Shown: one piece after another, positions 1-64,000 of the stretch
Layout: every line of letters begins with the position of its first letter
How positions within the stretch are numbered: the first letter of the stretch is position 1
Source of the DNA: Chitinophagales bacterium
Lineage (GTDB): Bacteria > Bacteroidota > Bacteroidia > Chitinophagales > Chitinophagaceae
DNA: 64,000 nucleotides
Direction of reading: 5' to 3'
Assembly: GCA_031425315.1 (NCBI GenBank)
Contig: JANPJC010000283.1
Coordinates: 10,108-74,107 of the forward strand
Translations under genes and position numbers: made by a program
The notes under the pieces: model-generated
The model's database searches: none
The model's input: the letters and a program-made list of their open reading frames with translations, nothing else
What the model was told of the DNA's origin: nothing

Positions 1-124
1 AGGCTTTTATGTATTGATAATTTGCCTTGAATTGCTTTAGTTAGTCACTGTTTCAGCGAGGATAAATAAAAAGTCAAAAGAAGGCAGATTTTTAAGAACT
101 GAACAGGGAAATAAAAAAATGGTG

Positions 125-410
125 CCAGAAAACAGCAGTTGCGGATTGCGGGTTGCGGGTTGAAACAGCCAATACAGAGTTAGCGCCCTCATTGGTTTTT
201 TGAGATAAAGTTGACATCCGTTTAATCACGAATTAGTGTCAATTAACTTCCGCTCCAAATCAGCGTTATTGTTGTATTCACCAACATCAATTCAGGATTG
301 AAAAAATTTTGTACCTCCGTGGATCTCCTGTATTATTCTCCGTAAATCTCCGCGTCCTGCGGTTAAACCAGCTACGGCTGTTCCAACCTGCAACCCACAA
401 CCAGCATGTT
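125..410. repeat. complete small copy of the composite repeat element with inverted termini
   Basis: Plus head GCAGTTGCGGATTGCGGGTTGCGGGTTGAAACAGCCAATACAG (131-177). Internal CTCCGTGGATCTCCTGTATTATTCTCCGTAAATCTCCG. Minus head CGGCTGTTCCAACCTGCAACCCACAACCAGC (~370-405), which is the revcomp of GGTTGTG GGTTGCA GGTTGGAACAGCCG. Confidence 0.7.
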
Positions 411-611
411 TTTCTTAAAAATATTTTTACGACAGCTTTTGTATGGTGAAGGATATTCTATTATGTCGGCGGAACAATTTTTGAACTCGTAAACGTGTGC
501 TTTACCGGGTGATAAGCTCAATTGTTAATAATTATAAAAATTAAAGGAATTTAATAATAGCTGTTCAACATTGAACCCGCAATGCTGTTGAATGGATCAA
601 ACAGACATTAT

Positions 612-1319
612 ATGAAAACAATGGCCTTTCTGCTGCTTTTTAGTATTTCAGTTGCCGCTACTGCGCAACAGGCAAATAATTCCCGCACTGTATATTCAAT
701 CATTGGATTTGGAGCAGGCTTACAAAAATGGGATGGTTTAAATTCGCGTATTGCACAGTTCCCGCAATATGAACAGGTTAAAGATTACACTGCTTTACTC
801 CATCTGGGCTGGTTAAAAGAAAACAGGCGTTTTATTTCAGGTTCCAATATTATGCTGGGTAGCACAATGACCGGTGACAGGGATGAGAAAAGCAGCACCA
901 TGCGATTCTTCGGTATCGGCGCAGACTTTGGATATGATGTACTAAAAAGTGATAAGCTGATGCTTTATCCGCTTGTTGGTCTTGGTGGCGAATTTTATCA
1001 GGCCAGGTTTTATAAAGATAATTCCAATGTTGATTTTGATGATGTTCTCCAGTCTCCCACGGTTCAGAATAGTGTGAGGGCGCTGGGGCTTAAAAATTCA
1101 TTTTTTACTTACAAACTGGGTGTAGGCTTTAATGTGAAATCACCGGGCAATAAAGGGGCGATAGGACTACAGGCTTCGTACAATGGAAGCTTCCAGGATA
1201 AAGCATGGAGAAGCAATGATGGGCAAATGTTGGGCAGTGCTCCGAAAGATAGGCTGGGAAGGTTTCAATTGTCGATAATTTTCAGTGGAATAGCTGATGG
1301 AATGAAACACTCAAAATAA
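612..1319 (+). CDS. hypothetical secreted/outer-membrane beta-barrel-like protein (start moved to MKTMAFLL)
   Basis: Signal peptide MKTMAFLLLFSISVAATAQQ. Gly/aromatic-rich, beta-strand-like composition. No specific family recognised. Confidence 0.45.
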   Translation: MKTMAFLLLFSISVAATAQQANNSRTVYSIIGFGAGLQKWDGLNSRIAQFPQYEQVKDYTALLHLGWLKENRRFISGSNIMLGSTMTGDRDEKSSTMRFFGIGADFGYDVLKSDKLMLYPLVGLGGEFYQARFYKDNSNVDFDDVLQSPTVQNSVRALGLKNSFFTYKLGVGFNVKSPGNKGAIGLQASYNGSFQDKAWRSNDGQMLGSAPKDRLGRFQLSIIFSGIADGMKHSK

Positions 1320-1830
1320 AGGGAGAAGGGCGAAGTGAGAAGTAGTGAGCAGTAAGCAGTGAGCAGTGAGCAGCTAAATACATTTGGAGGTGCGATCACA
1401 AAAATAAAATTTAATAATCACAAGTGGGGCTGCCCGGTTACATTAACCGGGCAGTTTTATTATATGATATTTCTATTTTTAGCACATGAAAAAGTCTTTA
1501 GATAGAAGTCATAAATTAGGCTGTTCATCTCCGTTAAACTCAAAACCTCTGCTAAACTCCGTGGCCTATTGGAAGTCTTTAGTCGCGAGTCATAAGTCAT
1601 AAGTACTCACGGCATTCAATTTGAAAACCGTTTTTGCCCACGGAGTTGAGCGGAGAAGTTGAGTTGAGCCGAGATATCAAACACTTTTGATATTGCTGAC
1701 TGGATATAATTCGATAGTTCGGCTGTTCATCTCCGTTAAACTCAAACCTCTGCTAAACTCCGTGGCCTATTGAAAGTCATTAGTCGCGAGTCAGAAGTCA
1801 CTAGTACAACCCAAAAAACGATTGAATCCA
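1320..1830. repeat. composite repeat locus: heptamer head directly after the stop codon + two ~205-bp direct copies of a CTCCGTTAAACTC...CCGTGGCC hairpin unit
   Basis: AGGGAGA AGGGCGA AGTGAGA AGTAGTG AGCAGTA AGCAGTG AGCAGTG AGCAGC at 1320-1373. Units at ~1512-1620 and ~1717-1805 share GGCTGTTCATCTCCGTTAAACTCAAA(A)CCTCTGCTAAACTCCGTGGCCTATTG(G/A)AAGTC(T/A)TTAGTCGCGAGTCA. Confidence 0.8.
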
Positions 1831-1844
1831 ATTTCAAGGCAGTG

Positions 1845-2762
1845 CTATTTACCACTGACATTCATTTCTAATGTATACACCGACTCCACTGCTGTTATGA
1901 ACAATGTTTTTCCATCTTTTCCACCAAATATCAAATTTGCAGTCCATCCTGAAGGAACAGGTATATGCGCAATTTTCTCAGCATTCTTATCATACACTGT
2001 AATTCCTCTGCCAGTCAGGTATATATTGCCGTTATTATCATTCGTCATACCATCAGAACCCTGCAATACAAAAACTTTCCTGTTAGCGAGTGATCCGTCT
2101 TTTGCAATATCATACACATATGTTTTGTTATCCCCGATGTCGGCAACGTATAAAAGTTTGCCATCTTTTGATCCGGTGATACCGTTTGGTTGCACCAGCA
2201 TACTGTCAACAATAACAGCTTCTTTTTTCCCTTTTGCCAGATAATATACATTCTGTTTTTCCAGGTCGGGCTTTTTTCTTTGCCACCAGTCCCGCTGATA
2301 ATAAGGATCTGTAAAATAAACGCCATCCTTGCTATCTACCCACAAATCATTGGGACCATTAAATTGTTTTCCTTTATAATTAGCTGTTAAGACCTTCACT
2401 TTTTTATCCGTTGAAATTTGGATGATTTCCCCTTTTTCATCTGCGCAGGAAATGATATTCCCTTTTTTATCAAGGAATAAACCATTTGACCGACTGGTTT
2501 TTTCCATAAATAAGGTCAGTGTACCATCTGTTGAATATTTCCATATCTGATCATTCGGCTGGTCGGTAAAATATACATTGCCATCTTTATCCACTGCCGG
2601 ACCTTCTGTAAATTTGAATTGAGATGAGATCTTTTTCAATTCTGCCCCAGGCGCAATAATTTTCATGATATCTTCTGCAACTGGTTTGGCCTGAGCCAAT
2701 ATATCGATCGAACGAATAAAGAAAAACATTACAAATAAGAGAGAGCCAATTTTCATTTTCAT
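1845..2762 (-). CDS. SMP-30/gluconolactonase/LRE family protein
   Basis: Signal peptide, FTEGP motif and repeated propeller-like blades, typical of six-bladed SMP-30/gluconolactonase proteins. Confidence 0.8.
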   Translation of the reverse strand: MKMKIGSLLFVMFFFIRSIDILAQAKPVAEDIMKIIAPGAELKKISSQFKFTEGPAVDKDGNVYFTDQPNDQIWKYSTDGTLTLFMEKTSRSNGLFLDKKGNIISCADEKGEIIQISTDKKVKVLTANYKGKQFNGPNDLWVDSKDGVYFTDPYYQRDWWQRKKPDLEKQNVYYLAKGKKEAVIVDSMLVQPNGITGSKDGKLLYVADIGDNKTYVYDIAKDGSLANRKVFVLQGSDGMTNDNNGNIYLTGRGITVYDKNAEKIAHIPVPSGWTANLIFGGKDGKTLFITAVESVYTLEMNVSGK

Positions 2763-2825
2763 GCAAGCTTATTTGATCTCAAATTACTTAATAATCCTAT
2801 ACATCTGGCCGTTGAACTGCAGTGA

Positions 2826-3340
2826 TCAAACGTGATACTGTTTTCCCGAACCTTTCCGTCCTTTCCGACTTCCCGGCTATGTATTAGGTTAGGTGAATGA
2901 CATCAAGGGCTTTTTTTGCCGGTGAGGCGGGGAGAACGGAAACGAATACACGGGAATAGTTGCATACAAAATTCCATCTTAATCATGTTTGAAATTTTCC
3001 CGAAACTTGCCGTTCTTTCCGTCTTCCCGGCTATGTGTTGTGAAATTGATACTGGATGATATTCAACCGCAGTAGAAGGTAAGCCGGAAAACGCGGGAAT
3101 GATGAACCGGAAATAGATAATTGCATTTATTTCCCGAACCTTGCCGTCCTTTTCGTTTTCCCGGCTATGTATAGTGAAATTGATACTGGATGATATTCAA
3201 CTGCTGTAGCCGGGAGCCGGAAAATGCGGGAATGAAGAAATGAAATTCGTTTATTGCTTGTATTTTTTCCCGAACCTTGCCGTCCTTTTCGTCTTCCCGG
3301 CTATGTATAGTGAAATTGATACTGGATGATGCATTTGAAA
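2826..3340. repeat. tandem array of about four ~133-bp units (TTCCCGAACCTTGCCGTCC...CTTCCCGGCTATGTATAGTGAAATTGATACTGGATGAT...)
   Basis: Direct repeats with CCCGGCTATGT at ~2868, 3027, 3160 and 3293. Each unit has an internal imperfect inverted repeat (TTCCCG...CCCGGCTA versus TAGCCGGGAGCCGGAAAA(T/C)GCGGGAA). Confidence 0.85.
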
Positions 3341-3389
3341 TAGAACAAAGTTCTAACCTGTGAGTAATTCCTTCTGAACCTCACAGTTC

Positions 3390-4754
3390 TTACTTTTTCA
3401 AATGAATATCTAATAGTTTCAATCGATATACAAATTCCGCCCGTAGAAAATGTTTTGGACCATCCTGCAATGCAAGTGGAGTAATGGGAATGCATAACCG
3501 AAATCCCGACTGCCATTTTGGAGTTTTATAAATAATCTCGGGAACAAGTGACACCTGCATACGGGAAAAATAACTCCATTCGTCAGTGAGTGTATAAATA
3601 TGGCTTTGATTTGTCGTCGTGCCGATTGTTCCACCCATCGGAATTTTCTGAACTTCTGCATTTGACGCCGCAACTGCCCGAAACCAATAATGCATTTGAA
3701 CACCGGCACCTATCCACCAGTTGGATATTATTTTATATTGATAACCAACCCCTGCCGACAGGCCAAAAGTTTTAACCAAACTCCGCTCATCTTTTGTTTG
3801 CACCAACGTATCCTGATTATTTTGAAAAGTCGTCACTGTCCTGAAAACAGTTGATGGCGGTAATGAACTTACAAATGGATTTATCTCCAGCGTCATCAAA
3901 TGCTTTTCTTTCTCAGCATGAATCCATGCTCCAGGCAGCAGCACACGATATGGTTGCGATAAACCATTGGGACCAATGAAATAATTTGATGCATTGTAAA
4001 GTGGTACTGGAAGCGTCCAGAGCAGTCCGGTACTGATTGTCCATTTTTCTTCCGGCAATTCGATATGAGGAGGCGCGTCTCCCACAACAGAAGCCTTAGG
4101 CTCATTTGTATCCATTTCTAATACAGCATCCAGGTTGCCACTAGTAACTGTAACGGGTACCTGCATATTTAAGTTCCCTTCAGTATCAGAATTCATTCCA
4201 GTATCTATTATTGACTTATACTCAAACTGATTAATAATGCCGTCACCAATTGCTGACGGGATATTTTTTTCACGATCATTATTTTTTTGAACTGTTACGG
4301 TATTTGATTTCAATTGCAGATTTGCAAACTGTTTGTTTTCACTCTTTTCCGTCAAGCTATCGGTATGCATCTGTTTTTTATTCGAATTAATTGTTAAATC
4401 ATTTTTATTGATAGCTGATGAATTTGACGTTGATCGATCGCCAGCAGTTGCTGGTTGTCGTAAGTTTTTAAGCGTCTGATCTGATGAAGAAGATACGAAT
4501 GGAGGCTTCGACACATCTTTATTACCGAAAGGACTATATATAAAAAATGAAACAGATATCAATAACAATAGCAATACAGCACCTGATAAATATTTAACTA
4601 CCCGGGCATACCCAGGTTTAAGCAATGGCAGTAAAGGCGTTGCTTTGGGCTTATCCTCATCAAGCATTCTCCGCATTTCTTCCCATGCCTGATCAACCGG
4701 CGGAGCAGAAAGCGGTAATTGATGTTCATCTATTAATTTCCTGATCGCGTCCAC
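3390..4754 (-). CDS. putative anti-sigma factor / membrane protein co-transcribed with the ECF sigma factor
   Basis: Sits 12 bp downstream of the ECF sigma gene on the same strand. Has an N-terminal cytoplasmic region, one TM helix (LSGAVLLLLLISVSFFIY) and a long periplasmic C-terminal region. Confidence 0.45.
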   Translation of the reverse strand: MDAIRKLIDEHQLPLSAPPVDQAWEEMRRMLDEDKPKATPLLPLLKPGYARVVKYLSGAVLLLLLISVSFFIYSPFGNKDVSKPPFVSSSSDQTLKNLRQPATAGDRSTSNSSAINKNDLTINSNKKQMHTDSLTEKSENKQFANLQLKSNTVTVQKNNDREKNIPSAIGDGIINQFEYKSIIDTGMNSDTEGNLNMQVPVTVTSGNLDAVLEMDTNEPKASVVGDAPPHIELPEEKWTISTGLLWTLPVPLYNASNYFIGPNGLSQPYRVLLPGAWIHAEKEKHLMTLEINPFVSSLPPSTVFRTVTTFQNNQDTLVQTKDERSLVKTFGLSAGVGYQYKIISNWWIGAGVQMHYWFRAVAASNAEVQKIPMGGTIGTTTNQSHIYTLTDEWSYFSRMQVSLVPEIIYKTPKWQSGFRLCIPITPLALQDGPKHFLRAEFVYRLKLLDIHLKK

Positions 4755-4765
4755 ATTAATACATT

Positions 4766-5299
4766 TTATTCATGATAGTAATTTTCAAAGGCGGGTTTTA
4801 GTTTTTTCCTGATTTCACTGAGGTGCCATTTAACAGTACCCGGGCTGATCTCCAAAGCCTTCGCAATTTCTTTTATCGCAAAACCTTCAATATAAAACAG
4901 GCTACAGATAACCCTGGTCGCAGGCGTAAGCAAATCCAATAACCTGTATATTTCTATCCGTTCCATCTTATGCAATGCATTTTCGAATACAGGAACATCC
5001 GAGTCATCATTCAGCGCATAAAATATTGGTTTCTTATCCGATCGTAACTTATCCAATGCCACATGCCTGACCAAAGTATATATCCAATTAAAAAAATTCC
5101 CTTTATCAGGATCATATTTATCAATATTTCTAAATACTTTCAACATACCGTCATTTAAAACCTGCAGGGCTTCATGTTCATCTGCAAAAAAACCCCGGCA
5201 TAACAATATCAGTGCAGGATACACTATCCTGTACAACCTTTCCTGACCCTGCCGGTCGTTAGCGATGCATAGTTGTATAATTTCCCTTTGGTTTTCCAA
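4766..5299 (-). CDS. RNA polymerase ECF-type sigma-70 factor
   Basis: 177 aa with sigma-70 region 2 and region 4 features (FFNWIYTLVRHVALD, C-terminal HTH EIAKALEISPGTVKWHLSEIRKKL). Confidence 0.85.
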   Translation of the reverse strand: MENQREIIQLCIANDRQGQERLYRIVYPALILLCRGFFADEHEALQVLNDGMLKVFRNIDKYDPDKGNFFNWIYTLVRHVALDKLRSDKKPIFYALNDDSDVPVFENALHKMERIEIYRLLDLLTPATRVICSLFYIEGFAIKEIAKALEISPGTVKWHLSEIRKKLKPAFENYYHE

Positions 5300-5362
5300 T
5301 TGTCTTTGCAGATGTAACCCTTTTTAATTTGTTGCGATATTAATTCAACCCAATAACTGTTT

Positions 5363-6211
5363 TCAGTAATAAAAGTAAACAGTTTCAGTTTCTCCATTAG
5401 TTATTGACCTCACTGGCTTTTTATTGTCGTCATAAGTATAGCTATAATTTACTGTATCCTGAATGACTGAAGGGTCAGTGTAAAAATTAAATTGCCTTAT
5501 ATTGGAATTCGGAGAACTCAGCGACCAGGTTTCGGGAAACAATGCATCATCAACGGGATACCTCGGATTTATTTTATCGTCATATTCAAATCTGAACCTG
5601 ATTGGTGAATTGAAAATTCCATCCAGATCATCATCCTGATAGAATATTTTTTCAATCAGATTTCCTTTTGCATCAAATACATGATCATGATATCCAACTT
5701 GTCGTTTAGGATCAACCGCTGAAGGGGTACGCATAAAAAAGTTTAATCTTTTAATATGGCCATCCGTGTCATATTCGAATGTTGTTGTAAATCGATCTAA
5801 GTTATCGCTAACCGATTTCACTGAGCTACTCCGCGAATCATAGTCAACCAGTAAATAGACGCTATCTGTCAACTCCCCGATACGGATCAACCTTCCCAGC
5901 ACATCACGAAAATATTTCCTGGTTTGCTGCTCCTCGCTGATACTGCCATCTGCATTTTTTCTTTTTCCAATATATGAAAGTTGGCTCAACCTGCCTGATG
6001 AATCATACATATATTCAGCAATTGTGCTTTCAAAATTATCAGCAATGTTTTTCACCACCTGCTTTTTTAACAGGCCCTTACTGGTGCTGTCGGTGTTCAA
6101 CGCGGTTCGCTCATTAGGCACCACATATCCTTTCTGACAGGACGTACAAATCAAAGCAACAAGTATGAACGTGATATTAAAGTAGTTTTTTTGCATAACT
6201 AATGTATTCAT
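5363..6211 (-). CDS. lipoprotein with YD-like repeat motifs
   Basis: Lipobox LICTSC. Repeated YxYDxxG motifs (YMYDSSGRL, FEYDTDGHI, FRFEYDDKI, YSYTYDDNK). Directly upstream of the sigma/anti-sigma pair on the same strand. Confidence 0.4.
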   Translation of the reverse strand: MNTLVMQKNYFNITFILVALICTSCQKGYVVPNERTALNTDSTSKGLLKKQVVKNIADNFESTIAEYMYDSSGRLSQLSYIGKRKNADGSISEEQQTRKYFRDVLGRLIRIGELTDSVYLLVDYDSRSSSVKSVSDNLDRFTTTFEYDTDGHIKRLNFFMRTPSAVDPKRQVGYHDHVFDAKGNLIEKIFYQDDDLDGIFNSPIRFRFEYDDKINPRYPVDDALFPETWSLSSPNSNIRQFNFYTDPSVIQDTVNYSYTYDDNKKPVRSITNGETETVYFYY

Positions 6212-6387
6212 TAGTATGAACGGGTAAAGGATTTAAAAAGGTTGGGTGAAAGTCGAAAAAAAATCAGTGCTGATTTCCATTTGATGTACTAAATCGGTTG
6301 GTTTGCAACTAATAAATGATATTCGTAAAACAGATAACCTCACTGTAACGACTTTTAATCAGAATTGTATAAGTTCAATAACAATTT

Positions 6388-7842
6388 ATGAAAACTGCTA
6401 CCGAATACGACGCAATAGTCATTGGATCAGGGCCCAATGGCTTATCTGCGGCAATTGTTTTACAACAGCAGGGGCTTAATGTTTTATTGATTGAAGGCAG
6501 GGATACAATCGGCGGTGGATTGCGCACTGCAGAATTAACCCTTCCTGGTTTTAAACATGATATATGTTCAGCGATTCATCCGATGGCCCTGGCTTCTCCT
6601 TTTTTCGATAGTCTGAAATTAGAGGAGCATGGCCTTCAATACATTCATCCTGAGTTTGCATTGGCCCATCCTTTTACAGATGGTAGCGCTGCTGTGCTGA
6701 AGCAATCGATTACGGAAACTGCCAAACTGTTGGGAGAAGATGGCAAAACATATTTAAAACTACTTTCACCGCTAGTTAAACACTGGCCGTTGCTGATCCA
6801 TGATATGTTGGCACCGTTAAGATTCCCCTCCCACCCTTTTTTGTATGCTGGATTTGGTCTGAAAGCGTTACCATCTGCTTCATCCACAGTGAAAAAATTT
6901 GAAACATTACATGCCCGCGGATTATGGGCGGGTATCGCAGCGCATGCAATTCAGCCATTGACCAACATAACTACTTCGGCGATTGGGTTGGTTTTATCAG
7001 CAGCCGCACATGTAAAAGGCTGGCCATTACCAAAAGGTGGTTCACAGTCTATTGCAAATGCTTTGCATAGCGTATTTACACAAGCAGGTGGCAAAACGCA
7101 AACAGGCTGGTTTGTCAAATCGCTGAGCGAATTGCCATCTTCAAAAACAATTTTATTTGATGTCACACCAAAACAATTATTATCAGTAGCGGGACATAAA
7201 TTTTCAGCATTGTATAAACGACAATTGTCCAACTACCGATATGGGATGGGTGTTTTTAAAATTGACTGGGCGCTCGATGAACCCGCGCCTTTTACTGCTG
7301 TGCAATGTCGCTCCGCAGGTACGGTTCACCTGGGCAATAGTTTCGAAGAGATAGCAGCAGGCGAACTGGCGACTTCAAAGGGGAAAAATGTACCAAATCC
7401 ATTCACATTATTTACTCAACCGAGTATTTTCGATACCACCCGTGCACCCCAAGGGAAACATACAGCCTGGGCATATTGTCATGTTCCGAATGGTTCCACA
7501 CAGGAACACACTGAAATAATTGAACAACAGGTCGAACGTTTTGCACCGGGATTCAGGGAAAAAATTATTGGCCGACACACATTTAATACTGCACAACTCG
7601 AAGAATACAATCCAAATTATATCGGTGGCGATATTAATGGTGGTGTGATGGATATCGGTCAATTATTTACCCGGCCGGCATTGCGTTTCTCTCCATATAA
7701 AACATCAGCTAAAGGACTTTATATATGTTCCTCTTCAACTCCCCCGGGAGGAGGAGTACATGGTATGTGTGGTGTACATGCCGCCAAAAAAGTTTTAAAT
7801 GATATTTTCCATATCCATCCAAATTCACTGAAGAAATTCTAA
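6388..7842 (+). CDS. NAD(P)/FAD-dependent oxidoreductase, phytoene desaturase (CrtI)-like family
   Basis: N-terminal Rossmann motif YDAIVIGSGPNGLSAA. Length and overall composition match CrtI-like amine oxidase-fold proteins. Confidence 0.75.
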   Translation: MKTATEYDAIVIGSGPNGLSAAIVLQQQGLNVLLIEGRDTIGGGLRTAELTLPGFKHDICSAIHPMALASPFFDSLKLEEHGLQYIHPEFALAHPFTDGSAAVLKQSITETAKLLGEDGKTYLKLLSPLVKHWPLLIHDMLAPLRFPSHPFLYAGFGLKALPSASSTVKKFETLHARGLWAGIAAHAIQPLTNITTSAIGLVLSAAAHVKGWPLPKGGSQSIANALHSVFTQAGGKTQTGWFVKSLSELPSSKTILFDVTPKQLLSVAGHKFSALYKRQLSNYRYGMGVFKIDWALDEPAPFTAVQCRSAGTVHLGNSFEEIAAGELATSKGKNVPNPFTLFTQPSIFDTTRAPQGKHTAWAYCHVPNGSTQEHTEIIEQQVERFAPGFREKIIGRHTFNTAQLEEYNPNYIGGDINGGVMDIGQLFTRPALRFSPYKTSAKGLYICSSSTPPGGGVHGMCGVHAAKKVLNDIFHIHPNSLKKF

Positions 7843-7848
7843 CCAGCC

Positions 7849-8100
7849 ATGAAATCACAAATAACAACAATAGAGCTGGAAGTTACGGACGAAAGCCAAT
7901 TGCAAACACTTGATGAGGGACTGAAAGATCCTGCCATTAAGCATATACCCTTTACCGAAAAAGATGCCGGTAGACTAAAAAGAATTTATACACTGGTCGG
8001 CCAGATCAGGGTGCAGCAGTTATCAGATCTGTTGGTCAAATTATTAGCCGGCACGGGCAAAACATATACATTCAGTATCAATACAAATTCAACAGTTTAA
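7849..8100 (+). CDS. small hypothetical protein (83 aa)
   Basis: ORF only. Starts 7 bp after the oxidoreductase stop. No family recognised. Confidence 0.3.
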   Translation: MKSQITTIELEVTDESQLQTLDEGLKDPAIKHIPFTEKDAGRLKRIYTLVGQIRVQQLSDLLVKLLAGTGKTYTFSINTNSTV

Positions 8101-8129
8101 TTTATTTTACATTCCTACAATTACCAAAA

Positions 8130-9476
8130 ATGGCGACTGAAAATCCGTCCACCGCTGCCGTATCCGCAGTTGAAAAAAAGAAATCCTTCCTGTCGTCATT
8201 AACCGAGGACGGATGGGCAGTGACTATTGGATCTATATTGATTTTAGCTGTTCTGCTGATCACCACAACTGTTGAAGGATTTAAATTTACAGCGCCGGTT
8301 TATCAGTGGGCAGACAGTACAATACTGTTCAGCAAAGTACTCACCGCATCTAACCTTATTCTGATACTAGGCATCGGAGTTATTTTTGGCTTACTCTCCG
8401 CGTTTGCAATTTATATATCCGGAGGAAGCATAAAAAAATATATCCGTGGATTTTTGCTGATATTTTTACTGGGTATTATATCACTAATTATTGCAGGAAA
8501 TAAAACTATCAATTATTACGGTGTCGAATATGTTGTATTTGCATTAATCATTGGACTTGTACTCAGCAATACGACAAAACTTCCTGACTGGGTAAGAGAA
8601 GCAGCACGATCAGAATTCTTTATCAAAACCGGATTGGTAATATTGGGTAGCAGCGTATTAATCACTGATATCGTCAAGGCGGGTCTGCCAGGCTTACTTC
8701 AATCGGTACTCGTTGTATTAGTCGTATGGTTTTTTTCAATGTGGCTCTCAAGAAAATTAAAAGTTGATGATGAATTTGGCGTGATCCTCGCTTCAGCAGT
8801 TTCAATTTGTGGTGTATCAGCTGCAATTGTTGCCAGTGGTGCAATTGGAGGGGATAAGAAAAAACTGTCTTATGTCACCACGCTTGTATTGCTGGTAGCC
8901 ATTCCAATGATGCTGATTCAACCCTGGATTATCAGACATTTTAATATTCCTGAGATAGTTGGCGGTGCGTGGCTTGGTGGAACATTGGATACTACAGCTT
9001 CAGTTACGGCCGCTACGCAATTGGTGGGTCCGGTAGCAACCAAAGCAGGTGTGATTATAAAATTTTCGCAAAACGTCTTGATAGGTGTTGCAGCATTTTT
9101 CATTGCCAGTTGGTGGGCACTTCGTAAAAAAGAGGACAACAAAGGCGAAAAATCTCCGGGATTAAATATTGTATGGGAAAGGTTCCCAAAATTTGTCTTA
9201 GGATTTATAGCTGTATCATTAATTTTTTCTTTTGTAGTTCCCGCCGAAACAACAAAAAACGTTTCTGGTTTTCTCAATAGCCTTCGTACAGTATGGTTTG
9301 CATTGGCATTTGTTGCAATAGGTCTGGAAGCCAAATTCACCGACCTGCTGAAAATACAAGGCGGAAGGCCCGCGTTGGTATTTGTTGGTGCACAGATTTT
9401 CAATATCATATGGACCTTATTGTGGGCCTATTTATTATTCGGCGGATATCTTCTTCCAGTACCAGACATTAAATAA
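8130..9476 (+). CDS. multi-pass integral membrane protein (possibly a YeiH/UPF0324-like transporter)
   Basis: 448 aa with about 10 hydrophobic helices. Family assignment is tentative. Confidence 0.4.
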   Translation: MATENPSTAAVSAVEKKKSFLSSLTEDGWAVTIGSILILAVLLITTTVEGFKFTAPVYQWADSTILFSKVLTASNLILILGIGVIFGLLSAFAIYISGGSIKKYIRGFLLIFLLGIISLIIAGNKTINYYGVEYVVFALIIGLVLSNTTKLPDWVREAARSEFFIKTGLVILGSSVLITDIVKAGLPGLLQSVLVVLVVWFFSMWLSRKLKVDDEFGVILASAVSICGVSAAIVASGAIGGDKKKLSYVTTLVLLVAIPMMLIQPWIIRHFNIPEIVGGAWLGGTLDTTASVTAATQLVGPVATKAGVIIKFSQNVLIGVAAFFIASWWALRKKEDNKGEKSPGLNIVWERFPKFVLGFIAVSLIFSFVVPAETTKNVSGFLNSLRTVWFALAFVAIGLEAKFTDLLKIQGGRPALVFVGAQIFNIIWTLLWAYLLFGGYLLPVPDIK

Positions 9477-9538
9477 AGCATATAAGATTTAGTGATGATT
9501 TGCAGGCATAGTTTTTCTGCTGAATTCTTATATTTAAT

Positions 9539-10519
9539 ATGATGAAGACAGAAATAATTAGGCTTACCCGTCGAGAATTCACATCACAGGTTTGCGCTCT
9601 TGCTGCAGGCTCATTGTTCCTGCCTGCTTACATGCAGGATAATGAAATCGCCTACGCTGACGTAAAGCCAGCAACATTGCCTCACAATCCAATTATGCTT
9701 AAAAGAAAAATTCCATCTACAGGAGAGCTTTTGCCCGTTGTTGGCATCGGCACCTGGTTGCAGTTTGACGTACAGGAAAATGCAACAGAAAAATCCGAGC
9801 TCATCAAAGTGTTAAATACCATGCAGGAAAAAGGTGGAACAATGATCGACTGTTCACCTATGTATGGCAATGCCGAAGCAGTAGTAGGAGAATTGAGTCA
9901 GCAGACCACTAAGCCGGATCAATTTTTTTATGCCACAAAAGTATGGACAACCGGCAAAGAAAAAGGGATTAGACAAATGCAGGATTCAATGCGTAAAATG
10001 AGAAGAAAAAAATTAGACCTGATGCAGGTGCATAATCTGCAGGATTGGAAAACGCATCTGGCCATTATCAATGAATTGAAAAAAGAAGGACTAATCCGTT
10101 ATTCAGGTATAACGCATTATACTGAATCAGCGCATGATGAACTCGAAAAAATAATCAAGTCAAACAAACCTGATTTTGCACAATTCAATTATTCCATTCG
10201 GGTATTGAATGCAGAAAAATCTTTATTGAAAGCATGTGCAGATAATGGAGTCGCAGTTATTATTAATGAGCCCTATGAAAAAGGAGAACTCTTTAGTTTA
10301 ACGAAAGGAAAACCGCTGCCGGCATGGGCTTCAGATTATTCAATTTCCAGTTGGGGTCAGTACTTTCTAAAATTTATATTATCGCATCCAGCAGTGAACT
10401 GTGTTATTCCGGGCACATCCAATCCAAAACATGTGGCAGATAATATGGGTGCCGGTTATGGTGAAATGCCGGATGAAAAAGGAAGAAAAAGGATGCTGGA
10501 ATTTCTTCACAAAATATGA
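9539..10519 (+). CDS. aldo/keto reductase with twin-arginine signal
   Basis: Tat-like N-terminus (LTRREFTSQVCALAAGSLF). AKR-like core (LPVVGIGTW, MIDCSPMYGNAEAVVGE). Confidence 0.8.
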   Translation: MMKTEIIRLTRREFTSQVCALAAGSLFLPAYMQDNEIAYADVKPATLPHNPIMLKRKIPSTGELLPVVGIGTWLQFDVQENATEKSELIKVLNTMQEKGGTMIDCSPMYGNAEAVVGELSQQTTKPDQFFYATKVWTTGKEKGIRQMQDSMRKMRRKKLDLMQVHNLQDWKTHLAIINELKKEGLIRYSGITHYTESAHDELEKIIKSNKPDFAQFNYSIRVLNAEKSLLKACADNGVAVIINEPYEKGELFSLTKGKPLPAWASDYSISSWGQYFLKFILSHPAVNCVIPGTSNPKHVADNMGAGYGEMPDEKGRKRMLEFLHKI

Positions 10520-11265
10520 GGGATCACGCCAGTGTATAAATTGTTATTGGTCATTAAATTTCTCTTTAGGAGAAGTATTGCCGAATATCTATTGTAAGTA
10601 GTACTGTTCTATTTAATTTTTTGAGATTAACTTTTATCTCAATAATATAAAACCAGGAAATTATTATTTTGGCTTGCGATAGTTTCATAATTGAATGGAA
10701 AGTGTTCAGTCATCCTCGCAATCAGCCCATCCAAAATCATATCCAAATGATTTGAATTAAATAGAAAAAAGTACCCGTCTAAATATTGGATCATAAATCG
10801 ATTGAAAATTTATGATGTAATCCTCCAGAGCTATCCCCTTTAAATTAGCAACCACTGATAGCAATTCTTTGAGTTTTTTATTTTCAGGGAAATTTTTGCC
10901 TGATTTCAAATTCAATCTCCAATATCTCAGCTTTCACAGTATTGAGCAAAGTGCCGTTATTAGTAATTGCAATTGCAGCATAATAACATAGAATATACAG
11001 CTATTCAAATTGAAAGTGTATACAATCTTCCACATTTATCAAGTAGGTATAAAAACAATATTTGTGCTAACATTCTTCAACTTGCTCAATTGTTCAGCAT
11101 ATTTATATTAAAGACAATATCCTTTGCAATAGTCTACCTTCATCATGGAACCTGAATGGTTAATCTTTAAAACCATTTAAATACAGAAGCATAATAAAAC
11201 AATCCATTCGTGCCGGTATGCTGAGTCTGTGCTGCAATTACTATCACGAGTAAAAAAGTTTAATT

Positions 11266-14200
11266 ATGAAATCAGCCTCAATGCTTCTGTTGATCATTCT
11301 TTTTTACGCTGTTAATATTAATGCACAGTCTCCAGGTTTAATTGTGAGGCCGCCAGGCGGCAATGGTGTTACTGCGCTTAATCCTGATGGTAATGGATAT
11401 AGTTCAGCCACTACTTCCGGTTTCACCACAGATGACATCAATCAAAGCGAAATAGCTTTCAAGGTTGTTCCGGCAGCAATCATTGAACCTACTGGCGACT
11501 TGTCGTCAGGTCCTTCCGGCGGATTTTCCGACATAGTAACCAGGGTGGATGGAAGTGGATTTTATATTTACAAAGACGCGACCAATATCTATTTTCGGTT
11601 ACGCATAGGCGGTATCGTCAGTGGATCCAAGGGATATTCCGTACTGATCGACACCGATGGCAAATTTGGTGCGTCCGGTGTGAATGCCGATCCCAATTAT
11701 GTTGCACCTTCCGGCAATAATGTTGGCAATCCGGGTTTTGAATATGAAGTGTCTCTTCAAACCAATTTCCAGGTGGCGGTGTATAATATAAATGGAACAG
11801 CCACACCTGGACTTCCTGTTACTTATGCTTTATCCACCAACGCACAAATCTCGACTGCTTTATCTACGGACGGAAATAATGCAGACTATTTTTATGACTG
11901 GTATGTTCCACTGAGTGCAATAGGCAATCCGGCATCAATCAGGCTGGGCATTACCACTGTTGTATCACCATCTTCAGCATTCCAGGGAAGTATTTCCGAT
12001 ATATATGGAATTAACGATGCTACTTCTGCAAGTGCGTCATCATCCTGGCAAACTGTGGTAAATGCACAACCAGCTATTAGTCTTACGAGCTTTACAGGAG
12101 TGAATGCCACCTGCACAGCCGCGCCGGTAGTCAACACACCTGTTATTGCCGGAGCTGCAGTTACGGTAACTGGAACATGGACGAAAATGGATGCCACAAA
12201 GCCCTCTCCGGCAACGATCACCCTTTATAAAAACGGACTATCTGTTGGAACGGTTTCTGTCAGTTCGGGAGGAACCTGGAGTATATCTGCAGGAACAATT
12301 GTGACCAATGATGTTATTTATGCGAAAGCACAGGCCACTGGTGAATCTATGTGCCTTGAATCAAATTCGATCAAAACCACTGCATGTGTTACTCCTCCGG
12401 CTTCACCTGTTTTAACCTGCGCATCCATTAAAGGAATTTCCGGCACAATGCCGAGCACTGCTTCAGGCAATAGCGTTGTGGTTTATCTCGTTCCGACGAC
12501 TTCAGCCTCTCCAACATCTAACATAGTCAGCACTGGTTTGAACCTTACCTATCCCTCTACTACAAGTTTTGCATTTTACACCGCCGGCTGTTCCGGAGGA
12601 ACAAATAATGTTGCTGATGGAGTGTATATGGTTGTTACACAAAATGGCAACTGTTTTTCTTCTCCTTCATTTGCATGTGTTGCCAATGGAAACGGAACAA
12701 TCGCCGCACTTGTAACAAATACGATAACGCTGCCCACTCCCATTTACCCTGGTTCAATTGTGCTTAGCGGTAGTGGAACAGTAAGCGGCAATATCCTCAG
12801 GCTTTTTGTAAACGGCCTGTTTGTTTCCACCATCACTGCAAGCGCCACAACTTTTAGTTTTCCAGCGGTAACCTTCAATGCGGGCGACCAGATCAGAATT
12901 TATTCCCAAACCACCGGCACGGCATGTTTAACGCAGTCAGCATTATTTACTGTCAGCTGTTATAACGAAGCGCCGACTATCACTACTAATACAACGGGCA
13001 ACCTACTCACCGGTGCTACTGTCATTGCGGGAATTTCTTTACATCCGGGAGCATCAGTTCAACTATACAAAGGCGCATCACCATCGGGCGTCGCCACGGG
13101 CACTGCAGCCACTGTGAACGGCAGTGGTGCGTGGTCTGTAACTGTACCGGCACTGATTGCTAATGATCAATATTATGCCATTGAAACCAGAAACGGTTGT
13201 GCCAGTGCTTCGACTGCGGGCGTAACCGTACTGACGCCTTCAACCTGTCCAACCATCACGGGAAACTATAGTGACGCTGCAACATCCATTATCGGTACAA
13301 TGCCTTCAGCCTTCACAGGAACCATCAGGCTTTATCTTGATGGCGCATTGATTGGTTCACAAAGTCTCACCAGCTCAACTAACTGGAATATCACGGTGAC
13401 AGCAGGTACACTTTACTATAATGCTGCAATGAGGGCAACGGCACAGGCAACAGGAAGTGCAGAAAGTGCAGGATGCAGTAGCAAAACAATATCATGTACG
13501 CCGCCCCTTCAACCCACTATCAGTCCGTTGTCTTCCACTATTGCTGTTGGGCAGACTGTAAATTTTTCGGTAAGTAATTCAACGATCAATAGCTGGTACG
13601 CTTTAACCGACAATTCGGGGGTCAGTTATGCTCCTTCTGCATACAGAACGAACACTTCAAATTTCACACTCACTTCTGCGACTTTTACCACATCTGGAAC
13701 GTATAATTTAAAACTCTCCTCTGATCTGCTTACAGGCTGCCCCTCTGCATTTACAAACACTACTATCCAGGTAAATATGCTGGTACCTTTGCGTTTGGTA
13801 CAGTTTAACGGAACCTATTTTGATGGTAGATTATTTTTCAACTGGCAAACGGAAGATGAATACAATGTGAGTCATTTTGAAGTGGAAGAAAGTACCGATG
13901 GCAATAACTTCACGGAGTTAATACGGCAACCTGCCCAAACCAATTTTAGCATCACTCATTTTTATAAAGCAGAAAAAAATAAACGGCTTACCCAATCTAC
14001 ACACTACAGGCTTAAAGTAACTGACCTTGATGGAACGAGACAATACAGTAAAATTATATTATTGAAACCTGATGGAAGTGACAATGGCATATCTGTATCT
14101 CCAAACCCTTTCAGTAACTATTTACAATTGAAATATTTAACCCGTGAAAATTCAGGTATTCATATCAGGATATACTCTGCTTCGGGCCAATTGATGAATA

Positions 14201-14340
14201 TAAGCCGTCATAAAGTCTTAGCCGGATATAATTCCGTATCGATAAACAAATTGGAATTCCTGCAAAAAGGAATGTATTTTTTAGTTATTACTGATGATAA
14301 CAACCATGAGATTCAATTCAGAAAAATAGTAAAAAACTGA
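11266..14340 (+). CDS. large Ser/Thr-rich secreted protein with T9SS C-terminal sorting domain
   Basis: Signal peptide. 1024 aa with repetitive Ig-like segments. C-terminal ~80 aa (..GIHIRIYSASGQLMN..GMYFLVITDDNNHEIQFRKIVKN) is typical of a Por/T9SS CTD. Confidence 0.75.
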   Translation: MKSASMLLLIILFYAVNINAQSPGLIVRPPGGNGVTALNPDGNGYSSATTSGFTTDDINQSEIAFKVVPAAIIEPTGDLSSGPSGGFSDIVTRVDGSGFYIYKDATNIYFRLRIGGIVSGSKGYSVLIDTDGKFGASGVNADPNYVAPSGNNVGNPGFEYEVSLQTNFQVAVYNINGTATPGLPVTYALSTNAQISTALSTDGNNADYFYDWYVPLSAIGNPASIRLGITTVVSPSSAFQGSISDIYGINDATSASASSSWQTVVNAQPAISLTSFTGVNATCTAAPVVNTPVIAGAAVTVTGTWTKMDATKPSPATITLYKNGLSVGTVSVSSGGTWSISAGTIVTNDVIYAKAQATGESMCLESNSIKTTACVTPPASPVLTCASIKGISGTMPSTASGNSVVVYLVPTTSASPTSNIVSTGLNLTYPSTTSFAFYTAGCSGGTNNVADGVYMVVTQNGNCFSSPSFACVANGNGTIAALVTNTITLPTPIYPGSIVLSGSGTVSGNILRLFVNGLFVSTITASATTFSFPAVTFNAGDQIRIYSQTTGTACLTQSALFTVSCYNEAPTITTNTTGNLLTGATVIAGISLHPGASVQLYKGASPSGVATGTAATVNGSGAWSVTVPALIANDQYYAIETRNGCASASTAGVTVLTPSTCPTITGNYSDAATSIIGTMPSAFTGTIRLYLDGALIGSQSLTSSTNWNITVTAGTLYYNAAMRATAQATGSAESAGCSSKTISCTPPLQPTISPLSSTIAVGQTVNFSVSNSTINSWYALTDNSGVSYAPSAYRTNTSNFTLTSATFTTSGTYNLKLSSDLLTGCPSAFTNTTIQVNMLVPLRLVQFNGTYFDGRLFFNWQTEDEYNVSHFEVEESTDGNNFTELIRQPAQTNFSITHFYKAEKNKRLTQSTHYRLKVTDLDGTRQYSKIILLKPDGSDNGISVSPNPFSNYLQLKYLTRENSGIHIRIYSASGQLMNISRHKVLAGYNSVSINKLEFLQKGMYFLVITDDNNHEIQFRKIVKN

Positions 14341-14358
14341 TCGATTTACCAGGTAAGA

Positions 14359-14820
14359 TTATTTTGAAGGTGTGGAATGAATCAAAGCAATCTTCCATTG
14401 TCCGCCCTGTTTTTTAAATACCGCGCTTTCGTTCCAGGTTTTAACAGTGAGTAAACCTTTTTCGGTCATTTCTGACTTCAAAAAATATACTGCATATGCC
14501 ATATCACCGCTGATACGGATTTTATTAAATGTAAAAAAATCTTTGCGTTGTACAACACGTCCCGCGTTGGATTTGTAATACAGTTTTTCTTTTTCAAGAT
14601 TCCATACCTCACCTTCTTCAATCAATAAATAATCAGTTGTACAATTATTGCTATGTGTTTTTATGTCCCAGTTGCCCATCGTTCCATAATCCGACTTCAA
14701 AAGGTTAACAATCGCCAGTGAGTCCTTTGTTTGTCCGCCAGCCATTAAGCTGATAAAGAAAGCAAGAACAAATAACACGGATTTCATTTGGTTTGATTTA
14801 ATGATTGATGTTAGGAGCAA
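14359..14820 (-). CDS. hypothetical secreted protein (NTF2/SnoaL-like or DUF4440-like)
   Basis: Signal peptide MKSVLFVLAFFISLMAGGQ. Small alpha+beta type composition. Confidence 0.4.
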   Translation of the reverse strand: MLLTSIIKSNQMKSVLFVLAFFISLMAGGQTKDSLAIVNLLKSDYGTMGNWDIKTHSNNCTTDYLLIEEGEVWNLEKEKLYYKSNAGRVVQRKDFFTFNKIRISGDMAYAVYFLKSEMTEKGLLTVKTWNESAVFKKQGGQWKIALIHSTPSK

Positions 14821-14934
14821 CTAAACTACGAAAGAACTGCTGGCCGTGGTAATAAATCGTCGTGTTAAATACCCGCCCCGCTATTGACTAATTATTTTAA
14901 TTTCATGATAATAAAATCATCAGCTATTTAAAAG

Positions 14935-15618
14935 ATGAATATGAAACATGTAATAGTGAGCGGCGCCACTGGGAACCTTGGACAGGCAGTCGTGCAAAAA
15001 TTTTTAACAGAAGGATTTGCTGTTAGTGGTACGGCCCGGTCCCCAAATAAAGAACAAAAACACTCACACAATAATTACAATTTATTTGATGTTGATCTTT
15101 CAGATGAAACTGCGGCAGAAGATGTTGTGAATTCAGTGATTAAAAAAAACGGACGCATTGACATTGCAGTATTAACTGCAGGTGGCTTTGCTATGGGAAG
15201 TTTAAAAGACAGCAAATCATCTGCAATATTACAGCAGTACAAATTGAATTTCGAAACAGCTTACCACCTGGCGCGTCCCATATTTATGCAGATGTTGAAA
15301 CAGGGTTATGGAAGAATATTTTTCATCGGTAGCATGGCCGGGCTCGATGCCTCAAAATCAAAAGGCATGACGGGTTACGGTTTATCAAAATCACTGGTGA
15401 TACGGCTTAGTGAATTGATCAATGAAGAAGCGCGGGGTACTGATATTGTTAGTTCGGTAGTGATACCAGGAACAATTGATACACCACAGAACAGGGCTGC
15501 CATGCCGGATGCGGACTTTTCTAAATGGGTGAATGCTGATGATATTGCAAACATTATTTACCTGCACACCACGCCGGAAATGAGTACGAATAGAGAGACG
15601 ATGATTAAGATTTATTGA
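14935..15618 (+). CDS. SDR family short-chain dehydrogenase/reductase
   Basis: N-terminal VSGATGNLG Rossmann motif. Catalytic Y-x3-K (YGLSK). Confidence 0.85.
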   Translation: MNMKHVIVSGATGNLGQAVVQKFLTEGFAVSGTARSPNKEQKHSHNNYNLFDVDLSDETAAEDVVNSVIKKNGRIDIAVLTAGGFAMGSLKDSKSSAILQQYKLNFETAYHLARPIFMQMLKQGYGRIFFIGSMAGLDASKSKGMTGYGLSKSLVIRLSELINEEARGTDIVSSVVIPGTIDTPQNRAAMPDADFSKWVNADDIANIIYLHTTPEMSTNRETMIKIY

Positions 15619-15619
15619 G

Positions 15620-16680
15620 GCACTATGCAATAGGCAATAGCGAACAGCCAATACAGATTTTAGGTATGACAAATACTTTCCATTTCAGTTGAATATTTTG
15701 TGATAGAGTTTCTCCGTGAATCTCCTGTATATCATCTCCTGCTGTTTCTCCGTGTAACAAAACTATTTTGGAGACAAAGTTAACGCCGGATTTCGAGTTG
15801 AACGAAGAAGGGCTGTTTCTCAGCTTACCTCATAACCTCCGTTAAACTCCGTGGCCGAAAAATATCATCATTTGGGATCAACAGATTTAAAAGCCTGGAC
15901 ACAATACAGGCTTTAGGTAAAACAACACTCCGGACATTCGGCTTTCATTTGGCCACAGAGATAAGCGGAGATTTTGAGTTGAACGGAGAGTCGTTGTATT
16001 GGCTGTTCCTCAGCTTACCTAATAACCTCCGTTAAACTCCGTGGCCGAAAAAATATCATCATTTGGGATCAGCAAATTTAAAAGCCTGGACACAATACAG
16101 GTTTTAGGTATAACAACACTCCGGACATTCGACTTTCATTTGGCCGCAGAGTTAAGCGGGGATTTTGAGTTGAACGGAGAGTCGCTGTATTGGCTGTTCC
16201 TCAGCTCACCTCAAAACCTCCGTTAAACTCCGTGGCCGAAAAAAGTATTTGGGTAAATAAATTCAAAAGTTCGGAAACAGAGGGCCACTAAGAAACAAAG
16301 GACACAAAGGAACAGCCAATACAGGTTTTATGTTTTAGGTATTAGGTTCGCCCAATACTTTCCATTTCAATTGAATATTTTGTGAAAGAGTTTCTCCGTG
16401 AATCTCCTGTATTTCATCTCCTGCTGTTTCTCCGTGTAACAAACCATTTTGGAGATACAGTTAAGCCTGGATTTCGAGTTGGACGAAGAAGGGCTGTTCC
16501 TCAGCTCACCTCAAAACCTCCGTTAAACTCCGTGGCCGAAAAAAGTATTTGGTTAAGTAAATTCAAAAGTTCGGAAACAGAGGGCCACTAAGAAACAAAG
16601 GACACAAAGGCACAGCCACTAGGGGTTTTATGTTTTATGTTTTAGTTAAATACATGGCTACCAATTATCCTATTGACTTA
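15620..16680. repeat. ~1-kb composite intergenic repeat locus (heptamer head + GAACAGCCAATACAG core + CTCCGTGAATCTCCTGTAT and CTCCGTTAAACTCCGTGGCC hairpin modules; internal duplications)
   Basis: Core at 15642-15656 and 16310-16325. Reverse cores at ~15999 and ~16185. About 190-bp direct duplicates at 15838-16025 and 16026-16212. 15660-15870 is repeated at 16330-16550. Confidence 0.85.
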
Positions 16681-16689
16681 TTCACGCAT

Positions 16690-19332
16690 TCACCTAACCC
16701 TAACCGGCTGTTCATTCACGACTGACGATTCACGCGCAGCAAGGAAAATCAATTCCGCCACCAATCCCGTCCATCCGGTTTGATGTGACGCCCCTAAACC
16801 GCTGGCGTTCTCCCCATGGAAATATTCATAAAATAAAACAAGGTCTTTGAAAAATGGATCGTTCCTGTACAATTCAATTTCGTTGTGCACAGGCCGATTA
16901 CCTTTATCATCAGTTTCAAACACTGCTATCAGTCTTTTAGCAACAGCCAATGCCGCTTCCTTCAGTGAAACACTTCTCCCTGAATCTGATGGAAATTCAA
17001 TCATACATTCATCCTGATAATAACGCGCATATTGCAACAAAGACTGTATCAGTAAATAATTCATCGGCATCCACACAGGCCCCCGCCAATTACTGTTTCC
17101 TCCAAAAAGATCTGATGTAGCTTCACCGGGCTGGTAATCTAAACCGAATTCCTGCCCCACAATATTAACATGATAACCATGAGTATGAATTTTTGATATA
17201 GAGCGGATTCCTCCTGTACTTAAAAATTCATTCTTATCAAAAAGCGCTTTTAGTAATCGCTGCAACCTTTTTTTCGGAACGAGCGATAACAAAATATCAT
17301 TGTTGTCGTTAAAATCTTCAATGACAAGATAGTCGCCATTTTTTTCCCTGTATCGGATAAACCACTTTAAACGACGATGAAATTCAGGTAATTTTTCCAG
17401 CTCATCTTTTTTCAGTATCAAAACTGCAAATAATGTTGAAAGGCCAACCAGGCTGCGGACTTTCAACGGAATAAAACGGCCATCAGGAGTAGCAAGAATA
17501 TCATAGAAGAATCCTTCGTGTTCGTCCCAGCTACTGGTCCAATTCTCTCCTATCCTGTTGATACTTTCGGCGATATAAACAAAGTGCTCAAAAAACTTAG
17601 TCGTTACATCTTCATAGTTTGGATTGTGTTGAGAAAGTTCTAATGCCATCTCCAGCATATTTAAACAGTACAACGCCATCCAGCTGGTTCCATCAGCCTG
17701 CTGTAATACTCCAAAATCGGGGTTCACATTACTTCTGTCGAAAACCCCGATATTATCAAGACCAAGAAATCCACCTTCAAAAACATTATTACCATGATGA
17801 TCCTTTCGGTTAACCCACCACGTGAAATTGATGAGCAATTTCTGAAATACTTTTTCGAGAAAAGCAAAATCGCCCTTGCCCGTCCTGGCCTTCTCCATTT
17901 TATAAACCTGCAAACAGCTCCAGGCATGTACAGGAGGGTTGGCATCACCAAACGACCATTCATATGCGGGCAATTGCCCATTCGGATGCATGTACCATTC
18001 CCTCAAAAAAAGGATCAGCTGATCTTTTGCAAACTGTGGATCAACAACTGATATTGGCACACAATGAAAAGCAAGGTCCCACGCGGCATACCATGGATAT
18101 TCCCATTTATCGGGCATTGAAATAATGTCTTCATTATTCAGCGAATACCAGTGATGATTTCGGCCGGTTTTTCTGGATGCCGGCGGAGCAGGTTGACCGG
18201 GATCACCACTTAACCAACGTGGAATATCAATATTATAATACTGTTTACTCCATAACATTCCCGCATAAGCTTGCCGCTGAATCGCTTTATGTTCTTCATT
18301 CGTTGCAGATATTATTGCAGAATAAAACTGATCTGCCTCCCTAATTCTTAATTGGAAAATAGCTTCCATTTGATCTATGACAGGAGACTCTGCAGGTTTG
18401 ACTCTGCTGATTCGCAAGTACACCACGCGGGAAGAATGCGGCGCTATCCGGAACTCATATTGCGGAGTGAATTTTGTGCCTTCGTATTTATTTTCAAACT
18501 GCTGGTATTGTCTGGACACAACTGCATGATGAAATGCATCTTTGACAAAAACACTACTATTTTTTTCACCAAATATTTCCTTGTTGGTTTCATTTTCGGT
18601 AAACAGGCATCGCGCCGGCTGCTCAAAACTGAAGTAATAAAATCCTAATTTGGGATGTTCAAGTTCGACCAATGTATCCGACAACTTCCTGATAACAGGT
18701 TTCTTTTTCATCAATCCGAAGTCCCATAAATTGCGGAACCATATCAGTGGCATCAAGGAAAGATATGCCTCATCAATGGCACGGTTATGAATAGAAATTT
18801 TGATGGCAATATCTTCCTTGTCAATTTTTGCATACTCTGTAAATACATCAAAATATCTTCCATCATCAAATAATCCGGTATCAATAATCTCAAACTCTTT
18901 CTCCTGCCGGTTACGATGTCTGTTAACAGTTGTAAGCAGTTCGTATGGAAATGCCTGCTGAGGATACTTATACAGATGCTTCATATAAGTATGAGCTGGC
19001 GTATTGTCGAGGTAGTAATATAACTCCTTAACATCTTCGCCATGATTGCCCTCATTGCCCGTCAGTCCAAACAGCCTCTCTTTAATGATACGATCCTTAC
19101 CATTCCATAAGGACACGGAAAAGCACAACCGCTGCATTTCGTCACTTATTCCCGCTATACCGTCCTCTCCCCAACGATATACTCTGCTGCGTGCATGCTC
19201 ATGCGTAAAGTATTCCCACGGATCACCATCGGCGCTATAATCTTCGCGTACAGTCCCCCACTGTCTTTCACTGAGATATGGGCCCCAATGCTTCCAGCCT
19301 GTTTCTGATAACCGGATTTGTTCTGCATTCAT
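16690..19332 (-). CDS. glycoside hydrolase, GH63/MGH1-like glucosidase family (tentative)
   Basis: 880 aa. N-terminal WGPYLSERQWGTVREDYS motif and (alpha/alpha)6-type C-terminal region resemble bacterial GH63-like glucosidases. Confidence 0.5.
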   Translation of the reverse strand: MNAEQIRLSETGWKHWGPYLSERQWGTVREDYSADGDPWEYFTHEHARSRVYRWGEDGIAGISDEMQRLCFSVSLWNGKDRIIKERLFGLTGNEGNHGEDVKELYYYLDNTPAHTYMKHLYKYPQQAFPYELLTTVNRHRNRQEKEFEIIDTGLFDDGRYFDVFTEYAKIDKEDIAIKISIHNRAIDEAYLSLMPLIWFRNLWDFGLMKKKPVIRKLSDTLVELEHPKLGFYYFSFEQPARCLFTENETNKEIFGEKNSSVFVKDAFHHAVVSRQYQQFENKYEGTKFTPQYEFRIAPHSSRVVYLRISRVKPAESPVIDQMEAIFQLRIREADQFYSAIISATNEEHKAIQRQAYAGMLWSKQYYNIDIPRWLSGDPGQPAPPASRKTGRNHHWYSLNNEDIISMPDKWEYPWYAAWDLAFHCVPISVVDPQFAKDQLILFLREWYMHPNGQLPAYEWSFGDANPPVHAWSCLQVYKMEKARTGKGDFAFLEKVFQKLLINFTWWVNRKDHHGNNVFEGGFLGLDNIGVFDRSNVNPDFGVLQQADGTSWMALYCLNMLEMALELSQHNPNYEDVTTKFFEHFVYIAESINRIGENWTSSWDEHEGFFYDILATPDGRFIPLKVRSLVGLSTLFAVLILKKDELEKLPEFHRRLKWFIRYREKNGDYLVIEDFNDNNDILLSLVPKKRLQRLLKALFDKNEFLSTGGIRSISKIHTHGYHVNIVGQEFGLDYQPGEATSDLFGGNSNWRGPVWMPMNYLLIQSLLQYARYYQDECMIEFPSDSGRSVSLKEAALAVAKRLIAVFETDDKGNRPVHNEIELYRNDPFFKDLVLFYEYFHGENASGLGASHQTGWTGLVAELIFLAARESSVVNEQPVRVR

Positions 19333-19510
19333 TTGTAAACATAAATTTATTGCATAATAAATGCTTTAAACATATTGTTGTAAGCATAGCTGAAACTAAC
19401 GGAGCAGCAAAATAAATGTTTGACGGGTCAAAAAATTAAAACTGTTGCAATCAACAGGCATAGCTGGCGGGGGAGAAAAAATATGAAATTGATTACGGTA
19501 ACAATTGGGG

Positions 19511-19975
19511 TTATTTTAATCGTACCTGTACCCAATTAGAATCAGCTTTTTGAATAAATCCATGCTGATCTTTATCCCAATTCCGTTTTACATCCTTGTT
19601 ATAATTAAAATATAGTTTACTATTGACTATACTCCATGCATCTTCACTTGTAGGCGCTTTGTAGCCTCTTGATAGTCCAAATGCGCAATATCCTCCGTAC
19701 TGTGGCGCGTATTGCTCGGGATTTGCAGTGAATAGATTTGCATTTTCCTTATTGACAAATACCCATTTTGTTTTATTCCATATCACGGCTATACTGGTAT
19801 CTCCTTTTTGAGGTTTCGCAGAAATAAAGTATTCCACCACATCAAAACCATTAATCGCGTAGCCATTTTTTGAAAACACTTCCGCTTGCTGCGCAAAACC
19901 ATCATATGTAAGGCTGCAAAGCAATATCGAAAAACTGAAAATCCAACAATTCTTTTTATGAAATCCCGCAGTCAT
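19511..19975 (-). CDS. YHS domain-containing secreted protein
   Basis: Signal peptide. GYAINGFDVVEYF and YAPQYGGYCAFGL motifs characteristic of YHS/TRASH-type domains. Confidence 0.6.
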   Translation of the reverse strand: MTAGFHKKNCWIFSFSILLCSLTYDGFAQQAEVFSKNGYAINGFDVVEYFISAKPQKGDTSIAVIWNKTKWVFVNKENANLFTANPEQYAPQYGGYCAFGLSRGYKAPTSEDAWSIVNSKLYFNYNKDVKRNWDKDQHGFIQKADSNWVQVRLK

Positions 19976-20088
19976 AATTTTAATATTAGTATTTACAAAG
20001 GTTTAACTTTTAAAATTATTGATTTGTCAGGATAGCGACACAAAAGCAAACATCTCACAATTAATTTTGAATAACAAACCAAAACGAT

Positions 20089-20826
20089 ATGTGCAGATTG
20101 TTTCTTATCATTTTATTTCTGCCGGTAACTTACCATTTAAGCGGGCAGGAAATCTCTCCGCCGCGTTTCAACAAATTTGCCGACCTGAGTTTTACATTGA
20201 GTGAATCTCAGCAGAGCATTGCCCTGGCTTACGTCCATAACTGGCGACTTGGCAAGAAAAGAAAAATCGACCTCGGATTGGGGATCAGAAACACTGCTTA
20301 TTTTGGTGTAAAAAAAGAATTCTGGACCGCGCCGGCAGAACTTTCAAGGGGAAGCAAAGCGCCATTTACAGGAGTATTTTCATCGCAGAAAACTGAAAAC
20401 TGGGACACTTTAGTGGTACAGCGGGCCTTCACGAATTCCACTAACCTAACAGCAAACCTCGGTTATCATTTTAGTAGTAAATGGTATGCGGGGTTTAACA
20501 TCGACCTGATAGGATTTACTTTCGGACAAACAACCAGTGGAGTGTTTTTATCTAATGGAAATACGAGTACAGAGCCTGCCGCCAAACCGGCACCTTTCAA
20601 CTTACTCTTAACCGGCGATCTTGACCTCGGAACGCTCAACTCGGAATTCTTCATTAAATACCAGCTCACTCCTCAGTGGGCGATCAAAGGAATTTACCAG
20701 TTTCTTTTTGTTGAATATAAAACAACGACGGTCGAACAGATTGCGCCGGACGGGACTACAAACGATCGATTCCGCAACAAAGCCAACAATTTTGGTATCG
20801 GTGTGGCTTATCATTTTAAAAAATAA
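20089..20826 (+). CDS. hypothetical outer-membrane beta-barrel-like protein
   Basis: Signal peptide. Alternating beta-strand pattern ending in aromatic residues (GVAYHFKK). Confidence 0.4.
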   Translation: MCRLFLIILFLPVTYHLSGQEISPPRFNKFADLSFTLSESQQSIALAYVHNWRLGKKRKIDLGLGIRNTAYFGVKKEFWTAPAELSRGSKAPFTGVFSSQKTENWDTLVVQRAFTNSTNLTANLGYHFSSKWYAGFNIDLIGFTFGQTTSGVFLSNGNTSTEPAAKPAPFNLLLTGDLDLGTLNSEFFIKYQLTPQWAIKGIYQFLFVEYKTTTVEQIAPDGTTNDRFRNKANNFGIGVAYHFKK

Positions 20827-20837
20827 AAACCTGACTA

Positions 20838-21263
20838 ATGAAAAAACTAATTGCATTACTTACGCTGATCACTGTCTTTATTTCATGCACCAAAGAAAAT
20901 GCTACACCGGAAACGCCAGTAAATGAAAATGTTGATACAACCACAACCATGGTGCAGGTCATGGGTAGTTTTATTAATGGCCCATATGGAACAGTGTCGG
21001 GATCGGCTGAAATAAGGAAAGAGTTTGATGGTGATTTTATTCTGGCACTCACGAATATGAAAATCTCCAACGGTCCTGACCTTCATGTGTATTTATCGAA
21101 GGAAGTGCAGCCTGTTAATTTTATAGATCTGGGCAAATTAAAATCGACTGTAGGCAATCAGGTTTACGCTATATCGGGATCGCCTAATTTCACTGAATAT
21201 AAATATGCACTGATACATTGCCAGCAATACAATCATCTTTTCGGGAGTACGGAGTTAAAGTGA
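20838..21263 (+). CDS. DM13-like domain lipoprotein
   Basis: Lipobox FISCTK. GSF..G..G...G.....F..L.....GPDLHVYL pattern typical of DM13 domains. Confidence 0.5.
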   Translation: MKKLIALLTLITVFISCTKENATPETPVNENVDTTTTMVQVMGSFINGPYGTVSGSAEIRKEFDGDFILALTNMKISNGPDLHVYLSKEVQPVNFIDLGKLKSTVGNQVYAISGSPNFTEYKYALIHCQQYNHLFGSTELK

Positions 21264-21289
21264 AAGGATCTGATCGTTCCTCATAGTTT

Positions 21290-21520
21290 CGATTTCTTTA
21301 TTTTCCGGCAAGATTTTTTCCCGGGTGAAATTTTTTTTCGGGCCGCGTAGGTGTCAGACACCTCGAAGCGTTTTGTTTGATCAAATCCCGCGAAGGTGTC
21401 TGACACCTAAGCGGCCCGAAGTTTTCGATTTTCTTTTTTACGGCAAAGGTTTTTTTCCGCTTTGAAAATGTTTTTTTCCCAATAGTTTTGTGCATTACCG
21501 CCGGCAAACCATATCTGCCG
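21290..21520. repeat. inverted-repeat element with two copies of the palindrome GGTGTCAGACACC around a TTGATCAA loop, flanked by T-rich direct repeats
   Basis: Left arm CGGGCCGCGTAGGTGTCAGACACCTCGAAGCG and right arm CGCGAAGGTGTCTGACACCTAAGCGGCCCG are near-perfect reverse complements. Flanks TTCGATTTCTTTATTTTCCGGCAAGATTTTTTCC and TTCGATTTTCTTTTTTACGGCAAAGGTTTTTTTCC. Confidence 0.85.
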
Positions 21521-21622
21521 CCTGTCAGCTATCACCCCAAATTCGGTGAAAGCATCCGGTATTTCCGGTCAGCAGATACCCTTGATCGTTCCAATAATTT
21601 TGACCTTATAAAATAAAAAATT

Positions 21623-22903
21623 ATGAGACGATTCAAAGACACACTGGCCGGTATTATATTTTTATCCGCCTTTACGATTTTATCCTGTTCCAGGAGTAGC
21701 GTTCCGGAGCAATCTTTTAAAAACATTTCAGGTCAAACTATTTTAGAATGGAATGAAATGGCTTACCAGGCCTTCGACGGGCCTGCGTATCAGCACTCTC
21801 TTATGGCTTCAAGGATCAATGTAATGGTGCATATTGCCATGCACGATGCAGTGAATGCCATTGAACCTGTATATGCCACCTACGTATTTAAGGGCAGGGA
21901 TATTTTGGCAGAGCCCGTTACGGCCGCATCAACTGCAGCTTACGAAATTCTTCTGCATGAAATTCCACAGCAAAAAGCAATGCTGGATTCAGGGCTCGCT
22001 GCTTCACTCAGCAAAATTCCTGCTGGTGATGCTAAAGAAAGAGGTATAGTAATTGGCAAACAGGCCGCGCTTGCGCTCATCGCACTACGTAGCAATGACG
22101 GAGCTAATGGCAATCCAATTGCAGAAATTCCAGTAAGTACTGTTCCAGGTAAATACCAGGTTGTACCACCATTTAATTTTGTCTTCGCTCCTTTTTGGGA
22201 AAACGCAAAATTATTTGGCATTCAAAACAAAAACCAGTTCAGGCCTGCAGCACCACCATCATTAAACAGCGAAAGATATGCGCAGGACTACAATGAAGTA
22301 AAAGCAATCGGCAAACTCCAATCTGACACGCGCACAGCAGATGAATCTGCTTATGCAAAATTCTGGTATGAGTTTTCAGAAGCCGGATGGAACCGCGTAG
22401 CGAGGACATTAGTGATGAAGAAACAACTTAACCTGGCAGAAACAGCGCGTTTGTTTGCTTTGGTGGATATGGCAATAGCAGATGCCTATATTGCCGGCTG
22501 GGACGCCAAATTTGCGCACGATTACTGGCGCCCATTTACGGCTATTCGTAACGGTGATAAAGATGGTAATGCTCAAACTACTCCAGATGCAACCTGGGAA
22601 CCCGCGGAGCCCACTCCACCCGTTCAGGATTTTCCGAGTACGCATAGTGCTCTTGGAAATGCAGCAGCGACAGTGTTGGTAAGATTAATCGGCAACAATA
22701 ATTCATTCAGCATGACATCTCCAACTGCTTTACCTGAAAGCAAGGAGCGCTCATTCAGTACAATCTACCAGGCAGCTGATGAAAATGCAAATTCAAGAGT
22801 GATAGCCGGAATACATTTCAGGTTCAGTTGCATGGCCGGACAACAACTAGGCAATGAAATTGGCAATTGGATTGTTGATCATCAATTAAAAACCTTAAAG
22901 TAA
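21623..22903 (+). CDS. vanadium-dependent haloperoxidase / PAP2-superfamily (acid phosphatase-like) protein
   Basis: Lipoprotein-like N-terminus. Motifs YWRPFTAIR, PSTHSALG and SRVIAGIHF match the PAP2/haloperoxidase active-site signature. Confidence 0.7.
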   Translation: MRRFKDTLAGIIFLSAFTILSCSRSSVPEQSFKNISGQTILEWNEMAYQAFDGPAYQHSLMASRINVMVHIAMHDAVNAIEPVYATYVFKGRDILAEPVTAASTAAYEILLHEIPQQKAMLDSGLAASLSKIPAGDAKERGIVIGKQAALALIALRSNDGANGNPIAEIPVSTVPGKYQVVPPFNFVFAPFWENAKLFGIQNKNQFRPAAPPSLNSERYAQDYNEVKAIGKLQSDTRTADESAYAKFWYEFSEAGWNRVARTLVMKKQLNLAETARLFALVDMAIADAYIAGWDAKFAHDYWRPFTAIRNGDKDGNAQTTPDATWEPAEPTPPVQDFPSTHSALGNAAATVLVRLIGNNNSFSMTSPTALPESKERSFSTIYQAADENANSRVIAGIHFRFSCMAGQQLGNEIGNWIVDHQLKTLK

Positions 22904-22985
22904 TTTTTTTCTCTAAAGCTTTCTACAACAGGGAATTTCTGCTGAGGAATTCCCTGTTGTTATTTCGCACCAATCGCTTTCTGAT

Positions 22986-23429
22986 TTGCGTTTTGTTAGA
23001 TACCTTTATTGGATCGTGAAGTATATAAAAGTTGCATGCAGGTATTTTATTCTACTGGTTTGGCTGATTAACGGTCTTTACTGTAAGTTGCTCAATGGAG
23101 TTCCGCGTCATAGGGAGATTGTCGCACGGATTTTAGGCGATGATTATGCAGTACTCCTTACCAGACTAATTGGCGTTGGAGAGTTACTTATTTTTGTCTG
23201 GATACTCAGCCGGCTTTGGCTCAAATGGTGTGCCTTTGTGCAAATTATATTGATTGCCGTTATGAACACCATTGAGATTTTAATGGCACCCGATCTTTTG
23301 CTATTTGGAAAATACAATGGTCTTCTTGCCATCGCGTTAATGATCATTATATATGTTGATACTTTTGTGCTGAATGACAAACCTCGTTATGCATATCCGC
23401 AAAATCCGAAACGTCAACCAATGAGCTGA
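22986..23429 (+). CDS. small membrane protein (DoxX-like)
   Basis: Three to four hydrophobic helices. No specific motif. Confidence 0.35.
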   Translation: MRFVRYLYWIVKYIKVACRYFILLVWLINGLYCKLLNGVPRHREIVARILGDDYAVLLTRLIGVGELLIFVWILSRLWLKWCAFVQIILIAVMNTIEILMAPDLLLFGKYNGLLAIALMIIIYVDTFVLNDKPRYAYPQNPKRQPMS

Positions 23430-23431
23430 TC

Positions 23432-24169
23432 ATGTTCAATTTTTTAAAGAATCACCCCTTCCCGGTAAAAAGTTTTTTTGAGCAGTCATTGGTACTCACT
23501 TATGCCCTACCCATCGAACTGATTAAATCGCAATTACCCCCATGTTTTGTTCCCGATACTTTTAATGATGAATATGGTTTTGCTGCTGTGGCGATTGTGA
23601 AAACAAAATCCTTGAGACCGGCAATGTTTCCTTCATTTTTGGGAAATGATTTTATCCTGGTGGGTTATAGAGTTTTTGTGCGCTATACCAATAATGCAGG
23701 TAAGCGTTTGCGTGGTTTGTATATATTGGGATCAGAAACCGACAAGGTTTTAATGAAAACGTTAGGTAGCATCTTTACACAATACAAATATGGAATTACC
23801 GATATCGAGTTTAGTAAAGAAGGCCCTGAGCTGACAATAATATCGCAACGATCTGAGGTCAATATAAAAGCAAAAACAACGCCTGATGCAATATTGCCGG
23901 AGCAATCACCCTTTGGGAACTGGAAAGAAGCACGCAGGTTCGCGGGGCCGTTACCGTTTACGTTTAGCTACCTCGAAAAAAATAAGGAAGTGCTGATTGT
24001 AGAAGGAATACGCGAAAACTGGGACCCTTTACCCGCCGAAATCTCAACTGCGGAAGTAGGTTATATGGATAAACGATTTCATGGCAACTATCAACTGGCA
24101 AGCGCATTTTACGTAGAGAATATTCCATATCAATGGAAAAAAGGAAGGATTGAAAAATGGCGGCAATAA
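23432..24169 (+). CDS. hypothetical protein (DUF2071-like)
   Basis: Composition and length only. Overlaps the next gene by 13 bp. Confidence 0.35.
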   Translation: MFNFLKNHPFPVKSFFEQSLVLTYALPIELIKSQLPPCFVPDTFNDEYGFAAVAIVKTKSLRPAMFPSFLGNDFILVGYRVFVRYTNNAGKRLRGLYILGSETDKVLMKTLGSIFTQYKYGITDIEFSKEGPELTIISQRSEVNIKAKTTPDAILPEQSPFGNWKEARRFAGPLPFTFSYLEKNKEVLIVEGIRENWDPLPAEISTAEVGYMDKRFHGNYQLASAFYVENIPYQWKKGRIEKWRQ

Positions 24170-24912
24170 AAAGAAAATCTTTACAAGGAGTGCTGCAAAT
24201 TCTGGAATTCAACAGGCATTTCTTCCTGATTGCAATCGGTGTAATTGCCAGCCTTCTTTTTACAATCCGATACCTTCCGACCTCAATTCGTGTGATCGTC
24301 CCGGTAACTATAGTAATAATTTGTATCACTATTTTAAATGCACTTATAGTTTCGTGGTATGTTTACGATTGGTCAGGCTTGTATAATCTTCAATGGATCA
24401 GAAAACGTATCAAAACAATTCCGCGCCTAATATTCAATATTCATGCAGGTTTCGATGAAACAAGCGCGCTGCTCAAAAATGAATTTCCGGATGCAGGATT
24501 AAAAGTTTTTGATTTCTACGATCCTGCAAAGCATCGGGAAATTTCAATTAAAAGAGCGCGCAAAAAATATCCACCTTATCCTGATACCATTAGTATTGAA
24601 ACAAACAATTTTCCTAAACAGGATACATCTGCAGATTTGATTTGTCTTTTCCTGAGCGCACATGAAATAAGAGATGAACAGGAAAGAATTCAATTTTTAA
24701 TTGAGCTGAAGGAAAACCTTACAGACGATGGACAAATAATCCTCGTTGAACATCTGAGAGACTGGCGAAATTTCCTTGCCTACACTTTTGGTGTCTTTCA
24801 TTTTCACTCAAAATTAAAGTGGGAGCGCAACATCAACCTGGCAGGGTTGTGTGTTACACATCAACACAAGTACACTTCATTTATTTCAGTTTATTATTTA
24901 AACAAAAAATGA
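24157..24912 (+). CDS. membrane-anchored class I SAM-dependent methyltransferase-like protein
   Basis: N-terminal TM segments then a methyltransferase-like core (DLICLFLSAHEIRDEQERIQFLIELKENLTDDGQIILVEH). Confidence 0.45.
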   Translation: MAAIKRKSLQGVLQILEFNRHFFLIAIGVIASLLFTIRYLPTSIRVIVPVTIVIICITILNALIVSWYVYDWSGLYNLQWIRKRIKTIPRLIFNIHAGFDETSALLKNEFPDAGLKVFDFYDPAKHREISIKRARKKYPPYPDTISIETNNFPKQDTSADLICLFLSAHEIRDEQERIQFLIELKENLTDDGQIILVEHLRDWRNFLAYTFGVFHFHSKLKWERNINLAGLCVTHQHKYTSFISVYYLNKK

Positions 24913-25310
24913 TACTCCACTTACAAATAATCGGTAGTCTCTCCATATTGCTGGCCCTTTCACATGTAGGGTTTCCAGGTTATTTTAAATGGAAAGATGG
25001 TCTGAAAGATTTGTCATTGATCAACAGGCAGATGATGTTGGTGCATACATTTTTTATCGCACTGACAGTTTTCCTTACCGGGGTGCTAATGATATATAAT
25101 CCAGAAGATTTGCTCAATACCAGGATCGGCAACCAGGTGCTTTGGGGACTTGGAATCTTTTGGGGCATCAGGTTATTGGCGCAATTTTTCTTTTACAGTG
25201 CAGCACTCTGGAGAGGTAAGAAGTTCGAAACAGTAATTCATATTCTGTTTGCAATATTATGGCTGTATTTTACCGTGGCATTATTCTGGATTGCTGGAAC
25301 CACCTTGTAA
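24909..25310 (+). CDS. small membrane protein (start moved to ATG overlapping the upstream stop in an ATGA arrangement)
   Basis: ATG at 24909-24911 overlaps TGA 24910-24912 of the upstream gene. Four hydrophobic helices. Confidence 0.4.
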   Translation: MILHLQIIGSLSILLALSHVGFPGYFKWKDGLKDLSLINRQMMLVHTFFIALTVFLTGVLMIYNPEDLLNTRIGNQVLWGLGIFWGIRLLAQFFFYSAALWRGKKFETVIHILFAILWLYFTVALFWIAGTTL

Positions 25311-25835
25311 AGTGCGAAATACGAAGTGAGAAGTACGAAGTAAACAGCCCCGGACAGGTGGTTATGTTATTGTTTAATAAGAGTGAATGGGTGAATAGGG
25401 CAATATGATAATCGACAGCCGACGATTTCAACTAAAACTTAATCCATCTTCTTATAACTTTTTTCGGGCCACGGGGATGAGCGGAGAGTTTGAGATAAGC
25501 GGAGAACAGCCAGTGCATCAATACTCTGTTTAATTCAAAACCACTGTTTATCTATGTCGCCAAAGAAAATTAAAATAATTGCAAAAGTAAATAGCCTGCA
25601 AATATTGTATACTTTAAATATTTACTTACAACTTTAAAAATGTAACAAAGAAATTCTGTTACACGGAGAAACAGCAGAAGATAAAAGGCAAGAGATTCAC
25701 GGAGATTTCCTCTTCAGATAACAACCAGACTAAATGAACAACATCTTTATTAAATGTATAATTTAAAAGGTATAACTGTATTGGCTGTTCCCTGCTTACT
25801 GCTCACTACTTACTATTCACTAATCATCATTATCT
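25311..25835. repeat. complete composite repeat element with inverted heptamer+core termini
   Basis: Plus-oriented head AGTGCGAAATACGAAGTGAGAAGTACGAAGTAAACAGCC at 25311. Minus-oriented head (revcomp TAGTGAATAGTAAGTAGTGAGCAGTAAGCAGGGAACAGCCAATACAG) at 25775-25822. Internal GGCCACGGGGATGAGCGGAGAGTTTGAGATAAGCGGAG and TGTTACACGGAGAAACAGCAG...GATTCACGGAGA modules. Confidence 0.8.
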
Positions 25836-28387
25836 CTTTCACCGCCTCTCCTGCCACCGCCTTCTCTGTTAAACAGCTGAAAATCGCGGTTACCAAAACG
25901 ATAGGTAAATGTAAGCCGTACATTTCTAACATTTCTTCTGCGGTAAGAGTCCTGGTAAAAACTTTCTGTATCATAAATCTGACCCCAACGATTTGTATTA
26001 AATACATCGTTTATTGCAAAGGTTATAGCCGCTGCCTTTTTCTTGAGGAATTCTTTTCGCAATGCAAAGTCTACAACGAATTGCGCCTTATTTCTTCCCT
26101 GAGGGATCACTTCCATTGATTCATATTGACTGTTCAATTGAAAATTCCAGTCATTAAAGAGGGGCTTCTTAGATTTTGTACCATAGTTCAAGATCAATTT
26201 ACCTTCCCAGTTAAACCCTTCATTATCCAAATCCAGATCGCCGAATGTAGCTTTTACGCGACGGTACTGCAGATTGATATTCGGTATGATTTCAAGATTT
26301 CCAATTTTATGCTGCAATGTAAATTCCGCACCCATCCTGTTTGTGTACTGTGCATTTACAAACGTATTAAGAATCGCATTGGGTTCTATTGCCGCGTTAT
26401 TAAGCTGCTGATATTGCTCCGCTGTAATGGTATCACTGTAACGGGTAATATCGTCCTGGTTATTATGAAAGTATAACACTGCGAGGAAACTTCCCTTCTT
26501 ATATTGTTTACCGTAATTCAATTCAAATGCATTCACAAATTCCGGTCTTAATGCAGGATTACCCTGACTGATATTCAATGGATCATTAATATTAATAAAT
26601 GGATTAAGCTGCCAGAAATTCGGCCTTCTTATCCTGCGACTAAAGTTCAATTGTATTTCCTGTCCTTCACTTAAAGATTTCGTCAGGAAGATGCTTGGAA
26701 ACAATCCGTCAAAAAGTCCTTTGAAATTTTCCGGTAAAGTATAGCCAAACTCCTGCGCACTATCAACCAGAATACCTTCAAACTTTGAATACTCTGCCCT
26801 TAGACCAAACTGATAACGAATACTTTTCCATTTATTAGTATAAGTAGCATAAGCCCCATACACCTGTTCTTTATAGCTCACATTGGTACTCAACGGCAAT
26901 TTCACTTCACCGCCATTTACAAGAGAGTAAGAATTAAGAATATTATTATTATCATTAATGAATGCACGAAGACCCATTTCAATTTTCGATGAATCATTGA
27001 ATGGATTGACGTAATCAGTTTGAATAGTAATTTGATTATTATCATTATTACCATCGTTTCTAACGAATGACGGCTCACGTCCCTGTGATCCATCAGGCAG
27101 AAAATAAAAGTTGGAGATATTAGACTTACTAAATCCTTTGCCGGAATTGTATGTCACGTCTGCTGTCAGTTCCTGTCCCTGTTTCGGAAAATCAAATTTG
27201 TAATTCAGCTGTGTATTGCTTCTATTGAATTCATTTGCAGATAATGCCCTGCGTTCACCCAATAAAGTTAGTTGCTGATTGACATCGAGATACTCCTGAT
27301 CCTGATCTTCAGTATTGGAGAATCTTCCTTTTACAAAATTCTGTGATATGGTAAGTGTGTTGCGATTGTCGATAAAATAATCAGCACCAAAACGTACAGA
27401 TGTAAACTTGCGGGTGAAATCTGTTTCTGAAACCTGGTTGAAAAAATCGGTAATGACACCATTGTCTTTATTTTGCCTTTTAGACTCCCCTTTCGCTATA
27501 CCACCCGACTGATTATAGTTTCCGCTGGCAAAGAAATTAAATTTGCCCTGTCGCATATTCAAACTCAAATTCCCTGTCAATACTTCCGGATAACCAACAC
27601 CCAGAGACAATATTCCATTAAACCCAGCACGCCTGCTCTTTTTCAATACTACATTAATAATTCCTCCGGTAGTAGCAGCATCAAATTTTGCTGAAGGGTT
27701 AGTGATGAGTTCCACTCTTTCAATATCATCTGCAGGTATTTGTTGAAGCGTTAAAATGGTAGGCCGCCCATCTACAAATATTTGCGGACTGGTATTTCGC
27801 AATTGTACATCACCGTTTACATCAACGGTTACCGAAGGAATATTTCGCATGACATCAATTGCAGTTCCACCAGCTGATGTAATACTTTTATCAACAGAAA
27901 ATATTTTCCGATCAATTCCCATTTCCAATATAGGCTTGGTACCAACAATTTTTATCTCCTGTAATTCGGTGGTCTCAATTTCCATCCGGATGTTTCCCAT
28001 ATCATAGGGAGCAGGAGGTAAACCGTTACCAGTGTTAGGTATTTTGACAAACTCCATTTTGGTGGTATAACCAAGGTTCGAAAATCTCACCGCAAAAGAA
28101 TCAGGCATAGCAAAATTGGGAAAATTGAAGTCGCCGTTCGCCTTGGTGAGCATTCCTGCAGCAAGACTATCGTATCCATCGTTGATACCTGCAGCCGCTC
28201 TCCTCATAAAGACTTCTACAGTAGCGGTACCAATACCTTTCTTACTCACATCTACAACCTTTCCATACAAACGGGCAGATCTTCCTCCACGCAACACGTT
28301 GTCCGTTGGCATTTCTACGCCTTCTTCCTGGGCAAATATTGTTGTAGAACTCAGTATGGTAAATATCGTAAGTAAATATGCCCGCAT
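25820..28387 (-). CDS. TonB-dependent outer-membrane receptor (start moved to MRAYLL signal peptide)
   Basis: Signal peptide. N-terminal carboxypeptidase-regulatory-like/plug region, long beta-barrel and C-terminal aromatic terminus region (TFTYRFGNRDFQLF). The stop codon lies inside the heptamer array of the adjacent repeat. Confidence 0.8.
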   Translation of the reverse strand: MRAYLLTIFTILSSTTIFAQEEGVEMPTDNVLRGGRSARLYGKVVDVSKKGIGTATVEVFMRRAAAGINDGYDSLAAGMLTKANGDFNFPNFAMPDSFAVRFSNLGYTTKMEFVKIPNTGNGLPPAPYDMGNIRMEIETTELQEIKIVGTKPILEMGIDRKIFSVDKSITSAGGTAIDVMRNIPSVTVDVNGDVQLRNTSPQIFVDGRPTILTLQQIPADDIERVELITNPSAKFDAATTGGIINVVLKKSRRAGFNGILSLGVGYPEVLTGNLSLNMRQGKFNFFASGNYNQSGGIAKGESKRQNKDNGVITDFFNQVSETDFTRKFTSVRFGADYFIDNRNTLTISQNFVKGRFSNTEDQDQEYLDVNQQLTLLGERRALSANEFNRSNTQLNYKFDFPKQGQELTADVTYNSGKGFSKSNISNFYFLPDGSQGREPSFVRNDGNNDNNQITIQTDYVNPFNDSSKIEMGLRAFINDNNNILNSYSLVNGGEVKLPLSTNVSYKEQVYGAYATYTNKWKSIRYQFGLRAEYSKFEGILVDSAQEFGYTLPENFKGLFDGLFPSIFLTKSLSEGQEIQLNFSRRIRRPNFWQLNPFININDPLNISQGNPALRPEFVNAFELNYGKQYKKGSFLAVLYFHNNQDDITRYSDTITAEQYQQLNNAAIEPNAILNTFVNAQYTNRMGAEFTLQHKIGNLEIIPNINLQYRRVKATFGDLDLDNEGFNWEGKLILNYGTKSKKPLFNDWNFQLNSQYESMEVIPQGRNKAQFVVDFALRKEFLKKKAAAITFAINDVFNTNRWGQIYDTESFYQDSYRRRNVRNVRLTFTYRFGNRDFQLFNREGGGRRGGERDNDD

Positions 28388-28647
28388 GTCGTATCTGTTG
28401 TTATTGGTAAATGAGGTTGAAATCTTTAGATGTTTTGTGACCAATCAACTTGCGCTAAATCGATAATAAAAGCTCATTATTCGCCGGATAAATAAAAATT
28501 CATCAGTAGAACGGTGTGGCTTTAACGTTTATTTAAGAGTTTAAAGTCAATCCTGGTTATTTAGAATCCCAGCCAGATAATCAGCCTCATTATTTTATCA
28601 AAAAACCATTCCCCGATCCAAAAGTTTATGCAGCGATGGTGGAATGT

Positions 28648-29730
28648 TTAAGGTTTCGCCAACAAAATGTTGATCAATTCCTGATCGGGCACGCGATCTT
28701 TATCAACAATACCAAAGGATCCTGATTTATAGTTCCAGTTTGCGTATCCAATTTTGTGCTGATCAAAAATAGATATCATGTCTTTATACCAATTCACTGC
28801 TGAATTTCGGGGTGAACCATCAATGATCCCAAATTCCCCACAATAGAGGGGAAGCTTCAAACTGTCGGCGAGATGTAATGGCTTGCGCATCATATATTCA
28901 AGAGTATCCCTGTTAAATATCTTTTTTTCCCTTTCTGTTGAACCATTTAAAACAATTTCGCCGGGATATTGTACAGTTCCCGCGAAATCTTTCAGATCTG
29001 TCCATGAAGCTTTATAATGACTTAGAAAAAATGGTTCATAAAAATGAAAGCTCAGGAGAATATTTCTATCCCCGGCGGGTATTTTCAACTGATCAAATGT
29101 ATTTGCACTCTGCCAACGATTGGAACCAATTACCAATGTCCGGTTTTTTTCCCAACTCCTGATTGAATCAGAGACTCTTGTCAAGAGAACGTTCCAATGC
29201 TCTGCACTATCTGCCACAGGTTCGTTCATAAATTCATACGCTAACATTGAATTGGGATATTTATTTACGGCTGATGCAAGGTCTCTCCATAATGCTATAA
29301 ACTTATCCTGCTCAGCCGGTTTCGTCCACAGGGGTTTTTCTTTTGCATTAAAGTGATGTGATCGAAGAATATGTAAATCAAGAATTACTTTCAGTCCGGC
29401 AGCGCTGCACCATTGTAAACAACTGTCTAATAAAAGAAATGCATCCGTTTCTCTTTTGCCTGTTGAATCCCATAACTGTTCTTCATCTACAGGCAAGCGG
29501 ATATGGTCAAATCCCATACTGTCAATTTGCATGATGTCAGTGGCTGTAAAAAACGCGGCCCTCTCTGTTCCTCTTCTTGCGCTTTGCGAAAGCCAGTGCG
29601 CAATATTTGTACCTCTGTGAATTTGAAATCCAGCATCAGTGGTCATCTCTTTTGCAGAGTCAGAAGAATTTTCTGAACAGGAAAAGAATATTACTGCGAA
29701 AAATAATACGTAAAACAGGATCTTCAGCAT
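28648..29730 (-). CDS. glycoside hydrolase family 5 (cellulase-like)
   Basis: Lipoprotein signal. GFDHIRLPV and the GH5 acid/base motif EFMNEP. Confidence 0.85.
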   Translation of the reverse strand: MLKILFYVLFFAVIFFSCSENSSDSAKEMTTDAGFQIHRGTNIAHWLSQSARRGTERAAFFTATDIMQIDSMGFDHIRLPVDEEQLWDSTGKRETDAFLLLDSCLQWCSAAGLKVILDLHILRSHHFNAKEKPLWTKPAEQDKFIALWRDLASAVNKYPNSMLAYEFMNEPVADSAEHWNVLLTRVSDSIRSWEKNRTLVIGSNRWQSANTFDQLKIPAGDRNILLSFHFYEPFFLSHYKASWTDLKDFAGTVQYPGEIVLNGSTEREKKIFNRDTLEYMMRKPLHLADSLKLPLYCGEFGIIDGSPRNSAVNWYKDMISIFDQHKIGYANWNYKSGSFGIVDKDRVPDQELINILLAKP

Positions 29731-29739
29731 GGTAAAGTT

Positions 29740-29830
29740 TTGATGTGCAGAGATACGAAAAAAGTGGGAAGGGGGAAGGGGGAAGTGCGAAGTATGAAGT
29801 GCGAAGTAATTAACAGCAAAAGGCAGAAGT
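29740..29830. repeat. orphan heptamer-array head (GTGGGAA GGGGGAA GGGGGAA GTGCGAA GTATGAA GTGCGAA GTAATTA ACAGC)
   Basis: Tandem 7-mers ending in ACAGC, related to the heads of the repeat family. Lies 10 bp upstream of the GH5 start codon. Confidence 0.6.
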
Positions 29831-30054
29831 TGAAAATTTTATTAGTGATAATTTCCTGGGAAGGTGTAATGATACCTGTGTGGTTCATCAACCTGCAATC
29901 AAAAAACTGATTTACGATCAATCAATCGTAGTAAAAGAAAGATATGGTTCAGCAAAGCACCACTAAAAAGTTGACTTTTTTCTTCGTTAGTATCTAAATA
30001 AATAAAACAGCTGGTGAATGTTCACCAGCTGCCGGTTGTTCTCAACAAACCAGG

Positions 30055-33000
30055 TTAGAGTTTAATTATTTTTACAGTTTTCATTTCAAGCAGACCATTT
30101 ATTCTGATGAAATACAGCCCTGCAGGATATCCGCTCAAATCAATTTCAATTTTTGTTTCGCCAATTATTCTAGCGGGTACTTCCTTCAGCAAATTGCCGG
30201 AAATATTCACAACACTCACCCTCACATTTGTAACGGCTTGGTTAACATCCACTATACATTTATCATGTACCGGATTCGGATATACCACCGCCTCAGGTGC
30301 ATTAAAATCTCCAGAGCTTTTTAGAGCAGACAATCCGTTTTTAATTCCGGTTGCACTAACTGTGATCATAGCTGGCTCCTGGTCTGATAGTACAGGCAAG
30401 CCATTGTCACTCACTTTTACATTAAACCTGAAAACACCAGCAATAGCCGGTGTCCATTTTACAATACCCGTGCGGGGATCTATTGTCATGCCTGCCGGTG
30501 CGCCCACTAAAGCATAGGTGAGTATCTGACCCGCATCTATGTCTTTTGCTTTCGCTGTAAATATCAACGGCATTCCTGTTTTCGACACCCTCGCGCCGAT
30601 TGTATCCAGCACGGGTGGAGTATTCGGGTTTACTTTTATCGTCAGCAACTCTGAATCAAATAAAATTGGTACTCCATTATCTGCCGCCTTCACCGTGAAT
30701 CGAAACGTTCCGGCAGCCACTGGCGTCCATTTGAACAAGCCTGTTTTGGGATCGATTGACGCACCGGCAGGCGCCTGCAAAAGTGAATATGTCAATAGTT
30801 GACCCGCATCATATTCGACCGCTCTCGCCTGAAAATTTAATACACTTCCTGCCGTAATTGTTTTACTACGAATTGAATCCAAAACAGGTGCGTCATTATT
30901 TACCGGAGCTAGTTCAATTAAAACTTTCGCCGGTGGCGAACTGATACATCCGAAATTTGCAGTGAAATAGAATGAATCCTTACCTGCATAATTGGCTCGT
31001 GGTGTGTAAATTCTGTTAGCCGCCAATCCTGAAGTAATGGTACCATTTCGAGGCGCAGTGACAATTGTAAATGTTAACGGTGTCGCTCCTTTGCCAGTCA
31101 ATACAATCGCTTTGGAACTGTCTTCCGTTCCTTTTAACCACTGAGGGTCTGCAATCAACGTAAGCGTTTTTTGAATAATCAAACTACCAAAGGCAGTGCC
31201 ACCTTCTGTCTTCAAATTAAAATGTTTCATGACTGAAAATGCACCCGCCGCTGTGAGTTTGAAAATAGTCCCCGCTTTTCCTGTTCCCCCAGCGCTGGTG
31301 ATACCATACAAACTGCCATCAGCAGATACCACCAAATTCCCTCTGGGCACACTTCCATCTGTTATTGCATTAAGATGTTTCACCACTTTAAAAGCGCCTG
31401 CTTCACTTATTCTGAAAATAGTTCCTCCGCCAAAACTTCCGCCTGCCGTATTCATTCCATACCATAAACCATCGTTACCACGTACAAGGCTACCCGAAGG
31501 ATAATTGCCATCGGGTGTGGTACTCATTTTCTTCAGTACCGTAAAATTGCCACTGACACTAATTTTAAATACAGTTGCGCCATTTGCAGTAAGTCCCATA
31601 AACAGAGTATCGGAAATTCTGGCCAGTCCACCCTCAGGATTTGCGCCATCAGTAGCCAACGTTAAATGCCTGATTACACTAAATGCGCCGGCAGTCGTAA
31701 TTTTAAATATGGTACCTCCACCTTTTGCGCCACCGGCAGCGGTCATTCCATACAACTGACCATTAGCTCCTTCTACCAACGCCCCTTGTGGTGAAGCACC
31801 ATCTCTCGGGCTTAAAAAATGATAGATGACAGCGAATCCACCAGACTGTGTAATCCTGAAAATAGTTCCTGCATTTGAAGTACCGCCTTCTGTTGTAGTA
31901 CCGTAGAAGTTACCATCAGCAGCCAGTAATAAAGTTCCTTTTGGACTTCCACCATCAACACCTTTATTAAATGATTTTATCACACTGTACCTGCCACCAC
32001 ACAATTTGAATACTGTTCCGTTATTATTTACACCGCCCGTTGAAGTGGTGCCATAATAAGCATAATCTTTTCCCTGCACCAAACTTTCATACGGCGCGTT
32101 ACCGGTCACTCCTCCGTTCATATGCGTGAGCAATGTATATACACCTGTGGCACTGATTTTAAAGATAGTACCGAAAAATCCATTGCCCCCTTCACTCGTG
32201 GTACCATAATAGTTACCATCTGCTGCTCTGAACAAACTGCCTTTGGGCACACCCCCATCAGTTGTTATGTTTAACGATTTTATCAAAGTAAACACTCCAT
32301 CTGTTCCGATTTTAAAAATGGTACCCCCACCAAATGCGCCGCCACTTTTTGTAGCGCCGTACAATTTACCATCAGCACCAATGATTAACGATCCTGAAGG
32401 GCCCGAGCCATCTGTTTTGTAAACCAGGTGCCGGATCACTGAAAAGGCTCCACTCTTATTGATTTTGAAAATTGTGCCCTGGCCATTCAAACCGCCATAA
32501 TAATTCACGCCATATAAAAAGCCATCCGGCGCCTGCACTAAACTATTAGTGTATGGATAACCGTCAGTTGCCGCTTTCAGGTGGTGGATAACACTGTATT
32601 CTCCCTTCATCGTCAAACGGAATATGGTACCGTTGCCAAATGTGCCCCCGGTGTAATTGATACCATACAAACTGCTGTCAGCACCAACAGTTAAACTGCC
32701 ATAACAGGAACCACCATCAATAGCGGGGTTGGCATTGAATGTTTTGATAACAGTAAAAACGCCTGCAGTAGTTAATCTGAATATCGTACCATTTCCTGAC
32801 GATCCGCCTTTTCTGGTGACGCCATAGAAGTTACCATCTTTACCAATCACCAATGAGCCGAAAGGATTAGTACCATCAGTTGCATAATTGAAATGCCTTA
32901 TCACAGAATAACCTGTGGTGATGTTGAATTTAAATATGGTTCCATACGTATTAGTACCGCCGGCGTTGGTGAGTCCATAAAAATTTCCATCTGCGCCCAG

Positions 33001-33447
33001 AATAAGCGACCCGTAAGGATTGGCACCATCCGATAAAGATGAAAAGTTGTGTACAATTTTGATTGTACCCGCTGCTGTTAAGCTGAAAATTGTTCCGTCA
33101 TCGTATATTCCTCCCGCATTGGTCATTCCATAAAAATTACCATCAGGACCTGCCACCAGATTACCTGTTGGATATTTGCCCCAATTGGCAAAAGTTTTTT
33201 CCACCTGGAATCCGGTATTATTTGTTTTGATACTGAATATTGTGCCCCCTCCTTCAGCACCTCCGTTAGACGTAAGTCCCATAAGCGTTTCCTGCGAAAT
33301 GTTGCTGCCCAAAAATACAAACAGACTGAAAAACAGGAGAAGTGTTATTTTTAAAGTTTTTATCCGTGAAGGATAAGATGCAATAATGGCAATAGGGAAA
33401 TCGCTGCAATATGACTGGTGTGAATGGTTTGGTAGAATACGAAGCAT
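30055..33447 (-). CDS. giant surface protein: about 25 GloVer-type 'choice-of-anchor' tandem repeats + Ig-like domains + T9SS C-terminal sorting domain
   Basis: Repeated ..GG..GxGTIF(K/R)I.. modules about every 45 aa. C-terminal ..GLYFIRINGLLEMKTVKIIKL T9SS CTD. First ATG gives an unusually long N-region before the hydrophobic signal, so the real start is uncertain. Confidence 0.7.
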   Translation of the reverse strand: MLRILPNHSHQSYCSDFPIAIIASYPSRIKTLKITLLLFFSLFVFLGSNISQETLMGLTSNGGAEGGGTIFSIKTNNTGFQVEKTFANWGKYPTGNLVAGPDGNFYGMTNAGGIYDDGTIFSLTAAGTIKIVHNFSSLSDGANPYGSLILGADGNFYGLTNAGGTNTYGTIFKFNITTGYSVIRHFNYATDGTNPFGSLVIGKDGNFYGVTRKGGSSGNGTIFRLTTAGVFTVIKTFNANPAIDGGSCYGSLTVGADSSLYGINYTGGTFGNGTIFRLTMKGEYSVIHHLKAATDGYPYTNSLVQAPDGFLYGVNYYGGLNGQGTIFKINKSGAFSVIRHLVYKTDGSGPSGSLIIGADGKLYGATKSGGAFGGGTIFKIGTDGVFTLIKSLNITTDGGVPKGSLFRAADGNYYGTTSEGGNGFFGTIFKISATGVYTLLTHMNGGVTGNAPYESLVQGKDYAYYGTTSTGGVNNNGTVFKLCGGRYSVIKSFNKGVDGGSPKGTLLLAADGNFYGTTTEGGTSNAGTIFRITQSGGFAVIYHFLSPRDGASPQGALVEGANGQLYGMTAAGGAKGGGTIFKITTAGAFSVIRHLTLATDGANPEGGLARISDTLFMGLTANGATVFKISVSGNFTVLKKMSTTPDGNYPSGSLVRGNDGLWYGMNTAGGSFGGGTIFRISEAGAFKVVKHLNAITDGSVPRGNLVVSADGSLYGITSAGGTGKAGTIFKLTAAGAFSVMKHFNLKTEGGTAFGSLIIQKTLTLIADPQWLKGTEDSSKAIVLTGKGATPLTFTIVTAPRNGTITSGLAANRIYTPRANYAGKDSFYFTANFGCISSPPAKVLIELAPVNNDAPVLDSIRSKTITAGSVLNFQARAVEYDAGQLLTYSLLQAPAGASIDPKTGLFKWTPVAAGTFRFTVKAADNGVPILFDSELLTIKVNPNTPPVLDTIGARVSKTGMPLIFTAKAKDIDAGQILTYALVGAPAGMTIDPRTGIVKWTPAIAGVFRFNVKVSDNGLPVLSDQEPAMITVSATGIKNGLSALKSSGDFNAPEAVVYPNPVHDKCIVDVNQAVTNVRVSVVNISGNLLKEVPARIIGETKIEIDLSGYPAGLYFIRINGLLEMKTVKIIKL

Positions 33448-33577
33448 AATCTTGTTTTATTTTTCTGACGACAAACAAGATGTACTGTGACCAATTAAGT
33501 AATTATTATGAGAAAATGCTGTATGAAATGTGGAATAGTGCGGATGAATTAATTTCAATTAAACATGAACGGGCAAA

Positions 33578-34240
33578 ATGGAAAAAATAGTAATAACGGA
33601 AGAAATTTTAACATTGGCGCAAGAGGTATGGGACTATCATCATTTAAACTATACATTGGTGAAATCAGATTGCATCTTTGCATTGGGCAGTCATGATCTA
33701 AGGGTTGCGAACCGTGCAGCAGATTTGTACCTTGAAGGCTTTGCACCGCTGATCATTTTTTCGGGTGGTCTTGGCAATGTAACCAAAGGTGTATGGACGA
33801 TTCCGGAAGCGGATCAGTTTGCAGCCATTGCAATTGAAATGGGTGTACCATCAGAAAATATATTGATTGAGAATCAATCGACGAATACCGGTGAAAATAT
33901 TTTATTTACGGATCGTCTGCTTCGCGAGAAGAATTTAAATCTTCAAAACTTTATCGTGGTACAAAAACCATATATGGAAAGAAGAAGTTATGCCACATTC
34001 AAAAAACACTGGCCTGATAAAAATCTTCAGGTTACTTCGCCATTATTATCATTGCACGATTACCCTAACAATGAAATCCCAATGGAGCGTGTAATTCATA
34101 TAATGGTGGGCGATCTGCAAAGAATTAAAGAATATCCAAAACTCGGATTTCAGATAGTACAGGAAATTCCTGAACACATTTGGAAATGCGGGGAACAACT
34201 GATTGCACTGGGATTTACCCAACATCTGATTAAAAACTAA
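33578..34240 (+). CDS. YdcF/ElyC/SanA family (DUF218) protein
   Basis: DUF218-like core (IFALGSHDLRVANRAADLYLEGFAPLIIFSGG...NTGENI). Confidence 0.7.
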   Translation: MEKIVITEEILTLAQEVWDYHHLNYTLVKSDCIFALGSHDLRVANRAADLYLEGFAPLIIFSGGLGNVTKGVWTIPEADQFAAIAIEMGVPSENILIENQSTNTGENILFTDRLLREKNLNLQNFIVVQKPYMERRSYATFKKHWPDKNLQVTSPLLSLHDYPNNEIPMERVIHIMVGDLQRIKEYPKLGFQIVQEIPEHIWKCGEQLIALGFTQHLIKN

Positions 34241-34291
34241 TTTAAAAGAGGCATGGTTTTAGTGAAACATTGCAAATTGAAAAGCAAGGGT

Positions 34292-35023
34292 ATGATGCGT
34301 TACTTGTTCCTGATATTATTTTGTTTGTTAGTGCATATTGGATTTGGTCAGCAAAAAGACTCAACTTATCATCTGGGATTCATTGGTACCGGAAACCTGA
34401 ATAAAACCAATACAGGTACATCCTATATCTTCAACAATGCATTGCGTGCGAGTTATTCAAAAAAAGTTTTTAATCTGAACAGTTTTGTGAGCTGGATATA
34501 CGGTGAAAACCCTGATAAAAAAACGAATAACGACTTTGTTGCGGTGCTGGATTTCGATCTCTTCAAAAAAAATCATAAGTGGTATTATTGGGGACTTTCA
34601 GGATATGAAAAAAGTTTTTCACTAAAAATAAATCACAGGTTCCAGGCAGGCGGCGGTTTAGGGTATAATTTACTGGATAAGAAAAATGCGGTGATTGTGT
34701 TGACTGATGGATTATTATATGAAAACAGTGAATTCACTGAGGTAGATATTTATAATCGTTTCAGATATGAAACTTTGAGAAATTCATTCCGTTTAAAATT
34801 CAAATTTATTATCCGCGAGATCATCACTATTGATGGCTCGCATTACCTGCAAAATTCCTTCAGCGATAGCCGCGACTATATTATCCGTTCCAACAGTAAT
34901 ATTGGCTTTAAACTGACCAAATGGTTAAGTATTAATACCGGGCTGGTTTACAATAAAGTAAACCTCACCAACAAGTCTAATTTCCTCTTTACTTATGGGA
35001 TTAATATTGAGAAATACCTTTGA
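34292..35023 (+). CDS. DUF481-like outer-membrane protein (start moved to MMRYLF)
   Basis: Signal peptide. Beta-barrel-like repeats. Resembles the YdiY/DUF481 family. Confidence 0.45.
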   Translation: MMRYLFLILFCLLVHIGFGQQKDSTYHLGFIGTGNLNKTNTGTSYIFNNALRASYSKKVFNLNSFVSWIYGENPDKKTNNDFVAVLDFDLFKKNHKWYYWGLSGYEKSFSLKINHRFQAGGGLGYNLLDKKNAVIVLTDGLLYENSEFTEVDIYNRFRYETLRNSFRLKFKFIIREIITIDGSHYLQNSFSDSRDYIIRSNSNIGFKLTKWLSINTGLVYNKVNLTNKSNFLFTYGINIEKYL

Positions 35024-35480
35024 AATAGCAGACGGAAGACGGTAGACGGTAGGCAGTAGAGAACAGCCAATACAAAGACGGTAGACGGTAGACGGTAGGC
35101 AGTAGAGAACAGCCAATACAGGTTTTACGTTATAAGTTATATGTTTAACACGCCTGTTAGTCTTCGGCGATCAACTGTAGCGGCAAGGCATGCCTTGCCG
35201 CTACAAGAACAGCCAATACAGGTTTTACTTTATAAGTTATATGTTTAACACGCCTGTTAGTCTTCGGCGTACAACAGTAGCGGCAAGACATGCCTTGCCG
35301 CTACAAGAGCAGCCAATACTGGTTTTACGTTATAAGTTATATGTTTAACACGCCTGTGAGTCTTCGGAGTACAACAGTAGCGGCAAGGCATGCCTTGCCG
35401 CTACAAGAACAGCCAATACACACTGAAGTACTTGAATGATATCAAATCGTACTGTTGTATTAACGTAAAACGTAAAACTT
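35024..35480. repeat. repeat locus: two heptamer heads (GACGGTA)n + core, then three tandem ~121-bp units each carrying a perfect hairpin GTAGCGGCAAGGCATGCCTTGCCGCTAC
   Basis: AACAGCCAATACA at 35062, 35109, 35207, ~35327 and 35407. Unit = core + TTTTACGTTATAAGTTATATGTTTAACACGCCTGTTAGTCTTCGGCG + hairpin. Confidence 0.85.
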
Positions 35481-35542
35481 ACAACGTATAACTGTATCGC
35501 CTGTGCCTTTTGCCTATCTTTATTCCACAACCAATTTCCCAA

Positions 35543-36271
35543 ATGATTCGACTCCTGATCATCACCGGCCTATCTTTTTTAACCTGCATTAGCACCCGAA
35601 GTCAATCTCCTGCTTCAATTGATAAAAAGCAGTTGATCAATATTCCACGTACAACAGATTTCGACATTACCGGAGATGGAAGTAACATAGCATGGAACAA
35701 AAAAAACTGGATCACTATTACCGCAAGAAACAGTTCGCGTACAGCCTACGACACGCGTGCGAAAATTATGTATTCTGAAAAAGGAATTTACCTTCTGTAC
35801 TCGTGTGCCGATACAAAACTCACCGCTTCACTTGAAGCCGATTTTGTGAATTTGTGGGATGAAGATGTGGTTGAAGTTTTCCTGCAGCCCGATACCGCCA
35901 TTGCGGACTATTTCGAATACGAACTGTCGCCATTAAATTACGAATTACCCATTATGATTTACAACCGCGGTGGCAGACTGAATAGCTGGATGCCTTTTGG
36001 TTATGAAGGCAACCGCAAAACAAAACACGCAACGAAAATAATTGATGGTGAGAAAAAAAGTGAATCAATGGTGAAAGGATGGATGGCAGAATTTTTTATT
36101 CCCTTCACACTTTTAGAACCCGTTATGCGCAAGCTTCCGGCAAAGGGTACAATATGGAAAGGCAATATCTACAGAATTGACTATGATAAAGGCCAGGCAT
36201 TATATTCATGGCAAATGACAGGCGAAAGTTTTCATGCTCCTCAAAAATTCGGCTATTTTATTTTTGAGTAA
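35543..36271 (+). CDS. carbohydrate-binding family 9 (CBM9/DOMON)-like secreted protein (start moved to MIRLLIITGL)
   Basis: Signal peptide. YEYELSPLNYELPIMIYN and W-rich beta-sandwich features of CBM9-like proteins. Confidence 0.5.
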   Translation: MIRLLIITGLSFLTCISTRSQSPASIDKKQLINIPRTTDFDITGDGSNIAWNKKNWITITARNSSRTAYDTRAKIMYSEKGIYLLYSCADTKLTASLEADFVNLWDEDVVEVFLQPDTAIADYFEYELSPLNYELPIMIYNRGGRLNSWMPFGYEGNRKTKHATKIIDGEKKSESMVKGWMAEFFIPFTLLEPVMRKLPAKGTIWKGNIYRIDYDKGQALYSWQMTGESFHAPQKFGYFIFE

Positions 36272-36281
36272 ACAAATGATA

Positions 36282-37196
36282 TTATTTCAACATAGGAAAA
36301 AGTTTTCTAATGTCATCTTCTTTGGGCTGTGTTCCATATTCACAAATTTCAAACGACTCAGCATATTTAATTGCGGCTGCTTTTTCCTTGCCGTAATATT
36401 TTTCTAACACAATTCTTACTTCAGCAGAAACAGGATAAGCCATTCGCGTAGCCAGCCATTTCTTTCTTTCAATTTTATCAGCGGGCACTTCAGCAGCATA
36501 TCCGCCAATCCAGGGCAACCATTCATATACCTGCGATTCGTGCGCATCCAGCGCATTCACTTTCTGATCAAAGACACCGGTTATATCAACTGCAATATCT
36601 GCTCTAAAAGGATTGGGTCTTTTAAATCCGTCGTAAGAATATAAAAAAACCGGATTCTTTTTTAATGGAGGAACATCAGCAGCAACATTAGGTACGCCAA
36701 CCATATATGCTGCATCCTGCACCAGTACACCGGTATACCGGTGATCAGGGTGATAATCATTTGGTCGCGGCGCAATCACCACATCAGCATTCCACTCCCT
36801 GATCTTTCTTATAATCTGCAACCGTACATTCAGTGTTGGTGTCAACTCGCCGTCATGATTATCTAATACATCATATGTCACACCAAATCTTTTTCCTGCT
36901 TCAGCAGCTTCGGCGGCTCTTCTTTTTGCCAGCAATCCGCCTCCCATCTGATGATGACCCGCATCACCATTAGTTACAGAAAGAAACTTGACTGCATATC
37001 CCATCGCAGAAAATACTGCTGCCGTACCCCCGGCATCCATATCACAATCATCCGGATGCGCGCCAATTACAATAATCCTGGGAAAATCTTTTTTCTGCTG
37101 GGCAAAACCGGTACCATTGGATATAATCAACATTGAAAAAATAAGCAGGAGAGTTTTTGAAGAAACAGCAATGGATTGAAATTGTATCATGGCCAA
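36282..37196 (-). CDS. PIG-L (LmbE-like) family deacetylase, secreted
   Basis: IIVIGAHPDDCDMDAGGT and TNGDAGHH motifs. Confidence 0.8.
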   Translation of the reverse strand: MAMIQFQSIAVSSKTLLLIFSMLIISNGTGFAQQKKDFPRIIVIGAHPDDCDMDAGGTAAVFSAMGYAVKFLSVTNGDAGHHQMGGGLLAKRRAAEAAEAGKRFGVTYDVLDNHDGELTPTLNVRLQIIRKIREWNADVVIAPRPNDYHPDHRYTGVLVQDAAYMVGVPNVAADVPPLKKNPVFLYSYDGFKRPNPFRADIAVDITGVFDQKVNALDAHESQVYEWLPWIGGYAAEVPADKIERKKWLATRMAYPVSAEVRIVLEKYYGKEKAAAIKYAESFEICEYGTQPKEDDIRKLFPMLK

Positions 37197-37246
37197 TATT
37201 TAAACAGTTGACATTATTTAAGTAACTTATTCGTTCTACACTATCA

Positions 37247-37534
37247 TCAGGACCTATCGCTATGCCCCAGGCTTTTCCCCGGACTCACAATATCCCTCAC
37301 CCACTGTTTCAATTCCTTGATTTCAGGAAATCCTCCAAAGTCATTGCGGTTGAAAATCACCTTCCCATCAACGCTGATAATATATTCGCCGTTGGTTGCT
37401 GCAGGTTGCAATAATACACCGGCGAGTTCATCTTCAAATGTAGATAATAATTCCTGTGCCATATATGCAGCGCGTAACATCCATTTACATTTGGGACAAT
37501 AACTAATGGTGATAATGGGCTTACCGGTATTCAT
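37247..37534 (-). CDS. SelT/SelW/Rdx family protein (Cys form, CPKC)
   Basis: 95 aa. N-terminal ITISYCPKCKW redox motif in the Rdx fold position. Confidence 0.7.
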   Translation of the reverse strand: MNTGKPIITISYCPKCKWMLRAAYMAQELLSTFEDELAGVLLQPAATNGEYIISVDGKVIFNRNDFGGFPEIKELKQWVRDIVSPGKSLGHSDRS

Positions 37535-37685
37535 ATTATCTTTAAAATATTAATTTGCATTTAACCGAATAAGATTGTGAGTGATTGAATTACATCATTC
37601 GAAATCTTTAATAATTCATCAAATTTCAATTGAATTTAACGACTTTATAAACAATAGCTATTCAGTAGCGAATTAAATTTATCGA

Positions 37686-38846
37686 ATGAAAAATAACAGA
37701 AGGCAATTTTTAAGGCAGTCCGCAGCATTGGCCGGTATTGCCGCAACAGCAGGAATTGAGTCTGTGTCTGCAAAGCATTCGTATGATACTTCTATCCAAA
37801 ATAAATTAAACGGCGATATTAAAGATGCCGGAATGGAAATGAGTGAGGCCTTTTTCTTTGGTATGGAAGAGCGAAAAGTTGCCCTCATGAAACAGATGGC
37901 GGTATTTGGCGCAGTTGGTGGCATCAATACCAATATGGTGGGCTTGCCAAAAGAAAAACCCTGGGAAGCCAACGCAATAAAAGCAGTCAATGAAGCCTGG
38001 AAAAATGCCGGAATGAAATTTAATGTTATTGAAGGGCCGCCATCATTAGGGGAAAAAACCAAACTCGGACTGGAAGGCAGAGATGAAGAAATTACCAATT
38101 TCATCACTTTCATGAAAAACCTCAAACAACACACCGAAATAGATGTGATCTGTTATAACTGGATGCCGGTGATCAGTTGGTACCGTACTAAAAAAGATGC
38201 GGTTGGTAGAGGTGGCGCATTGGTTACGGCTTTTGATTATGACGATATTAAAGATGCACCTCTTACGCCTCATGGAATTGTGACCAAAGAAAAATTATGG
38301 CAAACGCTTGAGTATTTTCTCAAAGCAGTTGTACCCGAAGCGGAAAAGATCGGTATCAAACTGGCAATGCATCCTGACGATCCGCAAGTTGACAGTATTA
38401 AGGGCATTTCACGTATCATGACCAATGTGAATAATTTTAAAAGAATGACTGAAATTGTAAAAAGTCCGAATAACGGTATTACCATGTGCCAGGGAAATTT
38501 TGCATTAATGGGTGTAGACATTCCCGAAACCATTCATTATTTTGGAGAAAAGGGATTGATTCATTTTGTGCACTTCAGAAATGTCAAAGGAGGCAAATTT
38601 AAGTTTGAAGAATCTTTTCACGATGAAGGGATTATCGACATGTACGCCGCGATGAAAGCATATTATGAAATCGGATTCAAAGGTGCAATACGTCCCGACC
38701 ACGTGCCTACTATGGCTGGTGATAGTAATCAATATGCAGGCTACAGTACAATCGGCACCTTATATGCGTTTGGTTATATCAGAGGGCTGATGCAGGCAGT
38801 AAGTAATAATAATAGAAAAAGTACCGACGTCATGCATTCAATTTAA
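37686..38846 (+). CDS. uxuA: mannonate dehydratase (UxuA) homologue with Tat signal
   Basis: Tat-like RRQFLRQSAALAGIAATAG. CYNWMPVISWYRT (E. coli UxuA CYNFMPVLDWTRT), AMHPDDP and RPDH motifs match UxuA. Confidence 0.7.
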   Translation: MKNNRRQFLRQSAALAGIAATAGIESVSAKHSYDTSIQNKLNGDIKDAGMEMSEAFFFGMEERKVALMKQMAVFGAVGGINTNMVGLPKEKPWEANAIKAVNEAWKNAGMKFNVIEGPPSLGEKTKLGLEGRDEEITNFITFMKNLKQHTEIDVICYNWMPVISWYRTKKDAVGRGGALVTAFDYDDIKDAPLTPHGIVTKEKLWQTLEYFLKAVVPEAEKIGIKLAMHPDDPQVDSIKGISRIMTNVNNFKRMTEIVKSPNNGITMCQGNFALMGVDIPETIHYFGEKGLIHFVHFRNVKGGKFKFEESFHDEGIIDMYAAMKAYYEIGFKGAIRPDHVPTMAGDSNQYAGYSTIGTLYAFGYIRGLMQAVSNNNRKSTDVMHSI

Positions 38847-38899
38847 GAGCCGGTCATCGCATTAGTTTTTGACCTGGAAATCAAGCTTGACGATGAAAA

Positions 38900-39676
38900 T
38901 TCCTTTAATCGATGCATGCTTAGTCTGTACGTTATTTCAATAATTCCATTAATCCTGTCAGCACTTCAGTTTCAAAACCAGGATAAATCGCAAGACTTTG
39001 ATCCCACAAATCAGTATTATTCAATACCAATTTTACGATCTCATCAATATTATGGTTTTACCACAATTCAAAATAGTATTCGGCAGACGCCTCTACAATG
39101 GGATAACAGTTACCTTTTAATTCGCCGAAATACTTCCCATCTTTTTTTTGAACCACACACATGAACTTCAAGTAGCCGCCGAATCCGCACGCAATCAGAT
39201 CAGGTACAGTATTAAAACCTCCAAAATTTTTTGCAATGCACAGAACGACACGCATTTTCATTTAGCCAGCTCATCAAAACTCAATCCTTCTCCATGTAAT
39301 AGTGAATATGAAAGAACTTTTAATACTTCCACCATGTCCCGAGACTGATGTACACCACAAACTTTCATTTGTATGCAACAATTAGACTTACCGTTTCTGC
39401 AGGCAACACATTTACCACCGTTGAAATAAGGAATAAATGTGACCGCTTCCCACGCACAAATCCCGGCGTATCGCCTTCATCGAAAGTTGCAGACAGTTCA
39501 TGGCCAAAAATCCGAGGGTATTCGAAAAACGGTTGTGTACCTTTAAAAGCGTGCAAATCAGTGCCACATATGCCGATGCGTTTAATTTCAATGAGTGAAT
39601 AACCATCTTGAAAAACTGGCAGATCAGCTTCTATATATTCAAAACTGCCTGGAGCATTACAATCTAAGATTCTCAT
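38900..39676 (-). pseudogene. decayed Zn-dependent alcohol/polyol dehydrogenase
   Basis: 103-aa N-terminal fragment with GroES-like ADH motifs (GICGTDLHAFKG, FGHELS) then loss of frame. Downstream 39058-39261 fragment continues in another frame. Confidence 0.5.
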
Positions 39677-39856
39677 TTTGCTTTATCTGTTAAGTACTGA
39701 ATTAATAAGGCCAGGTTATGTACTGCCAGATCCTGATGCAATCATTTGCAGCTGAGGTAAATATCTCGGGAGAAAGGCTTGAATAATACAATCAGTAACT
39801 ACTCCACAGCTGGTTGTATTGATTAATCTATAGCTCCTGTATAGCCGGCAGTTTGT

Positions 39857-41143
39857 TCAATGCCTTATTCCCGTATTGGAAGTTGCAAGGTTTCGATTAT
39901 CCCCCGATACCTTGTATCCTTTCCATCCAAAAAAGAAGATCACGATGAAACAAAACATAGGGATGAAATATCCATTCTGAATATTTCCGGTATAATCGCT
40001 GACATATCCAAAAATCCAGGGGATAACGGCACCACCAACAATTGACATAATAATCAAACTGCTGCCGAACTCTGTATCGCGGCCAAGTTTGTTGATACCT
40101 AATGCAAATATGGTGGGAAACATTATCGACATAAAAAAGCAGATTCCAATCACTGCGTAAATGGTATACATGCCATGAGCGAAAACCACACTACAACATA
40201 ATACTACGTTGATAGCCGCATACAATGCGAGTAAAGTTGGAGGTTTAATATATTTCATTAAAAAAGTTCCAAGGAAACGACCAATCAAAAACGCGATCCC
40301 ACAAGCACCTAAATAATCTGCTGCCATTACCTGCGTTATTGCAGCTGCATCCACTGCAAATAATATGAACAGGCTGAAAACTGAAACCTGTGCGCCAACA
40401 TAAAAAAACTGCGCCGCTACTGCCCACGAAAGATGTTTATGCCGAAGTGCATGAAAAATGTTTGCACCTTTTTCAGCCCCACCTTCAGTTTGCTGTATTG
40501 CCGGCAACTTGATAAATGCAAATACAATTGCAATCAACACCAAAACGATACCCAATACCAGATAAGGCATCTTAACAGATGATGCTTCTGAAGCCAGGGC
40601 AAATTGTTTCGCGGTATCAGTCATTTGAGCGAGCTCTTCGTCTGACGTACCTTTAGTAAGAATAATCCTTGCACCAATTACTGGAGCAAGTGCTGCAGCC
40701 AACCCGTTAAATGACTGCGCAAGATTGAGCCGCTGCGTAGAGGTTTCAGGGCTTCCCAATGAAGCGGCGTATGGATTTGCAGCTGTTTCAAGAATAGTGA
40801 GTCCACACGCTATAATAAACAGGGCAATTAAAAAAAATGAATACGACTGCTGATCTGCAGCAGGTAAAAATAAAAAACATCCGATGGCGAAAATCAGCAG
40901 GCCAATAATAATTCCAATCTTATAGCTGAACTTTTTCATGATATATCCTGCCGGTAGTGCCATTATAAAATACGCAATGAAAACAGCTGAATCAACCAGG
41001 GTCGACTGAGTAGTGGTTAATGTAAACGACTTTTTGAGGTGAGGGATTAAAATGGGGTCCAGGTTATGCGCAAAGCCCCAAAGAAAAAAAAGTGAAGTAA
41101 TCAGTATAAAGGCAAATCTATAATTGGATGTTGAAACTGGCAT
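39857..41143 (-). CDS. MFS sugar:H+ symporter, FucP (fucose/glucose/galactose permease) family
   Basis: 12-TM MFS. N-terminal LFFLWGFAHNLDPILIPHLKKSF is typical of FucP-family permeases. Confidence 0.8.
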   Translation of the reverse strand: MPVSTSNYRFAFILITSLFFLWGFAHNLDPILIPHLKKSFTLTTTQSTLVDSAVFIAYFIMALPAGYIMKKFSYKIGIIIGLLIFAIGCFLFLPAADQQSYSFFLIALFIIACGLTILETAANPYAASLGSPETSTQRLNLAQSFNGLAAALAPVIGARIILTKGTSDEELAQMTDTAKQFALASEASSVKMPYLVLGIVLVLIAIVFAFIKLPAIQQTEGGAEKGANIFHALRHKHLSWAVAAQFFYVGAQVSVFSLFILFAVDAAAITQVMAADYLGACGIAFLIGRFLGTFLMKYIKPPTLLALYAAINVVLCCSVVFAHGMYTIYAVIGICFFMSIMFPTIFALGINKLGRDTEFGSSLIIMSIVGGAVIPWIFGYVSDYTGNIQNGYFIPMFCFIVIFFFGWKGYKVSGDNRNLATSNTGIRH

Positions 41144-41502
41144 GCTGTTTTACTTTTCGTTGAATGCTGAAATTTAATCAATCGGATTACTACATCCTGA
41201 CATTTCTGCTTTTGAATGTGTATCCTGTTTACGCCTTAAAGATTGCGATTTAAATTGAAATTTTGAATGAATGGCCATTCCAATTCAACAACATTTCAAA
41301 AAAAATCAATTTTCATTGATAAACTGAAAGGGGGAATATGCAACATGCAGGTAATTAATATGCATCAGCTCAACCCCTTCATTTATGTTTACGGATCATC
41401 GTTCCCAGCAGTAAACCTACAGCGAAGCAAGTAAAATCAGTACCTTTATTAACTCAATATATTGTACTATATTAACATAGTAAATTTAAAACGATGTACA
41501 AA

Positions 41503-42350
41503 TGAGACCGGTTCTCCGCCAGGTTACTTCCAAACCGGAATATTCCTTTACTGTTAGAAAAGACGAAGGGGAGAACACGCTTAACAACTGGCACTATCAT
41601 CCGGAGATTGAAATACTCAATAAAAAAGAAGTGTGGGCAACTGGCTGATTGGAGATCATATCGGTCATTTTACAAGTAGAGATATAGTAATGATCGGCCC
41701 AAATCTTCCCCATTGTTTCCGGCTTGAATATGATTATATCATCAAAAAGAAGAGAAAGCCGGAGAATCCTTTTTTGTGTGAAGTTTTTACCTGAAACATA
41801 GGTCATGTTTTTCTTAGCCTGCCTGAAAACAAATCGATAAGGGAACTCAAGACGAAATGTGTAAGGGTGCTGCAAACTAAAGGAAAAGTGAAAAATGAGA
41901 TTGGTACCCTCTTTGAAAAAATGGCATCATGCTTTCCAGCCAAAAGGATCACTTACCTGCTTTCGGTTTTCGCTGACATAGCAGATAGCCGGGAATTTCA
42001 GTCACTTTTTTCTCCGGGATTTATTTTAACGACAGCTGATACTGACAAAGAAAGAATCAGATTAATTTTTGAATATTCAATCACCCGTTATGCAGAAAGA
42101 ATTACAATCGAAGAACTTGCTACTCTGTTCAGCATGATGCGACAATCTTTTATCAGGTATTTTAAAAGAAAAACCAATAAAACTTACGTCCGGTTTTTAA
42201 TGGAAGTGAATTGAACGTGCATGTAAATTATTGTTTGAAATGAAAAAACGTTGCTGAAATCAGCTATGCATGCGGTTATAATAATATCTCACATTTCAAT
42301 CATCAATTTAAAAATATTACTGGGAAAAAACATTGAAATAAAAGAGGGAT
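41503..42350 (+). pseudogene. AraC-family transcriptional regulator disrupted by multiple stops/frameshifts
   Basis: Frame 1 gives MRPVLRQVTSKPEYSFTVRKDEGENTLNNWHYHPEIEILNKKEVWATG* (AraC cupin). A second frame gives GDHIGHFTSRDIVMIGPNLPHCF. ORF 41867-42214 carries the AraC HTH start (ITIEELATLFSMMRQSFIRYFKRKTNKTYVRF), followed after a stop by the second HTH helix region. Confidence 0.6.
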
Positions 42351-43280
42351 TATATTAGTGAGCAGTAAGCAGTAAGTAGTGAGCAGTAAGCAGTGAGCAG
42401 TAAGTAGTGAGCAGTGAGCAGTAAGCAGTGAGCAGCCGATGGCTGTTATTTCTCCGTTAAACTCAAATGCTCCGTTCAACTCCGTGGCCAAAAAAAATTT
42501 ACTAACAAGAAAGTTTTAGTTTTCTAATGCACGCCACAGAGATAAGCTGAGGTTTTGAGATAAGCGGAGAAAAAATGGCGGTACAAATTATGGCAAATAT
42601 GATTGCTTAATAGAATTATTAGTTGCTAACCTCCGTTAATCTCAATTGCTCCGTTCAACTCCGTGGCCCAAAAAATCTACCATCAAGAAAATTTAAGTTT
42701 TCTAAGGCAAGCCACAGAGATAAGCTGAGGTTTTGAGATAAGCGGAGAAAAAAAGGCAATTCATTTTAGGACTAATATGAAAGCTTGATAGATTTGTTTA
42801 CTGTTATGCTCCGTTAAACTCAAATGCTCCGTTCAACTCCGTGGCCAAAAAATCTAACATCCAGAAAATTTAAGTTTTCTAAGGCAAGCCACAGAGATAA
42901 GCAGCGGTTTTGAGAGGAACGGAGAAAAAATGGCGATATAAATTATGGCAAATATGATTGCTTAATAGAATTATTCGTTGTTATCCTCCGTTAATCTCAA
43001 TTGCTCCGCTCAACTCCGTGGCCCAAAAAATCTACTATCACGAAAATTTAAGTTTTCTAATGCAGGCTACTGCTGTATTGGTTACAATTCTCTTGTGCCC
43101 AAGTGTTTTTTGCTACACGGAGGAACAGCCGGAGCTTAAATACAGGAGATTCACGGAGATAACTCAAGAATATTATATAGCCCGTTATCAGCTACTGTCT
43201 ACCTTCTACCAACTTTTGTATCGTCTGTTGCCTACTTTCTGTTTTCTACCGTCTACCTACTCTTGTATTGGCTGCTAACG
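42351..43280. repeat. complete composite repeat element: plus head (AGTGAGC/AGTAAGC)x13, four tandem ~175-185-bp hairpin units, minus head (GGTAGAC-type heptamers + core)
   Basis: Units start at ~42454, 42640, 42812 and 42985 with CTCCGTTAA(A/T)CTCAA(A/T)TGCTCCGTTCAACTCCGTGGCC paired to GCCACAGAGATAAGCTGAGGTTTTGAGATAAGCGGAG. CTCCGTGAATCTCCTGTAT module (reverse) at ~43110-43150. Reverse core CTTGTATTGGCTGC at 43262-43275. Confidence 0.85.
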
Positions 43281-43753
43281 TAAAACTGAATTGGCTCATC
43301 GAATACCCGGGCAGTTGAATCGAAATTGGGATACCTAGCCATAGGCATCAGCTGCCCTTCACAAAACAACTGATCCATTTTTAATCCTTTGCCAATCAGA
43401 GCCTGCTTTACATGGTCTTTGAAATTTTTCCCCTGAACTGCCAATGGAATCGCTCCGGAAATAATAACATTTTCATTCTTATATGCGCTAATTGCTAATT
43501 TCCGGCCGTCCAAATCCGCAGGAGCTATTTGTACAGTTTTGATTAACGGATAATTTCCCTCCCGAAAAAAAATAACCGCTGAATCACTTTTTACGCCAGC
43601 TACTTTTTGTAGGGCAGCCTCTAAAGTTTTCAGCGGTTTGCTGATAGTACCTGCGGCATTATCATTTCCACTTTCGGCCACAAATATGGTTTGTGAAAAA
43701 CAAATCATCACAGGCTGAAAAACGCAGAGGATCAATATTTTAATGAAATTCAT
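43253..43753 (-). CDS. N-terminal fragment of a right-handed beta-helix (pectate-lyase-like) secreted protein; C-terminus and stop provided by the repeat element
   Basis: Signal peptide + AESGNDNAAGTISKPLKTLEAALQK beta-helix N-cap, but only 166 aa. The last residues SSQYKSR* are encoded by the revcomp of the repeat core GCAGCCAATACAAGAGTAGGTAG. Confidence 0.5.
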   Translation of the reverse strand: MNFIKILILCVFQPVMICFSQTIFVAESGNDNAAGTISKPLKTLEAALQKVAGVKSDSAVIFFREGNYPLIKTVQIAPADLDGRKLAISAYKNENVIISGAIPLAVQGKNFKDHVKQALIGKGLKMDQLFCEGQLMPMARYPNFDSTARVFDEPIQFYVSSQYKSR

Positions 43754-43815
43754 TTTAACGTATTCTATTGCTTAAAAAGCAATGAATATAGTAAATGAAG
43801 TGATTAAAAATTCCG

Positions 43816-45255
43816 CTATTCCATCCTGTTCTTTTTGCTCCAGCTTTTATGCTTGGCTCCATCCATTTTTACAATCTTTGGTGTAAACCGTCCAACCACA
43901 TCTACTAATACCTGCTGACTTTTCATTACTGATTCAATATCCTTGTAAGCGAAAGGCGATTCATCCAACCCTCCTCCCATCAATTTCACTCCATGCATTG
44001 CCAGGATATCTTTCATCGCTTTTTCAGTAATTGACTGCAATGCCGCAGTTCTGCTCATTTTGCGCCCTGCACCATGTGAGGCTGATGATAGGGAAGACGG
44101 TTCTCCTTTTCCTTTTACAATAAAACCATCAGCCGTCATAGACCCAGGAATAATCCCTAAAACATTTTTTTCCGCAGGTGTCGCGCCCTTTCTGTGCACT
44201 ATCACTTCCCTGCCTTCAAACATTTCTTTCCAGGCAAAATTGTGATGGTTTTCCACCCGCACGATGGGTTGTTCTCCAAGCTGCAGAGCAATTTTATCAT
44301 GAATGATATGATGACATGCCGATGCATAGTCGCCTGCAAGTTTCATTGCAATCCAGTACTGTGCGCCTTCTTCTTCATCCAGGTTCAGCCATGCAAGGTT
44401 GGCAGCCTCGGATGGTAATCGCCTTTTTTCTTTTGCGATCTTAGTAAAATGATTGGCGATTGTTGCACCTAATCCACGTGAACCTGAATGCGACAACAAG
44501 CCCATATATTCACCAACAGGCAGTCCCAAAACATCATCCTGTTCTTTAATGTCTACGACACCAAATTCAACGAAATGATTTCCGGAGCCGGAGCTTCCTA
44601 ACTGCCGCCAAGCTTTATCCTGCAGTCCTTTGAGTAAAGGCACATCATTAAAAGCCGGATCTGTCAACACATCATGATCAGCAGGTTTCACAAATTGTGA
44701 ACCGTTTCCAAACAATGTGGCTTCATTCAGTTCACGAACAAAATACTGCTCACGCTTTTGCAATTCGCCTGGAGAAAGACTGAATACACTTAAACACATA
44801 CGGCATCCAATATCCACTCCCACGCCATATGGTATCACAGCATTTTCAGTAGCCAGCACCCCGCCGATTGGTAAACCATAACCGCTATGGGCATCCGGCA
44901 TTAATGCACCAGCCACCGCAACAGGTATTTTAGAAGCAGTTTGCATTTGCATTAAGGCCCCTTCCTCAATATGTTCAGCTCCAAATATCGAAAACGAAAT
45001 TCCCTGCTGATTTAAATCAATTGTTTCCCATGACGTTGGAGGTGGCGGCATAAAATAGTGAGCAATCAGTTGCAGCTTTTCATATTCCATATACTCAGAA
45101 GGTGCAGCCTGTATACGTTTCAGCAATTCAAGAACTTCTTCTTTATTGCTATGTTTAAACTGCTGCTGCATCACCTGCATGGCCACACTAATAACGGGCC
45201 CTTCAGGATATCCTATTGCCCGCAATTCTTTCCCGCTTAATTTTAATTTTGACAT
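43816..45255 (-). CDS. rtcB: RNA-splicing ligase RtcB
   Basis: 479 aa. Metal-binding and GAGR-type motifs (SASHGAGRKMS), HNFAWKE, NHAGVD-like core. Confidence 0.9.
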   Translation of the reverse strand: MSKLKLSGKELRAIGYPEGPVISVAMQVMQQQFKHSNKEEVLELLKRIQAAPSEYMEYEKLQLIAHYFMPPPPTSWETIDLNQQGISFSIFGAEHIEEGALMQMQTASKIPVAVAGALMPDAHSGYGLPIGGVLATENAVIPYGVGVDIGCRMCLSVFSLSPGELQKREQYFVRELNEATLFGNGSQFVKPADHDVLTDPAFNDVPLLKGLQDKAWRQLGSSGSGNHFVEFGVVDIKEQDDVLGLPVGEYMGLLSHSGSRGLGATIANHFTKIAKEKRRLPSEAANLAWLNLDEEEGAQYWIAMKLAGDYASACHHIIHDKIALQLGEQPIVRVENHHNFAWKEMFEGREVIVHRKGATPAEKNVLGIIPGSMTADGFIVKGKGEPSSLSSASHGAGRKMSRTAALQSITEKAMKDILAMHGVKLMGGGLDESPFAYKDIESVMKSQQVLVDVVGRFTPKIVKMDGAKHKSWSKKNRME

Positions 45256-45601
45256 CTTTCTTTTTTTTGCGCAATAACTTCAGAGCAATAATTATTCCTT
45301 TCATTATACCTCTTTTGTTATCGCAATTCATTTAAGCAATTCAATTAATAGATAAAATTTCTATGTCCGTGATTCAATGTCTTTGAAATAAGTATAATCC
45401 ACCTACTCAGCGGTGCTTTTTTGAACCACATAGACACATAATTAAATACAAAAGAATTTTCTATGTGCCCTCTATGCCTATGTGGCGGATGTTCCCTTGG
45501 GAGACTAATCTGCAAAAACAGTAAGTCTTGATTCGATCCGTTCCTTATTTCAACGACATTGATCCATGATTCACAAAACTTTAATTTTCAATTTTACACA
45601 T

Positions 45602-46702
45602 CTACTTTGCCGGCACAAACATTTGCTTCAACTGATCTGCCAACGCGCTGCTGCCATTGACGCTGATACTACTAATTTTTTCTGCGATCTTTTCCACGTA
45701 TTCCATCTCTTTCAATTTCCACAACATCGCATTTTCTTCCATCAGTTTTGCAGTATTCATCAAACTCCTGGTGCTGGCGGTCTCTTCCCTTCTCATGATA
45801 GTGTTAGCCTGCGCCTGCTTTTCAGCCACCATCACCCTGTTCATAATTTCCTTGATGTCACCTGGCAAAATGATATCCCTGATACCAAATGCAAAAACAG
45901 TCACGCCCAATTTCTCTGCCTGATCCTTTATTTTCTCAATCATAAATGCAGAAAGGGAATCTTTTTTCTCCAGCAATTCATCAAAACTATATCCAGCCAC
46001 AAATTCCCTTAATACCAGTTGCAGGCCAATATACAATTGCTTTTCAAATTCTTTATTCTGCAATAAAGCCTTTTCCACATCGGTTACAGCATACTGCGCC
46101 CACGCATTTAATCTCAAAGCAGCTTTGTCCCTGGTTAAAATTTCCTGCCCAGTTATTTCAAGCTGTAATTGCCTTGCATCAACTTTGTTTACCAAAATCG
46201 GTATGGCATTTTTCCACCAGCAATAAACGCCGCTTTCCAATATTCTGCTGAATTTCCCATCAACAAGTAATACCGCTTTTTCATAACTCTCTACTGCGTA
46301 TACCCGTACAAAAGGTGCAAGCACTTTATTCATCAGTATACTTCTGTCTGTTATCTCAGTAATTTCTGTTTTACTGATATCTACATATACAAATTCATAT
46401 TGCACCACAGATTTCCAGAAGCAATATCTGCCCGCGACCAATATCTCTTTCAACAATCCATTCACAAACAGTAATACCAGCTGGTTATCCTTCACTTCCA
46501 CTACCTGGAACTTAGCGGACAGCTGACTGTCACTTAAAAGAATATTTAACTCAACCGGTGGATTAAATGGTTCGGTCAGTTCAAATATTTTCACGGCTTT
46601 ATTACTCCTGATCCAGTATTTACCCGCAGTAAGAAACCTGCTGTAGGCGCCGTCTTTCAATAATAATCCAATCTGCCATTCATTGATAATAATCTTTCTC
46701 AT
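45602..46702 (-). CDS. slipin/SPFH (band-7) domain protein
   Basis: C-terminal SPFH-like region with coiled-coil (EKQAQANTIMRREETASTRSL). Confidence 0.65.
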   Translation of the reverse strand: MRKIIINEWQIGLLLKDGAYSRFLTAGKYWIRSNKAVKIFELTEPFNPPVELNILLSDSQLSAKFQVVEVKDNQLVLLFVNGLLKEILVAGRYCFWKSVVQYEFVYVDISKTEITEITDRSILMNKVLAPFVRVYAVESYEKAVLLVDGKFSRILESGVYCWWKNAIPILVNKVDARQLQLEITGQEILTRDKAALRLNAWAQYAVTDVEKALLQNKEFEKQLYIGLQLVLREFVAGYSFDELLEKKDSLSAFMIEKIKDQAEKLGVTVFAFGIRDIILPGDIKEIMNRVMVAEKQAQANTIMRREETASTRSLMNTAKLMEENAMLWKLKEMEYVEKIAEKISSISVNGSSALADQLKQMFVPAK

Positions 46703-47012
46703 ATCTGTTTGTTTTGGTTTTTTGTTATAAATGATTACTATAAGCCTTCAATTATCACGGGACATTACCTGTTTAAAAATTCGGTTACATCATTTCAACT
46801 TTCCCAAATGGCCGGGAAAACCAAAATCATTTAACATCCATCGTCAACATGGTGAGTCGCAGGTAAATCACTGAATGTAACCGGCAGCTTTTTTGCAAAC
46901 CACCATTACCGGCTTACAGTAACCATTTATGGATCGCCATTTGAGAAGTGGCGGACTTCGTTAGGTCTACAGCCTGAGTGTAGTGCTTTCGCCGCTAAGC
47001 TATTCCGCCATA

Positions 47013-47062
47013 AGCGGAAGCAGGAGTCGAACCTGCGTTTTGTTGCTCTACCATTAAGCTAC
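47013..47062 (-). other. tRNA-like remnant: D-arm-like GGTAGCTTAATGGTAGAGC + T-arm GCAGGTTCGACTCCTGC + TTCCGCT, but no anticodon arm
   Basis: Seen on the reverse complement. I could not fold a full cloverleaf (no matching 5' acceptor strand, only ~8 nt between D- and T-arms). Confidence 0.3.
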
Positions 47063-47065
47063 CGT

Positions 47066-47093
47066 TGTTACACGGGGAGGATTCGAACCTCCA
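47066..47093 (-). other. tRNA-like remnant: T-arm GGAGGTTCGAATCCTCC + 3' acceptor-like CCGTGTA
   Basis: Canonical T-stem/loop on the reverse strand, with no foldable upstream D/anticodon arms. Confidence 0.3.
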
Positions 47094-47384
47094 ACACACA
47101 TGCATAACCGATTCTTGCAATAGCATACAATTCGTTATTACGATTGCACTGTACTGGATACATCCAGCCACCCGGATTGCAAGTCATCTGGTTAAGACTA
47201 CTTCCCTTCCGGAAAGTCTCTTTCTGATATTTCTATCCAGTTAAATTATCTAAAGAACTCATTTTCAATTGATGATACAAAACTATCCGACCACTGTGCA
47301 ACCATTTTGCACAGTAAAAAGAAAAATGAATTATTTTTAAAAAAAGTTAGCATCAGAGGAAATCCGGGAGATTACAATTCAGTT

Positions 47385-48395
47385 ATGCCGATCAACAGAA
47401 ATGCACTCATTCGTTACAGAACAATTGACCGATGCCTGCAAAACAGGAGAAGAAAATGGTCGATAGAAGATTTGATGGATGCCTGTTCATCAAGTCTATA
47501 CGAAATTGATGGCGTCAATAAACCAATCAGTCTTCGCACCATCAGGCTCGACCTGAATATGATGCGGGGCGATAAACTGGGATACAATGCTCCCATCATC
47601 GTAAAAGAAAAAAAATATTATAGTTATGAGGACGCTGATTATTCCATTTCAAATATTCCATTAACCGGCAACGACCTTGATGTATTGAATGAAGTATCGC
47701 ATCTTCTGCAGCAATACAAAGGATTCAGCCATTTTCATGAAGTATCTGAAATCATCAGTAAGTTGGAAGACAAGATCTACAGTGAAAAAAATCATAATGT
47801 TTCATTGATTGATTTCGAAAAAAATGATTTGCTGGCAGGAATTGAATGGCTGGACATTTTATATAAAGCCACAGTTTCGAAAACTGCTATTCAGCTCTGT
47901 TATCAATCGTTTAAGGCCAGGGCTGCTACCGAAATTATAGTATACCCCTATCTCCTGAAAGAATACCGGAACAGGTGGTTTGTAGCGGCATCGAAGAAAA
48001 AGGAAAAGCATGTGAATATATTTGCGCTGGACAGGATTCAAAAAATAACGATTCTTCCATCAGAACCATTTTACCAAAACCCTGCCTTCGATCCCGCTAC
48101 ATGGTTTGCCGATATTATTGGTGTTACCAGAAATTCGGCCGAAAAACCAACAGAAATAAGGTTCCTGGCCAATCCCCTTCATGCACCCTATATTCAAACC
48201 AAACCTTTGCACCCCTCTCAGCAAATAATCGAAAAAACCAATCAAGGTATTGTATTCAGTATCTGCGTAATCCCCAATTTTGAATTGGAAAAAGAATTGC
48301 TGGGATTCGGCGAAGGAATAAAATTGTTATTCCCGGCGTACATGGTACGAAGAATTAATGGTAAAATTAAAAAAATGGCAAAGCTGTATATTTAA
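47385..48395 (+). CDS. WYL-domain HTH transcriptional regulator (start moved to MPINRNALIRYRTIDRCL)
   Basis: N-terminal wHTH signature, central WYL-like region, C-terminal WCX-like region. Confidence 0.65.
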   Translation: MPINRNALIRYRTIDRCLQNRRRKWSIEDLMDACSSSLYEIDGVNKPISLRTIRLDLNMMRGDKLGYNAPIIVKEKKYYSYEDADYSISNIPLTGNDLDVLNEVSHLLQQYKGFSHFHEVSEIISKLEDKIYSEKNHNVSLIDFEKNDLLAGIEWLDILYKATVSKTAIQLCYQSFKARAATEIIVYPYLLKEYRNRWFVAASKKKEKHVNIFALDRIQKITILPSEPFYQNPAFDPATWFADIIGVTRNSAEKPTEIRFLANPLHAPYIQTKPLHPSQQIIEKTNQGIVFSICVIPNFELEKELLGFGEGIKLLFPAYMVRRINGKIKKMAKLYI

Positions 48396-48521
48396 AAGTC
48401 AATAAACAACTTCCACAAAACAATTTCTGCTGCTGCAAACTCGATGTGTTTAAACATAATGATTAAAATCATATGTGTGCCCGATTAAAATCATCAGCCA
48501 CCCCTGCCCTTCCTTCTAATA

Positions 48522-58333: not shown

Positions 58334-59383
58334 TTAGATGACTTTCTTTATATAATATTTTCTTCTGAAATAAAAAGCAAGATTTACTAAAGCGATCAAT
58401 GCAGGTACTTCCACCAACGGTCCAATTACACCCGCAAAAGCCTGACCGCTGTTAATTCCGTATACCCCGATGGCAATGGCAATAGCAAGTTCAAAATTAT
58501 TTCCGGCAGATGTAAAAGCAAGTGAAGTATTTTCAGGATAGTCTGCACCGATTTTTTTGCCCATCATAAAACTGAGCACAAACATCACCACAAAATAAAT
58601 CACCAGCGGGATAGCGATCCTAACCACATCCAATGGAATGATTATAATCAGATTTCCCTTTAAACTAAACATGACAATTATCGTGAACAGTAATGCAAGC
58701 AATGTAATCGGTGAAATAAAAGGAATAAAATTTTGGTAATACCAGGCCTCACCTTTCAGTTTAATCATTACTAATCGCGTTAACATTCCAGCCGCAAATG
58801 GTACTCCCAGGTAAAGCAGTACGGACCTGGCCACCTGCAATATTGAAATATTAATTTCCATTGCCCTGATGCCGAAATATGGAGGTAACACTGTAATAAA
58901 TATCCAGGCATATACCGCATATAAAAGCACTTGGAACAAACTGTTGACAGCAACCAGTCCTGCAGCATATTCCCTGTTGCCGTCAGCCAATTCATTCCAC
59001 ACCATCACCATGGCAATACATCTTGCTATTCCGATCAACATCAGTCCTGCAAAGTATTCCGGATAATCGCGAAGAAATATCACTCCCAAAAGGAACATTA
59101 ACACGGGGCCGATCACCCAGTTGAGCGAAAGCGCCAACTGAAGCATTTTTACATTTCTGAAAACCTCGAAAATCTTTTCGTATTTCACTTTTGCCAATGG
59201 TGGATACATCATCAGTATTAATCCAATCGCTAATGGTATATTAGTTGATCCTTCACTCATTGAGCCAATCCTTTCAGGTATCTCTGGTATAAAATAACCT
59301 GCTGCCACTCCTGCAATCATCGCTAGTAAAATCCAGCCGGTAAGGTATCTGTCTAAAAACGAAAGCTTTTTCCGCGTCATCAT
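58334..59383 (-). CDS. acr3: ACR3-family arsenite efflux transporter
   Basis: N-terminal [23 protein letters not shown], 10 TM. Strong resemblance to ACR3/ArsB-type permeases. Confidence 0.85.
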
Positions 59384-59437
59384 TAAATTATTTGATGTAA
59401 TGGATATATTTAATCACATTCATTTGGCTGGCCACCA

Positions 59438-60283
59438 TCAGCAACAATCAGGACCGCAGCAACTTGTTTTTACAACGAATGGCTTCTCTGCATATACAGT
59501 CACACTGAAAATTCCGGTTTTGCCTTTTTTAAAGTTCTCTATCTCTTCAGCTGATAGATATTGCGCTAAAATATCGTCAGGAATCACAATAGGCTTCTGT
59601 TTTTGAATAGTCAATTCCGAGAAACCGTTTTTTGTGATCAATGAGAGATAATCCTCTTTTTGAATAGCACCAGATACACAGCCGGCGTACATTTCTGCAT
59701 CGTGACGTAAGGCATCCGGCAAATCACCTGCCAGTACAATATCTGAAATACTGAAATGCCCACCAGGTTTTAATACCCTGAAAATTTCTTTGAATACACC
59801 ATCTTTATCAGGTACAAGATTCAACACACAATTACTCACCACCACATCGGCACTGTTTGACGACACCGGCATATTTTCAATATCACCCCGCCTGAATTCC
59901 ACATTTGTAAATCCTGCTGCCACTGCATTTTTTCTCGCCAGTGCAATCATTTCAGGTGTAAAATCAATACCTATCACCTGGCCATTTTCACCAGCTTCTT
60001 TCCTCGCGATAAAACAATCATTTCCGGCTCCGGAACCAAGATCTATAACAGTATTACCAGCTTCTATTTTTGCGAACTGAGTCGGTAGTCCGCAGCCCAA
60101 GCCAAGGTCTGCATCTGGATTATATCCTTCCATCTGTGAATAATCATCTGTCATGATGTTATACACTTCAGTGCTGCATCCACCGGCACCGCAACACGAC
60201 GACTGATTGGTTGTTTTGTCCTGTAAAGCTATTTCACTATATTTCTGTTTAACGATCGATTTAAGCTCCAACGCTGTTTGCAT
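59438..60283 (-). CDS. arsM: arsenite S-adenosylmethionine methyltransferase ArsM (start moved to MQTALELK)
   Basis: SAM-binding VIDLGSGAGND. Conserved Cys pairs (SSCCGAGGCS, C-terminal SCCGPDCC). The longer ORF would overlap arsR. Confidence 0.8.
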   Translation of the reverse strand: MQTALELKSIVKQKYSEIALQDKTTNQSSCCGAGGCSTEVYNIMTDDYSQMEGYNPDADLGLGCGLPTQFAKIEAGNTVIDLGSGAGNDCFIARKEAGENGQVIGIDFTPEMIALARKNAVAAGFTNVEFRRGDIENMPVSSNSADVVVSNCVLNLVPDKDGVFKEIFRVLKPGGHFSISDIVLAGDLPDALRHDAEMYAGCVSGAIQKEDYLSLITKNGFSELTIQKQKPIVIPDDILAQYLSAEEIENFKKGKTGIFSVTVYAEKPFVVKTSCCGPDCC

Positions 60284-60297
60284 AACTGTGCTATTTA

Positions 60298-60325
60298 TGA
60301 TGATTGTAATATTACGATAGATCAG
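60298..60325. promoter_or_regulatory. candidate ArsR operator (imperfect palindrome TGATTGTAATATTACGATAGATCA) between arsR and arsM
   Basis: Shares the exact core AATATTACGATA with the palindrome overlapping the arsR start. Confidence 0.4.
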
Positions 60326-60336
60326 ATCAAAAAAAA

Positions 60337-60666
60337 TCAACAGCATCCATTCTTTTCTGTGTACACTACAAAAAAGCTGTTCAAAATTGTTCTGTACTGA
60401 TTCCACACTTTTTCATCAATACAATAACAAACACTCGTCCCGTCAATAGTGCCTTTTATCAACCCCACATTTTTCAATTCTTTCAGGTGCTGACTGATTG
60501 TTGCCTGGGCAAGACCAAGTTCTTCAACCAGGTCGCCGCAAATACAGGTACGTGTTTGAAGCAACTGTTGCACAATGGCGATCCGCGCAGGATGCCCAAG
60601 TGCCTTCATCATGGCAGCAAGCCTGTTTTGCTTTTCCGTGAATATCTCGGTTTTTGTCGCACCCAT
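60337..60666 (-). CDS. arsR: ArsR/SmtB-family metalloregulator
   Basis: wHTH (LAQATISQHLKELKNVGLI), metal-binding Cys (CICGD, C-terminal GCC). Confidence 0.85.
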   Translation of the reverse strand: MGATKTEIFTEKQNRLAAMMKALGHPARIAIVQQLLQTRTCICGDLVEELGLAQATISQHLKELKNVGLIKGTIDGTSVCYCIDEKVWNQYRTILNSFFVVYTEKNGCC

Positions 60667-60692
60667 ATCTATCGCAATATTACGATATATCT
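60664..60692. promoter_or_regulatory. candidate ArsR operator: imperfect palindrome ATATCTATCGCAAT|ATTACGATATATCT overlapping the arsR start codon
   Basis: 11 of 14 positions are self-complementary. Lies in the 100-bp divergent region between arsR and the TIGR04283-like glycosyltransferase. Confidence 0.4.
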
Positions 60693-60765
60693 TTAAAACG
60701 CAAAATAATTTTCAAATATTTTTCGCAAAGATGAATTTATTCGTACATATTTTAGCAGCTATACC

Positions 60766-61452
60766 ATGTTGATCAGTGTTATCATACCTACATTTAATGA
60801 GGAAATGCATATCGGGAAGCTGGTGCGGTTCCTGAATGCAACTGCCGCCCATAATGAAATTGAAATTATTGTTACGGATGGTGGCAGCACTGATAATACC
60901 GTATTACTTGCAGAAGAATCAGGCGCTAAAGTTTGTACTTCTCCACTGAAAGGGCGGGCGGGTCAGATGCATTTTGCAACTACAATCGCAAAAGGCGATG
61001 TTTTTTACTTTATTCATGCCGACAGTCTGCCGCCCACCACATTCGTAGCGGATATATGTTCTGCTATCGGAAATGGTTATACGATTGGCAGGTATAAAAC
61101 TGCATTCCGATCTCACAATCTGCTTTTGAAAATCAATCAGTGGTTCACCAGATTTGACTGGCTGATCTGTATGGGCGGCGATCAGAGTCTGTTTGTCGAA
61201 AAAAACCTTTATTATCTTGCCGGCGGGTTTGATACGTCTTTAGTTATCATGGAAGAATATTATTTTGGATTGAAAGCGAGGGTGCTGGGAAAATACATCA
61301 TACTTAATGGAACGGTTTCCGTTTCTGCCAGAAAATATATTAACAACAGTTGGCTTAGTGTACAATATGCTAACTATAAAGCCTTCAGTATGTTTAAGCA
61401 AGGGAAACCCAATGCAGAGATAAACGCATTGTACAGGCGTTTACTGAAGTAA
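60766..61452 (+). CDS. family-2 glycosyltransferase of the arsenosugar-biosynthesis type (TIGR04283-like)
   Basis: LISVIIPTFNEE...TDGGSTDNT GT2 motif. Position in the ArsS cluster. Confidence 0.65.
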   Translation: MLISVIIPTFNEEMHIGKLVRFLNATAAHNEIEIIVTDGGSTDNTVLLAEESGAKVCTSPLKGRAGQMHFATTIAKGDVFYFIHADSLPPTTFVADICSAIGNGYTIGRYKTAFRSHNLLLKINQWFTRFDWLICMGGDQSLFVEKNLYYLAGGFDTSLVIMEEYYFGLKARVLGKYIILNGTVSVSARKYINNSWLSVQYANYKAFSMFKQGKPNAEINALYRRLLK

Positions 61453-61456
61453 TACT

Positions 61457-62065
61457 TTACATTAACAATCCTAATGTGGTCTTCCATTGTTCAGGCAAAT
61501 CATCAATAGTATCCACATCACGCAAAACGGGCAATAAAAAATAACTCAATTGCTGCGCTTTAATCAGCTTAATTGTCTGATCTAAAACTTCACCGCTACT
61601 CCAGCTGATATTTGTAAACAACGGCCTGAGCTGATTTCTCATTCCCAGTAAATAATAACCGCCATCCACTGCTGGTCCGATCACAACATCGTTACACTCT
61701 AACTGATTGAATGCTGACTCAATCAAATTGGATTGTAATTCCATACAGTCACTCCCGATAATACAAACTTGTTGAAATCCGTTTTGAAATAAATCTGTGA
61801 AAGCTGATTCCATTTTATCTCCCAGATCACCGTCAGCTTGAATACGCTTAATAAAAATATTGCTATCAAATAAATCTTCATCTTCAGCTTTGTCAGCATA
61901 ATAAACAAATCGTTCAAGCTGGAGATCAGCTGTGATCTGCATTGTATGATTAAGCAGAAGTTGATAGATGGCTAACGCTGCACCATCTCCCACCACCGAG
62001 CCTATTCGGGTTTTCACTTTACCTAATTCAGCATTTCTTACAAATATGATGAGGGCTTTCTTCAT
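61457..62065 (-). CDS. DUF2064 glycosyltransferase-like protein (TIGR04282-like, arsenosugar cluster)
   Basis: KALIIFVRNAELGKVKTRI...IIGSDCMEL...GPAVDGGYYLLG, typical of DUF2064. Confidence 0.65.
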   Translation of the reverse strand: MKKALIIFVRNAELGKVKTRIGSVVGDGAALAIYQLLLNHTMQITADLQLERFVYYADKAEDEDLFDSNIFIKRIQADGDLGDKMESAFTDLFQNGFQQVCIIGSDCMELQSNLIESAFNQLECNDVVIGPAVDGGYYLLGMRNQLRPLFTNISWSSGEVLDQTIKLIKAQQLSYFLLPVLRDVDTIDDLPEQWKTTLGLLM

Positions 62066-63121
62066 TTACTCAATTATAGCTCCACCGCATCCAGAACCCG
62101 CACCCGCTGTACATCCGTAGCAATGCTGATTCACAACAATATTCCGGCTCAACAATTTTTCAGGATTATAATCTGAGATATGATCTACAGTGCTGTCTAC
62201 TTTTAACTCAAGCATCTGGTTAAAATCACAATCATATAAATAGCCATCCCACCCCACCGATAGAGTGTTCCGGCACATCAACCCTTGTATGGCTGCCGGA
62301 TTAAATGCATCTAACAATTTCTGCATATATTTTTCATAATTGCCGCTTTCGAGCAAATACTCGAGGTACCTGCTCACCGGCATGTTGGTTATAGTAAGCA
62401 GTTGATTGAATTCAATATCAAAATCTTTTTTCAAAGAATGTTTAAATTCATTTTCCAACAATAGTTGCGCTGCAGGTAAAAACGCACCGGCTGGATTATA
62501 AACCAATTTTAGTACCAATCCCGAACCTTCTTTACCATATCCCACCTCATTCAACATTTTCAAAGCCTTTATACTTTCTTCAAAAACACCAGTTCCCCGC
62601 TGACTGTCTGTACGCGCTTTTGTATAGAATGGAAGCGACGATACGACTTCCACATTATGTTGTTTAAAAAATTCCGGCAAATCATTGTACTTTTTATTGG
62701 CCACTATTATAGTAAGATTACACCTTACAATAATGTGCCGGTTAAGCGAAAACACCTGTTCAACAAACCAACGGAAATCAGGATTCATTTCAGGTGCACC
62801 ACCTGTAAGGTCTACGGTGGTAAGACCAGGATTTTTTTTCAAACTTTCAATACAAAATCCCATCACCTCTCTGCGCGTAATTTCTTTCCTGTCGGGCCCT
62901 GCATCAACATGACAATGGCGGCAAACCTGGTTACACATCTTACCCATATTGATTTGCAGTATGGATGTACTAACCGGGGTGAGCGGGAACCGTCCATGTT
63001 TCATCAACATTTCATCAAATGCCGGAATCGTTTGACCGTTACCGTGAATACCATGCTCCAGCACTTCTAGTTGTTCAGTACTTTCTGCTAATTTATTTCC
63101 CTTCGCTTTTGAAGATTTCAT
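62066..63121 (-). CDS. arsS: arsenosugar biosynthesis radical SAM protein ArsS
   Basis: CNQVCRHC radical-SAM cluster motif and C-terminal Cys-rich tail CYGCTAGAGSGCGG characteristic of ArsS (TIGR04167). Confidence 0.8.
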   Translation of the reverse strand: MKSSKAKGNKLAESTEQLEVLEHGIHGNGQTIPAFDEMLMKHGRFPLTPVSTSILQINMGKMCNQVCRHCHVDAGPDRKEITRREVMGFCIESLKKNPGLTTVDLTGGAPEMNPDFRWFVEQVFSLNRHIIVRCNLTIIVANKKYNDLPEFFKQHNVEVVSSLPFYTKARTDSQRGTGVFEESIKALKMLNEVGYGKEGSGLVLKLVYNPAGAFLPAAQLLLENEFKHSLKKDFDIEFNQLLTITNMPVSRYLEYLLESGNYEKYMQKLLDAFNPAAIQGLMCRNTLSVGWDGYLYDCDFNQMLELKVDSTVDHISDYNPEKLLSRNIVVNQHCYGCTAGAGSGCGGAIIE

Positions 63122-63130
63122 TACGACATT

Positions 63131-63466
63131 TTACATTGCAATTTCTTTCACCTTATTCATCATCTGTACACCATGTACCAATGAAGAACCTCCACGGATA
63201 GCAGCTGCAACATGTACAGCCTCCATCATTTGTTCCTTGCTCCAGCCTTTTTCAAATGCATCATTACTATATGCATCAATACAATACGGACATTGAACTG
63301 TGTGAGCCACTGCCAAAGCGATTAATGATTTTTCCCTGGCGGTAAGGTCCCCTTCTTCGAAAACTTTACCATACCATTCAAAAAATTTATCACCCATCGC
63401 TTTTTGAAATTCTGTTATACTCCCGAATTTGCCGAGATCTTCGGCATTGTAATAATGATTTGACAT
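63131..63466 (-). CDS. AhpD/carboxymuconolactone-decarboxylase-like 'arsenosugar biosynthesis-associated peroxidase-like' protein (start moved to MSNHYY)
   Basis: CMD-fold with HTVQCPYCIDAY CxxC motif. Adjacent to arsS. Confidence 0.65.
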   Translation of the reverse strand: MSNHYYNAEDLGKFGSITEFQKAMGDKFFEWYGKVFEEGDLTAREKSLIALAVAHTVQCPYCIDAYSNDAFEKGWSKEQMMEAVHVAAAIRGGSSLVHGVQMMNKVKEIAM

Positions 63467-63470
63467 AAAA

Positions 63471-63986
63471 TTATTGATAATGGTTAAGGTATAAAGTCCA
63501 GTCATATTCTTTAAACCGCACAACAGGATTCGCATCTGCTTTGATGATGCCTAATTTTTTTATTAAGCTTACCATTTTTTTCTTACCCCCAAAATCATTC
63601 CTGAACCAGCTCATAATGGCGGGGAGATACAGGATATTTGCGGTACTATCATATATCACTTCTGCGCTGAGGTATGCCCTTTCGGCCAAACCCAGTTGCC
63701 TGTTTATATTTTCAGGTTCATAAAATGCAATAGGAGGGCAACTTTTTGCCCCGCAATTTAATGCAAAATGAATCCGATAATCAGTTCGTGCCACCCGTTC
63801 TGCTTTTTCCCTTTTACTTTTAAGTAGCTTCTTAAAATATCCCCCACTCCATTTCACTGCAGATCTTCTCAATATGCCGTGCTCAATATCGTCAAGACTG
63901 TACAAATGTCCGCCAATATTAATTGCAGGATTTTTAAAAAATTTTCCTCTTTTTTTGTATAGGTTTGAGTCAGCTTTTAACATCAC
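63471..63986 (-). CDS. DUF547 domain protein (5' end may extend beyond the first ATG or the window edge)
   Basis: HFALNCGAKSCPP motif typical of DUF547. Confidence 0.55.
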   Translation of the reverse strand: MMLKADSNLYKKRGKFFKNPAINIGGHLYSLDDIEHGILRRSAVKWSGGYFKKLLKSKREKAERVARTDYRIHFALNCGAKSCPPIAFYEPENINRQLGLAERAYLSAEVIYDSTANILYLPAIMSWFRNDFGGKKKMVSLIKKLGIIKADANPVVRFKEYDWTLYLNHYQ

Positions 63987-64000
63987 CTGTGTATAGGCAT

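Follow-up and report, generated by a model that had tools for sequence, protein, structure and literature searches.

The TIRYT group of tyrosine transposases is widespread, and we know of no biochemical demonstration of its transposition, no other demonstrated activity and no agreed DNA partner. TIRYT genes are surrounded by inverted TIR repeats in the so-called TIRtrons (Di Nocera, De Gregorio and Rocco 2013, PMC3733652), and the group corresponds to the Group 1 RAYTs (Bertels et al. 2017, PMC5581495) and to TnpA-Y1 subclass 2.1 (Quentin et al. 2018, PMC6006769). The repeat families described in the first of these studies are moderately abundant, occur as dimers or clusters and are in some cases self-complementary (PMC3733652); the 16-mers flanking Group 1 RAYTs are only moderately repeated, at about 12 per replicon (PMC5581495), and REP-like sequences surrounding the subclass 2.1 genes were not found (PMC6006769). 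The other closely related elements are the REPINs, doublets of REP sequences that are mobilized by RAYTs (Bertels and Rainey 2011, PMC3116915). In a 64-kb stretch of DNA from a Chitinophagaceae genome (the window), two loci appear, with a probability that we put at roughly 60%, to be copies of a non-autonomous REP/REPIN-type palindromic repeat, whose 13-bp core would represent, in palindromic form, the end motif recognized by TIRYT-type Y1 (HUH, IS200-like) transposases.

The two loci are copies of a single unit of about 100 bp that lie in opposite orientation and are 85-90% identical: with copy 1 reverse-complemented, the identity to copy 2 is 85% over approximately 105 columns and 90% over 62 nt. 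By convention, copy 2 sets the orientation of the unit, which places copy 1 on the minus strand (Table 1), and in a search of the window with a covariance model built on the unit, these two copies are the only matches. The unit is wider than the hairpin that it contains, with AAAATnGnAAACTTCG at one end and an A8-9TT run at the other. Each arm of the hairpin bears the core GGTGTC-W-GACACC; the core pattern can be written GGTGHCWGDCACC. At up to two mismatches, the four core sites give eight strand-matches where 0.54 are expected, a count that 0 of 100 shuffles reach, and the window holds no additional degenerate site at this tolerance.

Table 1 Positions of the two repeat copies, their parts and their neighbors in the window
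Feature	Position	Strand	Basis or remark
Copy 1, whole unit	21328..21432	-	covariance model R1, 107.8 bits, E 3.5e-28
Copy 2, whole unit, abuts pfkB start codon	52834..52933	+	covariance model R1, 115 bits, E 2.6e-30
Copy 1 long hairpin, arms ~30 nt, one G/A mismatch in outer stem	21336..21421	.	RNA and DNA folding
Copy 2 long hairpin, outer stem GCGTTA/TGGCGC, two G-T pairs on + strand	52847..52916	.	RNA and DNA folding
Core GGTGTCAGACACC, copy 1 left arm	21350..21362	.	exact match
Core GGTGTCTGACACC, copy 1 right arm	21395..21407	.	exact match
Core GGTGTCAGACACC, copy 2 left arm	52853..52865	.	exact match
Core GGTGTCTGACACC, copy 2 right arm	52898..52910	.	exact match
TTGATCA in copy 1 loop, inside 10-bp palindrome TTTGATCAAA	21377..21383	.	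sequence
TTGATCA in copy 2 loop	52876..52882	.	sequence
Left T-rich direct repeat beside copy 1	21287..21321	+	83% identical to right repeat
Right T-rich direct repeat beside copy 1	21423..21458	+	first ~14 nt within repeat unit
Context, outside unit: conserved non-coding stretch before copy 2	52770..52833	+	identity to relative L246
Context: pfkB-family kinase gene, leader contains copy 2	52933..53865	+	Pfam PfkB, E 2.4e-51

These observations bear out most of the description given by the sequence-only reading, which had recognized a double inverted-repeat element occurring twice, with arms of about 30 bp around a TTGATCA loop and two palindromic sites about 45 bp apart per locus. Both loci are as described, with four exact cores and a start-to-start distance between cores of exactly 45 bp in each. 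The placement holds as well: copy 1 is flanked by T-rich direct repeats, and its hairpin ends approximately 200 bp before the haloperoxidase-like gene (claimed distance 100-300 bp), which starts at 21623 and is PAP2/vanadium-haloperoxidase-like, while the hairpin of copy 2, said to lie directly upstream of pfkB, ends at 52916, 17 nt before the ATG at 52933. The description of the 13-mer as a perfect palindrome requires amendment, as it is built as 6+1+6 with an asymmetric center, A in one arm and T in the other. A weak sigma-70-like match, CTGACA-N16/17-AAAAAT, occurs once inside each copy at chance level; this is not the promoter type of Bacteroidota.

Both copies are intergenic and are predicted to form remarkably stable structures. 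As RNA, the minimum free energy is -59.5 kcal/mol for copy 1 (z -9.6) and -46.7 kcal/mol for copy 2 (z -7.3), the latter value applying to the + strand, with -41.5 kcal/mol on the - strand; as single-stranded DNA, the values are -35 kcal/mol (z -12.5) and -23.4 kcal/mol (z -7.5), respectively. One could read the hairpins primarily as intrinsic terminators or mRNA-stabilizing stem-loops without any mobile origin. Copy 1 lends itself to this, with its hairpin 73 bp after the stop of a DM13 gene and AAGTTTTCGATTTTCTTTTTT following on the + strand, and in other phyla core arrays often begin directly after stop codons, while in low-GC genomes (L021, L013) the core sits within A-run/T-run palindromes typical of bidirectional terminators. 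Copy 2 does not fit: an A-run lies 3' of its hairpin on the + strand, the - strand has no T-run, and the hairpin stands directly before a start codon, at a gene junction that is tight in relatives. A terminator scan calls neither locus, and termination leaves unexplained both the presence of the 13-mer in many phyla and its linkage to Y1 genes. We thus regard this explanation as distinctly improbable; of the proposed bidirectional terminator, what survives is an interrupted U-rich tail on the + strand of copy 1, which supports it loosely.

In architecture, the element resembles the REPINs. Like these, it consists of two short inverted palindromic units with a short spacer that together form one long hairpin (cores inverted at the 45-bp distance, fold z-scores from -7.3 to -12.5), its copies are extragenic and persist at orthologous sites by vertical inheritance, and its core family is linked to a Y1 transposase family of the single-copy type. 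Unlike REPINs, it has no conserved 5' GTAG or GTGG tag: the 5' feet of the four window arms, counting the first core G, read GTAG, TTAG, TTAG and CCAG, and the flanks of 453 oriented cores taken from other taxa show conservation at no position. The core-linked transposases, moreover, are of the TIRYT group rather than RAYT Groups 2 or 3, and the density of the window element, with its 2 copies in 64 kb, looks low beside the hundreds of copies per genome of classical REPINs. Such a density is compatible with Group 1, given the modest number of flanking 16-mers per replicon reported for it (PMC5581495). With the subterminal hairpins of IS200/IS605 elements, the window element would share recognition by a HUH/Y1 enzyme as folded single-stranded DNA, although those hairpins are short and imperfect and lie at the ends of a transposase-bearing element, whereas the window unit contains no gene. 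The REP/BIME elements of E. coli act as terminators, mRNA stabilizers and protein-binding sites. The window hairpins resemble them in lying between co-directional genes, in the U-rich tail of copy 1 and in that a host-level role for the conserved copy is plausible; they differ in that the sequence is unrelated and copy 2 occupies a 5' leader before a start codon instead of a 3' end.

Comparison with relatives reveals different histories for the two copies. Copy 2 has orthologs in the same place and orientation in two relatives, at positions 9935-10030 of locus L246 (108.9 bits) and 1-75 of L121 (65.6 bits, truncated by the end of the contig), and is missing in more distant Chitinophagaceae, where pfkB follows the upstream gene by 14, 45 or 12 bp; copy 2 is thus a clade-specific insertion. 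A Logan contig ends exactly at the core, as expected from the assembly breaks that repeats cause. The orthologous copies at pfkB are 86-87% identical, and the window and L246 agree at 87% over the 160 bp that precede pfkB, as against 34% at the 4-fold sites of pfkB and 42-64% in other spacers. Over the 75 bp that precede the hairpin of copy 2 (52771-52845, which take in the unit's first 12 nt), identity to L246 is 89%, and the conserved stretch upstream of the unit encloses a repeat module, D17 (52779-52806). At the copy 1 site, relative L244 retains only a decayed single arm, GAAGGTGCCTGGCATCTGAGC; the left T-rich repeat is missing from its orthologous spacer (a gap in the alignment), and the right one, past its first ~14 nt, is loosely alignable to the L244 flank. 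One relative holds one copy and one relic in 42 kb, compared to two copies in the 64 kb of the window. Since the identity of the pfkB copy has been kept despite saturated synonymous sites, a secondary role in cis is plausible for copy 2 from these alignments. Its conservation counts against a purely selfish, decaying element and makes it a candidate for a hairpin of mobile type that purifying selection has kept in a 5' leader.

The same conservation invites the reading that the loci are mainly cis-regulatory, with the palindromes serving as operators of a dimeric protein or the hairpin as an RNA leader, controlling pfkB and a P-type ATPase gene and, separately, the haloperoxidase-like gene. 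In addition to the contrast between the pfkB leader and the 4-fold sites, this reading can draw on the TTGATCA loop and 21-nt inner arms, which are unchanged in 4 of 4 full copies (the two in the window, L121 and L246), on the invariant core spacing in the window and on a response-regulator/cNMP/Crp-type regulator gene 1 kb upstream. Several features are difficult to reconcile with it. The repetition spans the whole unit including its flanks, rather than the palindromes alone, the two copies are oppositely oriented relative to their downstream genes, the short spacers of distant pfkB orthologs (12-45 bp) leave no room for the element, and one relative has no more than a degenerate remnant where copy 1 would lie. 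Neither the window nor L246 has further sites ahead of its other genes of stress type (no other site in 64 + 42 kb), and the core in other phyla builds long tandem arrays behind stop codons and also borders transposase genes. Rfam yields no family at gathering score; at an E-value threshold, for the copy 1 region, the only matches are generic long-hairpin miRNA models far below their thresholds. We are also not aware of any operator consensus, including those of WhiA (GACAC), CRP/FNR and GntR-type regulators, that fits the 13-mer, and none of these regulators is known to span the observed phyla. The window element is therefore most likely not an operator pair, contrary to the first suggestion of the sequence-only reading. 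We leave some weight to regulation as the main function, as the pfkB copy is strongly conserved, and consider it unlikely overall; an exapted role of copy 2 is compatible with the mobile-repeat explanation.

The core itself has a far wider distribution than the unit. Core pairs 22-42 bp apart occur in at least 120 stretches among contigs sampled at one genome per species, in taxa that include Achromobacter, Bordetella, Gaiellales, Thermoleophilia, Acidimicrobiia, Bifidobacteriaceae, Collinsella, Treponema, Myxococcaceae, Vicinamibacterales, Aminicenantes, Omnitrophota, Planctomycetota, Clostridia, Chromatiales and Hyphomicrobium. In at least nine phyla, paired cores are present as REP-like doublets and tandem arrays, the latter with periods of 21 to 71 bp. 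Flanks and spacers are unrelated between taxa, and many of the pairs fold into an arm-core-arm long hairpin like that of the window element. The exact two-arm pattern of the family has zero matches in the metagenome scan, and the paired core has none in viral contigs, which provides neither a link to phages nor a usable control. A full-text literature search with the 13-mer and its variants returns chance primer matches only, and these sequences are likewise absent from the supplements of PMC3733652.

When core positions 5 and 9 were freed in the metagenome scan, identical palindromic pairs were found at 37 loci for T/A, 23 for C/G, 15 for A/T and 1 for G/C. Other paired palindromes, unrelated or near-related, number only 3 in 1.66 Mb of fetched loci; since this still amounts to about 1-2 per Mb, raw counts are insufficient to dismiss a chance coincidence of many independent REP families. 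We set this coincidence aside on the basis of the 37:23:15:1 skew among variants and, chiefly, because cores recur next to TIRYT genes. The cross-phylum counts are minima, and the enrichment over an arbitrary palindrome is to be read solely from the internal control (the G/C variant with its single locus) and the transposase linkage.

An HMM of Y1 proteins has matches in only 6 of approximately 250 loci, and each of these matches adjoins a core, either exact or altered at one or two bases, five at 13-45 bp past the stop and the sixth at 376 bp from a pseudogene (L103). Cores are present on both sides of the gene in 2 of the 6: in L203, the C/G variant lies inverted 178 bp ahead of the ATG and 13 bp past the stop, and in L238, the same variant lies 140 bp upstream and 35 bp after the stop. 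In its exact form, the T/A core borders a transposase gene solely in L115, where GGTGTCTGACACC occurs twice, from 35 bp past the gene and on one side only; the two-sided loci are of the C/G variant. In the remaining two loci, L130 and L236, the gene is a fragment, and a core follows 45 bp behind its stop. The core-linked proteins match Pfam Y1_Tnp and the NCBIfam 'REP-associated tyrosine transposase' with E-values of 1e-18 to 1e-20, their REP_Tyr_transpos scores of 65-73 bits lying under the 80-bit cut-off, and they carry HUH and Y motifs of the forms NHFH/NHWH and Y(V/I)xxNP. Against comparison sequences from PMC3733652 (supplement 5), BLASTP gives 36-46% identity to the published TIRYTs gbm2474, dau2153, rba2408, pfs148A and sml1152 (E 1e-32 to 1e-57), and about 20% identity to classical RAYTs (E 1e-5 to 1e-9). 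Judged by their sequences, the core-linked transposases are thus TIRYT-like, rather than classical RAYTs or IS200 transposases.

The resemblance to TIRtrons extends to the DNA. TIRYT-like ORFs have members of the core family 13-65 bp from their ends, inverted across the two sides; relative to the codons, the cores lie 140-180 bp ahead of the probable starts and 13-45 bp past the stops. This arrangement of inverted cores at a short, similar distance around a TIRYT gene is seen in loci of other lineages, not in the window itself. Doublets, clusters and self-complementarity are likewise shared with the published repeat families (PMC3733652). On an Iodobacter plasmid, a TIRYT gene is flanked by GGGGTCAGAG as a 21-nt exact inverted repeat, and on a P. 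aeruginosa plasmid by GGGGACAGAT as a 22-nt exact inverted repeat, whereas in Skermanella GGGGTCAGAG is present upstream of the TIRYT gene only, without an inverted partner. Both plasmid repeats fit the GGGGWSAS consensus (PMC3733652). GGGGTCAGAG matches GGTGTCAGAC at 8 of 10 positions, and GGTGTCAG agrees with GGGGWSAS at 7 of 8, having T instead of G at position 3. Three differences remain: the window motif is folded back into a 6+1+6 palindrome, while the three plasmid repeats read are not palindromic; it forms an inverted doublet within the ~100-bp unit with its own conserved TTGATCA loop; and no TIRYT gene is near the window copies. Indeed, tblastn and HMM searches find no Y1 transposase gene in the 64-kb window or in 90 kb of the relatives' loci.

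A small, intergenic element with internal inverted symmetry and two dispersed copies could also be a classical MITE, derived from and mobilized by a DDE-type insertion sequence; in being small, non-coding, dispersed and hairpin-capable, the unit does resemble classical MITEs such as Correia elements and ERIC. Its symmetry, however, is internal, and its two ends are not inverted repeats of each other, so that terminal inverted repeats are lacking. Nor is there a short target-site duplication at the unit ends, the direct repeats beside copy 1 being, at 34 nt, far too long. No DDE transposase is nearby, and the sole DDE-type gene found beside cores, of the IS110 family in Bordetella petrii, is an apparent insertion into a core cluster. 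A DDE origin is hence hardly credible. Among the three functions proposed by the sequence-only reading, the small MITE nevertheless comes nearest: a non-autonomous element of mobile type stands, and its kind is changed to Y1 (REP/REPIN/TIRYT).

We propose that a Y1 transposase encoded elsewhere would have recognized the folded motif on single-stranded DNA, for instance on the lagging strand, a step we infer from the known behavior of IS200/IS605 and RAYT enzymes. The doublet would then have been copied or moved into intergenic DNA of an ancestor of the Chitinophagaceae clade, and its copies would since have been inherited vertically, the one beside pfkB presumably under constraint. For the pfkB and P-type ATPase genes, copy 2 probably now serves in cis, either as a 5' leader with structure or as a site that a protein binds, and copy 1, with its U-rich tail, may help in ending the DM13 transcript. 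One could speculate further, at less than even odds, that GGTG-H-C-W-G-D-CACC is the conserved cognate site of Group 1 RAYTs (TIRYT, subclass 2.1), the largest and least understood RAYT group, which would thereby maintain REPIN-like doublet and array populations in at least nine phyla including Bacteroidota, with one doublet domesticated, in the Chitinophagaceae clade of the window, into the strongly constrained leader of a pfkB / P-type ATPase operon of the stress type.

For annotation, both loci should be recorded as a small palindromic repeat and not as a regulon signal, as motif-based regulon inference from them would mislead. More generally, one 13-bp core ties the doublets and arrays of very distant phyla to TIRYT-type tyrosine transposases, and a defined 13-mer offers a direct substrate for TIRYT binding and cleavage assays. 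When the element's stop-free translation was used as a protein query, to catch other copies translated by gene callers, zero candidates were obtained. Variants of the forms GGGGTC-N-GACCCC and GGGGTCTGACACC are present among the fetched loci. All-against-all clustering of the ORFs near cores groups only common families, such as transporters within Alcaligenaceae, and becomes informative once limited to ORFs that are flanked by cores.

The repeat consists, in each of its two copies, of a pair of 13-bp cores set exactly 45 bp apart within the arms of a long hairpin, as listed in the table. Both loci agree with the sequence-only reading, and the T-rich direct repeats flanking copy 1 are also present, with 83% identity. 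Its description needs amending in three respects: the core is palindromic but not perfectly so, being built as 6+1+6 with an asymmetric central base; the hairpin with its two cores is only part of a larger repeated unit, which includes a short A/T-rich flank on either side; and the copies are inverted relative to each other, copy 2 aligning with copy 1 as its reverse complement (85% identity over ~105 columns, 90% over 62 nt). Since all four neighbouring genes lie on the plus strand, the copies are oppositely oriented with respect to transcription. Counting both strands and allowing up to two mismatches, the window holds 8 matches to the core against 0.54 expected, a number reached by none of the shuffles, and no fifth site appears at this tolerance; a covariance model trained on three copies, R1, likewise matches only copies 1 and 2 in the window. 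Predicted folding energies are −59.5 kcal/mol (z −9.6) for copy 1 and −46.7 kcal/mol (z −7.3) for copy 2 as RNA, and −35 kcal/mol (z −12.5) and −23.4 kcal/mol (z −7.5), respectively, as single-stranded DNA.

Repeat copies, their neighbours and other repeats in the window
Feature	Position	Strand	Remark
Copy 1 unit	21328-21432	minus	~100 bp
Copy 1 cores, GGTGTC-W-GACACC	starts 21350, 21395		
Copy 2 unit	52834-52933	plus	~100 bp
Copy 2 cores, GGTGTC-W-GACACC	starts 52853, 52898		
DM13-domain gene	20838-21263	plus	upstream of copy 1
PAP2/vanadium-haloperoxidase-like gene	21623-22903	plus	downstream of copy 1
DUF1003 gene	51983-52531	plus	upstream of copy 2
pfkB-family kinase	52933-53865	plus	downstream of copy 2; followed by P-type ATPase
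Other repeats	1326-1807, 2841-3360, 15611-16645, 25468-25833, 35030-35502, 42353-43286, 49433-49476, 52516-52806		

The core recurs far outside the Chitinophagales. In a scan limited to a single genome per species, at least 120 stretches had two cores spaced 22-42 bp apart, and the core is present in at least nine phyla, the window's own Bacteroidota included: Pseudomonadota (Achromobacter, Bordetella, Chromatiales, Hyphomicrobium, Allosphingosinicella), Actinomycetota (Gaiellales, Thermoleophilia, Acidimicrobiia, Bifidobacteriaceae, Collinsella), Spirochaetota, Myxococcota, Acidobacteriota, Omnitrophota, Planctomycetota and Bacillota. Between lineages the flanks and spacers are wholly different, and two arrangements recur, namely inverted doublets forming arm-core-arm hairpins as in the window, and tandem arrays with periods of 21 to 71 bp that often start right past a stop codon. 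This behaviour is that of REP/BIME-type repeats, not of operators, and the element belongs to an already known kind of repeat; the 13-mer itself is absent from the full text of the literature searched.

Chance sharing is a serious null here: with REP-like families so numerous across 186,000 species, any given palindrome would be shared by some of them. Other palindromic 13-mers in pairs occur at ~1-2 per Mb in the fetched loci, and raw counts are therefore compatible with coincidence. As an internal control, we scanned metagenomes allowing any base at core positions 5 and 9. Among the matches listed, identical palindromic pairs were found in 37 loci for T/A (the bases at these two positions), 23 for C/G, 15 for A/T and 1 for G/C, together with T-G and C-A intermediates. 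So strong a skew between variants that share their outer bases and differ little in composition argues against coincidence.

A second argument is the linkage of the core to transposases. In a search for core-flanked ORFs, followed by an HMM scan of all fetched loci, Y1 (IS200-like) genes were found in six loci, every one adjoining a core, where by our own rough estimate ~0.2 in total would be expected by chance for a single-copy gene within these loci. The core stands on both sides of the gene in two of them, in L203 (178 bp upstream and 13 bp past the stop, inverted) and L238 (140 bp upstream and 35 bp past the stop), and this two-sided flanking was seen for the C/G variant only. Two exact copies of GGTGTCTGACACC start 35 bp past the gene in L115; gene fragments in L130 and L236 are followed 45 bp past the stop by GGTGCCTGACACC and GGTGTCTGTCACC, respectively, and in L103 an exact T/A core lies 376 bp from a pseudogene. 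The linked proteins match Pfam Y1_Tnp, as well as the NCBIfam ‘REP-associated tyrosine transposase’ at E 1e-18 to 1e-20, which is under the curated cut-off, and they are 36-46% identical to TIRYTs, a group of Y1 transposases, versus ~20% to classical RAYTs (reference sequences from supplement 5 of Di Nocera et al. 2013, PMC3733652). TIRYT genes are described as bordered by terminal inverted repeats with a common GGGGWSAS, which belong to families of moderate abundance, organised as dimers and clusters and in part self-complementary (PMC3733652). Plasmid-borne TIRYT genes of Iodobacter fluviatilis and Pseudomonas aeruginosa carry exact 21-22-nt inverted repeats on both sides (GGGGTCAGAG and GGGGACAGAT, respectively), and that of Skermanella mucosa has GGGGTCAGAG upstream only, with no inverted partner downstream; 8 of 10 positions agree between GGTGTCAGAC and GGGGTCAGAG, and variants of the palindrome with GGGG are present in the fetched loci. 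The counterparts of TIRYTs in other classifications are subclass 2.1 of Quentin et al. 2018 (PMC6006769), long proteins with C-terminal helix-turn-helix domains for which those authors found no REP-like partners, and Group 1 of Bertels et al. 2017 (PMC5581495), which has the widest range of the groups and whose flanking 16-mers reach only ~12 repeats per replicon. A cross-phylum 13-mer tied to TIRYTs is worth pursuing.

In Bordetella petrii NSA17, an IS110-family transposase (DEDD_Tnp_IS110 and Transposase_20) lies between two cores at two separate chromosomal sites (L080 4166-5147, L083 4176-5157). This placement would fit the targeting of REP-like palindromes by IS110/IS1111 elements.

We consider the element to be a non-autonomous, REPIN-like doublet of a TIRYT-type end motif, with a probability of roughly 0.6. 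By analogy with IS200/IS605 and RAYT enzymes, a Y1 transposase would have acted on folded single-stranded DNA and put the doublet into intergenic DNA of the clade ancestor, from which it would have passed down vertically. The window's 64 kb contain no transposase genes of any kind. The interpretation from sequence alone is partly supported, and of the functions it suggested the small MITE comes closest; a classical MITE is nevertheless very improbable, as the unit has neither terminal inverted repeats nor a target-site duplication. A bidirectional terminator, or a stabiliser, loosely fits copy 1 but not copy 2, and is improbable as the primary role.

The history of the copies among relatives bears on the remaining candidate, paired operators or a leader function. 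Copy 2 has orthologues at the identical place and orientation in L121, a Logan contig beginning exactly within the element, and in L246, a 6.47-Mb JGI genome, whereas in three more distant Chitinophagaceae pfkB lies 14, 45 and 12 bp from its upstream gene, leaving no room for it; copy 2 is thus a clade-specific insertion. At the copy 1 site of the relative L244/L245, a single decayed arm and part of the loop persist (GAAGGTGCCTGGCATCTGAGC), the arm carrying C/G at core positions 5 and 9, a compensated change. Conservation of the element speaks for an operator or leader as its primary role, but the flipped copies, the more distant orthologues without it, the decayed copy 1 and the cross-phylum arrays with their transposase linkage make this unlikely, and the proposal of paired operators is not supported. 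Pollutibacter soli, the best named relative of the window's pfkB protein (68% identity), carries between convergent genes (L122 8040-8100) a compact, related 42-nt perfect palindrome, CCAGGTATCCGATACTTG/CAAGTATCGGATACCTGG, then GGCGGGTTTTGCCGGAAAAAAATTC. A double compensatory change separates its core, GGTATC-S-GATACC, from that of the window; the palindrome scores 29.6 bits (E 4e-5) against R1, and the tail behind it is a GC-clamp and A-run of the kind seen in the window unit.

The doublet before pfkB is strongly conserved and worth pursuing in its own right. Between the window and L246, pfkB is 90% identical as protein while its 4-fold sites are saturated (34% identity) and other intergenic spacers are 42-64% identical, yet the 160 bp before pfkB are 87% identical (hairpin 86%). 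All four full copies agree completely in the 21-nt inner arms and in TTGATCA, the outer stems and remaining loop being variable. Because this pattern recurs in the paralogous copy 1, in another context and the opposite orientation, the constraint seems to reside in the element itself, as protein recognition or structure. Retention of the pfkB copy over this divergence suggests that it now serves the host in some way, and it has probably been co-opted into the pfkB leader. The preceding 75 bp (window 52770-52845 against L246 9876-9946), which include a separate repeat module, D17, are 89% identical, which, given the saturated sites and divergent spacers, indicates constraint on something besides the hairpin.

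The window (40% G+C) has intergenic DNA that is a mosaic of many further repeat families, which make up almost the whole of the 400-bp spacer housing copy 2. They include a 44-nt unit (CTCCGTTAAACTCAAA..CTCCGTGGCC) in 12 copies, tandem units of 100, 134-154, 178 and 191 bp, and heptamer runs (AGTGAGC/AGTAAGC, AGACGGT) that begin directly past stop codons; a similar run comes after the DUF1003 stop in L246 (8925-9000). Spacers 21263-21623 and 52531-52933 hold repeats only, where relatives have genes: an extra META-domain gene before the haloperoxidase-like gene (L244 8798-10001) and an extra Usp gene before pfkB (L246 8930-10001). Four genes past the haloperoxidase-like gene (22986-25310) are extra in the window.

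The neighbourhood of copy 2 (48522-56442) encodes ScdA/hemerythrin, a PAS histidine kinase, a response-regulator/cNMP/Crp regulator, DUF1003, pfkB and a P-type ATPase, to which L121 and L246 add Usp, rhodanese and Hsp20; this may resemble a dormancy/stress set such as the mycobacterial DosR regulon. At 46949-47009 (minus strand), the Rfam tRNA model reaches 29.3 bits, its gathering score being 29, but no tRNA is called there by ARAGORN. The site is flanked by a Band_7 gene and a WYL-domain regulator and lies next to RtcB (43816-45255), and it could be a tRNA-like or Y-RNA-like part of an RtcB repair module. To the left of the window, a Logan contig overlapping positions 1-1372 (L243 2407-4790) carries two kaiB-like genes, a kaiC-like double-ATPase gene, and histidine kinase and response regulator genes.

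Follow-up and report, generated by a model that had tools for sequence, protein, structure and literature searches.

What is the repeat cluster at 42351-43280, and how did it come to occupy the gap in which it lies? The initial annotation of this DNA saw it as one of ten intergenic loci, within the 64-kb stretch analysed here (the window), of a modular and probably mobile repeat with inverted ends. We found that the repeats do form a dispersed, modular and non-coding family without a known name: it has no Rfam, plasmid, phage or literature match. Within the repeats, Rfam returned no family match at gathering score, the only hit being a borderline tRNA elsewhere in the window, and permissive thresholds gave generic long-hairpin (miRNA precursor) noise of 17-26 bits where 55-230 are needed. 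BLAST against plasmids and phage found no match to the family, six family-module sequences had no occurrence in indexed papers, and a 2,227-residue pseudo-protein assembled from the open six-frame pieces of the repeats had no hit among 5.8 billion proteins. The host is a soil-type member of the Bacteroidota, family Chitinophagaceae, and short DNA modules crowd the gaps 3′ of its genes. Much is known of interspersed mosaic repeats in Proteobacteria (REP/BIME/REPIN), whereas in Bacteroidota they have hardly been studied. Our preferred reading, which we hold with modest confidence, is that the family consists of lineage-restricted, non-autonomous mosaic repeats that spread in trans and whose arrays grew by slippage.

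Building blocks and their arrangement

The motifs on which the family was first defined recur in the window well beyond chance. The core GAACAGCCAATACAG has 13 matches at two or fewer mismatches where 0.13 are expected, the hairpin arm end CTCCGTGGCC has 14 where 1.2 are expected, and TCTCCGTGAATCTCCTGTAT, part of what we call module 3, has six where 0.01 are expected; the 'CTCCGTGAATCTCCTGTAT' module is also far above chance. The building blocks are (i) a hairpin element of ~115-190 bp, in which a variable loop separates two 38-nt arms, (ii) the 15-nt core and its half, GAACAGCC, (iii) module 3 and (iv) purine-rich heptamer arrays with a small common repertoire of unit types. The arms are non-palindromic strings of CTCCG motifs at intervals of about one helical turn, with a GTGGCC end, and the arm list contains two conserved types, A on the left and B on the right. 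In an inverted-repeat search, arm A/arm B pairs (arms of 37-43 nt) were 71-74% complementary around loops of 43-95 nt. Every arm for which a neighbour could be traced has a core or half-core linked at its CTCCG end. Folding z-scores of the hairpin unit were -3.9 and -4.0 on the two strands and -3.1 as DNA, and because the fold is equally good on both strands and as DNA, these figures suit a DNA-level element better than an RNA specific to one strand. These ~115-190-bp hairpin elements are the real inverted-repeat units of the family. The core is joined in many combinations to arms, heptamer arrays and GTTTTAY arrays; its left and right partners assort freely, while the arrays keep their 7-nt phase up to GAA-CAGCC. 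It is better described as a junction, or hub, than as the terminus of an element. The family thus combines physical linkage of its core, arms and several heptamer types with their reshuffling.

Tandem Repeats Finder (TRF) detected period-7 arrays, or heads, at every locus of the original list, in eight intergenic gaps. The heptamer types had been thought to differ from locus to locus, but they are not private: the AGTGAGC type lies at 1344, 25795 (minus strand) and 42357, the AGACGGT type at 35030, 35076, 52523 and 43190 (the last on the minus strand) and the AGTGCGA type at 25310 and 29762, and a sister genome also has GGCAATA, GTTGCGG and AGTGCGA arrays. Local slippage, one of two origins first suggested for the heads, seems a reasonable source of array length; for the other, a templated and variable terminus, we found no evidence, the unit types being a small repertoire common to loci and species. 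The heads are unstructured (folding z about 0 or positive). A stem formed by head, core and tail, with purine heptamers pairing with GTTTTAY heptamers, was rejected at z-scores of -2.2 to +1.7. By hand count, stop codons occur in five of eight unit types where about 0.29 would be expected for each, which is suggestive only.

Eight gaps of the window hold repeats, and the cores at 16310 and 43262 that brought the original list to ten loci lie within loci already on it. The locus at 125..410 consists of (GTTGCGG)x3.6 with a core at 163-177 (plus strand), module 3 at 311-358 (plus strand), and an inverted half-core, GGCTGTTCC, followed by AACCTGC-type heptamers at 376-401. At 1320..1810 the head (AGGGAGA to AGTGAGC, 1320-1373) starts from the base after a stop codon, with a degenerate core next to it; a classical terminator-like hairpin (~1423-1460), a hairpin unit (1519-1675) and a second arm A (1721-1767) complete the locus. 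The largest cluster, 15619..16713, has a GCAATAG head directly after a stop codon, a core at 15642, module 3, 2.3 copies of a 191-bp hairpin unit joined via minus-strand cores at 15994 and 16185, a core at 16310, a second module 3, an arm A and a degenerate core with (GTTTTAT)x3, and ends in a minus-strand half-core with heptamers over the stop codon (16690-16692) of a GH63-like gene. The convergent gap at 25311..25822 holds an AGTGCGA-type plus-strand head directly after one stop codon, an arm B (25467-25510) and then, all on the minus strand, module 3 (25646-25706), a core (25776-25790) and an AGTGAGC-type head whose first unit forms the TAG stop of a TonB-dependent receptor gene.

The remaining loci are smaller or differently composed. 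At 29740-29830, also on the original list, there is a solitary plus-strand array (AAGTGGG/AAGGGGG/AAGTGCG, x6.6) with a degenerate core, TAACAGCAAAAGGCAG, together spanning 29762..29830, and nothing else of the family. In 35030..35497 an (AGACGGT)n head with core is duplicated with a 46-bp period and accompanied by 3.2 copies of a 100-bp unit, composed of a core, GTTTTAC-type 7-mers and a perfect 28-nt palindrome, GTAGCGGCAAGGCATGCCTTGCCGCTAC; a minus-strand degenerate core with (GTTTTAC)n ends the locus. Of the interval first given as 52532-52930, the family occupies 52523..52772 (plus strand), and 52850-52930 is a different hairpin family, GGTGTCAGACACC. The (AGACAGT)n head of this locus is the source of the TAG stop of a DUF1003 gene. 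After it come a core at 52547 and an arm B on its own, then another variant of the core (with GTTTTAC 7-mers), AGCAGCCAAT plus heptamers, and module 3 at 52708-52772. A degenerate solitary arm, CCGCTCAACTCAAAAACTCCGCCTACCGCTGTGGGCCAC, lies at 49430..49470 (plus strand), outside the original list.

The focal cluster between two pseudogenes

The focal cluster begins 20 nt past the stop codon of an AraC pseudogene with a plus-strand head of 11.3 tandem heptamers (AGTGAGC/AGTAAGC/AGTAAGT by TRF, 42357..42435), which is 71% purine and contains stop codons in all three frames of the plus strand and none on the minus strand. A degenerate core with an inverted half-core, GAGCAGCCGAT-GGCTGTT (42431..42447, plus strand), keeps the 7-nt phase of the array (..CAGTGAG followed by CAGCCGA). 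It leads into 3.5 tandem copies of a 178-bp hairpin unit (42446..43064, plus strand; 42444-43064 and 83% matches by TRF), in which arm A, CTCCGTTAAACTCAAATGCTCCGTTCAACTCCGTGGCC, occurs at 42452-42489, 42631-42668, 42809-42846 and 42986-43023, and its pairing partner arm B, GCCACAGAGATAAGCTGAGGTTTTGAGATAAGCGGAG, at 42533-42569, 42711-42747 and 42888-42924, so that the fourth arm A is left without a partner. Module 3 follows on the minus strand at 43100..43162 as TCTCCGTGAATCTCCTGTAT-TTAAGCTCCG-GCTGTTCCTCCGTGTAGCAAAA, with an exact 20-mer at 43140-43159; it is core-like (CTGTAT..GCTGTTC) with a 10-nt split, and has CTCCGTG motifs on its flanks.

The far end of the cluster is tied to the truncation of a gene. 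A degenerate heptamer array of the AGACGGT/AGGTAGA type (43190..43259, minus strand) has minus-strand stop codons in all frames, one of which terminates the truncated ORF 43253-43753, and a core variant with a GTTTTAC tail, GTTTTACGTTAGCAGCCAATACAAGAG (43260..43286, minus strand), provides the last 12 codons of that ORF. In an exhaustive search the ORF corresponded to the N-terminal ~152 residues of a protein with homologues of 450-2,500 amino acids, and its homology to other proteins stops just before the core variant, where the repeat starts. A word-index search for its full-length parent returned only the ORF itself. The cluster lies between this pseudogene and a second one, the AraC gene, which is frameshifted.

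Could the whole of 42351-43280 be a single MITE-like element, as was first suggested for this and two other loci, with opposed head-and-core units as terminal inverted repeats (TIRs) and the internal hairpins as cargo? Three loci do carry a plus-strand head on the left and a minus-strand head on the right, but the two ends are of different types in the focal cluster (AGTGAGC versus AGACGGT) and at 25311-25822 (AGTGCGA versus AGTGAGC), the lengths are 285, 510 and 930 bp, the interiors are unrelated, and heads also occur singly (29762, 52523 and 1320). Each head at 25311-25822 abuts the stop codon of one of two convergent genes, and the focal heads lie 20 nt from, or overlap, the stops of two convergent pseudogenes; opposed heads at stop codons are an arrangement that would be unavoidable in a gap only a few bp wide at the outset. 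We consider a single element highly improbable, and what had been taken for TIRs are separate heads, usually of different heptamer types.

Placement 3′ of genes and turnover between species

In a census of gaps, family motifs were present in four long convergent gaps, in two to four same-direction gaps and in none of the eight divergent (promoter) gaps, and the family fills almost all long gaps 3′ of genes. Four of the other five convergent gaps measure only 4-18 bp, and the fifth (38847-39856, 1,010 bp) contained no family motifs in this census. Since convergent genes are normally only 4-18 bp apart in this genome, insertions between them would come to lie flush against stop codons, and most heads do abut the stop codon of a flanking gene. 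Three further possibilities were rejected. The core lies on the plus strand at five loci and on the minus strand at three (hand tally) under a monotonic GC skew, which amounts to no clear replication-strand bias; the Bacteroidota -33/-7 promoter motif (TTTG..TAnnTTTG) is absent from the modules; and the modules contain no terminator-like site, counts being at or below those of shuffled sequences.

The content of the gaps turns over between species. In the sister genome (JGI contig 3300058773 Ga0573897_003, 6.47 Mb), whose TonB receptor is 86% identical at the protein level, both corresponding and other gaps hold related modules, but their content and heptamer types differ from those here. The gap 3′ of its TonB-receptor gene has no modules and measures 198 bp versus 509 bp here, and its gap corresponding to the 29762 site has no array. 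This is a coarse presence/absence comparison at three gaps, the intergenic DNA having diverged too far for empty sites to be delimited. At gaps that are not orthologous, the two species share an 80-nt composite module with 80% identity while their neutral intergenic DNA no longer aligns, the pattern that a spreading family leaves. None of the family was present in the 67 kb compared from four more distant relatives; GCA_015689235.1 is an example of a repeat-free relative. An exact scan of 185,579 GTDB representative genomes, among which the source species is not included, gave 20 single hits for GAACAGCCAATACAGNTTT in unrelated phyla, none with CTCCGTGGCC; by our own estimate this is about the number expected by chance. 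A scan of JGI metagenomes with CTCCGTGNATCTCCTGTAT likewise gave 13 chance hits, with no other modules.

The same placement would also suit host-selected, cis-acting 3′ UTR elements, in which the heptamer arrays dock an RNA- or DNA-binding protein (a role already suggested for TAACTGA repeats) and the hairpins protect mRNA 3′ ends or insulate convergent transcription. By hand count, nine of 13 heads are sense-oriented and lie just after, or overlap, the stop codon of the upstream gene, and the 1320 head, located between a stop codon and a classical terminator-like hairpin, is therefore probably transcribed. Unstructured heads, stable hairpins and the avoidance of promoter gaps would all suit such a role, of a kind that has been assigned to REPs and TAACTGA repeats (PMC3733652, PMC4679880), but the folding energy of the hairpins has no strand preference and, judged by hand from the arm list, the arm mismatches are as compatible with G-U pairing on one strand as on the other. 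A host function could account just as well for the core being conserved between species; the content of orthologous gaps, on the other hand, is not conserved between the two species, clusters lie between pseudogenes, and close relatives do without the modules. Together with the lack of terminator-like T-runs, Bacteroidota promoter motifs and Rfam matches in the modules, this leads us to regard a 3′ UTR function as distinctly unlikely.

Possible modes of spread and known repeat systems

Dispersal, mosaicism, the preference for 3′ ends of genes, turnover between species and a link with gene truncation are thus shown directly. Returning to our preferred reading of non-autonomous repeats that spread in trans, we infer that an enzyme encoded elsewhere in the genome would copy or recombine the modules, acting at core or arm sequences. 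Copies would survive only where they are harmless, i.e. 3′ of genes, and the heptamer arrays would lengthen and shorten by replication slippage, moving with the core. In line with the initial annotation, which saw no transposase in the window, none was detected among the 43 ORF-derived translations scanned against Pfam, and no transposase, RAYT or recombinase is linked to the family within the 64 kb. The edges of the solitary units at 1519-1675 and 49430-49470 have no direct repeats by eye, and most units abut other modules. The copies are not young, because tandem units are 83-93% identical (TRF) and arms at different loci differ by ~10-25% (by eye, from the arm list). The tandem arrays of 178-, 191- and 100-bp units indicate that local duplication clearly contributes, and not every copy needs transposition.

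These observations also suit an explanation that dispenses with a dedicated enzyme, in which slippage generates the heptamers, local tandem duplication the 100-191-bp units, and homologous recombination or gene conversion between copies the rest, all tolerated only in dispensable DNA 3′ of genes. Tandem duplication does make up most of the bulk of each cluster, the copies within arrays are fairly diverged, neither a transposase in the scanned ORFs nor target-site duplications were found, and mosaic joints at a common core are what recombination between short homologous cores is expected to produce, although 15 nt is short for RecA-dependent exchange. Such passive processes leave unexplained how the modules first arrived in at least eight gaps of 64 kb and in non-orthologous gaps of the sister genome, and why the 15-nt core and 38-nt arms are 80-100% conserved when the neighbouring neutral DNA is scrambled. 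We think it unlikely, if still worth serious consideration, that they suffice.

A more radical and very doubtful idea is that an undescribed Chitinophagaceae enzyme, either an HUH/Y1 nuclease or a recombinase, has its cleavage or crossover site in the 15-nt core and joins modules there, and that its repeated action with a 7-nt stagger lays down the in-phase arrays. On this equally speculative account, the arrays would be enzymatic scars, iterated 7-bp duplications seeded from YAG-NNNN units beside CAGCCAA, and not products of slippage. Were it true, it would represent a new mechanism for tandem heptamers and could be relevant to the heptamer arrays of cyanobacteria and other Bacteroidota, which still lack an explanation. 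If the trans-acting enzyme of our preferred reading were found, the family would offer a compact system for how arrays and mosaics arise and erode genes.

The family looks like a new relative of the REP, BIME and MITE repeats of other bacteria, and in kind it compares with REP/BIME/REPIN elements and with MITEs. REP/BIME/REPIN elements with RAYT transposases are found in Proteobacteria and others (Di Nocera et al. 2013, PMC3733652; Bertels & Rainey 2011, PMC3116915). Like them, the modules are extragenic, lie mainly 3′ of genes where the flanking ORFs converge or run in the same direction, in many cases touch a stop codon or provide it, form clustered mosaics of few motifs in lineage-specific families and mostly lack an adjacent transposase; as in REPINs, inverted doublets give long imperfect hairpins (arm A/arm B, z about -4 on both strands). 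REPs are 20-40-nt palindromes, whereas the arms here are 38 nt of CTCCG motifs without an unpaired GTAG or CGTC tag, and heptamer arrays fused to a conserved core set the family apart from REP/BIME. GTAG REPs are not reported in Bacteroidetes (PMC3733652); in the only GTAG-initiated palindrome that we found (35178-35205 and its copies), GTAG pairs with CTAC inside the stem. The ~115-190-bp non-coding hairpin units, with imperfect inverted arms of 37-43 nt as termini, resemble MITEs (50-500 bp). Within the Bacteroidota, the BrickBuilt MITE of Porphyromonas gingivalis is described as an intergenic, species-restricted, non-coding element present in tens of copies, with a variable-copy tandem repeat and conserved 'leader' and 'tail' subunits that have small inverted-repeat ends (Klein et al. 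2015, PMC4596501). Compared with that description, our family is likewise modular, intergenic, non-coding and built of a tandem repeat plus conserved parts, but the BrickBuilt unit is 23 nt and of a single type where ours is 7 nt and of several, and BrickBuilt copies are given as lying 49-591 nt from genes, with promoters, whereas our heads abut stop codons and we found no promoter motif.

A further class consists of tandem heptanucleotide repeats, to which the STRRs of cyanobacteria reportedly belong. In Nostoc, very short conserved repeats reportedly lie within or beside tandem heptamers and hairpin repeats, as a modular intergenic 'repeat soup'; our family can be likened to these small dispersed repeats and MITEs by description only, as a modular intergenic mix, and differs in phylum and sequences. 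LSSRs are also tandem heptanucleotide repeats (Mrazek et al. 2007, as summarised in PMC4679880), and TAACTGA repeats lie mostly just upstream of start codons (MacGregor 2015, PMC4679880). In common with this class, our arrays are intergenic, head-to-tail and 7 nt in period, with several unit types per genome; arrays of this class are present in some Bacteroidetes whose close relatives have shorter, repeat-free gaps, and stop-containing units yield stops in three frames. The unit sequences differ, with no tandem TAACTGA, CCCCAGT, TTGGTCA or CAACAGT in the window, and unlike TAACTGA repeats the arrays here lie just after stop codons and are fused in phase to core and hairpin modules. Assemblies break in arrays of both kinds. 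There is a practical side to this, as short-read assemblies of the lineage break at the repeats of the family: contigs built from short reads of the same organisms end within them.

The core and its modules

The repeats occur in the window far more often than expected by chance. The 15-nt core GAACAGCCAATACAG has 13 matches at up to two mismatches (0.13 expected), CTCCGTGGCC has 14 (1.2 expected) and TCTCCGTGAATCTCCTGTAT has six (0.01 expected). Each locus of the initial annotation contains period-7 arrays by Tandem Repeats Finder, which also detects longer tandem units of 178 bp (42444-43064), 191 bp (15811-16244) and 100 bp (35106-35420). These counts and arrays bear out the repeat observation itself, while the ten loci originally counted reduce to eight gaps and the heptamer types, thought to be private to each locus, recur between loci. 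By self-BLAST, repeated DNA makes up 3.7 kb of the window, and its segments overlap annotated genes by a few bases at most.

The hairpin arms are 38-nt strings, CTCCGYTNANCTC(A)AAAN-CTCCGYTNANCTCYGTGGCC, in which CTCCG motifs lie about 10 nt apart. Two arm types are conserved, A on the left side of the hairpin and B on the right, such that arm A and an inverted arm B enclose a loop of 43-95 nt which is wholly different between subfamilies. For the 198-nt unit at 15811-16008 the folding z-scores are -3.9 (+ strand), -4.0 (- strand) and -3.1 (as DNA), and the unit therefore has no strand preference. The heptamer arrays ('heads') and cores are unstructured (z -2.2 to +1.7). Module 3, TCTCCGTGAATCTCCTGTAT-N10-GCTGTTTCTCCGTGTAACAAA, is conserved in five copies; each is found on the ATACAG side of a core, 60-200 nt away, and in constant relative orientation. 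All arms with a traceable neighbour are linked, through their CTCCG end, to the core or a half-core, GGCTGTTC/GAACAGCC.

When every CAGCC of the window is set out in 7-nt phase, the arrays are seen to enter GAA-CAGCCAA-TACAG in phase and without a spacer, for example as TAGACAG TAGAGAA [CAGCCAA], TAGGCAA TAGCGAA [CAGCCAA] and CAGTAAG CAGGGAA [CAGCCAA]. Four of the five heptamer unit types have YAG or AAG at the positions equivalent to CAGCCAA, and the 7-nt periodicity is often also present after the core, as GTTTTAY units. To its left the core may be joined to a heptamer array, an inverted arm A, a GGCCAC..ACAAAGG string or a palindrome; to its right, to GTTTTAY units followed by module 3, to CGAGT followed by arm B, or to another array. 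Given so many combinations of partners, the core is best described as a junction, or hub, between modules. A hub of this kind, fused in phase to heptamers of several types, is unusual and might allow tests of how bacterial heptamer arrays originate. The palindrome, GTAGCGGCAAGGCATGCCTTGCCGCTAC, is a perfect 28-nt sequence found at 35178-35205, 35278-35305 and 35378-35405 within the 100-bp core-containing unit. It starts with GTAG like REPs but, unlike in REPs, the GTAG is base-paired. GTAG also occurs in nearly every unit of the AGACGGT-type arrays (seven times in each of 35027-35108 and 43190-43262), and its presence in both settings might hint at a RAYT-like nuclease.

Position relative to genes

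A census of gaps between 50 hand-curated genes of the window places family motifs in four long convergent gaps (525, 1071, 509 and 916 bp), in two to four gaps between genes of the same direction, and in none of eight divergent gaps. Four of the other five convergent gaps are only 4-18 bp wide, and the fifth (38847-39856; 1,010 bp) contains no family motifs. We counted 13 heads by hand from the sequence and the phase display, nine of which are in sense orientation and either overlap the stop codon of the gene upstream or closely follow it. The distance to the stop is 0 nt for the heads at 1320, 15619 and 25311, 6 nt at 35030 and about 20 nt at 42357 and 16713; the first unit at 25822 is the TAG stop, and at 52523 and 43262 the array itself provides the stop. 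In the main array types all three frames of the purine-rich strand contain stops, and the opposite strand has none. The TAG stop of the TonB-dependent receptor gene occupies the same codon position in the closest other genome (hereafter the sister), where no array adjoins it, and therefore the array was added beside a native stop.

The simplest reading of this arrangement is insertion into narrow gaps: where a gap was once only a few bp wide, both ends of an insertion would necessarily be flush with stops. Such insertions also account for the opposed heads, which had initially been taken as terminal inverted repeats, and the associated proposal of one big MITE per locus now appears very improbable. 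That the copies serve the host as functional parts of 3′ UTRs is a rival reading of the family, which we consider doubtful.

Turnover between relatives and likeness to known systems

The window has a G+C content of about 40% and its products include T9SS-sorted proteins, TonB-dependent receptors and glycoside hydrolases. Where homologues of its TonB-dependent receptor are named, they are from Chitinophagaceae, for example Flavitalea and Ferruginibacter. The sister receptor is 86% identical and lies on a 6.47-Mb JGI contig, of which a 22.5-kb locus (L023) is syntenic, in reverse orientation, with about 14.9-37.5 kb of the window. The family was examined in 64 + 22 kb from these two genomes, and short-read contigs of both organisms stop inside repeats. 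The sister gap between the GH63-like and short-chain dehydrogenase (adh_short) genes has family repeats (450 bp versus 1071 bp in the window), with (GTTGCGG)n in place of the window's (GCAATAG)n, and that between the DUF481 and CBM9-domain genes has cores, arrays and GGCCACAGAG strings in an arrangement unlike the window's. The 3′ gap of the sister receptor gene is module-free (198 bp versus 509 bp), as is the 29762 site, and the sister has an (AGTGCGA)n array at a site that lacks one in the window. Between the two genomes ordinary intergenic DNA is no longer alignable; an 80-nt composite (GGCCAC..AAAGGAACAGCCAATA..GTTTTA..) is 80% identical between them at non-orthologous gaps. In 67 kb from four relatives, whose receptors are 67-78% identical, there are no arrays and motif counts are at background; in a fifth, syntenic with the window and known from its gene map only, the receptor gene is followed by a convergent gap of 65 bp. 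The comparison shows a family that is dispersed and turns over rapidly while its copies are kept similar, and which is limited to a narrow, poorly sampled clade.

That slippage, duplication and recombination alone, in a purely passive way, gave rise to the family seems unlikely to us. The best-supported reading, and one we hold to be probable by a modest measure, is a non-autonomous mosaic repeat family, REP/BIME/REPIN- or MITE-like, copied or recombined in trans. An enzyme would presumably act on the modules at core and arm sequences, copies would survive only downstream of genes, and the heptamer arrays, carried along by the modules, would lengthen by slippage. The data show the dispersal, the joints of the mosaic, the bias in position, the turnover from one species to the other and the link to a truncated gene; the enzyme, the mode of copying and slippage are inferences.

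The family is real and undescribed; its mobility and function are putative. Rfam has no family matching the repeats, plasmid and phage similarity searches with them returned none, and no indexed paper contains the family sequences, in agreement with the earlier view that it has no known name. Nor was a transposase found among the window ORFs scanned, as had been stated, or any tandem TAACTGA or cyanobacterial STRR unit in the window. Promoter and terminator roles were rejected, since the modules contain neither a Bacteroidota promoter motif nor the signature of an intrinsic terminator. The family departs from the REP-RAYT system over the GTAG-tagged palindrome, any cognate RAYT being putative, and resembles MITEs in its inverted arms. 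Inspection by eye of the edges of two solitary units (1519-1675 and 49430-49470) showed no direct repeats, and as for a parent IS, exact-pattern scans of GTDB representatives and JGI metagenomes yielded single hits at chance level that lacked the other modules. Among published systems the family comes closest to REP/BIME (PMC3733652), to the BrickBuilt MITE of P. gingivalis as described (PMC4596501) and to the heptamer repeats that MacGregor reviewed (PMC4679880), who also mentions heptamer assemblages in a few Bacteroidetes with close relatives that lack them.

The focal cluster and other features of the window

The focal cluster (42351-43280) lies between two broken genes. To its left, the HTH of an AraC-type regulator is divided between two frames and contains an internal stop. 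To its right, residues ~5-152 of the ORF at 43253-43753 match the N-termini of proteins reaching 450-2,500 aa, and the last 12 codons are a core variant plus heptamers, linking repeats to a truncated gene. At this locus the repeats go together with decay or rearrangement of genes and not with the regulation of intact ones. The enclosing 7.8-kb segment (37549-45375) carries UxuA, an MFS transporter, the AraC pseudogene, the cluster, a truncated beta-helix gene and RtcB. The sister lacks it at this position; the flanks of the segment adjoin each other there, with an (AGTGCGA)n array nearby. In a third relative, GCA_015689235.1, UxuA lies beside PIG-L, as it does in the window, which suggests that the sister has lost or rearranged the segment rather than that the window has gained it. 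Genes for a 1,024-aa T9SS-sorted protein (11266-14340, within 10520-14358) and a PAP2-family protein (21623-22903, within 21480-22990) are also not at the sister's syntenic positions.

Next to the cluster, genes for an RtcB RNA ligase, an SPFH/Band-7 protein and a WYL/WCX-domain regulator lie close together (43816-48395) and may form an RNA-repair module with its regulator. A tRNA call at 46949-47009 (-) scores 29.3 bits against an Rfam gathering score of 29, but ARAGORN predicts no tRNA in the window at all. The call, which lies in the divergent gap of 604 bp on the upstream side of the WYL/WCX regulator gene, could be the degenerate remnant of a tRNA.

Two further repeat families are present. 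One, unrelated, at 2841-3330, consists of a 134-bp unit in 2.5 tandem copies and a further, partial copy (2841-2885); its arms follow the main family in construction but use other motifs (TTCCCG..TGCCGT..CTTCCCGGC; inverted GCCGGAAAACGCGGGAA), and its predicted folding is no better than that of shuffles (z 0.1 / -0.5). The other is a very stable hairpin with a stem of about 24 bp around GGTGTCAGACACC...GGTGTCTGACACC (z -7.3, -8.8), with flanking A- and T-runs as in a bidirectional terminator, and with copies at 21326-21479 and 52843-52935 and at 15873-16022 of L023. One window copy is conserved at the orthologous sister position (77% identity); the other, 52843-52935, which the initial annotation had included in the main family, belongs to this hairpin family and lies just upstream of a pfkB-type kinase gene.

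What the first reader, a model, noticed from the sequence alone, without database searches (positions are those of the whole stretch)
43190..43330. Repeat element insertion truncated a beta-helix gene and now encodes its last seven residues and stop codon
ORF 43253..43753 (minus strand) has a signal peptide and a pectate-lyase-like beta-helix N-cap but stops after 166 aa, where such proteins are typically several hundred residues. Its C-terminal SSQYKSR* is translated from the reverse complement of the element core plus head (AGC AGC CAA TAC AAG AGT AGG TAG, read from GCAGCCAATACAAGAGTAGGTAGACGGTAG). This is direct evidence that the repeat family inserts into coding sequence and donates a new 3' end, consistent with mobility. 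The upstream AraC gene (41503-42350) at the other end of the same element is also a pseudogene.
Basis: partly seen in the sequence, partly recalled or inferred. Interest (0 to 1): 0.65.

Follow-up and report, generated by a model that had tools for sequence, protein, structure and literature searches.

The report
Repeat-capped stump of a decayed gene
A 166-residue ORF is the leftover first fifth of a ~780-residue secreted sugar-degrading enzyme; the rest of the gene and its neighbour were replaced by a block of the genome's own intergenic repeats, which now supply the ORF's last 14 residues and stop codon. This is ordinary gene decay, with a clear before-and-after comparison.

Summary
ORF 43253..43753(-) matches beta-helix proteins only up to residue 151/152 (…ARVF). 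Its last 14 residues, not 7 (EPIQFYVSSQYKSR*), are read from a repeat module: core'-GTTTTACGTTAG-core-first heptamers. That module recurs at 52607-52680.

The closest available relative (RtcB 85% identical; flanking orthologues 73-95%) has the same gene order, but with everything intact between AraC and RtcB: AraC (304 aa), a 499-aa fucosidase, a 781-aa beta-helix+PDZ protein, and five more sugar-utilisation genes.

In the window, about 3.6 kb has been replaced by about 945 bp of modular repeats. The lost stretch comprises the last 18 AraC codons, the whole fucosidase and about 630 beta-helix codons. No displaced remnant exists in the window. AraC, a Zn-ADH and a mannitol dehydrogenase are also pseudogenes.

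The event is therefore a replacement or deletion inside a decaying locus, not a simple insertion. The relative has no repeats at these positions, so the repeat copies are new here, which is consistent with mobility or copy-paste. Repeats that donate C-termini and stops are already known (for example Coxiella MITEs).

Interest is low to moderate. The repeat family itself (variable heptamer arrays plus a conserved GAACAGCCAATACA core) is the more interesting object.

The parts
43301..43753 (-). 5' remnant (codons 1-151) of a Pel9A-like beta-helix + PDZ protein gene. It keeps the start codon, a signal-peptide-like N-terminus and the N-terminal region only.
   Evidence: Homologue alignments end at residue 151-152. 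It is 47% identical to residues 3-152 of the relative's intact 781-aa protein. DNA similarity to the relative ends at TTC(F151). The precomputed Pfam hit is PF22842.
43253..43300 (-). Junction codon D152 (GAT, origin ambiguous), followed by the repeat-encoded tail EPIQFYVSSQYKSR and the TAG stop.
   Evidence: The tail does not align to any homologue. It does align to canonical repeat copies.
43287..43297 (-). Degenerate core' GAGCCAATTCA. With the preceding GAT it matches 11 of 14 bases of GAACAGCCAATACA. It is the first repeat module after the break.
   Evidence: Alignment A2. Counterpart: AAGCCAATACA at 52607.
43275..43286 (-). GTTTTACGTTAG linker, of the GTTTTAC-type heptamer family that normally follows the core.
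43264..43274 (-). Canonical core CAGCCAATACA.
   Evidence: 16 hits in the window against 1.3 expected.
43190..43263 (-). Degenerate heptamer array (AGAGTAG GTAGACG GTAGAAA … AGACAGT AG). Its first units supply K-S-R and the TAG stop.
   Evidence: Read directly from the sequence. Collinear with 52662-52690.
43106..43159 (-). D module TCTCCGTGAATCTCCTGTAT…CTCCGTGTAGCAAAAAA.
   Evidence: 6 hits in the window against 0.01 expected. Alignment of four core-to-D units.
42444..43064 (+). 178-bp palindromic (hairpin) unit in 3.5 tandem copies (the E modules).
   Evidence: TRF, repeat families D1/D3, and a fold z-score of -4.0 on one strand and -3.7 on the other.
42357..42435 (+). AGTGAGC/AGTAAGC heptamer array, 11.3 copies. 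It replaces the last 18 codons of AraC.
   Evidence: TRF. AraC DNA homology to the relative ends at GATTAT, 42348-42353.
41502..42353 (+). AraC-family regulator pseudogene: at least 4 frameshifts, one in-frame TGA, and a truncated 3' end.
   Evidence: The frameshifts are not a systematic homopolymer error: 31 A6/T6 runs lie in intact long ORFs.
38944..39676 (-). Remnants of mannitol dehydrogenase (38944-39261) and Zn-alcohol dehydrogenase (39264-39676, frameshifted). Both genes are intact in the relative.
   Evidence: tblastn with the relative's proteins. ADH_N hit for the 103-aa ORF.
43816..45255 (-). RtcB, intact. It is the syntenic anchor upstream of the remnant.
   Evidence: Pfam 5e-80. 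85% identical to the relative's RtcB.
52532..52777 (+). Paralogous composite repeat: array, core, E' half-unit, core, GTTTTAC linker, core-like sequence, array, D. From 52607 it is collinear with the junction element. It sits where the relative has a Usp gene.

Best explanation
ORF 43253..43753(-) is a dead-end stump. It is the first ~151 codons of a ~780-aa secreted right-handed beta-helix + PDZ protein. That protein belonged to a fucoside/hexuronate utilisation locus lying between UxuA and RtcB.

In the closest available relative the locus is intact, in this order: AraC, fucosidase-499, beta-helix-781, fucosidase-486, SusD, SusC, FecR, sigma-70, RtcB. In this genome the locus is decaying.

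About 3.6 kb has been replaced by ~945 bp of the genome's modular intergenic repeats. The lost stretch runs from 18 codons before the AraC stop, through the whole fucosidase-499 gene, to codon 152 of the beta-helix gene. The replacement consists of an AGTGAGC heptamer array, a 178-bp palindromic unit x3.5, a D module, a degenerate GTAGACG-type array and two GCCAAT(A/T)CA cores.

Translation of the stump runs from codon 152/153 into the repeat, in the order core', GTTTTACGTTAG, core, first heptamers. That adds EPIQFYVSSQYKSR and ends at a TAG inside the heptamer array. These arrays carry stop codons at a 7-nt period, so any frame closes quickly.

Shown: the truncation, the repeat origin of the tail, the synteny, the intact gene in the relative, the absence of repeats at those sites in the relative, and the two junction positions.

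Inferred:
- The repeat copies arrived at this site in this lineage, either by copying or transposition of core-bounded modules or by recombination between copies.
- They then amplified in tandem.
- The stump is non-functional.
For: - Homology stops at residue 151-152 in the great majority of the 150 best hits. Full-length relatives are 458-2495 aa.
- The closest homologue is really ~800 aa, split by a frameshift.
- The relative's locus is syntenic. Flanking orthologues are 73-95% identical, and an intact 781-aa beta-helix/PDZ gene and an intact 304-aa AraC sit in the same relative positions and orientations.
- The window holds no trace of the beta-helix C-terminal part, fucosidase-499, fucosidase-486, SusC/D, FecR or sigma-70.
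- The junctions are mapped at the DNA level.
- The tail matches the repeat family.
- The relative's AraC/fucosidase spacer (5 bp) and fucosidase/beta-helix spacer (116 bp) contain no such repeats.
- Within the syntenic block, D and E modules occur in the window only at the two sites where it lacks genes present in the relative. They occur nowhere in ~39 kb of the relative.
- Neighbouring pseudogenes show locus-wide decay.
- The junction is present in an independent assembly.
Against: - The stump is only 47% identical to the relative's N-terminus, although neighbouring orthologues are ~85% and the AraC pseudogene is 65-86%. It may therefore derive from a different allele or paralogue of the locus rather than the strict orthologue. 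However, this N-terminal region evolves fast in general: 52% between the relative and L162, against 71% for the rest of the protein.
- The 151 codons carry no frameshift or stop, whereas the AraC pseudogene has at least 5 lesions in 850 bp. Some residual constraint or a recent truncation cannot be excluded.
- Only one close relative was available, so the ancestral state rests on one genome plus the pseudogene polarity.
- The left half of the repeat block (42354-42945) is not covered by the independent assembly. An assembly collapse between identical repeats cannot be formally excluded.
Confidence: 0.8

Rival explanations
1. Simple insertion. A repeat element transposed into codon ~152 of an otherwise intact gene, and the downstream half of the gene is merely displaced.
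For: The junction coincides with a natural module boundary, the start of a core. Core-bounded modules follow many different upstream contexts. At 52550-52617 an E' half-unit is flanked by direct AGCCAATACA repeats, like a target duplication.
Against: tblastn with six full-length homologues, with the 650-aa C-part of the closest homologue and with the relative's 781-aa protein finds nothing beyond 43298 anywhere in the 64 kb. On the far side of the repeat block lies the truncated AraC 3' end, not beta-helix sequence.
Confidence: 0.05
2. Deletion first, repeats later. An illegitimate ~3.6-kb deletion fused the AraC and beta-helix stumps. Repeat modules then colonised or expanded at the scar. The repeat did not cause the truncation; it only supplies the present tail.
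For: The whole locus is decaying independently of the repeats, with frameshifts in AraC and ADH and a mannitol-dehydrogenase remnant. Heptamer arrays and tandem units clearly expand in place (x11.3, x3.5). Arrays at orthologous sites differ in sequence between the two genomes, so they turn over quickly.
Against: Both junctions fall exactly at module boundaries, an array start at AraC and a core start at the beta-helix gene. That is not expected if repeats entered a pre-formed scar at a single point. No residual non-repeat scar sequence lies between the two stumps.
Confidence: 0.3
3. Two repeat insertions followed by recombination between them, that is, a repeat-mediated deletion like IS/MITE-mediated deletions. 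It removed the intervening 3.6 kb and left a mosaic repeat block.
For: There are module boundaries at both junctions. The left side has the canonical gene-3' architecture, stop, array, CAGCC. The right side is collinear with the composite at 52607-52777. The same D-containing composite marks the other site where this genome lacks a gene of the relative, Usp.
Against: The two flanks of the block are not obviously the same element in direct orientation. No transposase or RAYT gene is present in the window. No target-site duplication can be defined.
Confidence: 0.4
4. The 166-aa protein is a natural short family member, or a functional neo-protein with a repeat-encoded tail.
For: The ORF is uninterrupted and keeps its start and a signal-peptide-like N-terminus. 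Many database hits are 140-220 aa.
Against: The short hits end at varying positions, consistent with contig-edge fragments. The best one is a frameshift split of an ~800-aa gene. The ORF lacks the Beta_helix repeats (265-366) and the PDZ domain (688-755) of the intact protein. No other protein in 5.8 billion clusters shares enough 5-residue words with it to be picked up and scored as a relative.
Confidence: 0.05
5. Assembly artefact: a chimeric join or a collapse at repeats in a draft or metagenome-assembled contig.
For: The region is repeat-rich, and the independent Logan contig breaks inside the 178-bp tandem at 42946.
Against: The CDS-to-repeat junction is 100% identical in the independent assembly. 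The longest exact repeat shared by the tail with anything else in the window is 20 nt, shorter than typical assembly k-mers. The AraC/beta-helix adjacency and orientation reproduce the relative's synteny, which a random chimera would not do.
Confidence: 0.05

Closest known systems
MITEs that overlap gene 3' ends and donate C-terminal residues and stop codons (Coxiella burnetii QMITE1/QMITE2; PMC5896051). Also the enterobacterial RU/ERIC-type small mobile sequences found intragenically (PMC2759123).
   Same: A multicopy, non-coding intergenic repeat abuts or enters a CDS, and the last residues and the stop are read from the repeat. In Coxiella, 33 C-terminal residues of EnhC come from QMITE2. 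The repeat shows presence/absence differences between related genomes.
   Different: Here the repeat does not extend or trim an otherwise complete gene. It caps a stump that has lost 80% of the gene together with a neighbouring gene. The module at the junction has no terminal inverted repeats and no significant fold (z = +1.4). No target duplication can be defined.
REP/BIME mosaic elements and REPINs mobilised by RAYT transposases (PMC3116915, PMC3337134).
   Same: They are modular mosaics of short repeats clustered just downstream of genes, often between convergent genes. They have palindromic units (the 178-bp unit), many copies per genome and tandem amplification.
   Different: The modules are flanked by arrays of tandem heptamers whose sequence differs from locus to locus, and between orthologous loci of two genomes, while a GAACAGCC(AATACA) core is conserved. 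No RAYT gene is in the window. The family is not in Rfam.
Heptanucleotide long simple-sequence repeats: Mrazek et al. 2007 as cited in PMC4679880, TAACTGA repeats (PMC4679880), and cyanobacterial STRR (from my own knowledge).
   Same: Tandem 7-nt units in intergenic DNA close to gene ends. Heptamers are the commonest long-SSR class in bacteria.
   Different: The arrays here start at stop codons and are followed by a conserved core. In metagenomic relatives they are paired with a complementary array to form long hairpins between convergent genes. TAACTGA repeats sit mostly upstream of start codons.
Repeat- or IS-mediated deletion and pseudogenisation of dispensable catabolic loci (general knowledge of bacterial reductive evolution).
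   Same: Several adjacent genes of one pathway are inactivated: frameshifted regulator, truncated enzyme, deleted fucosidase and SusC/D. Repeats sit at the deletion scar.
   Different: No autonomous IS is involved in the window. The filler is a mosaic of small non-coding modules.

Membership tests
Right-handed beta-helix (Pel9A-like) + PDZ secreted protein family (the gene itself) | Conserved N-terminal region (…GxDxNxGT…PxxTLxxA…MARYPN…) | tested here: met
   1444 HMMER hits, the best at 4e-38. Precomputed PF22842 hit. 47% identity to residues 3-152 of the relative's 781-aa protein.
Right-handed beta-helix (Pel9A-like) + PDZ secreted protein family (the gene itself) | Parallel beta-helix repeats (PF13229) and a C-terminal PDZ domain | tested here: not met
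   The relative has Beta_helix at 265-366 and PDZ at 688-755. The window ORF shows only a sub-threshold DUF1565 N-terminal match. No C-terminal coding remnant is present in the window. The ORF is therefore a fragment, not a family member with a complete fold.
MITE (miniature inverted-repeat transposable element) | Terminal inverted repeats or a hairpin-forming unit | tested here: inconclusive
   The 178-bp unit is a long imperfect palindrome (z = -4.0 and -3.7). The core-to-D composite that actually abuts the CDS is not (z = +1.4).
MITE (miniature inverted-repeat transposable element) | Target-site duplication flanking the insertion | tested here: not met
   The flanks are non-contiguous, AraC codon ~286 against beta-helix codon 152, so no duplication can be defined. 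The only suggestive case lies elsewhere: AGCCAATACA direct repeats around the E' half-unit at 52550-52617.
MITE (miniature inverted-repeat transposable element) | Multiple copies, and presence/absence between related genomes | tested here: met
   Core 16 hits against 1.3 expected. D module 6 against 0.01. D and E modules are absent from ~39 kb of the syntenic relative.
MITE / REPIN | A cognate transposase (IS parent or RAYT) in the genome | not testable with these tools
   No transposase or RAYT Pfam hit in the window ORFs of 100 aa or more that were scanned. The rest of the genome is not available.
REP/REPIN | A short (20-40 nt) conserved palindrome with a GTAG/CGTC head, occurring as inverted doublets | not tested
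   The arrays contain GTAG (GGTAGAC), but no REP-type consensus palindrome was sought systematically.
AraC/XylS regulators (the neighbouring gene) | An intact ORF with a C-terminal double HTH (PF12833) | tested here: not met
   HTH_18 reaches 7.7e-16 only after joining three frames. The last 18 codons are replaced by the heptamer array.
Heptanucleotide long simple-sequence repeats | Head-to-tail 7-nt units, at least 3 copies | tested here: met
   TRF finds 42357-42435 at x11.3 and several other arrays. About 16 arrays lie in 64 kb.

The most novel reading that the evidence does not exclude
The core-bounded modules are a variable heptamer array followed by a conserved GAACAGCCAATACA core, plus the D and palindromic E units. 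They may form an undescribed family of mobile or recombinogenic intergenic elements in Chitinophagaceae. These elements would normally dock exactly at stop codons and would actively drive gene replacement.

In ~32 kb that can be compared with a relative, the D/E-containing composites occur only at the two sites where this genome has lost genes. One site is the AraC-fucosidase-beta-helix scar and the other is the Usp site. Heptamer sequences differ at orthologous sites while the core stays the same, which hints at an active array-regenerating mechanism rather than passive slippage.
Probability: 0.25. Interest if true: 0.6.

Novelty: new member of a known kind. Interest (0 to 1): 0.3.

Why it matters
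The finding itself is a textbook example of gene decay, with a repeat-encoded C-terminus and stop. Its practical use is for annotation: the 166-aa 'protein' should be flagged as a pseudogene remnant, as should AraC, the Zn-ADH and the mannitol dehydrogenase.

Its wider value is as a dated before-and-after case for a repeat family that seems undescribed. The repeat copies are demonstrably new at this site compared with a syntenic relative, and they sit exactly at both deletion junctions. Heptamer-array/core elements flank many gene ends in this lineage and in several metagenomic Chitinophagaceae-like contigs. If they are mobile or recombinogenic, they would be a force shaping gene loss and 3'-end architecture in an abundant soil and water bacterial family.

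Tried and rejected
1. A word-index protein search with the ORF found only itself. With the AraC fragment it found nothing. Neither gave an orthologue.
2. RtcB synteny across 80 GTDB Chitinophagaceae loci (identity at most 73%): none has a beta-helix homologue near RtcB, and the core is nearly absent. These genomes are too distant to help.
3. An Rfam gathering scan of the whole window gave only a borderline tRNA-like hit at 46949-47009, which ARAGORN does not confirm. The repeats match no known RNA family.
4. The metagenome scan for ACAGCCAATACAGNTTTTA returned 80 loci. Most are chance or coding matches, and 6 are true family members.
5. I first favoured the idea that a deletion fused the CDS to a pre-existing 3'-flanking repeat of the beta-helix gene. 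I set it aside because the relative has no repeats at either the AraC/fucosidase or the fucosidase/beta-helix spacer.
6. An RNA fold of the tail plus the core-to-D composite shows no structure beyond shuffled controls, so the tail is not part of a terminator-like hairpin.
I got round this through the 90% cluster of UxuA.
8. The idea that the AraC frameshifts are sequencing errors at A6 runs was rejected. 31 A6/T6 runs lie in 18 kb of intact long ORFs, and there is also an in-frame TGA.
9. No transposase or RAYT was found in the window ORFs scanned.
Full report
**The observation**

ORF 43253..43753(-) exists and encodes 166 aa. Its N-terminus (MNFIKILILCVFQPVMICFSQT…) looks like a signal peptide. 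That is my reading of the sequence; no predictor was run. Pfam gives only a sub-threshold DUF1565 N-terminal match. The public collection records a PF22842 Pel9A-like_beta_helix hit for this exact protein. An independent Logan assembly of run SRR20217183 is 100% identical to window 42946-45438. So the junction between coding sequence and repeat is not peculiar to one assembly.

**Is the ORF truncated?**

A word-index search of 5.8 billion protein clusters returned only the protein itself. An exhaustive HMMER search of 1.84 billion representatives returned 1444 homologues. In the great majority of the best 150, the alignment stops at query residue ~151-152 (…MARYPNFDSTARVF). Full-length hits are 458-2495 aa and continue with NGTAADAIS…W.NPAGGY….

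The best hit, P0002, is 50% identical and looked like a natural 152-aa protein. It lies mid-contig and is followed by an overlapping 650-aa ORF with Beta_helix and PDZ hits. One extra T in a T-run right after ARVF splits a ~800-aa gene.

**Where does the tail come from?**

The last 45 nt plus the stop read GAG CCA ATT CAG TTT TAC GTT AGC AGC CAA TAC AAG AGT AGG TAG.

- The core CAGCCAATACA occurs 16 times in the window (at most 1 mismatch) against 1.3 expected.
- GTTTTACGTTAGCAGCCAATACA matches 52639-52661 with 2 mismatches, against 0 expected.
- Aligned with canonical copies, GAT GAGCCAATTCA G-TTTTACGTT lines up with GAACAGCCAATACAGGTTTTACGTT.

The repeat therefore begins at a second, degenerate core at 43287-43297. 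The whole stretch 43297 down to ~43100 is collinear with 52607-52777: core, GTTTTAC linker, core, degenerate array, D module.

**Is there a displaced remnant?**

No. I ran tblastn against the window with six full-length homologues, with the 650-aa C-part of the closest homologue and with the relative's 781-aa protein. All found only 43298-43753.

**The related genome**

GTDB representatives were too distant: RtcB at most 73% identical, with no beta-helix gene nearby. The protein collection, however, held an 85%-identical RtcB on a 6.47-Mb JGI contig, Ga0573891_0002. I fetched the locus around RtcB (L163). Through the 90% cluster of UxuA I also fetched the locus around UxuA (L165).

Flanking orthologues are 73-95% identical and collinear with the window from 28651 to 57470. 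Between UxuA and RtcB the two genomes compare as follows.

| Relative | Window |
|---|---|
| mannitol dehydrogenase | remnant, 38944-39261 |
| Zn-ADH | frameshifted remnant, 39264-39676 |
| (no counterpart) | intact MFS transporter, 39857-41143 |
| AraC, 304 aa, intact | frameshifted AraC, 41502-42353 |
| fucosidase, 499 aa | absent |
| beta-helix/PDZ protein, 781 aa | 151-codon stump |
| fucosidase, 486 aa | absent |
| SusD, SusC, FecR, sigma-70 | absent |
| RtcB | RtcB, 43816-45255 |

In the window, ~945 bp of repeats (42354-43297) lie between the AraC pseudogene and the stump. The relative's beta-helix protein has Beta_helix at 265-366 and PDZ at 688-755.

DNA alignments place the junctions as follows:

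- **AraC:** homology ends at GATTAT (42348-42353). The AGTGAGC array replaces the last 18 codons.
- **Beta-helix gene:** homology ends at TTC, codon 151 (43301).

In the relative's coordinates, about 3.6 kb is missing. The relative has only a 5-bp AraC/fucosidase spacer and a 116-bp fucosidase/beta-helix spacer, and neither contains these repeats.

**AraC**

The reading frame changes at least four times and there is one in-frame TGA. The frame-corrected protein hits HTH_18 at 7.7e-16. It matches the relative's AraC at 65-86% identity in three frames. Intact long ORFs contain 31 A6/T6 runs without frameshifts, so the lesions are not a systematic sequencing artefact.

**What the repeats are**

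They are modular.

- **Arrays and core.** Many genes in the window are followed, starting at or overlapping the stop codon, by an array of tandem heptamers and then by GAACAGCCAATACA and GTTTTAC-type heptamers. The heptamer sequence varies from locus to locus: AGTGAGC, AGACGGT, GTTGCGG, AAGTGCG and others.
- **E module.** A 178-bp palindromic unit, present x3.5 at 42444-43064, with a fold z-score of -4.0 and -3.7 on the two strands.
- **D module.** 6 hits in the window against 0.01 expected.
- **The composite at the junction.** The core-to-D composite that abuts the CDS has no fold beyond chance (z = +1.4).
- **Relatives in metagenomes.** A scan found six contigs with the architecture stop, (heptamer)n, AAACAGCCAATACAG[GT]TTTTA, small hairpin, complementary heptamer array, convergent gene.
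- **Orthologous sites.** The relative carries arrays plus GAACAGCC at orthologous sites, but with different heptamers. After DUF1003 it has GTGAGAA where the window has AGACGGT. After DUF481 it has GTGAATG where the window has AGACGGT.
- **Distribution in the syntenic block.** D and E modules occur in the window only at two sites: the AraC/beta-helix scar, and 52532-52777, where the relative has a Usp gene. They occur nowhere in the relative's ~39 kb.
- **Negatives.** No transposase or RAYT gene is in the window, and Rfam has no matching family.

**Interpretation**

The stump is the relic of a decaying sugar-utilisation locus. The polarity is clear for this site. The window carries frameshifted and truncated genes while the relative carries intact ones, so the repeat block is derived here. 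The family can therefore seed new copies at new sites.

It is not a simple insertion, however. 3.6 kb is gone, both convergent genes are cut, and both junctions coincide with module boundaries, an array start on one side and a core start on the other.

Three routes remain, and the present data cannot separate them:

- two insertions followed by recombination between them;
- deletion followed by colonisation of the scar;
- one-step copy-paste repair.

**Caveats**

- The stump is only 47% identical to the relative's N-terminus, so it may derive from a different allele of the locus. The N-terminal 152 aa is, however, the fast-evolving part of this protein: 52% between the relative and L162, against 71% for the rest.
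- The stump has no internal lesions.
- The left half of the repeat block is not covered by the independent assembly.
- Only one close relative was available.

**Comparison with what is known**

Repeats that overlap gene 3' ends and provide C-terminal residues and the stop are documented. Examples are Coxiella QMITE1/2, including 33 residues of EnhC (PMC5896051), and enterobacterial RU elements (PMC2759123). Mosaic intergenic repeats downstream of genes are known as REP/BIME/REPIN (PMC3116915). Heptamer long simple-sequence repeats are the commonest class in bacteria (PMC4679880). The finding is thus a new member of a known kind.

I found no description of the combination seen here, variable heptamer arrays with a conserved GAACAGCC(AATACA) core, in four literature searches. 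That combination is the more novel lead.

**Verdict**

- **Observation:** confirmed and extended.
- **Interpretation:** partly supported.
- **Interest:** 0.3.

Noticed in passing
window 138-176, 1340-1373, 15618-15655, 25783-25822, 29762-29815, 35030-35120, 42357-42440, 52520-52560; L163 5848-5964; L165 7344-7400: Heptamer arrays begin at, or overlap, the stop codons of many genes and are followed by (G)AACAGCC. For example, DUF1003 ends AAC AGA CGG TAG inside the array, and the 874-aa OMP ends AGT GAA TAG. At orthologous sites in the 85%-related genome the array is present, but with a different heptamer (AGACGGT vs GTGAGAA; AGACGGT vs GTGAATG), while GAACAGCC is conserved.
   Followed up: partly
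L091 4555-4790, L099 1-460, L116 (rc) 7590-7720, L118 (rc) 1120-1300, L148 and L158 (rc) 1-210: Metagenomic contigs carry the same conserved AAACAGCCAATACAG[GT]TTTTA preceded by long perfect heptamer arrays (GGGAGTC, CAGTAGC, GGTTGAC). It is followed by a small hairpin (AACAGCCAAAT…ATTTGGCTGTT) and by complementary GACTNNN arrays. Together these form long hairpins between convergent genes.
   Followed up: partly
window 52532-52777 versus L163 5020-5964: The relative has a 275-aa Usp gene between DUF1003 and PfkB. The window instead has a 245-bp composite repeat, collinear from 52607 with the one capping the beta-helix stump. Homology to the relative resumes at 52778, right at the position of the Usp stop. 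Whether this is a loss here or a gain there is unknown.
   Followed up: partly
window 52550-52617: A 46-bp E' half-unit (GCGAGTCTCCGTTTAACTCAAAACCTCCGCTTATCTCTGTGGCCAA) is flanked by direct CAGCCAATACA / AAGCCAATACA repeats. Removing it, with one repeat copy, restores the canonical GAACAGCCAATACAGTTTTACG. It looks like an insertion with a target duplication at the core.
   Followed up: no
window 38944-39676: Pseudogene remnants of mannitol dehydrogenase (42% identity over 106 aa) and Zn-alcohol dehydrogenase (60-69% identity, two frames). Both genes are intact in the relative. An intact MFS (FucP-like) transporter at 39857-41143 has no counterpart at this place in the relative.
   Followed up: partly
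window 35106-35420: A 100-bp unit in 3.2 tandem copies. Each copy starts with the GAACAGCCAATACA core and contains a perfect GC-rich hairpin, GTAGCGGCAAGGCATGCCTTGCCGCTAC. The relative's orthologous spacer is shorter and has different modules.
   Followed up: no
window 2995-3330 (and 2840-2960): A different 134-bp tandem repeat (x2.5, TTTTCCCGAACCTTGCCGTCC…) that is unrelated to the core family.
   Followed up: no
window 15811-16244 and 15645-16545: A 191-bp tandem (x2.3) of palindromic E-type units with an embedded reverse core, flanked by two core-to-D units. It is a second large mosaic cluster, between an SDR gene and a GH63-like gene.
   Followed up: no
window 45256-48521: A 3.2-kb segment that is absent from the relative, where ScdA and RtcB are 276 bp apart. 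It holds a Band_7/SPFH protein, a WYL/WCX regulator and a 61-nt tRNA-like Rfam hit at 46949-47009 (29.3 bits against a 29 cut-off). ARAGORN does not call that hit.
   Followed up: partly
L162 3170-3190: The closest homologue of the stump carries its own frameshift, an extra T in a T-run, at exactly the ARVF|N position where the window gene is broken. This is probably a coincidence or a low-coverage (2.9x) sequencing error.
   Followed up: no

Follow-up and report, generated by a model that had tools for sequence, protein, structure and literature searches.

Tandemly amplified inverted arms of an interspersed, probably non-coding repeat family between two decayed convergent genes of a Chitinophagales bacterium

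The DNA analyzed here, referred to as the window, is a stretch of 64,000 nucleotides from a Chitinophagaceae genome. The repeat array under study sits between two decayed convergent genes (Table 1). On its left is an AraC-family pseudogene, the ortholog of which is intact in a Ferruginibacter MAG (295 aa), and on its right is a Pel9A-like beta-helix fragment that shares 47% identity (E=4e-38) with a 781-aa related protein of a relative genome. A heptamer tract begins 20 nt past the stop of the AraC-type pseudogene, and since each AGTGAGC/AGTAAGC unit carries TGA or TAA, stops occur in all three + strand frames. The tract is followed by the left junction, whose GGCTGTT also precedes left arms at other loci and whose junction variant CAGCCGATG is also present after the heptamer tract of a relative genome.

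Table 1. Features of the array locus and other arm copies in the window
Feature	Position	Strand	Details and evidence
AraC-family pseudogene, left flank	41502..42336	+	At least 2 frameshifts, 2 in-frame stops
Heptamer tract AGTGAGC/AGTAAGC, 11.3 copies	42357..42435	+	Tandem Repeats Finder, period 7, score 109
Left junction (GAGCA)GCCGATGGCTGTTATTT	42436..42451	+	Sequence: variant of junction motif (CAGCCGATG), then GGCTGTT
Left arm, unit 1, 38 nt	42452..42489	+	CTCCGTTAAA CTCAAATG CTCCGTTCAA CTCCGTGGCC; nhmmer E=5e-13
Right arm, unit 1 (arm module reversed)	42533..42570	-	nhmmer E=1.5e-11
Left arm, unit 2	42631..42668	+	nhmmer, motif match
Right arm, unit 2	42711..42748	-	Identical to unit 1 right arm; nhmmer, alignment
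Left arm, unit 3	42809..42846	+	Identical to unit 1 left arm; nhmmer, alignment
Right arm, unit 3	42888..42925	-	5 clustered changes, outer subrepeat converted to CTCCGTTC type
Left arm, unit 4, solo	42986..43023	+	Without inverted partner; nhmmer, motif match
Spacer of unit 4 and array end	43024..43064	+	
A-rich spacers, units 1-3	42490-42532, 42669-42710, 42847-42887		
AT-rich linkers	42571-42630, 42749-42808, 42926-42985		
Degenerate junction motif TGTATTGG	43074..43081	-	Reverse complement of CCAATACA, at unit 4 break
B module CTCCGTGAATCTCCTGTAT...CTGTTCCTCCGTGTAGCAAA	43105..43160	-	Another interspersed genome repeat, oriented with the - strand gene
Degenerate heptamer tract, AGACGGT/AGAAGGT type	43178..43262	-	Downstream of truncated Pel9A-like ORF
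Junction motif J CAGCCAATACA	43264..43274	-	Within last codons of 166-aa ORF
Pel9A-like beta-helix fragment, right flank, 166 aa	43253..43753	-	PF22842
Arm copies L 1528-1566, R 1637-1674, L 1730-1767	1528..1767	+	Period ~201 bp, unrelated spacer 70 nt
Arm copies L 15818, R 15951, L 16009, R 16142, L 16200	15818..16237	+	Period 191 bp, unrelated 94-nt spacer
Solo L arm	16500-16537		
Solo arm copy	25467..25505	-	nhmmer; weak arm-like match at 25524-25554
Solo arm copy between two direct copies of GCCAATACAG	52566..52604	+	nhmmer, alignment

The tandem array described in a first, sequence-only reading of this DNA was found to be real, Tandem Repeats Finder placing it at 42444-43064 with a period of 178, 3.5 copies, 83% matches, and a score of 895. 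The left-arm motif CTCCGTTAA(A/T)CTCAA(A/T)TGCTCCG(T/C)TCAACTCCGTGGCC starts at 42452, 42631, 42809, and 42986, giving periods of 177-179 bp (successively 179, 178, and 177 bp). Three of the unit starts proposed earlier (42454, 42812, and 42985) fall within 3 nt of these positions, but the fourth (42640) was ~9 nt off. Units 1 to 3 each consist of a 38-nt left arm, an A-rich spacer of 41-43 nt (previously given as ~45 nt), an inverted 38-nt right arm, and an AT-rich linker of ~60 nt. Units 1 and 2 carry the right arm, GCCACAGAGATAAGCTGAGGTTTTGAGATAAGCGGAG, unaltered, and unit 3 carries it with 5 changes. Unit 4 comprises only a left arm and spacer and breaks off at the TGTATTGG junction, so that of the four hairpin units claimed, three stand, and the array holds three hairpins and one solo arm. 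Motif matches far exceeded chance in both counts made (16 versus 2.4 expected and 12 versus 0 expected).

The repeated entity is the 38-nt arm rather than the hairpin. It is built of four ~10-nt subrepeats with CTC(C)G cores spaced 10, 8, and 10 nt apart, starting CTCCG and ending GTGGCC, with a G+C content of 49-53%. Within the 64-kb window, nhmmer identified 18 strong arm copies at six intergenic sites, 6 of them without a partner arm, and two further weak matches, one at a seventh site. When the whole unit was used as a BLAST query, only the arms matched at other loci; arm identity between loci was 71-84%, and the spacers could not be aligned. Arm-pair elements are ~120 bp long at the array locus; those at 1.5 kb and 15.8 kb measure ~147 and ~172 bp, respectively. 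The earlier observation that the same unit type recurs at 1512-1805, 15838-16240, and 16500-16550 holds for the 38-nt arm but not for the spacers and periods, which are unrelated. Across the intergenic regions the module turns up either alone or in inverted pairs that enclose unrelated spacers, and every left arm points the same way as the upstream gene and the heptamer tract of that gene.

An imperfect hairpin of ~38 bp is the automatic consequence of having arms in inverted orientation. Array hairpins form 26-27 Watson-Crick and 1-2 G·U pairs out of 38, i.e., ~74-76% pairing, close to the ~70% first estimated, and arm pairs including those at other loci form 26-29 Watson-Crick pairs out of 38. 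RNA folding, a check proposed with the original observation, showed both strands to fold far better than shuffles, with unit energies of −33 to −44 kcal/mol (z = −3.3 to −5.7, both strands) and whole-array z scores of −5.9 (+ strand) and −8.1 (− strand). An arm by itself reaches only −2.1 to −4.5 kcal/mol and forms no hairpin across its length. Counts of G·U pairs (+ strand, 13; − strand, 17) showed no strand bias, and the pairing register is ambiguous, the right arm of unit 3 also pairing with the left arm of unit 4. A cruciform or single-stranded-DNA hairpin was rejected, being only marginal with DNA parameters (−14.7 kcal/mol, z = −2.1). A hairpin architecture common to the 134-bp array at 2995-3330 was rejected as well; the unit of that array folds no better than shuffles as DNA (z = −0.2).

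Covariation, also proposed as a check, gave the structured-RNA idea no support. In the alignment of six hairpins, 77% of 228 cells pair, and 500 of 500 partner-base shuffles paired at least as well. Only 1 double change was found in the 228 cells and only 1 of 38 pairs was changed on both sides, in a test that is weak because the six hairpins represent three independent families and 19 of the 38 pairs never vary. Shuffled alignments averaged a covariation score of 0.058, above the 0.037 observed, and 485 of the 500 equaled or exceeded the observed value. Two stem positions are unpaired in every copy. The substitutions initially taken for compensatory are both one-sided: TAAACTC/TAATCTC turns an A·A mismatch into a pair with its partner unchanged, and GATAAGC/GAGGAAC breaks a pair.

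Random-like mutation between copies, which had been named as evidence against structured RNAs, was not what was seen, since the arms are kept and the spacers drift. Units 1 and 2 differ at 2 of 75 arm positions versus 25 of 96 spacer positions (p=1.3e-5). Across the array, differences between units amount to 3-11 in 42-43 nt of loop and 3-16 in 53 nt of linker. Mismatched stem positions are conserved in the arms too; conservation of this kind alongside drifting spacers points to homogenization or recognition at the sequence level and not to selection for RNA pairing. Copies 355 bp apart are 89% identical, compared with 76% at the 178-bp offset, and the similarity between units is mosaic: the left arms of units 1 and 3 are identical and those of units 2 and 4 alike, the spacers of units 2, 3, and 4 are alike, the right arms of units 1 and 2 are identical, and the linkers of units 1 and 3 are alike. 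Elsewhere in the window, the paralogous segment 16290-16640 lacks exactly the 2 × 191 bp of the 15.8-kb array, the deletion lying between a right-arm remnant and a left arm.

To judge by these comparisons, amplification at the array locus occurred at the DNA level. The far smaller divergence of the arms than of the spacers, together with the mosaic similarities, suggests dimer duplication plus gene conversion. An inverted arm pair, a MITE- or BIME-like palindrome of ~120 bp, may first have sat just downstream of the post-stop heptamer tract. Unequal recombination or replication slippage between direct copies would then have amplified it from monomer to dimer, with a later duplication of the ~355-bp dimer, and gene conversion would have held the arms alike as the spacers drifted. 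The conservation of arms over spacers could instead mean selection for function, through protein or RNA recognition.

The array is probably non-coding, locally amplified selfish or structural repeat DNA of a MITE- or BIME-like kind and not a set of genes, a reading in which we have moderate confidence. Should transcripts reading through from either convergent neighbor cross the array, its hairpins could form on both strands and might possibly behave as those of REP/BIME elements do. The setting is typical of such repeats, with convergent genes, decayed neighbors, and relatives that lack the modules. The ScdA-HK and DUF1003-PfkB intergenic regions are shorter and without modules in a relative that is distant (~75-80% nucleotide identity in genes), and the arm family was absent from the loci of two relatives. 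We infer that the arm family is mobile; among scanned window ORFs of at least 150 aa, no transposase, RAYT (Y1 transposase), or recombinase gene was found, and no target-site duplication was seen at the ends of complete hairpins at the array, 1.5-kb, and 15.8-kb loci. Its spread may have depended on a trans-acting transposase or recombinase or on recombination at the shared junction motif. The "stacked MITE cores" of the sequence-only reading accordingly come near the best explanation as small, non-coding, inverted-repeat interspersed elements amplified in tandem, but neither target-site duplications around the hairpins nor a cognate transposase was seen in the 64 kb.

It is unlikely, though worth weighing, that the hairpins are instead kept because they are useful, as cis-acting 3'-UTR elements that obstruct 3'->5' exonucleases or that halt or insulate convergent transcription; such a role would resemble those reported for pneumococcal SPRITE elements and for REP/BIME of E. 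coli. Each of the four loci with hairpins is situated between convergent genes and past stop codons, with modules co-oriented with the upstream gene, strong RNA hairpins on both strands (z = −3.3 to −8.1), and arms conserved relative to spacers. No intrinsic terminator was predicted between either flanking gene and the array, which makes read-through plausible. For REP/BIME elements, mRNA-stability roles and a bias toward convergent genes are described (PMC3184786). However, with one array neighbor a pseudogene and the other a fragment, little is left for the hairpins to stabilize. Furthermore, pairing is not kept by compensatory change, solo arms are common, the stems are not followed by a U-tract or a predicted intrinsic terminator on either strand, and the orthologous gene ends of relatives manage without modules.

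Conservation of sequence rather than pairing, mismatched positions included, is also consistent with the arms being double-stranded-DNA recognition sites, in which a protein such as a transposase, site-specific recombinase, or nucleoid protein would occupy the CTC(C)G cores, 8-10 bp apart, in several copies and AACAGCCAATACA would be a joining or integration site. We consider this quite unlikely. The ~10-nt period of the arm subrepeats favors it, although with spacings of 10, 8, and 10 nt they are not strictly in helical phase. All 13 nt of the junction motif AACAGCCAATACA are the same in 10 copies whose flanking modules differ, and both unit 4 and the Pel9A-like ORF end abruptly at this motif. 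A 10-bp direct duplication, GCCAATACAG, which is part of the motif, bounds the 57-nt block that holds the solo arm at 52566-52604, and this block is missing from four paralogous J junctions. Nevertheless, because the motif directly abuts an arm in three copies, composite-repeat recombination explains this single duplication equally well, and no candidate protein gene was found among the scanned window ORFs of at least 150 aa.

A broader proposal, which we regard as speculative and improbable, is that the arm module, the B module, and a 100-bp unit at 35 kb are cargo of a hitherto undescribed system that targets gene 3' ends and integrates site-specifically and in fixed orientation at AACAGCCAATACA. 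Under this proposal, AACAGCCAATACA would terminate post-stop heptamer tracts, integration would duplicate ~10 bp, as for GCCAATACAG at 52.5 kb, and a putative recombinase or transposase would recognize the phased CTCCG subrepeats. Integration and recombination recurring at the motif would have left the tandem hairpin arrays behind as by-products.

The "array of structured RNAs" suggested at the outset, in which each unit would be an independent small-RNA gene of an sRNA or antisense family with its own promoter, draws on the stable predicted hairpins and on arms better conserved than spacers, but is very improbable given that there is no covariation, strand preference, or Rfam match, that promoter and terminator signals are not above chance (4 promoter-like sites versus 5.2 expected, 0 terminator-like sites versus 2.1), that spacers are wholly different between loci, and that many arms are solo (6 of 18). 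No full Bacteroidota-type promoter (−33 TTTG / −7 TAnnTTTG) was found in or near the array, the lone TAnnTTTG in it, at 42789, having no TTTG within 40 nt upstream. An Rfam scan of the window at gathering thresholds returned nothing in the array region, and a permissive scan gave only sub-threshold plant miRNA-precursor and IMES-5 matches (16-21 bits, the best plant models 17-21 bits, against cut-offs of 85-230).

Three further candidates were rejected. A CsrB-like protein-sponge RNA does not fit GGAG motifs that sit within stems and not in loops. An invertible promoter ("inverton") does not fit arms that are only ~70% complementary and enclosed 42-60-nt segments without a Bacteroidota −33/−7 promoter, with no recombinase gene nearby among the scanned ORFs of at least 150 aa. 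In a CRISPR array, finally, inter-arm segments would not repeat from unit to unit (here 70-97% identical), nor would successive arms alternate in orientation.

As repeat DNA, the family belongs to the bacterial interspersed palindromic repeats, a known class to which it adds a new member, here tandemly amplified. In the work of Gilson and Bachellier, E. coli BIME-2 elements are reportedly clusters of REPs in alternating orientation, with two alternating spacers and a variable tandem number. The arms of the array follow one another as L R L R L R L, the spacers alternating between ~42 and ~60 nt, as in a REP/BIME cluster. BIME-2 likewise has a ~35-40-nt module in alternating orientation with two alternating spacers, the pair being tandemly repeated; it is intergenic, often at gene 3' ends, and any two neighboring modules can pair as a long hairpin. 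However, REPs are G+C-rich palindromes tagged at one end by a conserved tetranucleotide, GTAG or CGTC (PMC3733652), whereas the arm is not a 20-40-bp G+C-rich self-folding palindrome, is non-self-complementary, lacks either tag in its alignment, and is built from ~10-nt direct subrepeats. The array spacers are also much longer, and there is no sequence similarity.

The elements also share several features of MITEs, having terminal inverted repeats around a short non-coding core, a length below ~400 bp, and multiple dispersed copies (18 arms at six intergenic sites) with sites lacking modules in the distant relative. The Correia elements of Neisseria and Nezha elements of cyanobacteria are similarly 120-170 bp long without an ORF, with inverted repeats around a core, multi-copy, intergenic, able to form long RNA stem-loops, and restricted to one lineage and absent from the orthologous sites of relatives (PMC3184786). 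In contrast to these, no target-site duplications were seen around the hairpins here, there is no known IS whose ends match, single arms occur as well, and the elements are mosaic and amplified in tandem together with the linker. The BOX elements of Streptococcus pneumoniae are modular, MITE-like, and intergenic, with one module reiterated variably in tandem and partly complementary outer modules that form a stem-loop (PMC3184786). In BOX it is boxB, between the complementary boxA and boxC, that is reiterated, whereas here the complementary arms and both spacers are; there is no sequence similarity, and the phylum is different. BrickBuilt of Porphyromonas gingivalis, also from the Bacteroidota, is a species-restricted, strictly intergenic, MITE-like element with a tandem array, but its 23-nt unit has no spacers and lies between leader and tail subunits with small inverted ends (PMC4596501). 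The period here is 178 bp, each unit is an inverted pair, and again there is no sequence similarity.

Beyond the window, searches with exact degenerate patterns gave 18 matches in GTDB representative genomes, 6 in JGI metagenomes, and 0 in viral contigs. All were single chance matches, none with a partner arm or the rest of the arm, and at these loci the arm HMM aligned only to the stretch that the pattern itself had fixed. The GTDB matches were mostly in high-GC genomes, and one that was inspected looked coding. No match was obtained by blastn against plasmid and phage collections. In the literature, the motif strings brought up nothing but primer sequences without relation to the family, and keyword searches on Bacteroidota intergenic repeats gave no description of it. 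From these searches, the arm family seems confined to one Chitinophagaceae genome or lineage. The array documents a repeat family of the Chitinophagaceae that had not been recorded before. Should the arms be functional, either as 3'-UTR hairpins or as sites of junction-motif-specific recombination, the interest would be wider.

In the window, long-period intergenic tandem arrays are unusually abundant for a bacterial genome, with five of periods 100-201 bp in 64 kb. This repeat-rich context, with its stop-codon heptamer tracts and invariant 13-nt junction motif, is more curious than the array. The intergenic arrays go with gene truncation and loss relative to the related genome; therefore, the arm family is likely a driver of local genome plasticity. 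With regard to annotation, ORFs 42303-42491 and 42958-43278 within the array are not genes, as was surmised from the sequence alone. Their translations are repeat-derived, and a chimeric query of arm and module translations gave no match at E<=1 among 5.8 billion proteins. The region should be marked as repeat DNA between two pseudogenes. An independent Logan contig ends within unit 3, and short-read assemblies break at the array.

Tandem Repeats Finder (TRF) described the array with a period of 178, 3.5 copies, 83% matches, and a score of 895. A 44-nt block containing the left arm recurs four times at spacings of 179, 178, and 177 bp, with 91 to 100% identity. From the unit alignment and an arm profile search, units 1 to 3 were each found to comprise a 38-nt left arm, an A-rich spacer of 41 to 43 nt, a 38-nt right arm that is the same module inverted, and an AT-rich linker of ~60 nt. 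Unit 4 stops short after its left arm and spacer, breaking off at a TGTATTGG motif (43074-43081). Of the four tandem hairpin units described in the sequence-only reading, the tandem array and its four left-arm blocks were recovered, but unit 4 lacks a right arm, and the array is therefore composed of three hairpins and one solo arm. Each hairpin contains 26 to 27 Watson-Crick and 1 to 2 G·U pairs out of 38. The array motifs were well above chance, with 16 matches versus 2.4 expected and, for the other pattern, 12 versus 0 expected. Folded as RNA, single units gave -33 to -39 kcal/mol on the + strand (z versus shuffles, -3.3 to -5.7) and -40 to -44 kcal/mol on the - strand (z, -4.3 to -4.6). 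The whole array gave -172 (z, -5.9) and -176 kcal/mol (z, -8.1), respectively, in a pairing register that is ambiguous because the right arm of unit 3 pairs with the left arm of unit 4 over the linker. One unit folded as single-stranded DNA (+ strand) gave -14.7 kcal/mol (z, -2.1).

The arm, CTCCGTTAAA-CTCAAATG-CTCCGTTCAA-CTCCGTGGCC, consists of four ~10-nt direct subrepeats sharing a CTC(C)G core; within the 15.8-kb arms, a period of 10 was likewise picked up by TRF. A search of the 64 kb with an arm-derived HMM identified 18 strong (E ≤ 2e-9) and two weak copies, every one intergenic. The arm is interspersed, with variable partners and spacers: a partner arm is absent for 6/18 strong copies, a whole-unit BLAST query recovered arms alone at other loci, and between loci the arms are 71 to 84% identical while the spacers (42, 94, and 70 nt) are not alignable. 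No self-folding was found in a single-arm fold. Since the arm alone is shared across loci and does not fold by itself, the conserved unit is the 38-nt module, and a hairpin forms wherever two such modules face each other.

Repeat features of the window and of loci from relatives' genomes (L, left arm; R, right arm; arm copies from the arm HMM)
Feature	Positions	Remark
Array, 42 kb	42444-43064	seven arms, L R L R L R L
44-nt left-arm block, starts	42452, 42631, 42809, 42986
Arm copies, 1.5 kb	1528(+), 1637(-), 1730(+)	L R L
Arm copies, 15.8 kb	15818(+), 15951(-), 16009(+), 16142(-), 16200(+)	L R L R L
Arm copy, 16.5 kb	16500(+)
Arm copy, 25.4 kb	25467(-)	weak match 25524
Arm-like copy, 49.4 kb	49435	weak match
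Arm copy, 52.5 kb	52566(+)
Heptamer tracts	1319-1373, 15618-15640, 25310-25342, 25795-25822(-), 29762-29807, 35030-35106, 42357-42435, 43178-43262(-), 52523-52546
Heptamer tracts, relatives	L026 5908-5981; L028 3453-3496
Junction motif	166, 15645, 15995(-), 16186(-), 16313, 25777(-), 35064, 35110, 35210, 35410, 43264(-), 52550
Junction motif variant	35310	one mismatch
B module	315-333, 15712-15761, 16394-16443, 25655-25704(-), 43105-43160(-), 52721-52770
100-bp-unit array	35106-35420	3.2 copies
End of 35-kb locus	35462-35510
134-bp-unit array	2995-3330	2.5 copies
ScdA-HK intergenic segment	49304-49598	degenerate arm 49435-49468; degenerate reverse B-like segment ~49388-49410
AGGTGTCAGACACCT palindrome	~52850-52865	inverted pair within 21320-21440
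YrlA match	47023-47112(-)
tRNA-like match	46949-47009(-)
AraC-family pseudogene	41267-42336	region
Pel9A-like fragment	43253-43753

The array has been amplified and converted at the DNA level. Identity at a two-unit offset (355 bp) was 89% versus 76% at one unit, which indicates a probable dimer duplication over an older monomer duplication. Similarity changes partner from segment to segment: left arms match between units 1 and 3 and nearly so between 2 and 4, spacers are similar among units 2, 3, and 4, right arms match between units 1 and 2, and linkers are similar between units 1 and 3. The unit 3 right arm has five clustered changes that turn the outer subrepeat into the CTCCGTTC type. This mosaic is the likely signature of gene conversion among units. 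Units 1 and 2 differ at 2/75 arm positions versus 25/96 in spacer plus linker (Fisher P = 1.3e-5); therefore, the arms are homogenized or sequence constrained, mismatches included. A paralogous segment (16290-16640) matches 15620-16325 without exactly 2 × 191 bp of the 15.8-kb array, the gap being flanked by a right-arm remnant and a left arm, a pattern expected of array expansion and contraction in which direct copies recombine or misalign by slippage. All three arm-containing arrays end with a left arm and part of a spacer.

The window derives from a Bacteroidota genome of ~40% G+C encoding T9SS-sorted proteins; for RtcB and the fucose permease, the closest proteins are those of Chitinophagaceae such as Terrimonas, Flavisolibacter, and Ferruginibacter. 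The array occupies a 915-bp gap between two convergent decayed genes, and the arm family is associated with gene decay. On the left, an AraC-family pseudogene adjoining the fucose permease is disrupted by at least two frameshifts and two in-frame stops; a Ferruginibacter MAG carries an intact counterpart (295 aa) that likewise adjoins the permease, with no repeat array downstream. On the right, a Pel9A-like beta-helix protein is represented by an N-terminal fragment of 166 aa whose reading frame terminates within a repeat motif; in the closest available genome, the related protein has 781 aa. Compared with that genome, the window also lacks a sigma/FecR/SusC/SusD/fucosidase block downstream of rtcB and a Usp gene. 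Thus, gene loss coincides with repeat-rich gaps. From left to right, the gap holds a heptamer tract (11 copies of AGTGAGC, starting 20 nt after the AraC stop), the junction CAGCCGATG-GGCTGTT, the array, a degenerate junction motif, and, on the - strand, a B module (a second interspersed repeat), a degenerate heptamer tract, and a junction motif. Other repeat loci follow the same grammar of stop codon, heptamer tract, AACAGCCAATACA, and modules, oriented as the upstream gene. The 13-nt junction motif, AACAGCCAATACA, is invariant in ten aligned copies whose flanks differ. Loci with complete hairpins lie between convergent genes in 4/4 cases. An independent short-read (Logan) contig was identical to 42946-45438 and ended within the array.

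The arm family seems restricted to the source lineage. Exact degenerate patterns derived from the arm gave 18 single chance matches in GTDB representative genomes, mostly of high GC (one inspected looked coding), none in viral contigs, and six unrelated matches in JGI metagenomes; blastn against plasmids and phages and a protein search with module translations found no match. In the nearest available genome (85% RtcB identity; ~75 to 80% nucleotide identity in syntenic genes), a heptamer tract and then GGAACAGCCGATG follow the orthologous DUF1003 gene, and arm, B, and full junction modules were all absent from 21 kb. Two orthologous intergenic regions owe their greater length in the window to modules: ScdA-HK measures ~295 bp versus 57 bp in the relative, and between DUF1003 and PfkB modules occupy the gap where the relative's Usp gene is missing. 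The Ferruginibacter MAG locus similarly has a stop-codon heptamer tract and no arms. Heptamer tracts are therefore a family-level feature, and the hairpin modules look to be confined to the source lineage.

The array is real, and it consists of repeat DNA, not of genes or members of an RNA family. We lean toward reading it as a lineage-specific noncoding interspersed repeat of the MITE/BIME kind, tandemly amplified by recombination, with the hairpin a by-product of inverted arms. The most similar layout is that of Escherichia coli BIME-2 clusters, where successive copies of a 35- to 40-nt module face opposite ways, two spacers take turns between them, and the pair is repeated. The arm, though, differs from REPs in two defining respects, being neither self-palindromic nor marked by a GTAG/CGTC tag. 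The array is MITE-like in its size, its inverted repeats, its copy number, and the occurrence of empty sites in a relative; no target-site duplications were seen around complete hairpins within the 64-kb window. BOX elements and BrickBuilt, a Bacteroidota MITE (PMC4596501), have modularity and internal tandem reiteration in common with it but differ in architecture and show no sequence similarity. Given these mixed matches, the array was filed as a bacterial interspersed palindromic repeat outside any named family. How the arm family spreads, and its mobility itself, we infer. The only insertion-like footprint is a 57-nt block with a solo arm (52566-52604), with direct GCCAATACAG repeats at its borders and no equivalent in four paralogous junctions; composite repeats recombining with one another could leave the same footprint, because the junction motif also abuts an arm in three copies.

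A cis-acting 3'-UTR hairpin with a REP-like role is an unlikely account, and a system of double-stranded-DNA protein recognition or junction-motif recombination seems a distinctly doubtful explanation.

The sequence-only reading had noted compensatory-looking changes and proposed structured RNAs or stacked MITE cores. The changes proved one-sided: TAAA to TAAT closes an A·A mismatch with the partner unaltered, and GATAAGC to GAGGAAC breaks a pair. The arms of the six complete hairpins, of which this array supplied three, the 15.8-kb locus two, and the 1.5-kb locus one, were aligned and all 38 pairs counted. Pairing cells amounted to 77.2%, and shuffling 3' partners among copies gave a mean of 79.4%, with 500/500 shuffles at or above the observed value. 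One pair alone changed on both sides, in one cell, and the covariation score was 0.037 versus a shuffled mean of 0.058, in a test of limited power because the six hairpins represent only three independent families. Invariant pairs numbered 19/38; columns 19/63 and 27/55 were unpaired in every copy, and column 33/49 had C opposite A in 5/6 hairpins. G·U pairs numbered 13 with the + strand as RNA and 17 with the - strand, and therefore no strand preference was evident. RNA-type signals were absent from the array. Sigma-70-like promoter matches numbered 4 versus 5.2 expected and terminator-like sites 0 versus 2.1; no full Bacteroidota-type promoter (-33 TTTG, -7 TAnnTTTG) occurs within or near the array, the sole TAnnTTTG of the region (42789) having no TTTG in the 40 nt upstream. 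Rfam gave no match at gathering thresholds and, in a permissive scan, just generic long-hairpin matches to plant miRNA-precursor models, far under threshold. Despite the limited power of the pair test, nothing found favors an RNA gene, and independent sRNA genes, for all the strong RNA folding, are very improbable.

A whole-genome look is merited by the surrounding system, with its stop-codon heptamer tracts, its unvarying junction motif, and, within 64 kb, five tandem arrays of long period. The tracts (AGTGAGC, AAGTGAG/AAGTGCG, AGACGGT, AGGCAAT, and others) start at or a few nucleotides from stop codons in gene orientation, and orthologous sites of relatives carry different heptamers; they look like a Chitinophagaceae-wide feature. 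The units checked (AGTGAGC/AGTAAGC, AGACGGT, AGGCAAT, AAGTGAG) carry or create a stop triplet, and a period of 7, being indivisible by 3, brings a stop into each of the three sense frames within three units. The antisense strand of the AGTGAGC tract is open, and an ORF reads through it. TAACTGA repeats have been discussed (PMC4679880); the tracts here are similar but are placed at gene 3' ends. The junction motif neighbors a heptamer tract, an arm module, a GTTTTACGTT module, or a GC hairpin, and marks most module boundaries, the unit 4 break-off point, and the end of the truncated Pel9A-like ORF. The B module (CTCCGTGAATCTCCTGTAT..CTGTTTCTCCGTGTAACAAA) is always oriented as the upstream gene and shares a CTCCGTG core with the arms.

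In the 100-bp-unit array, the junction motif opens every unit, which also includes a perfect GC-rich hairpin, GTAGCGGCAAGGCATGCCTTGCCGCTAC; the 35-kb locus ends in a degenerate inverted junction motif plus GTTTTACGTT. The 134-bp array, whose unit ends are TTTCCCG/CGGGAA rich and loosely inverted, finishes on a "left" segment as other arrays do, and its unit folded as DNA no better than shuffles (z = -0.2). The ScdA-HK segment exceeds that of the relative by ~240 bp and, with its degenerate arm and B-like segment, looks like an old, decayed insertion of the same family. A perfect 15-bp palindrome, AGGTGTCAGACACCT, falls inside a conserved stretch of ~100 nt upstream of a pfkB-family kinase gene; the stretch is 93% identical to the relative (L026 4865-4959) versus 75 to 80% for genes. 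An inverted pair of the palindrome also occurs upstream of a PAP2 gene, and the palindrome may serve as an operator or represent a small REP-like element. About 1.7 kb from rtcB, the gap separating an SPFH gene from a WYL-domain regulator contains a YrlA (Y RNA-like) match of 40.3 bits, under the gathering score of 69 (E = 2e-7 in a 700-nt scan), and, adjoining it, a borderline tRNA-like match (29.3 bits, no ARAGORN call). A diverged Y-RNA-like or tRNA-like element belonging to an RtcB repair locus is one possible reading of the pair.
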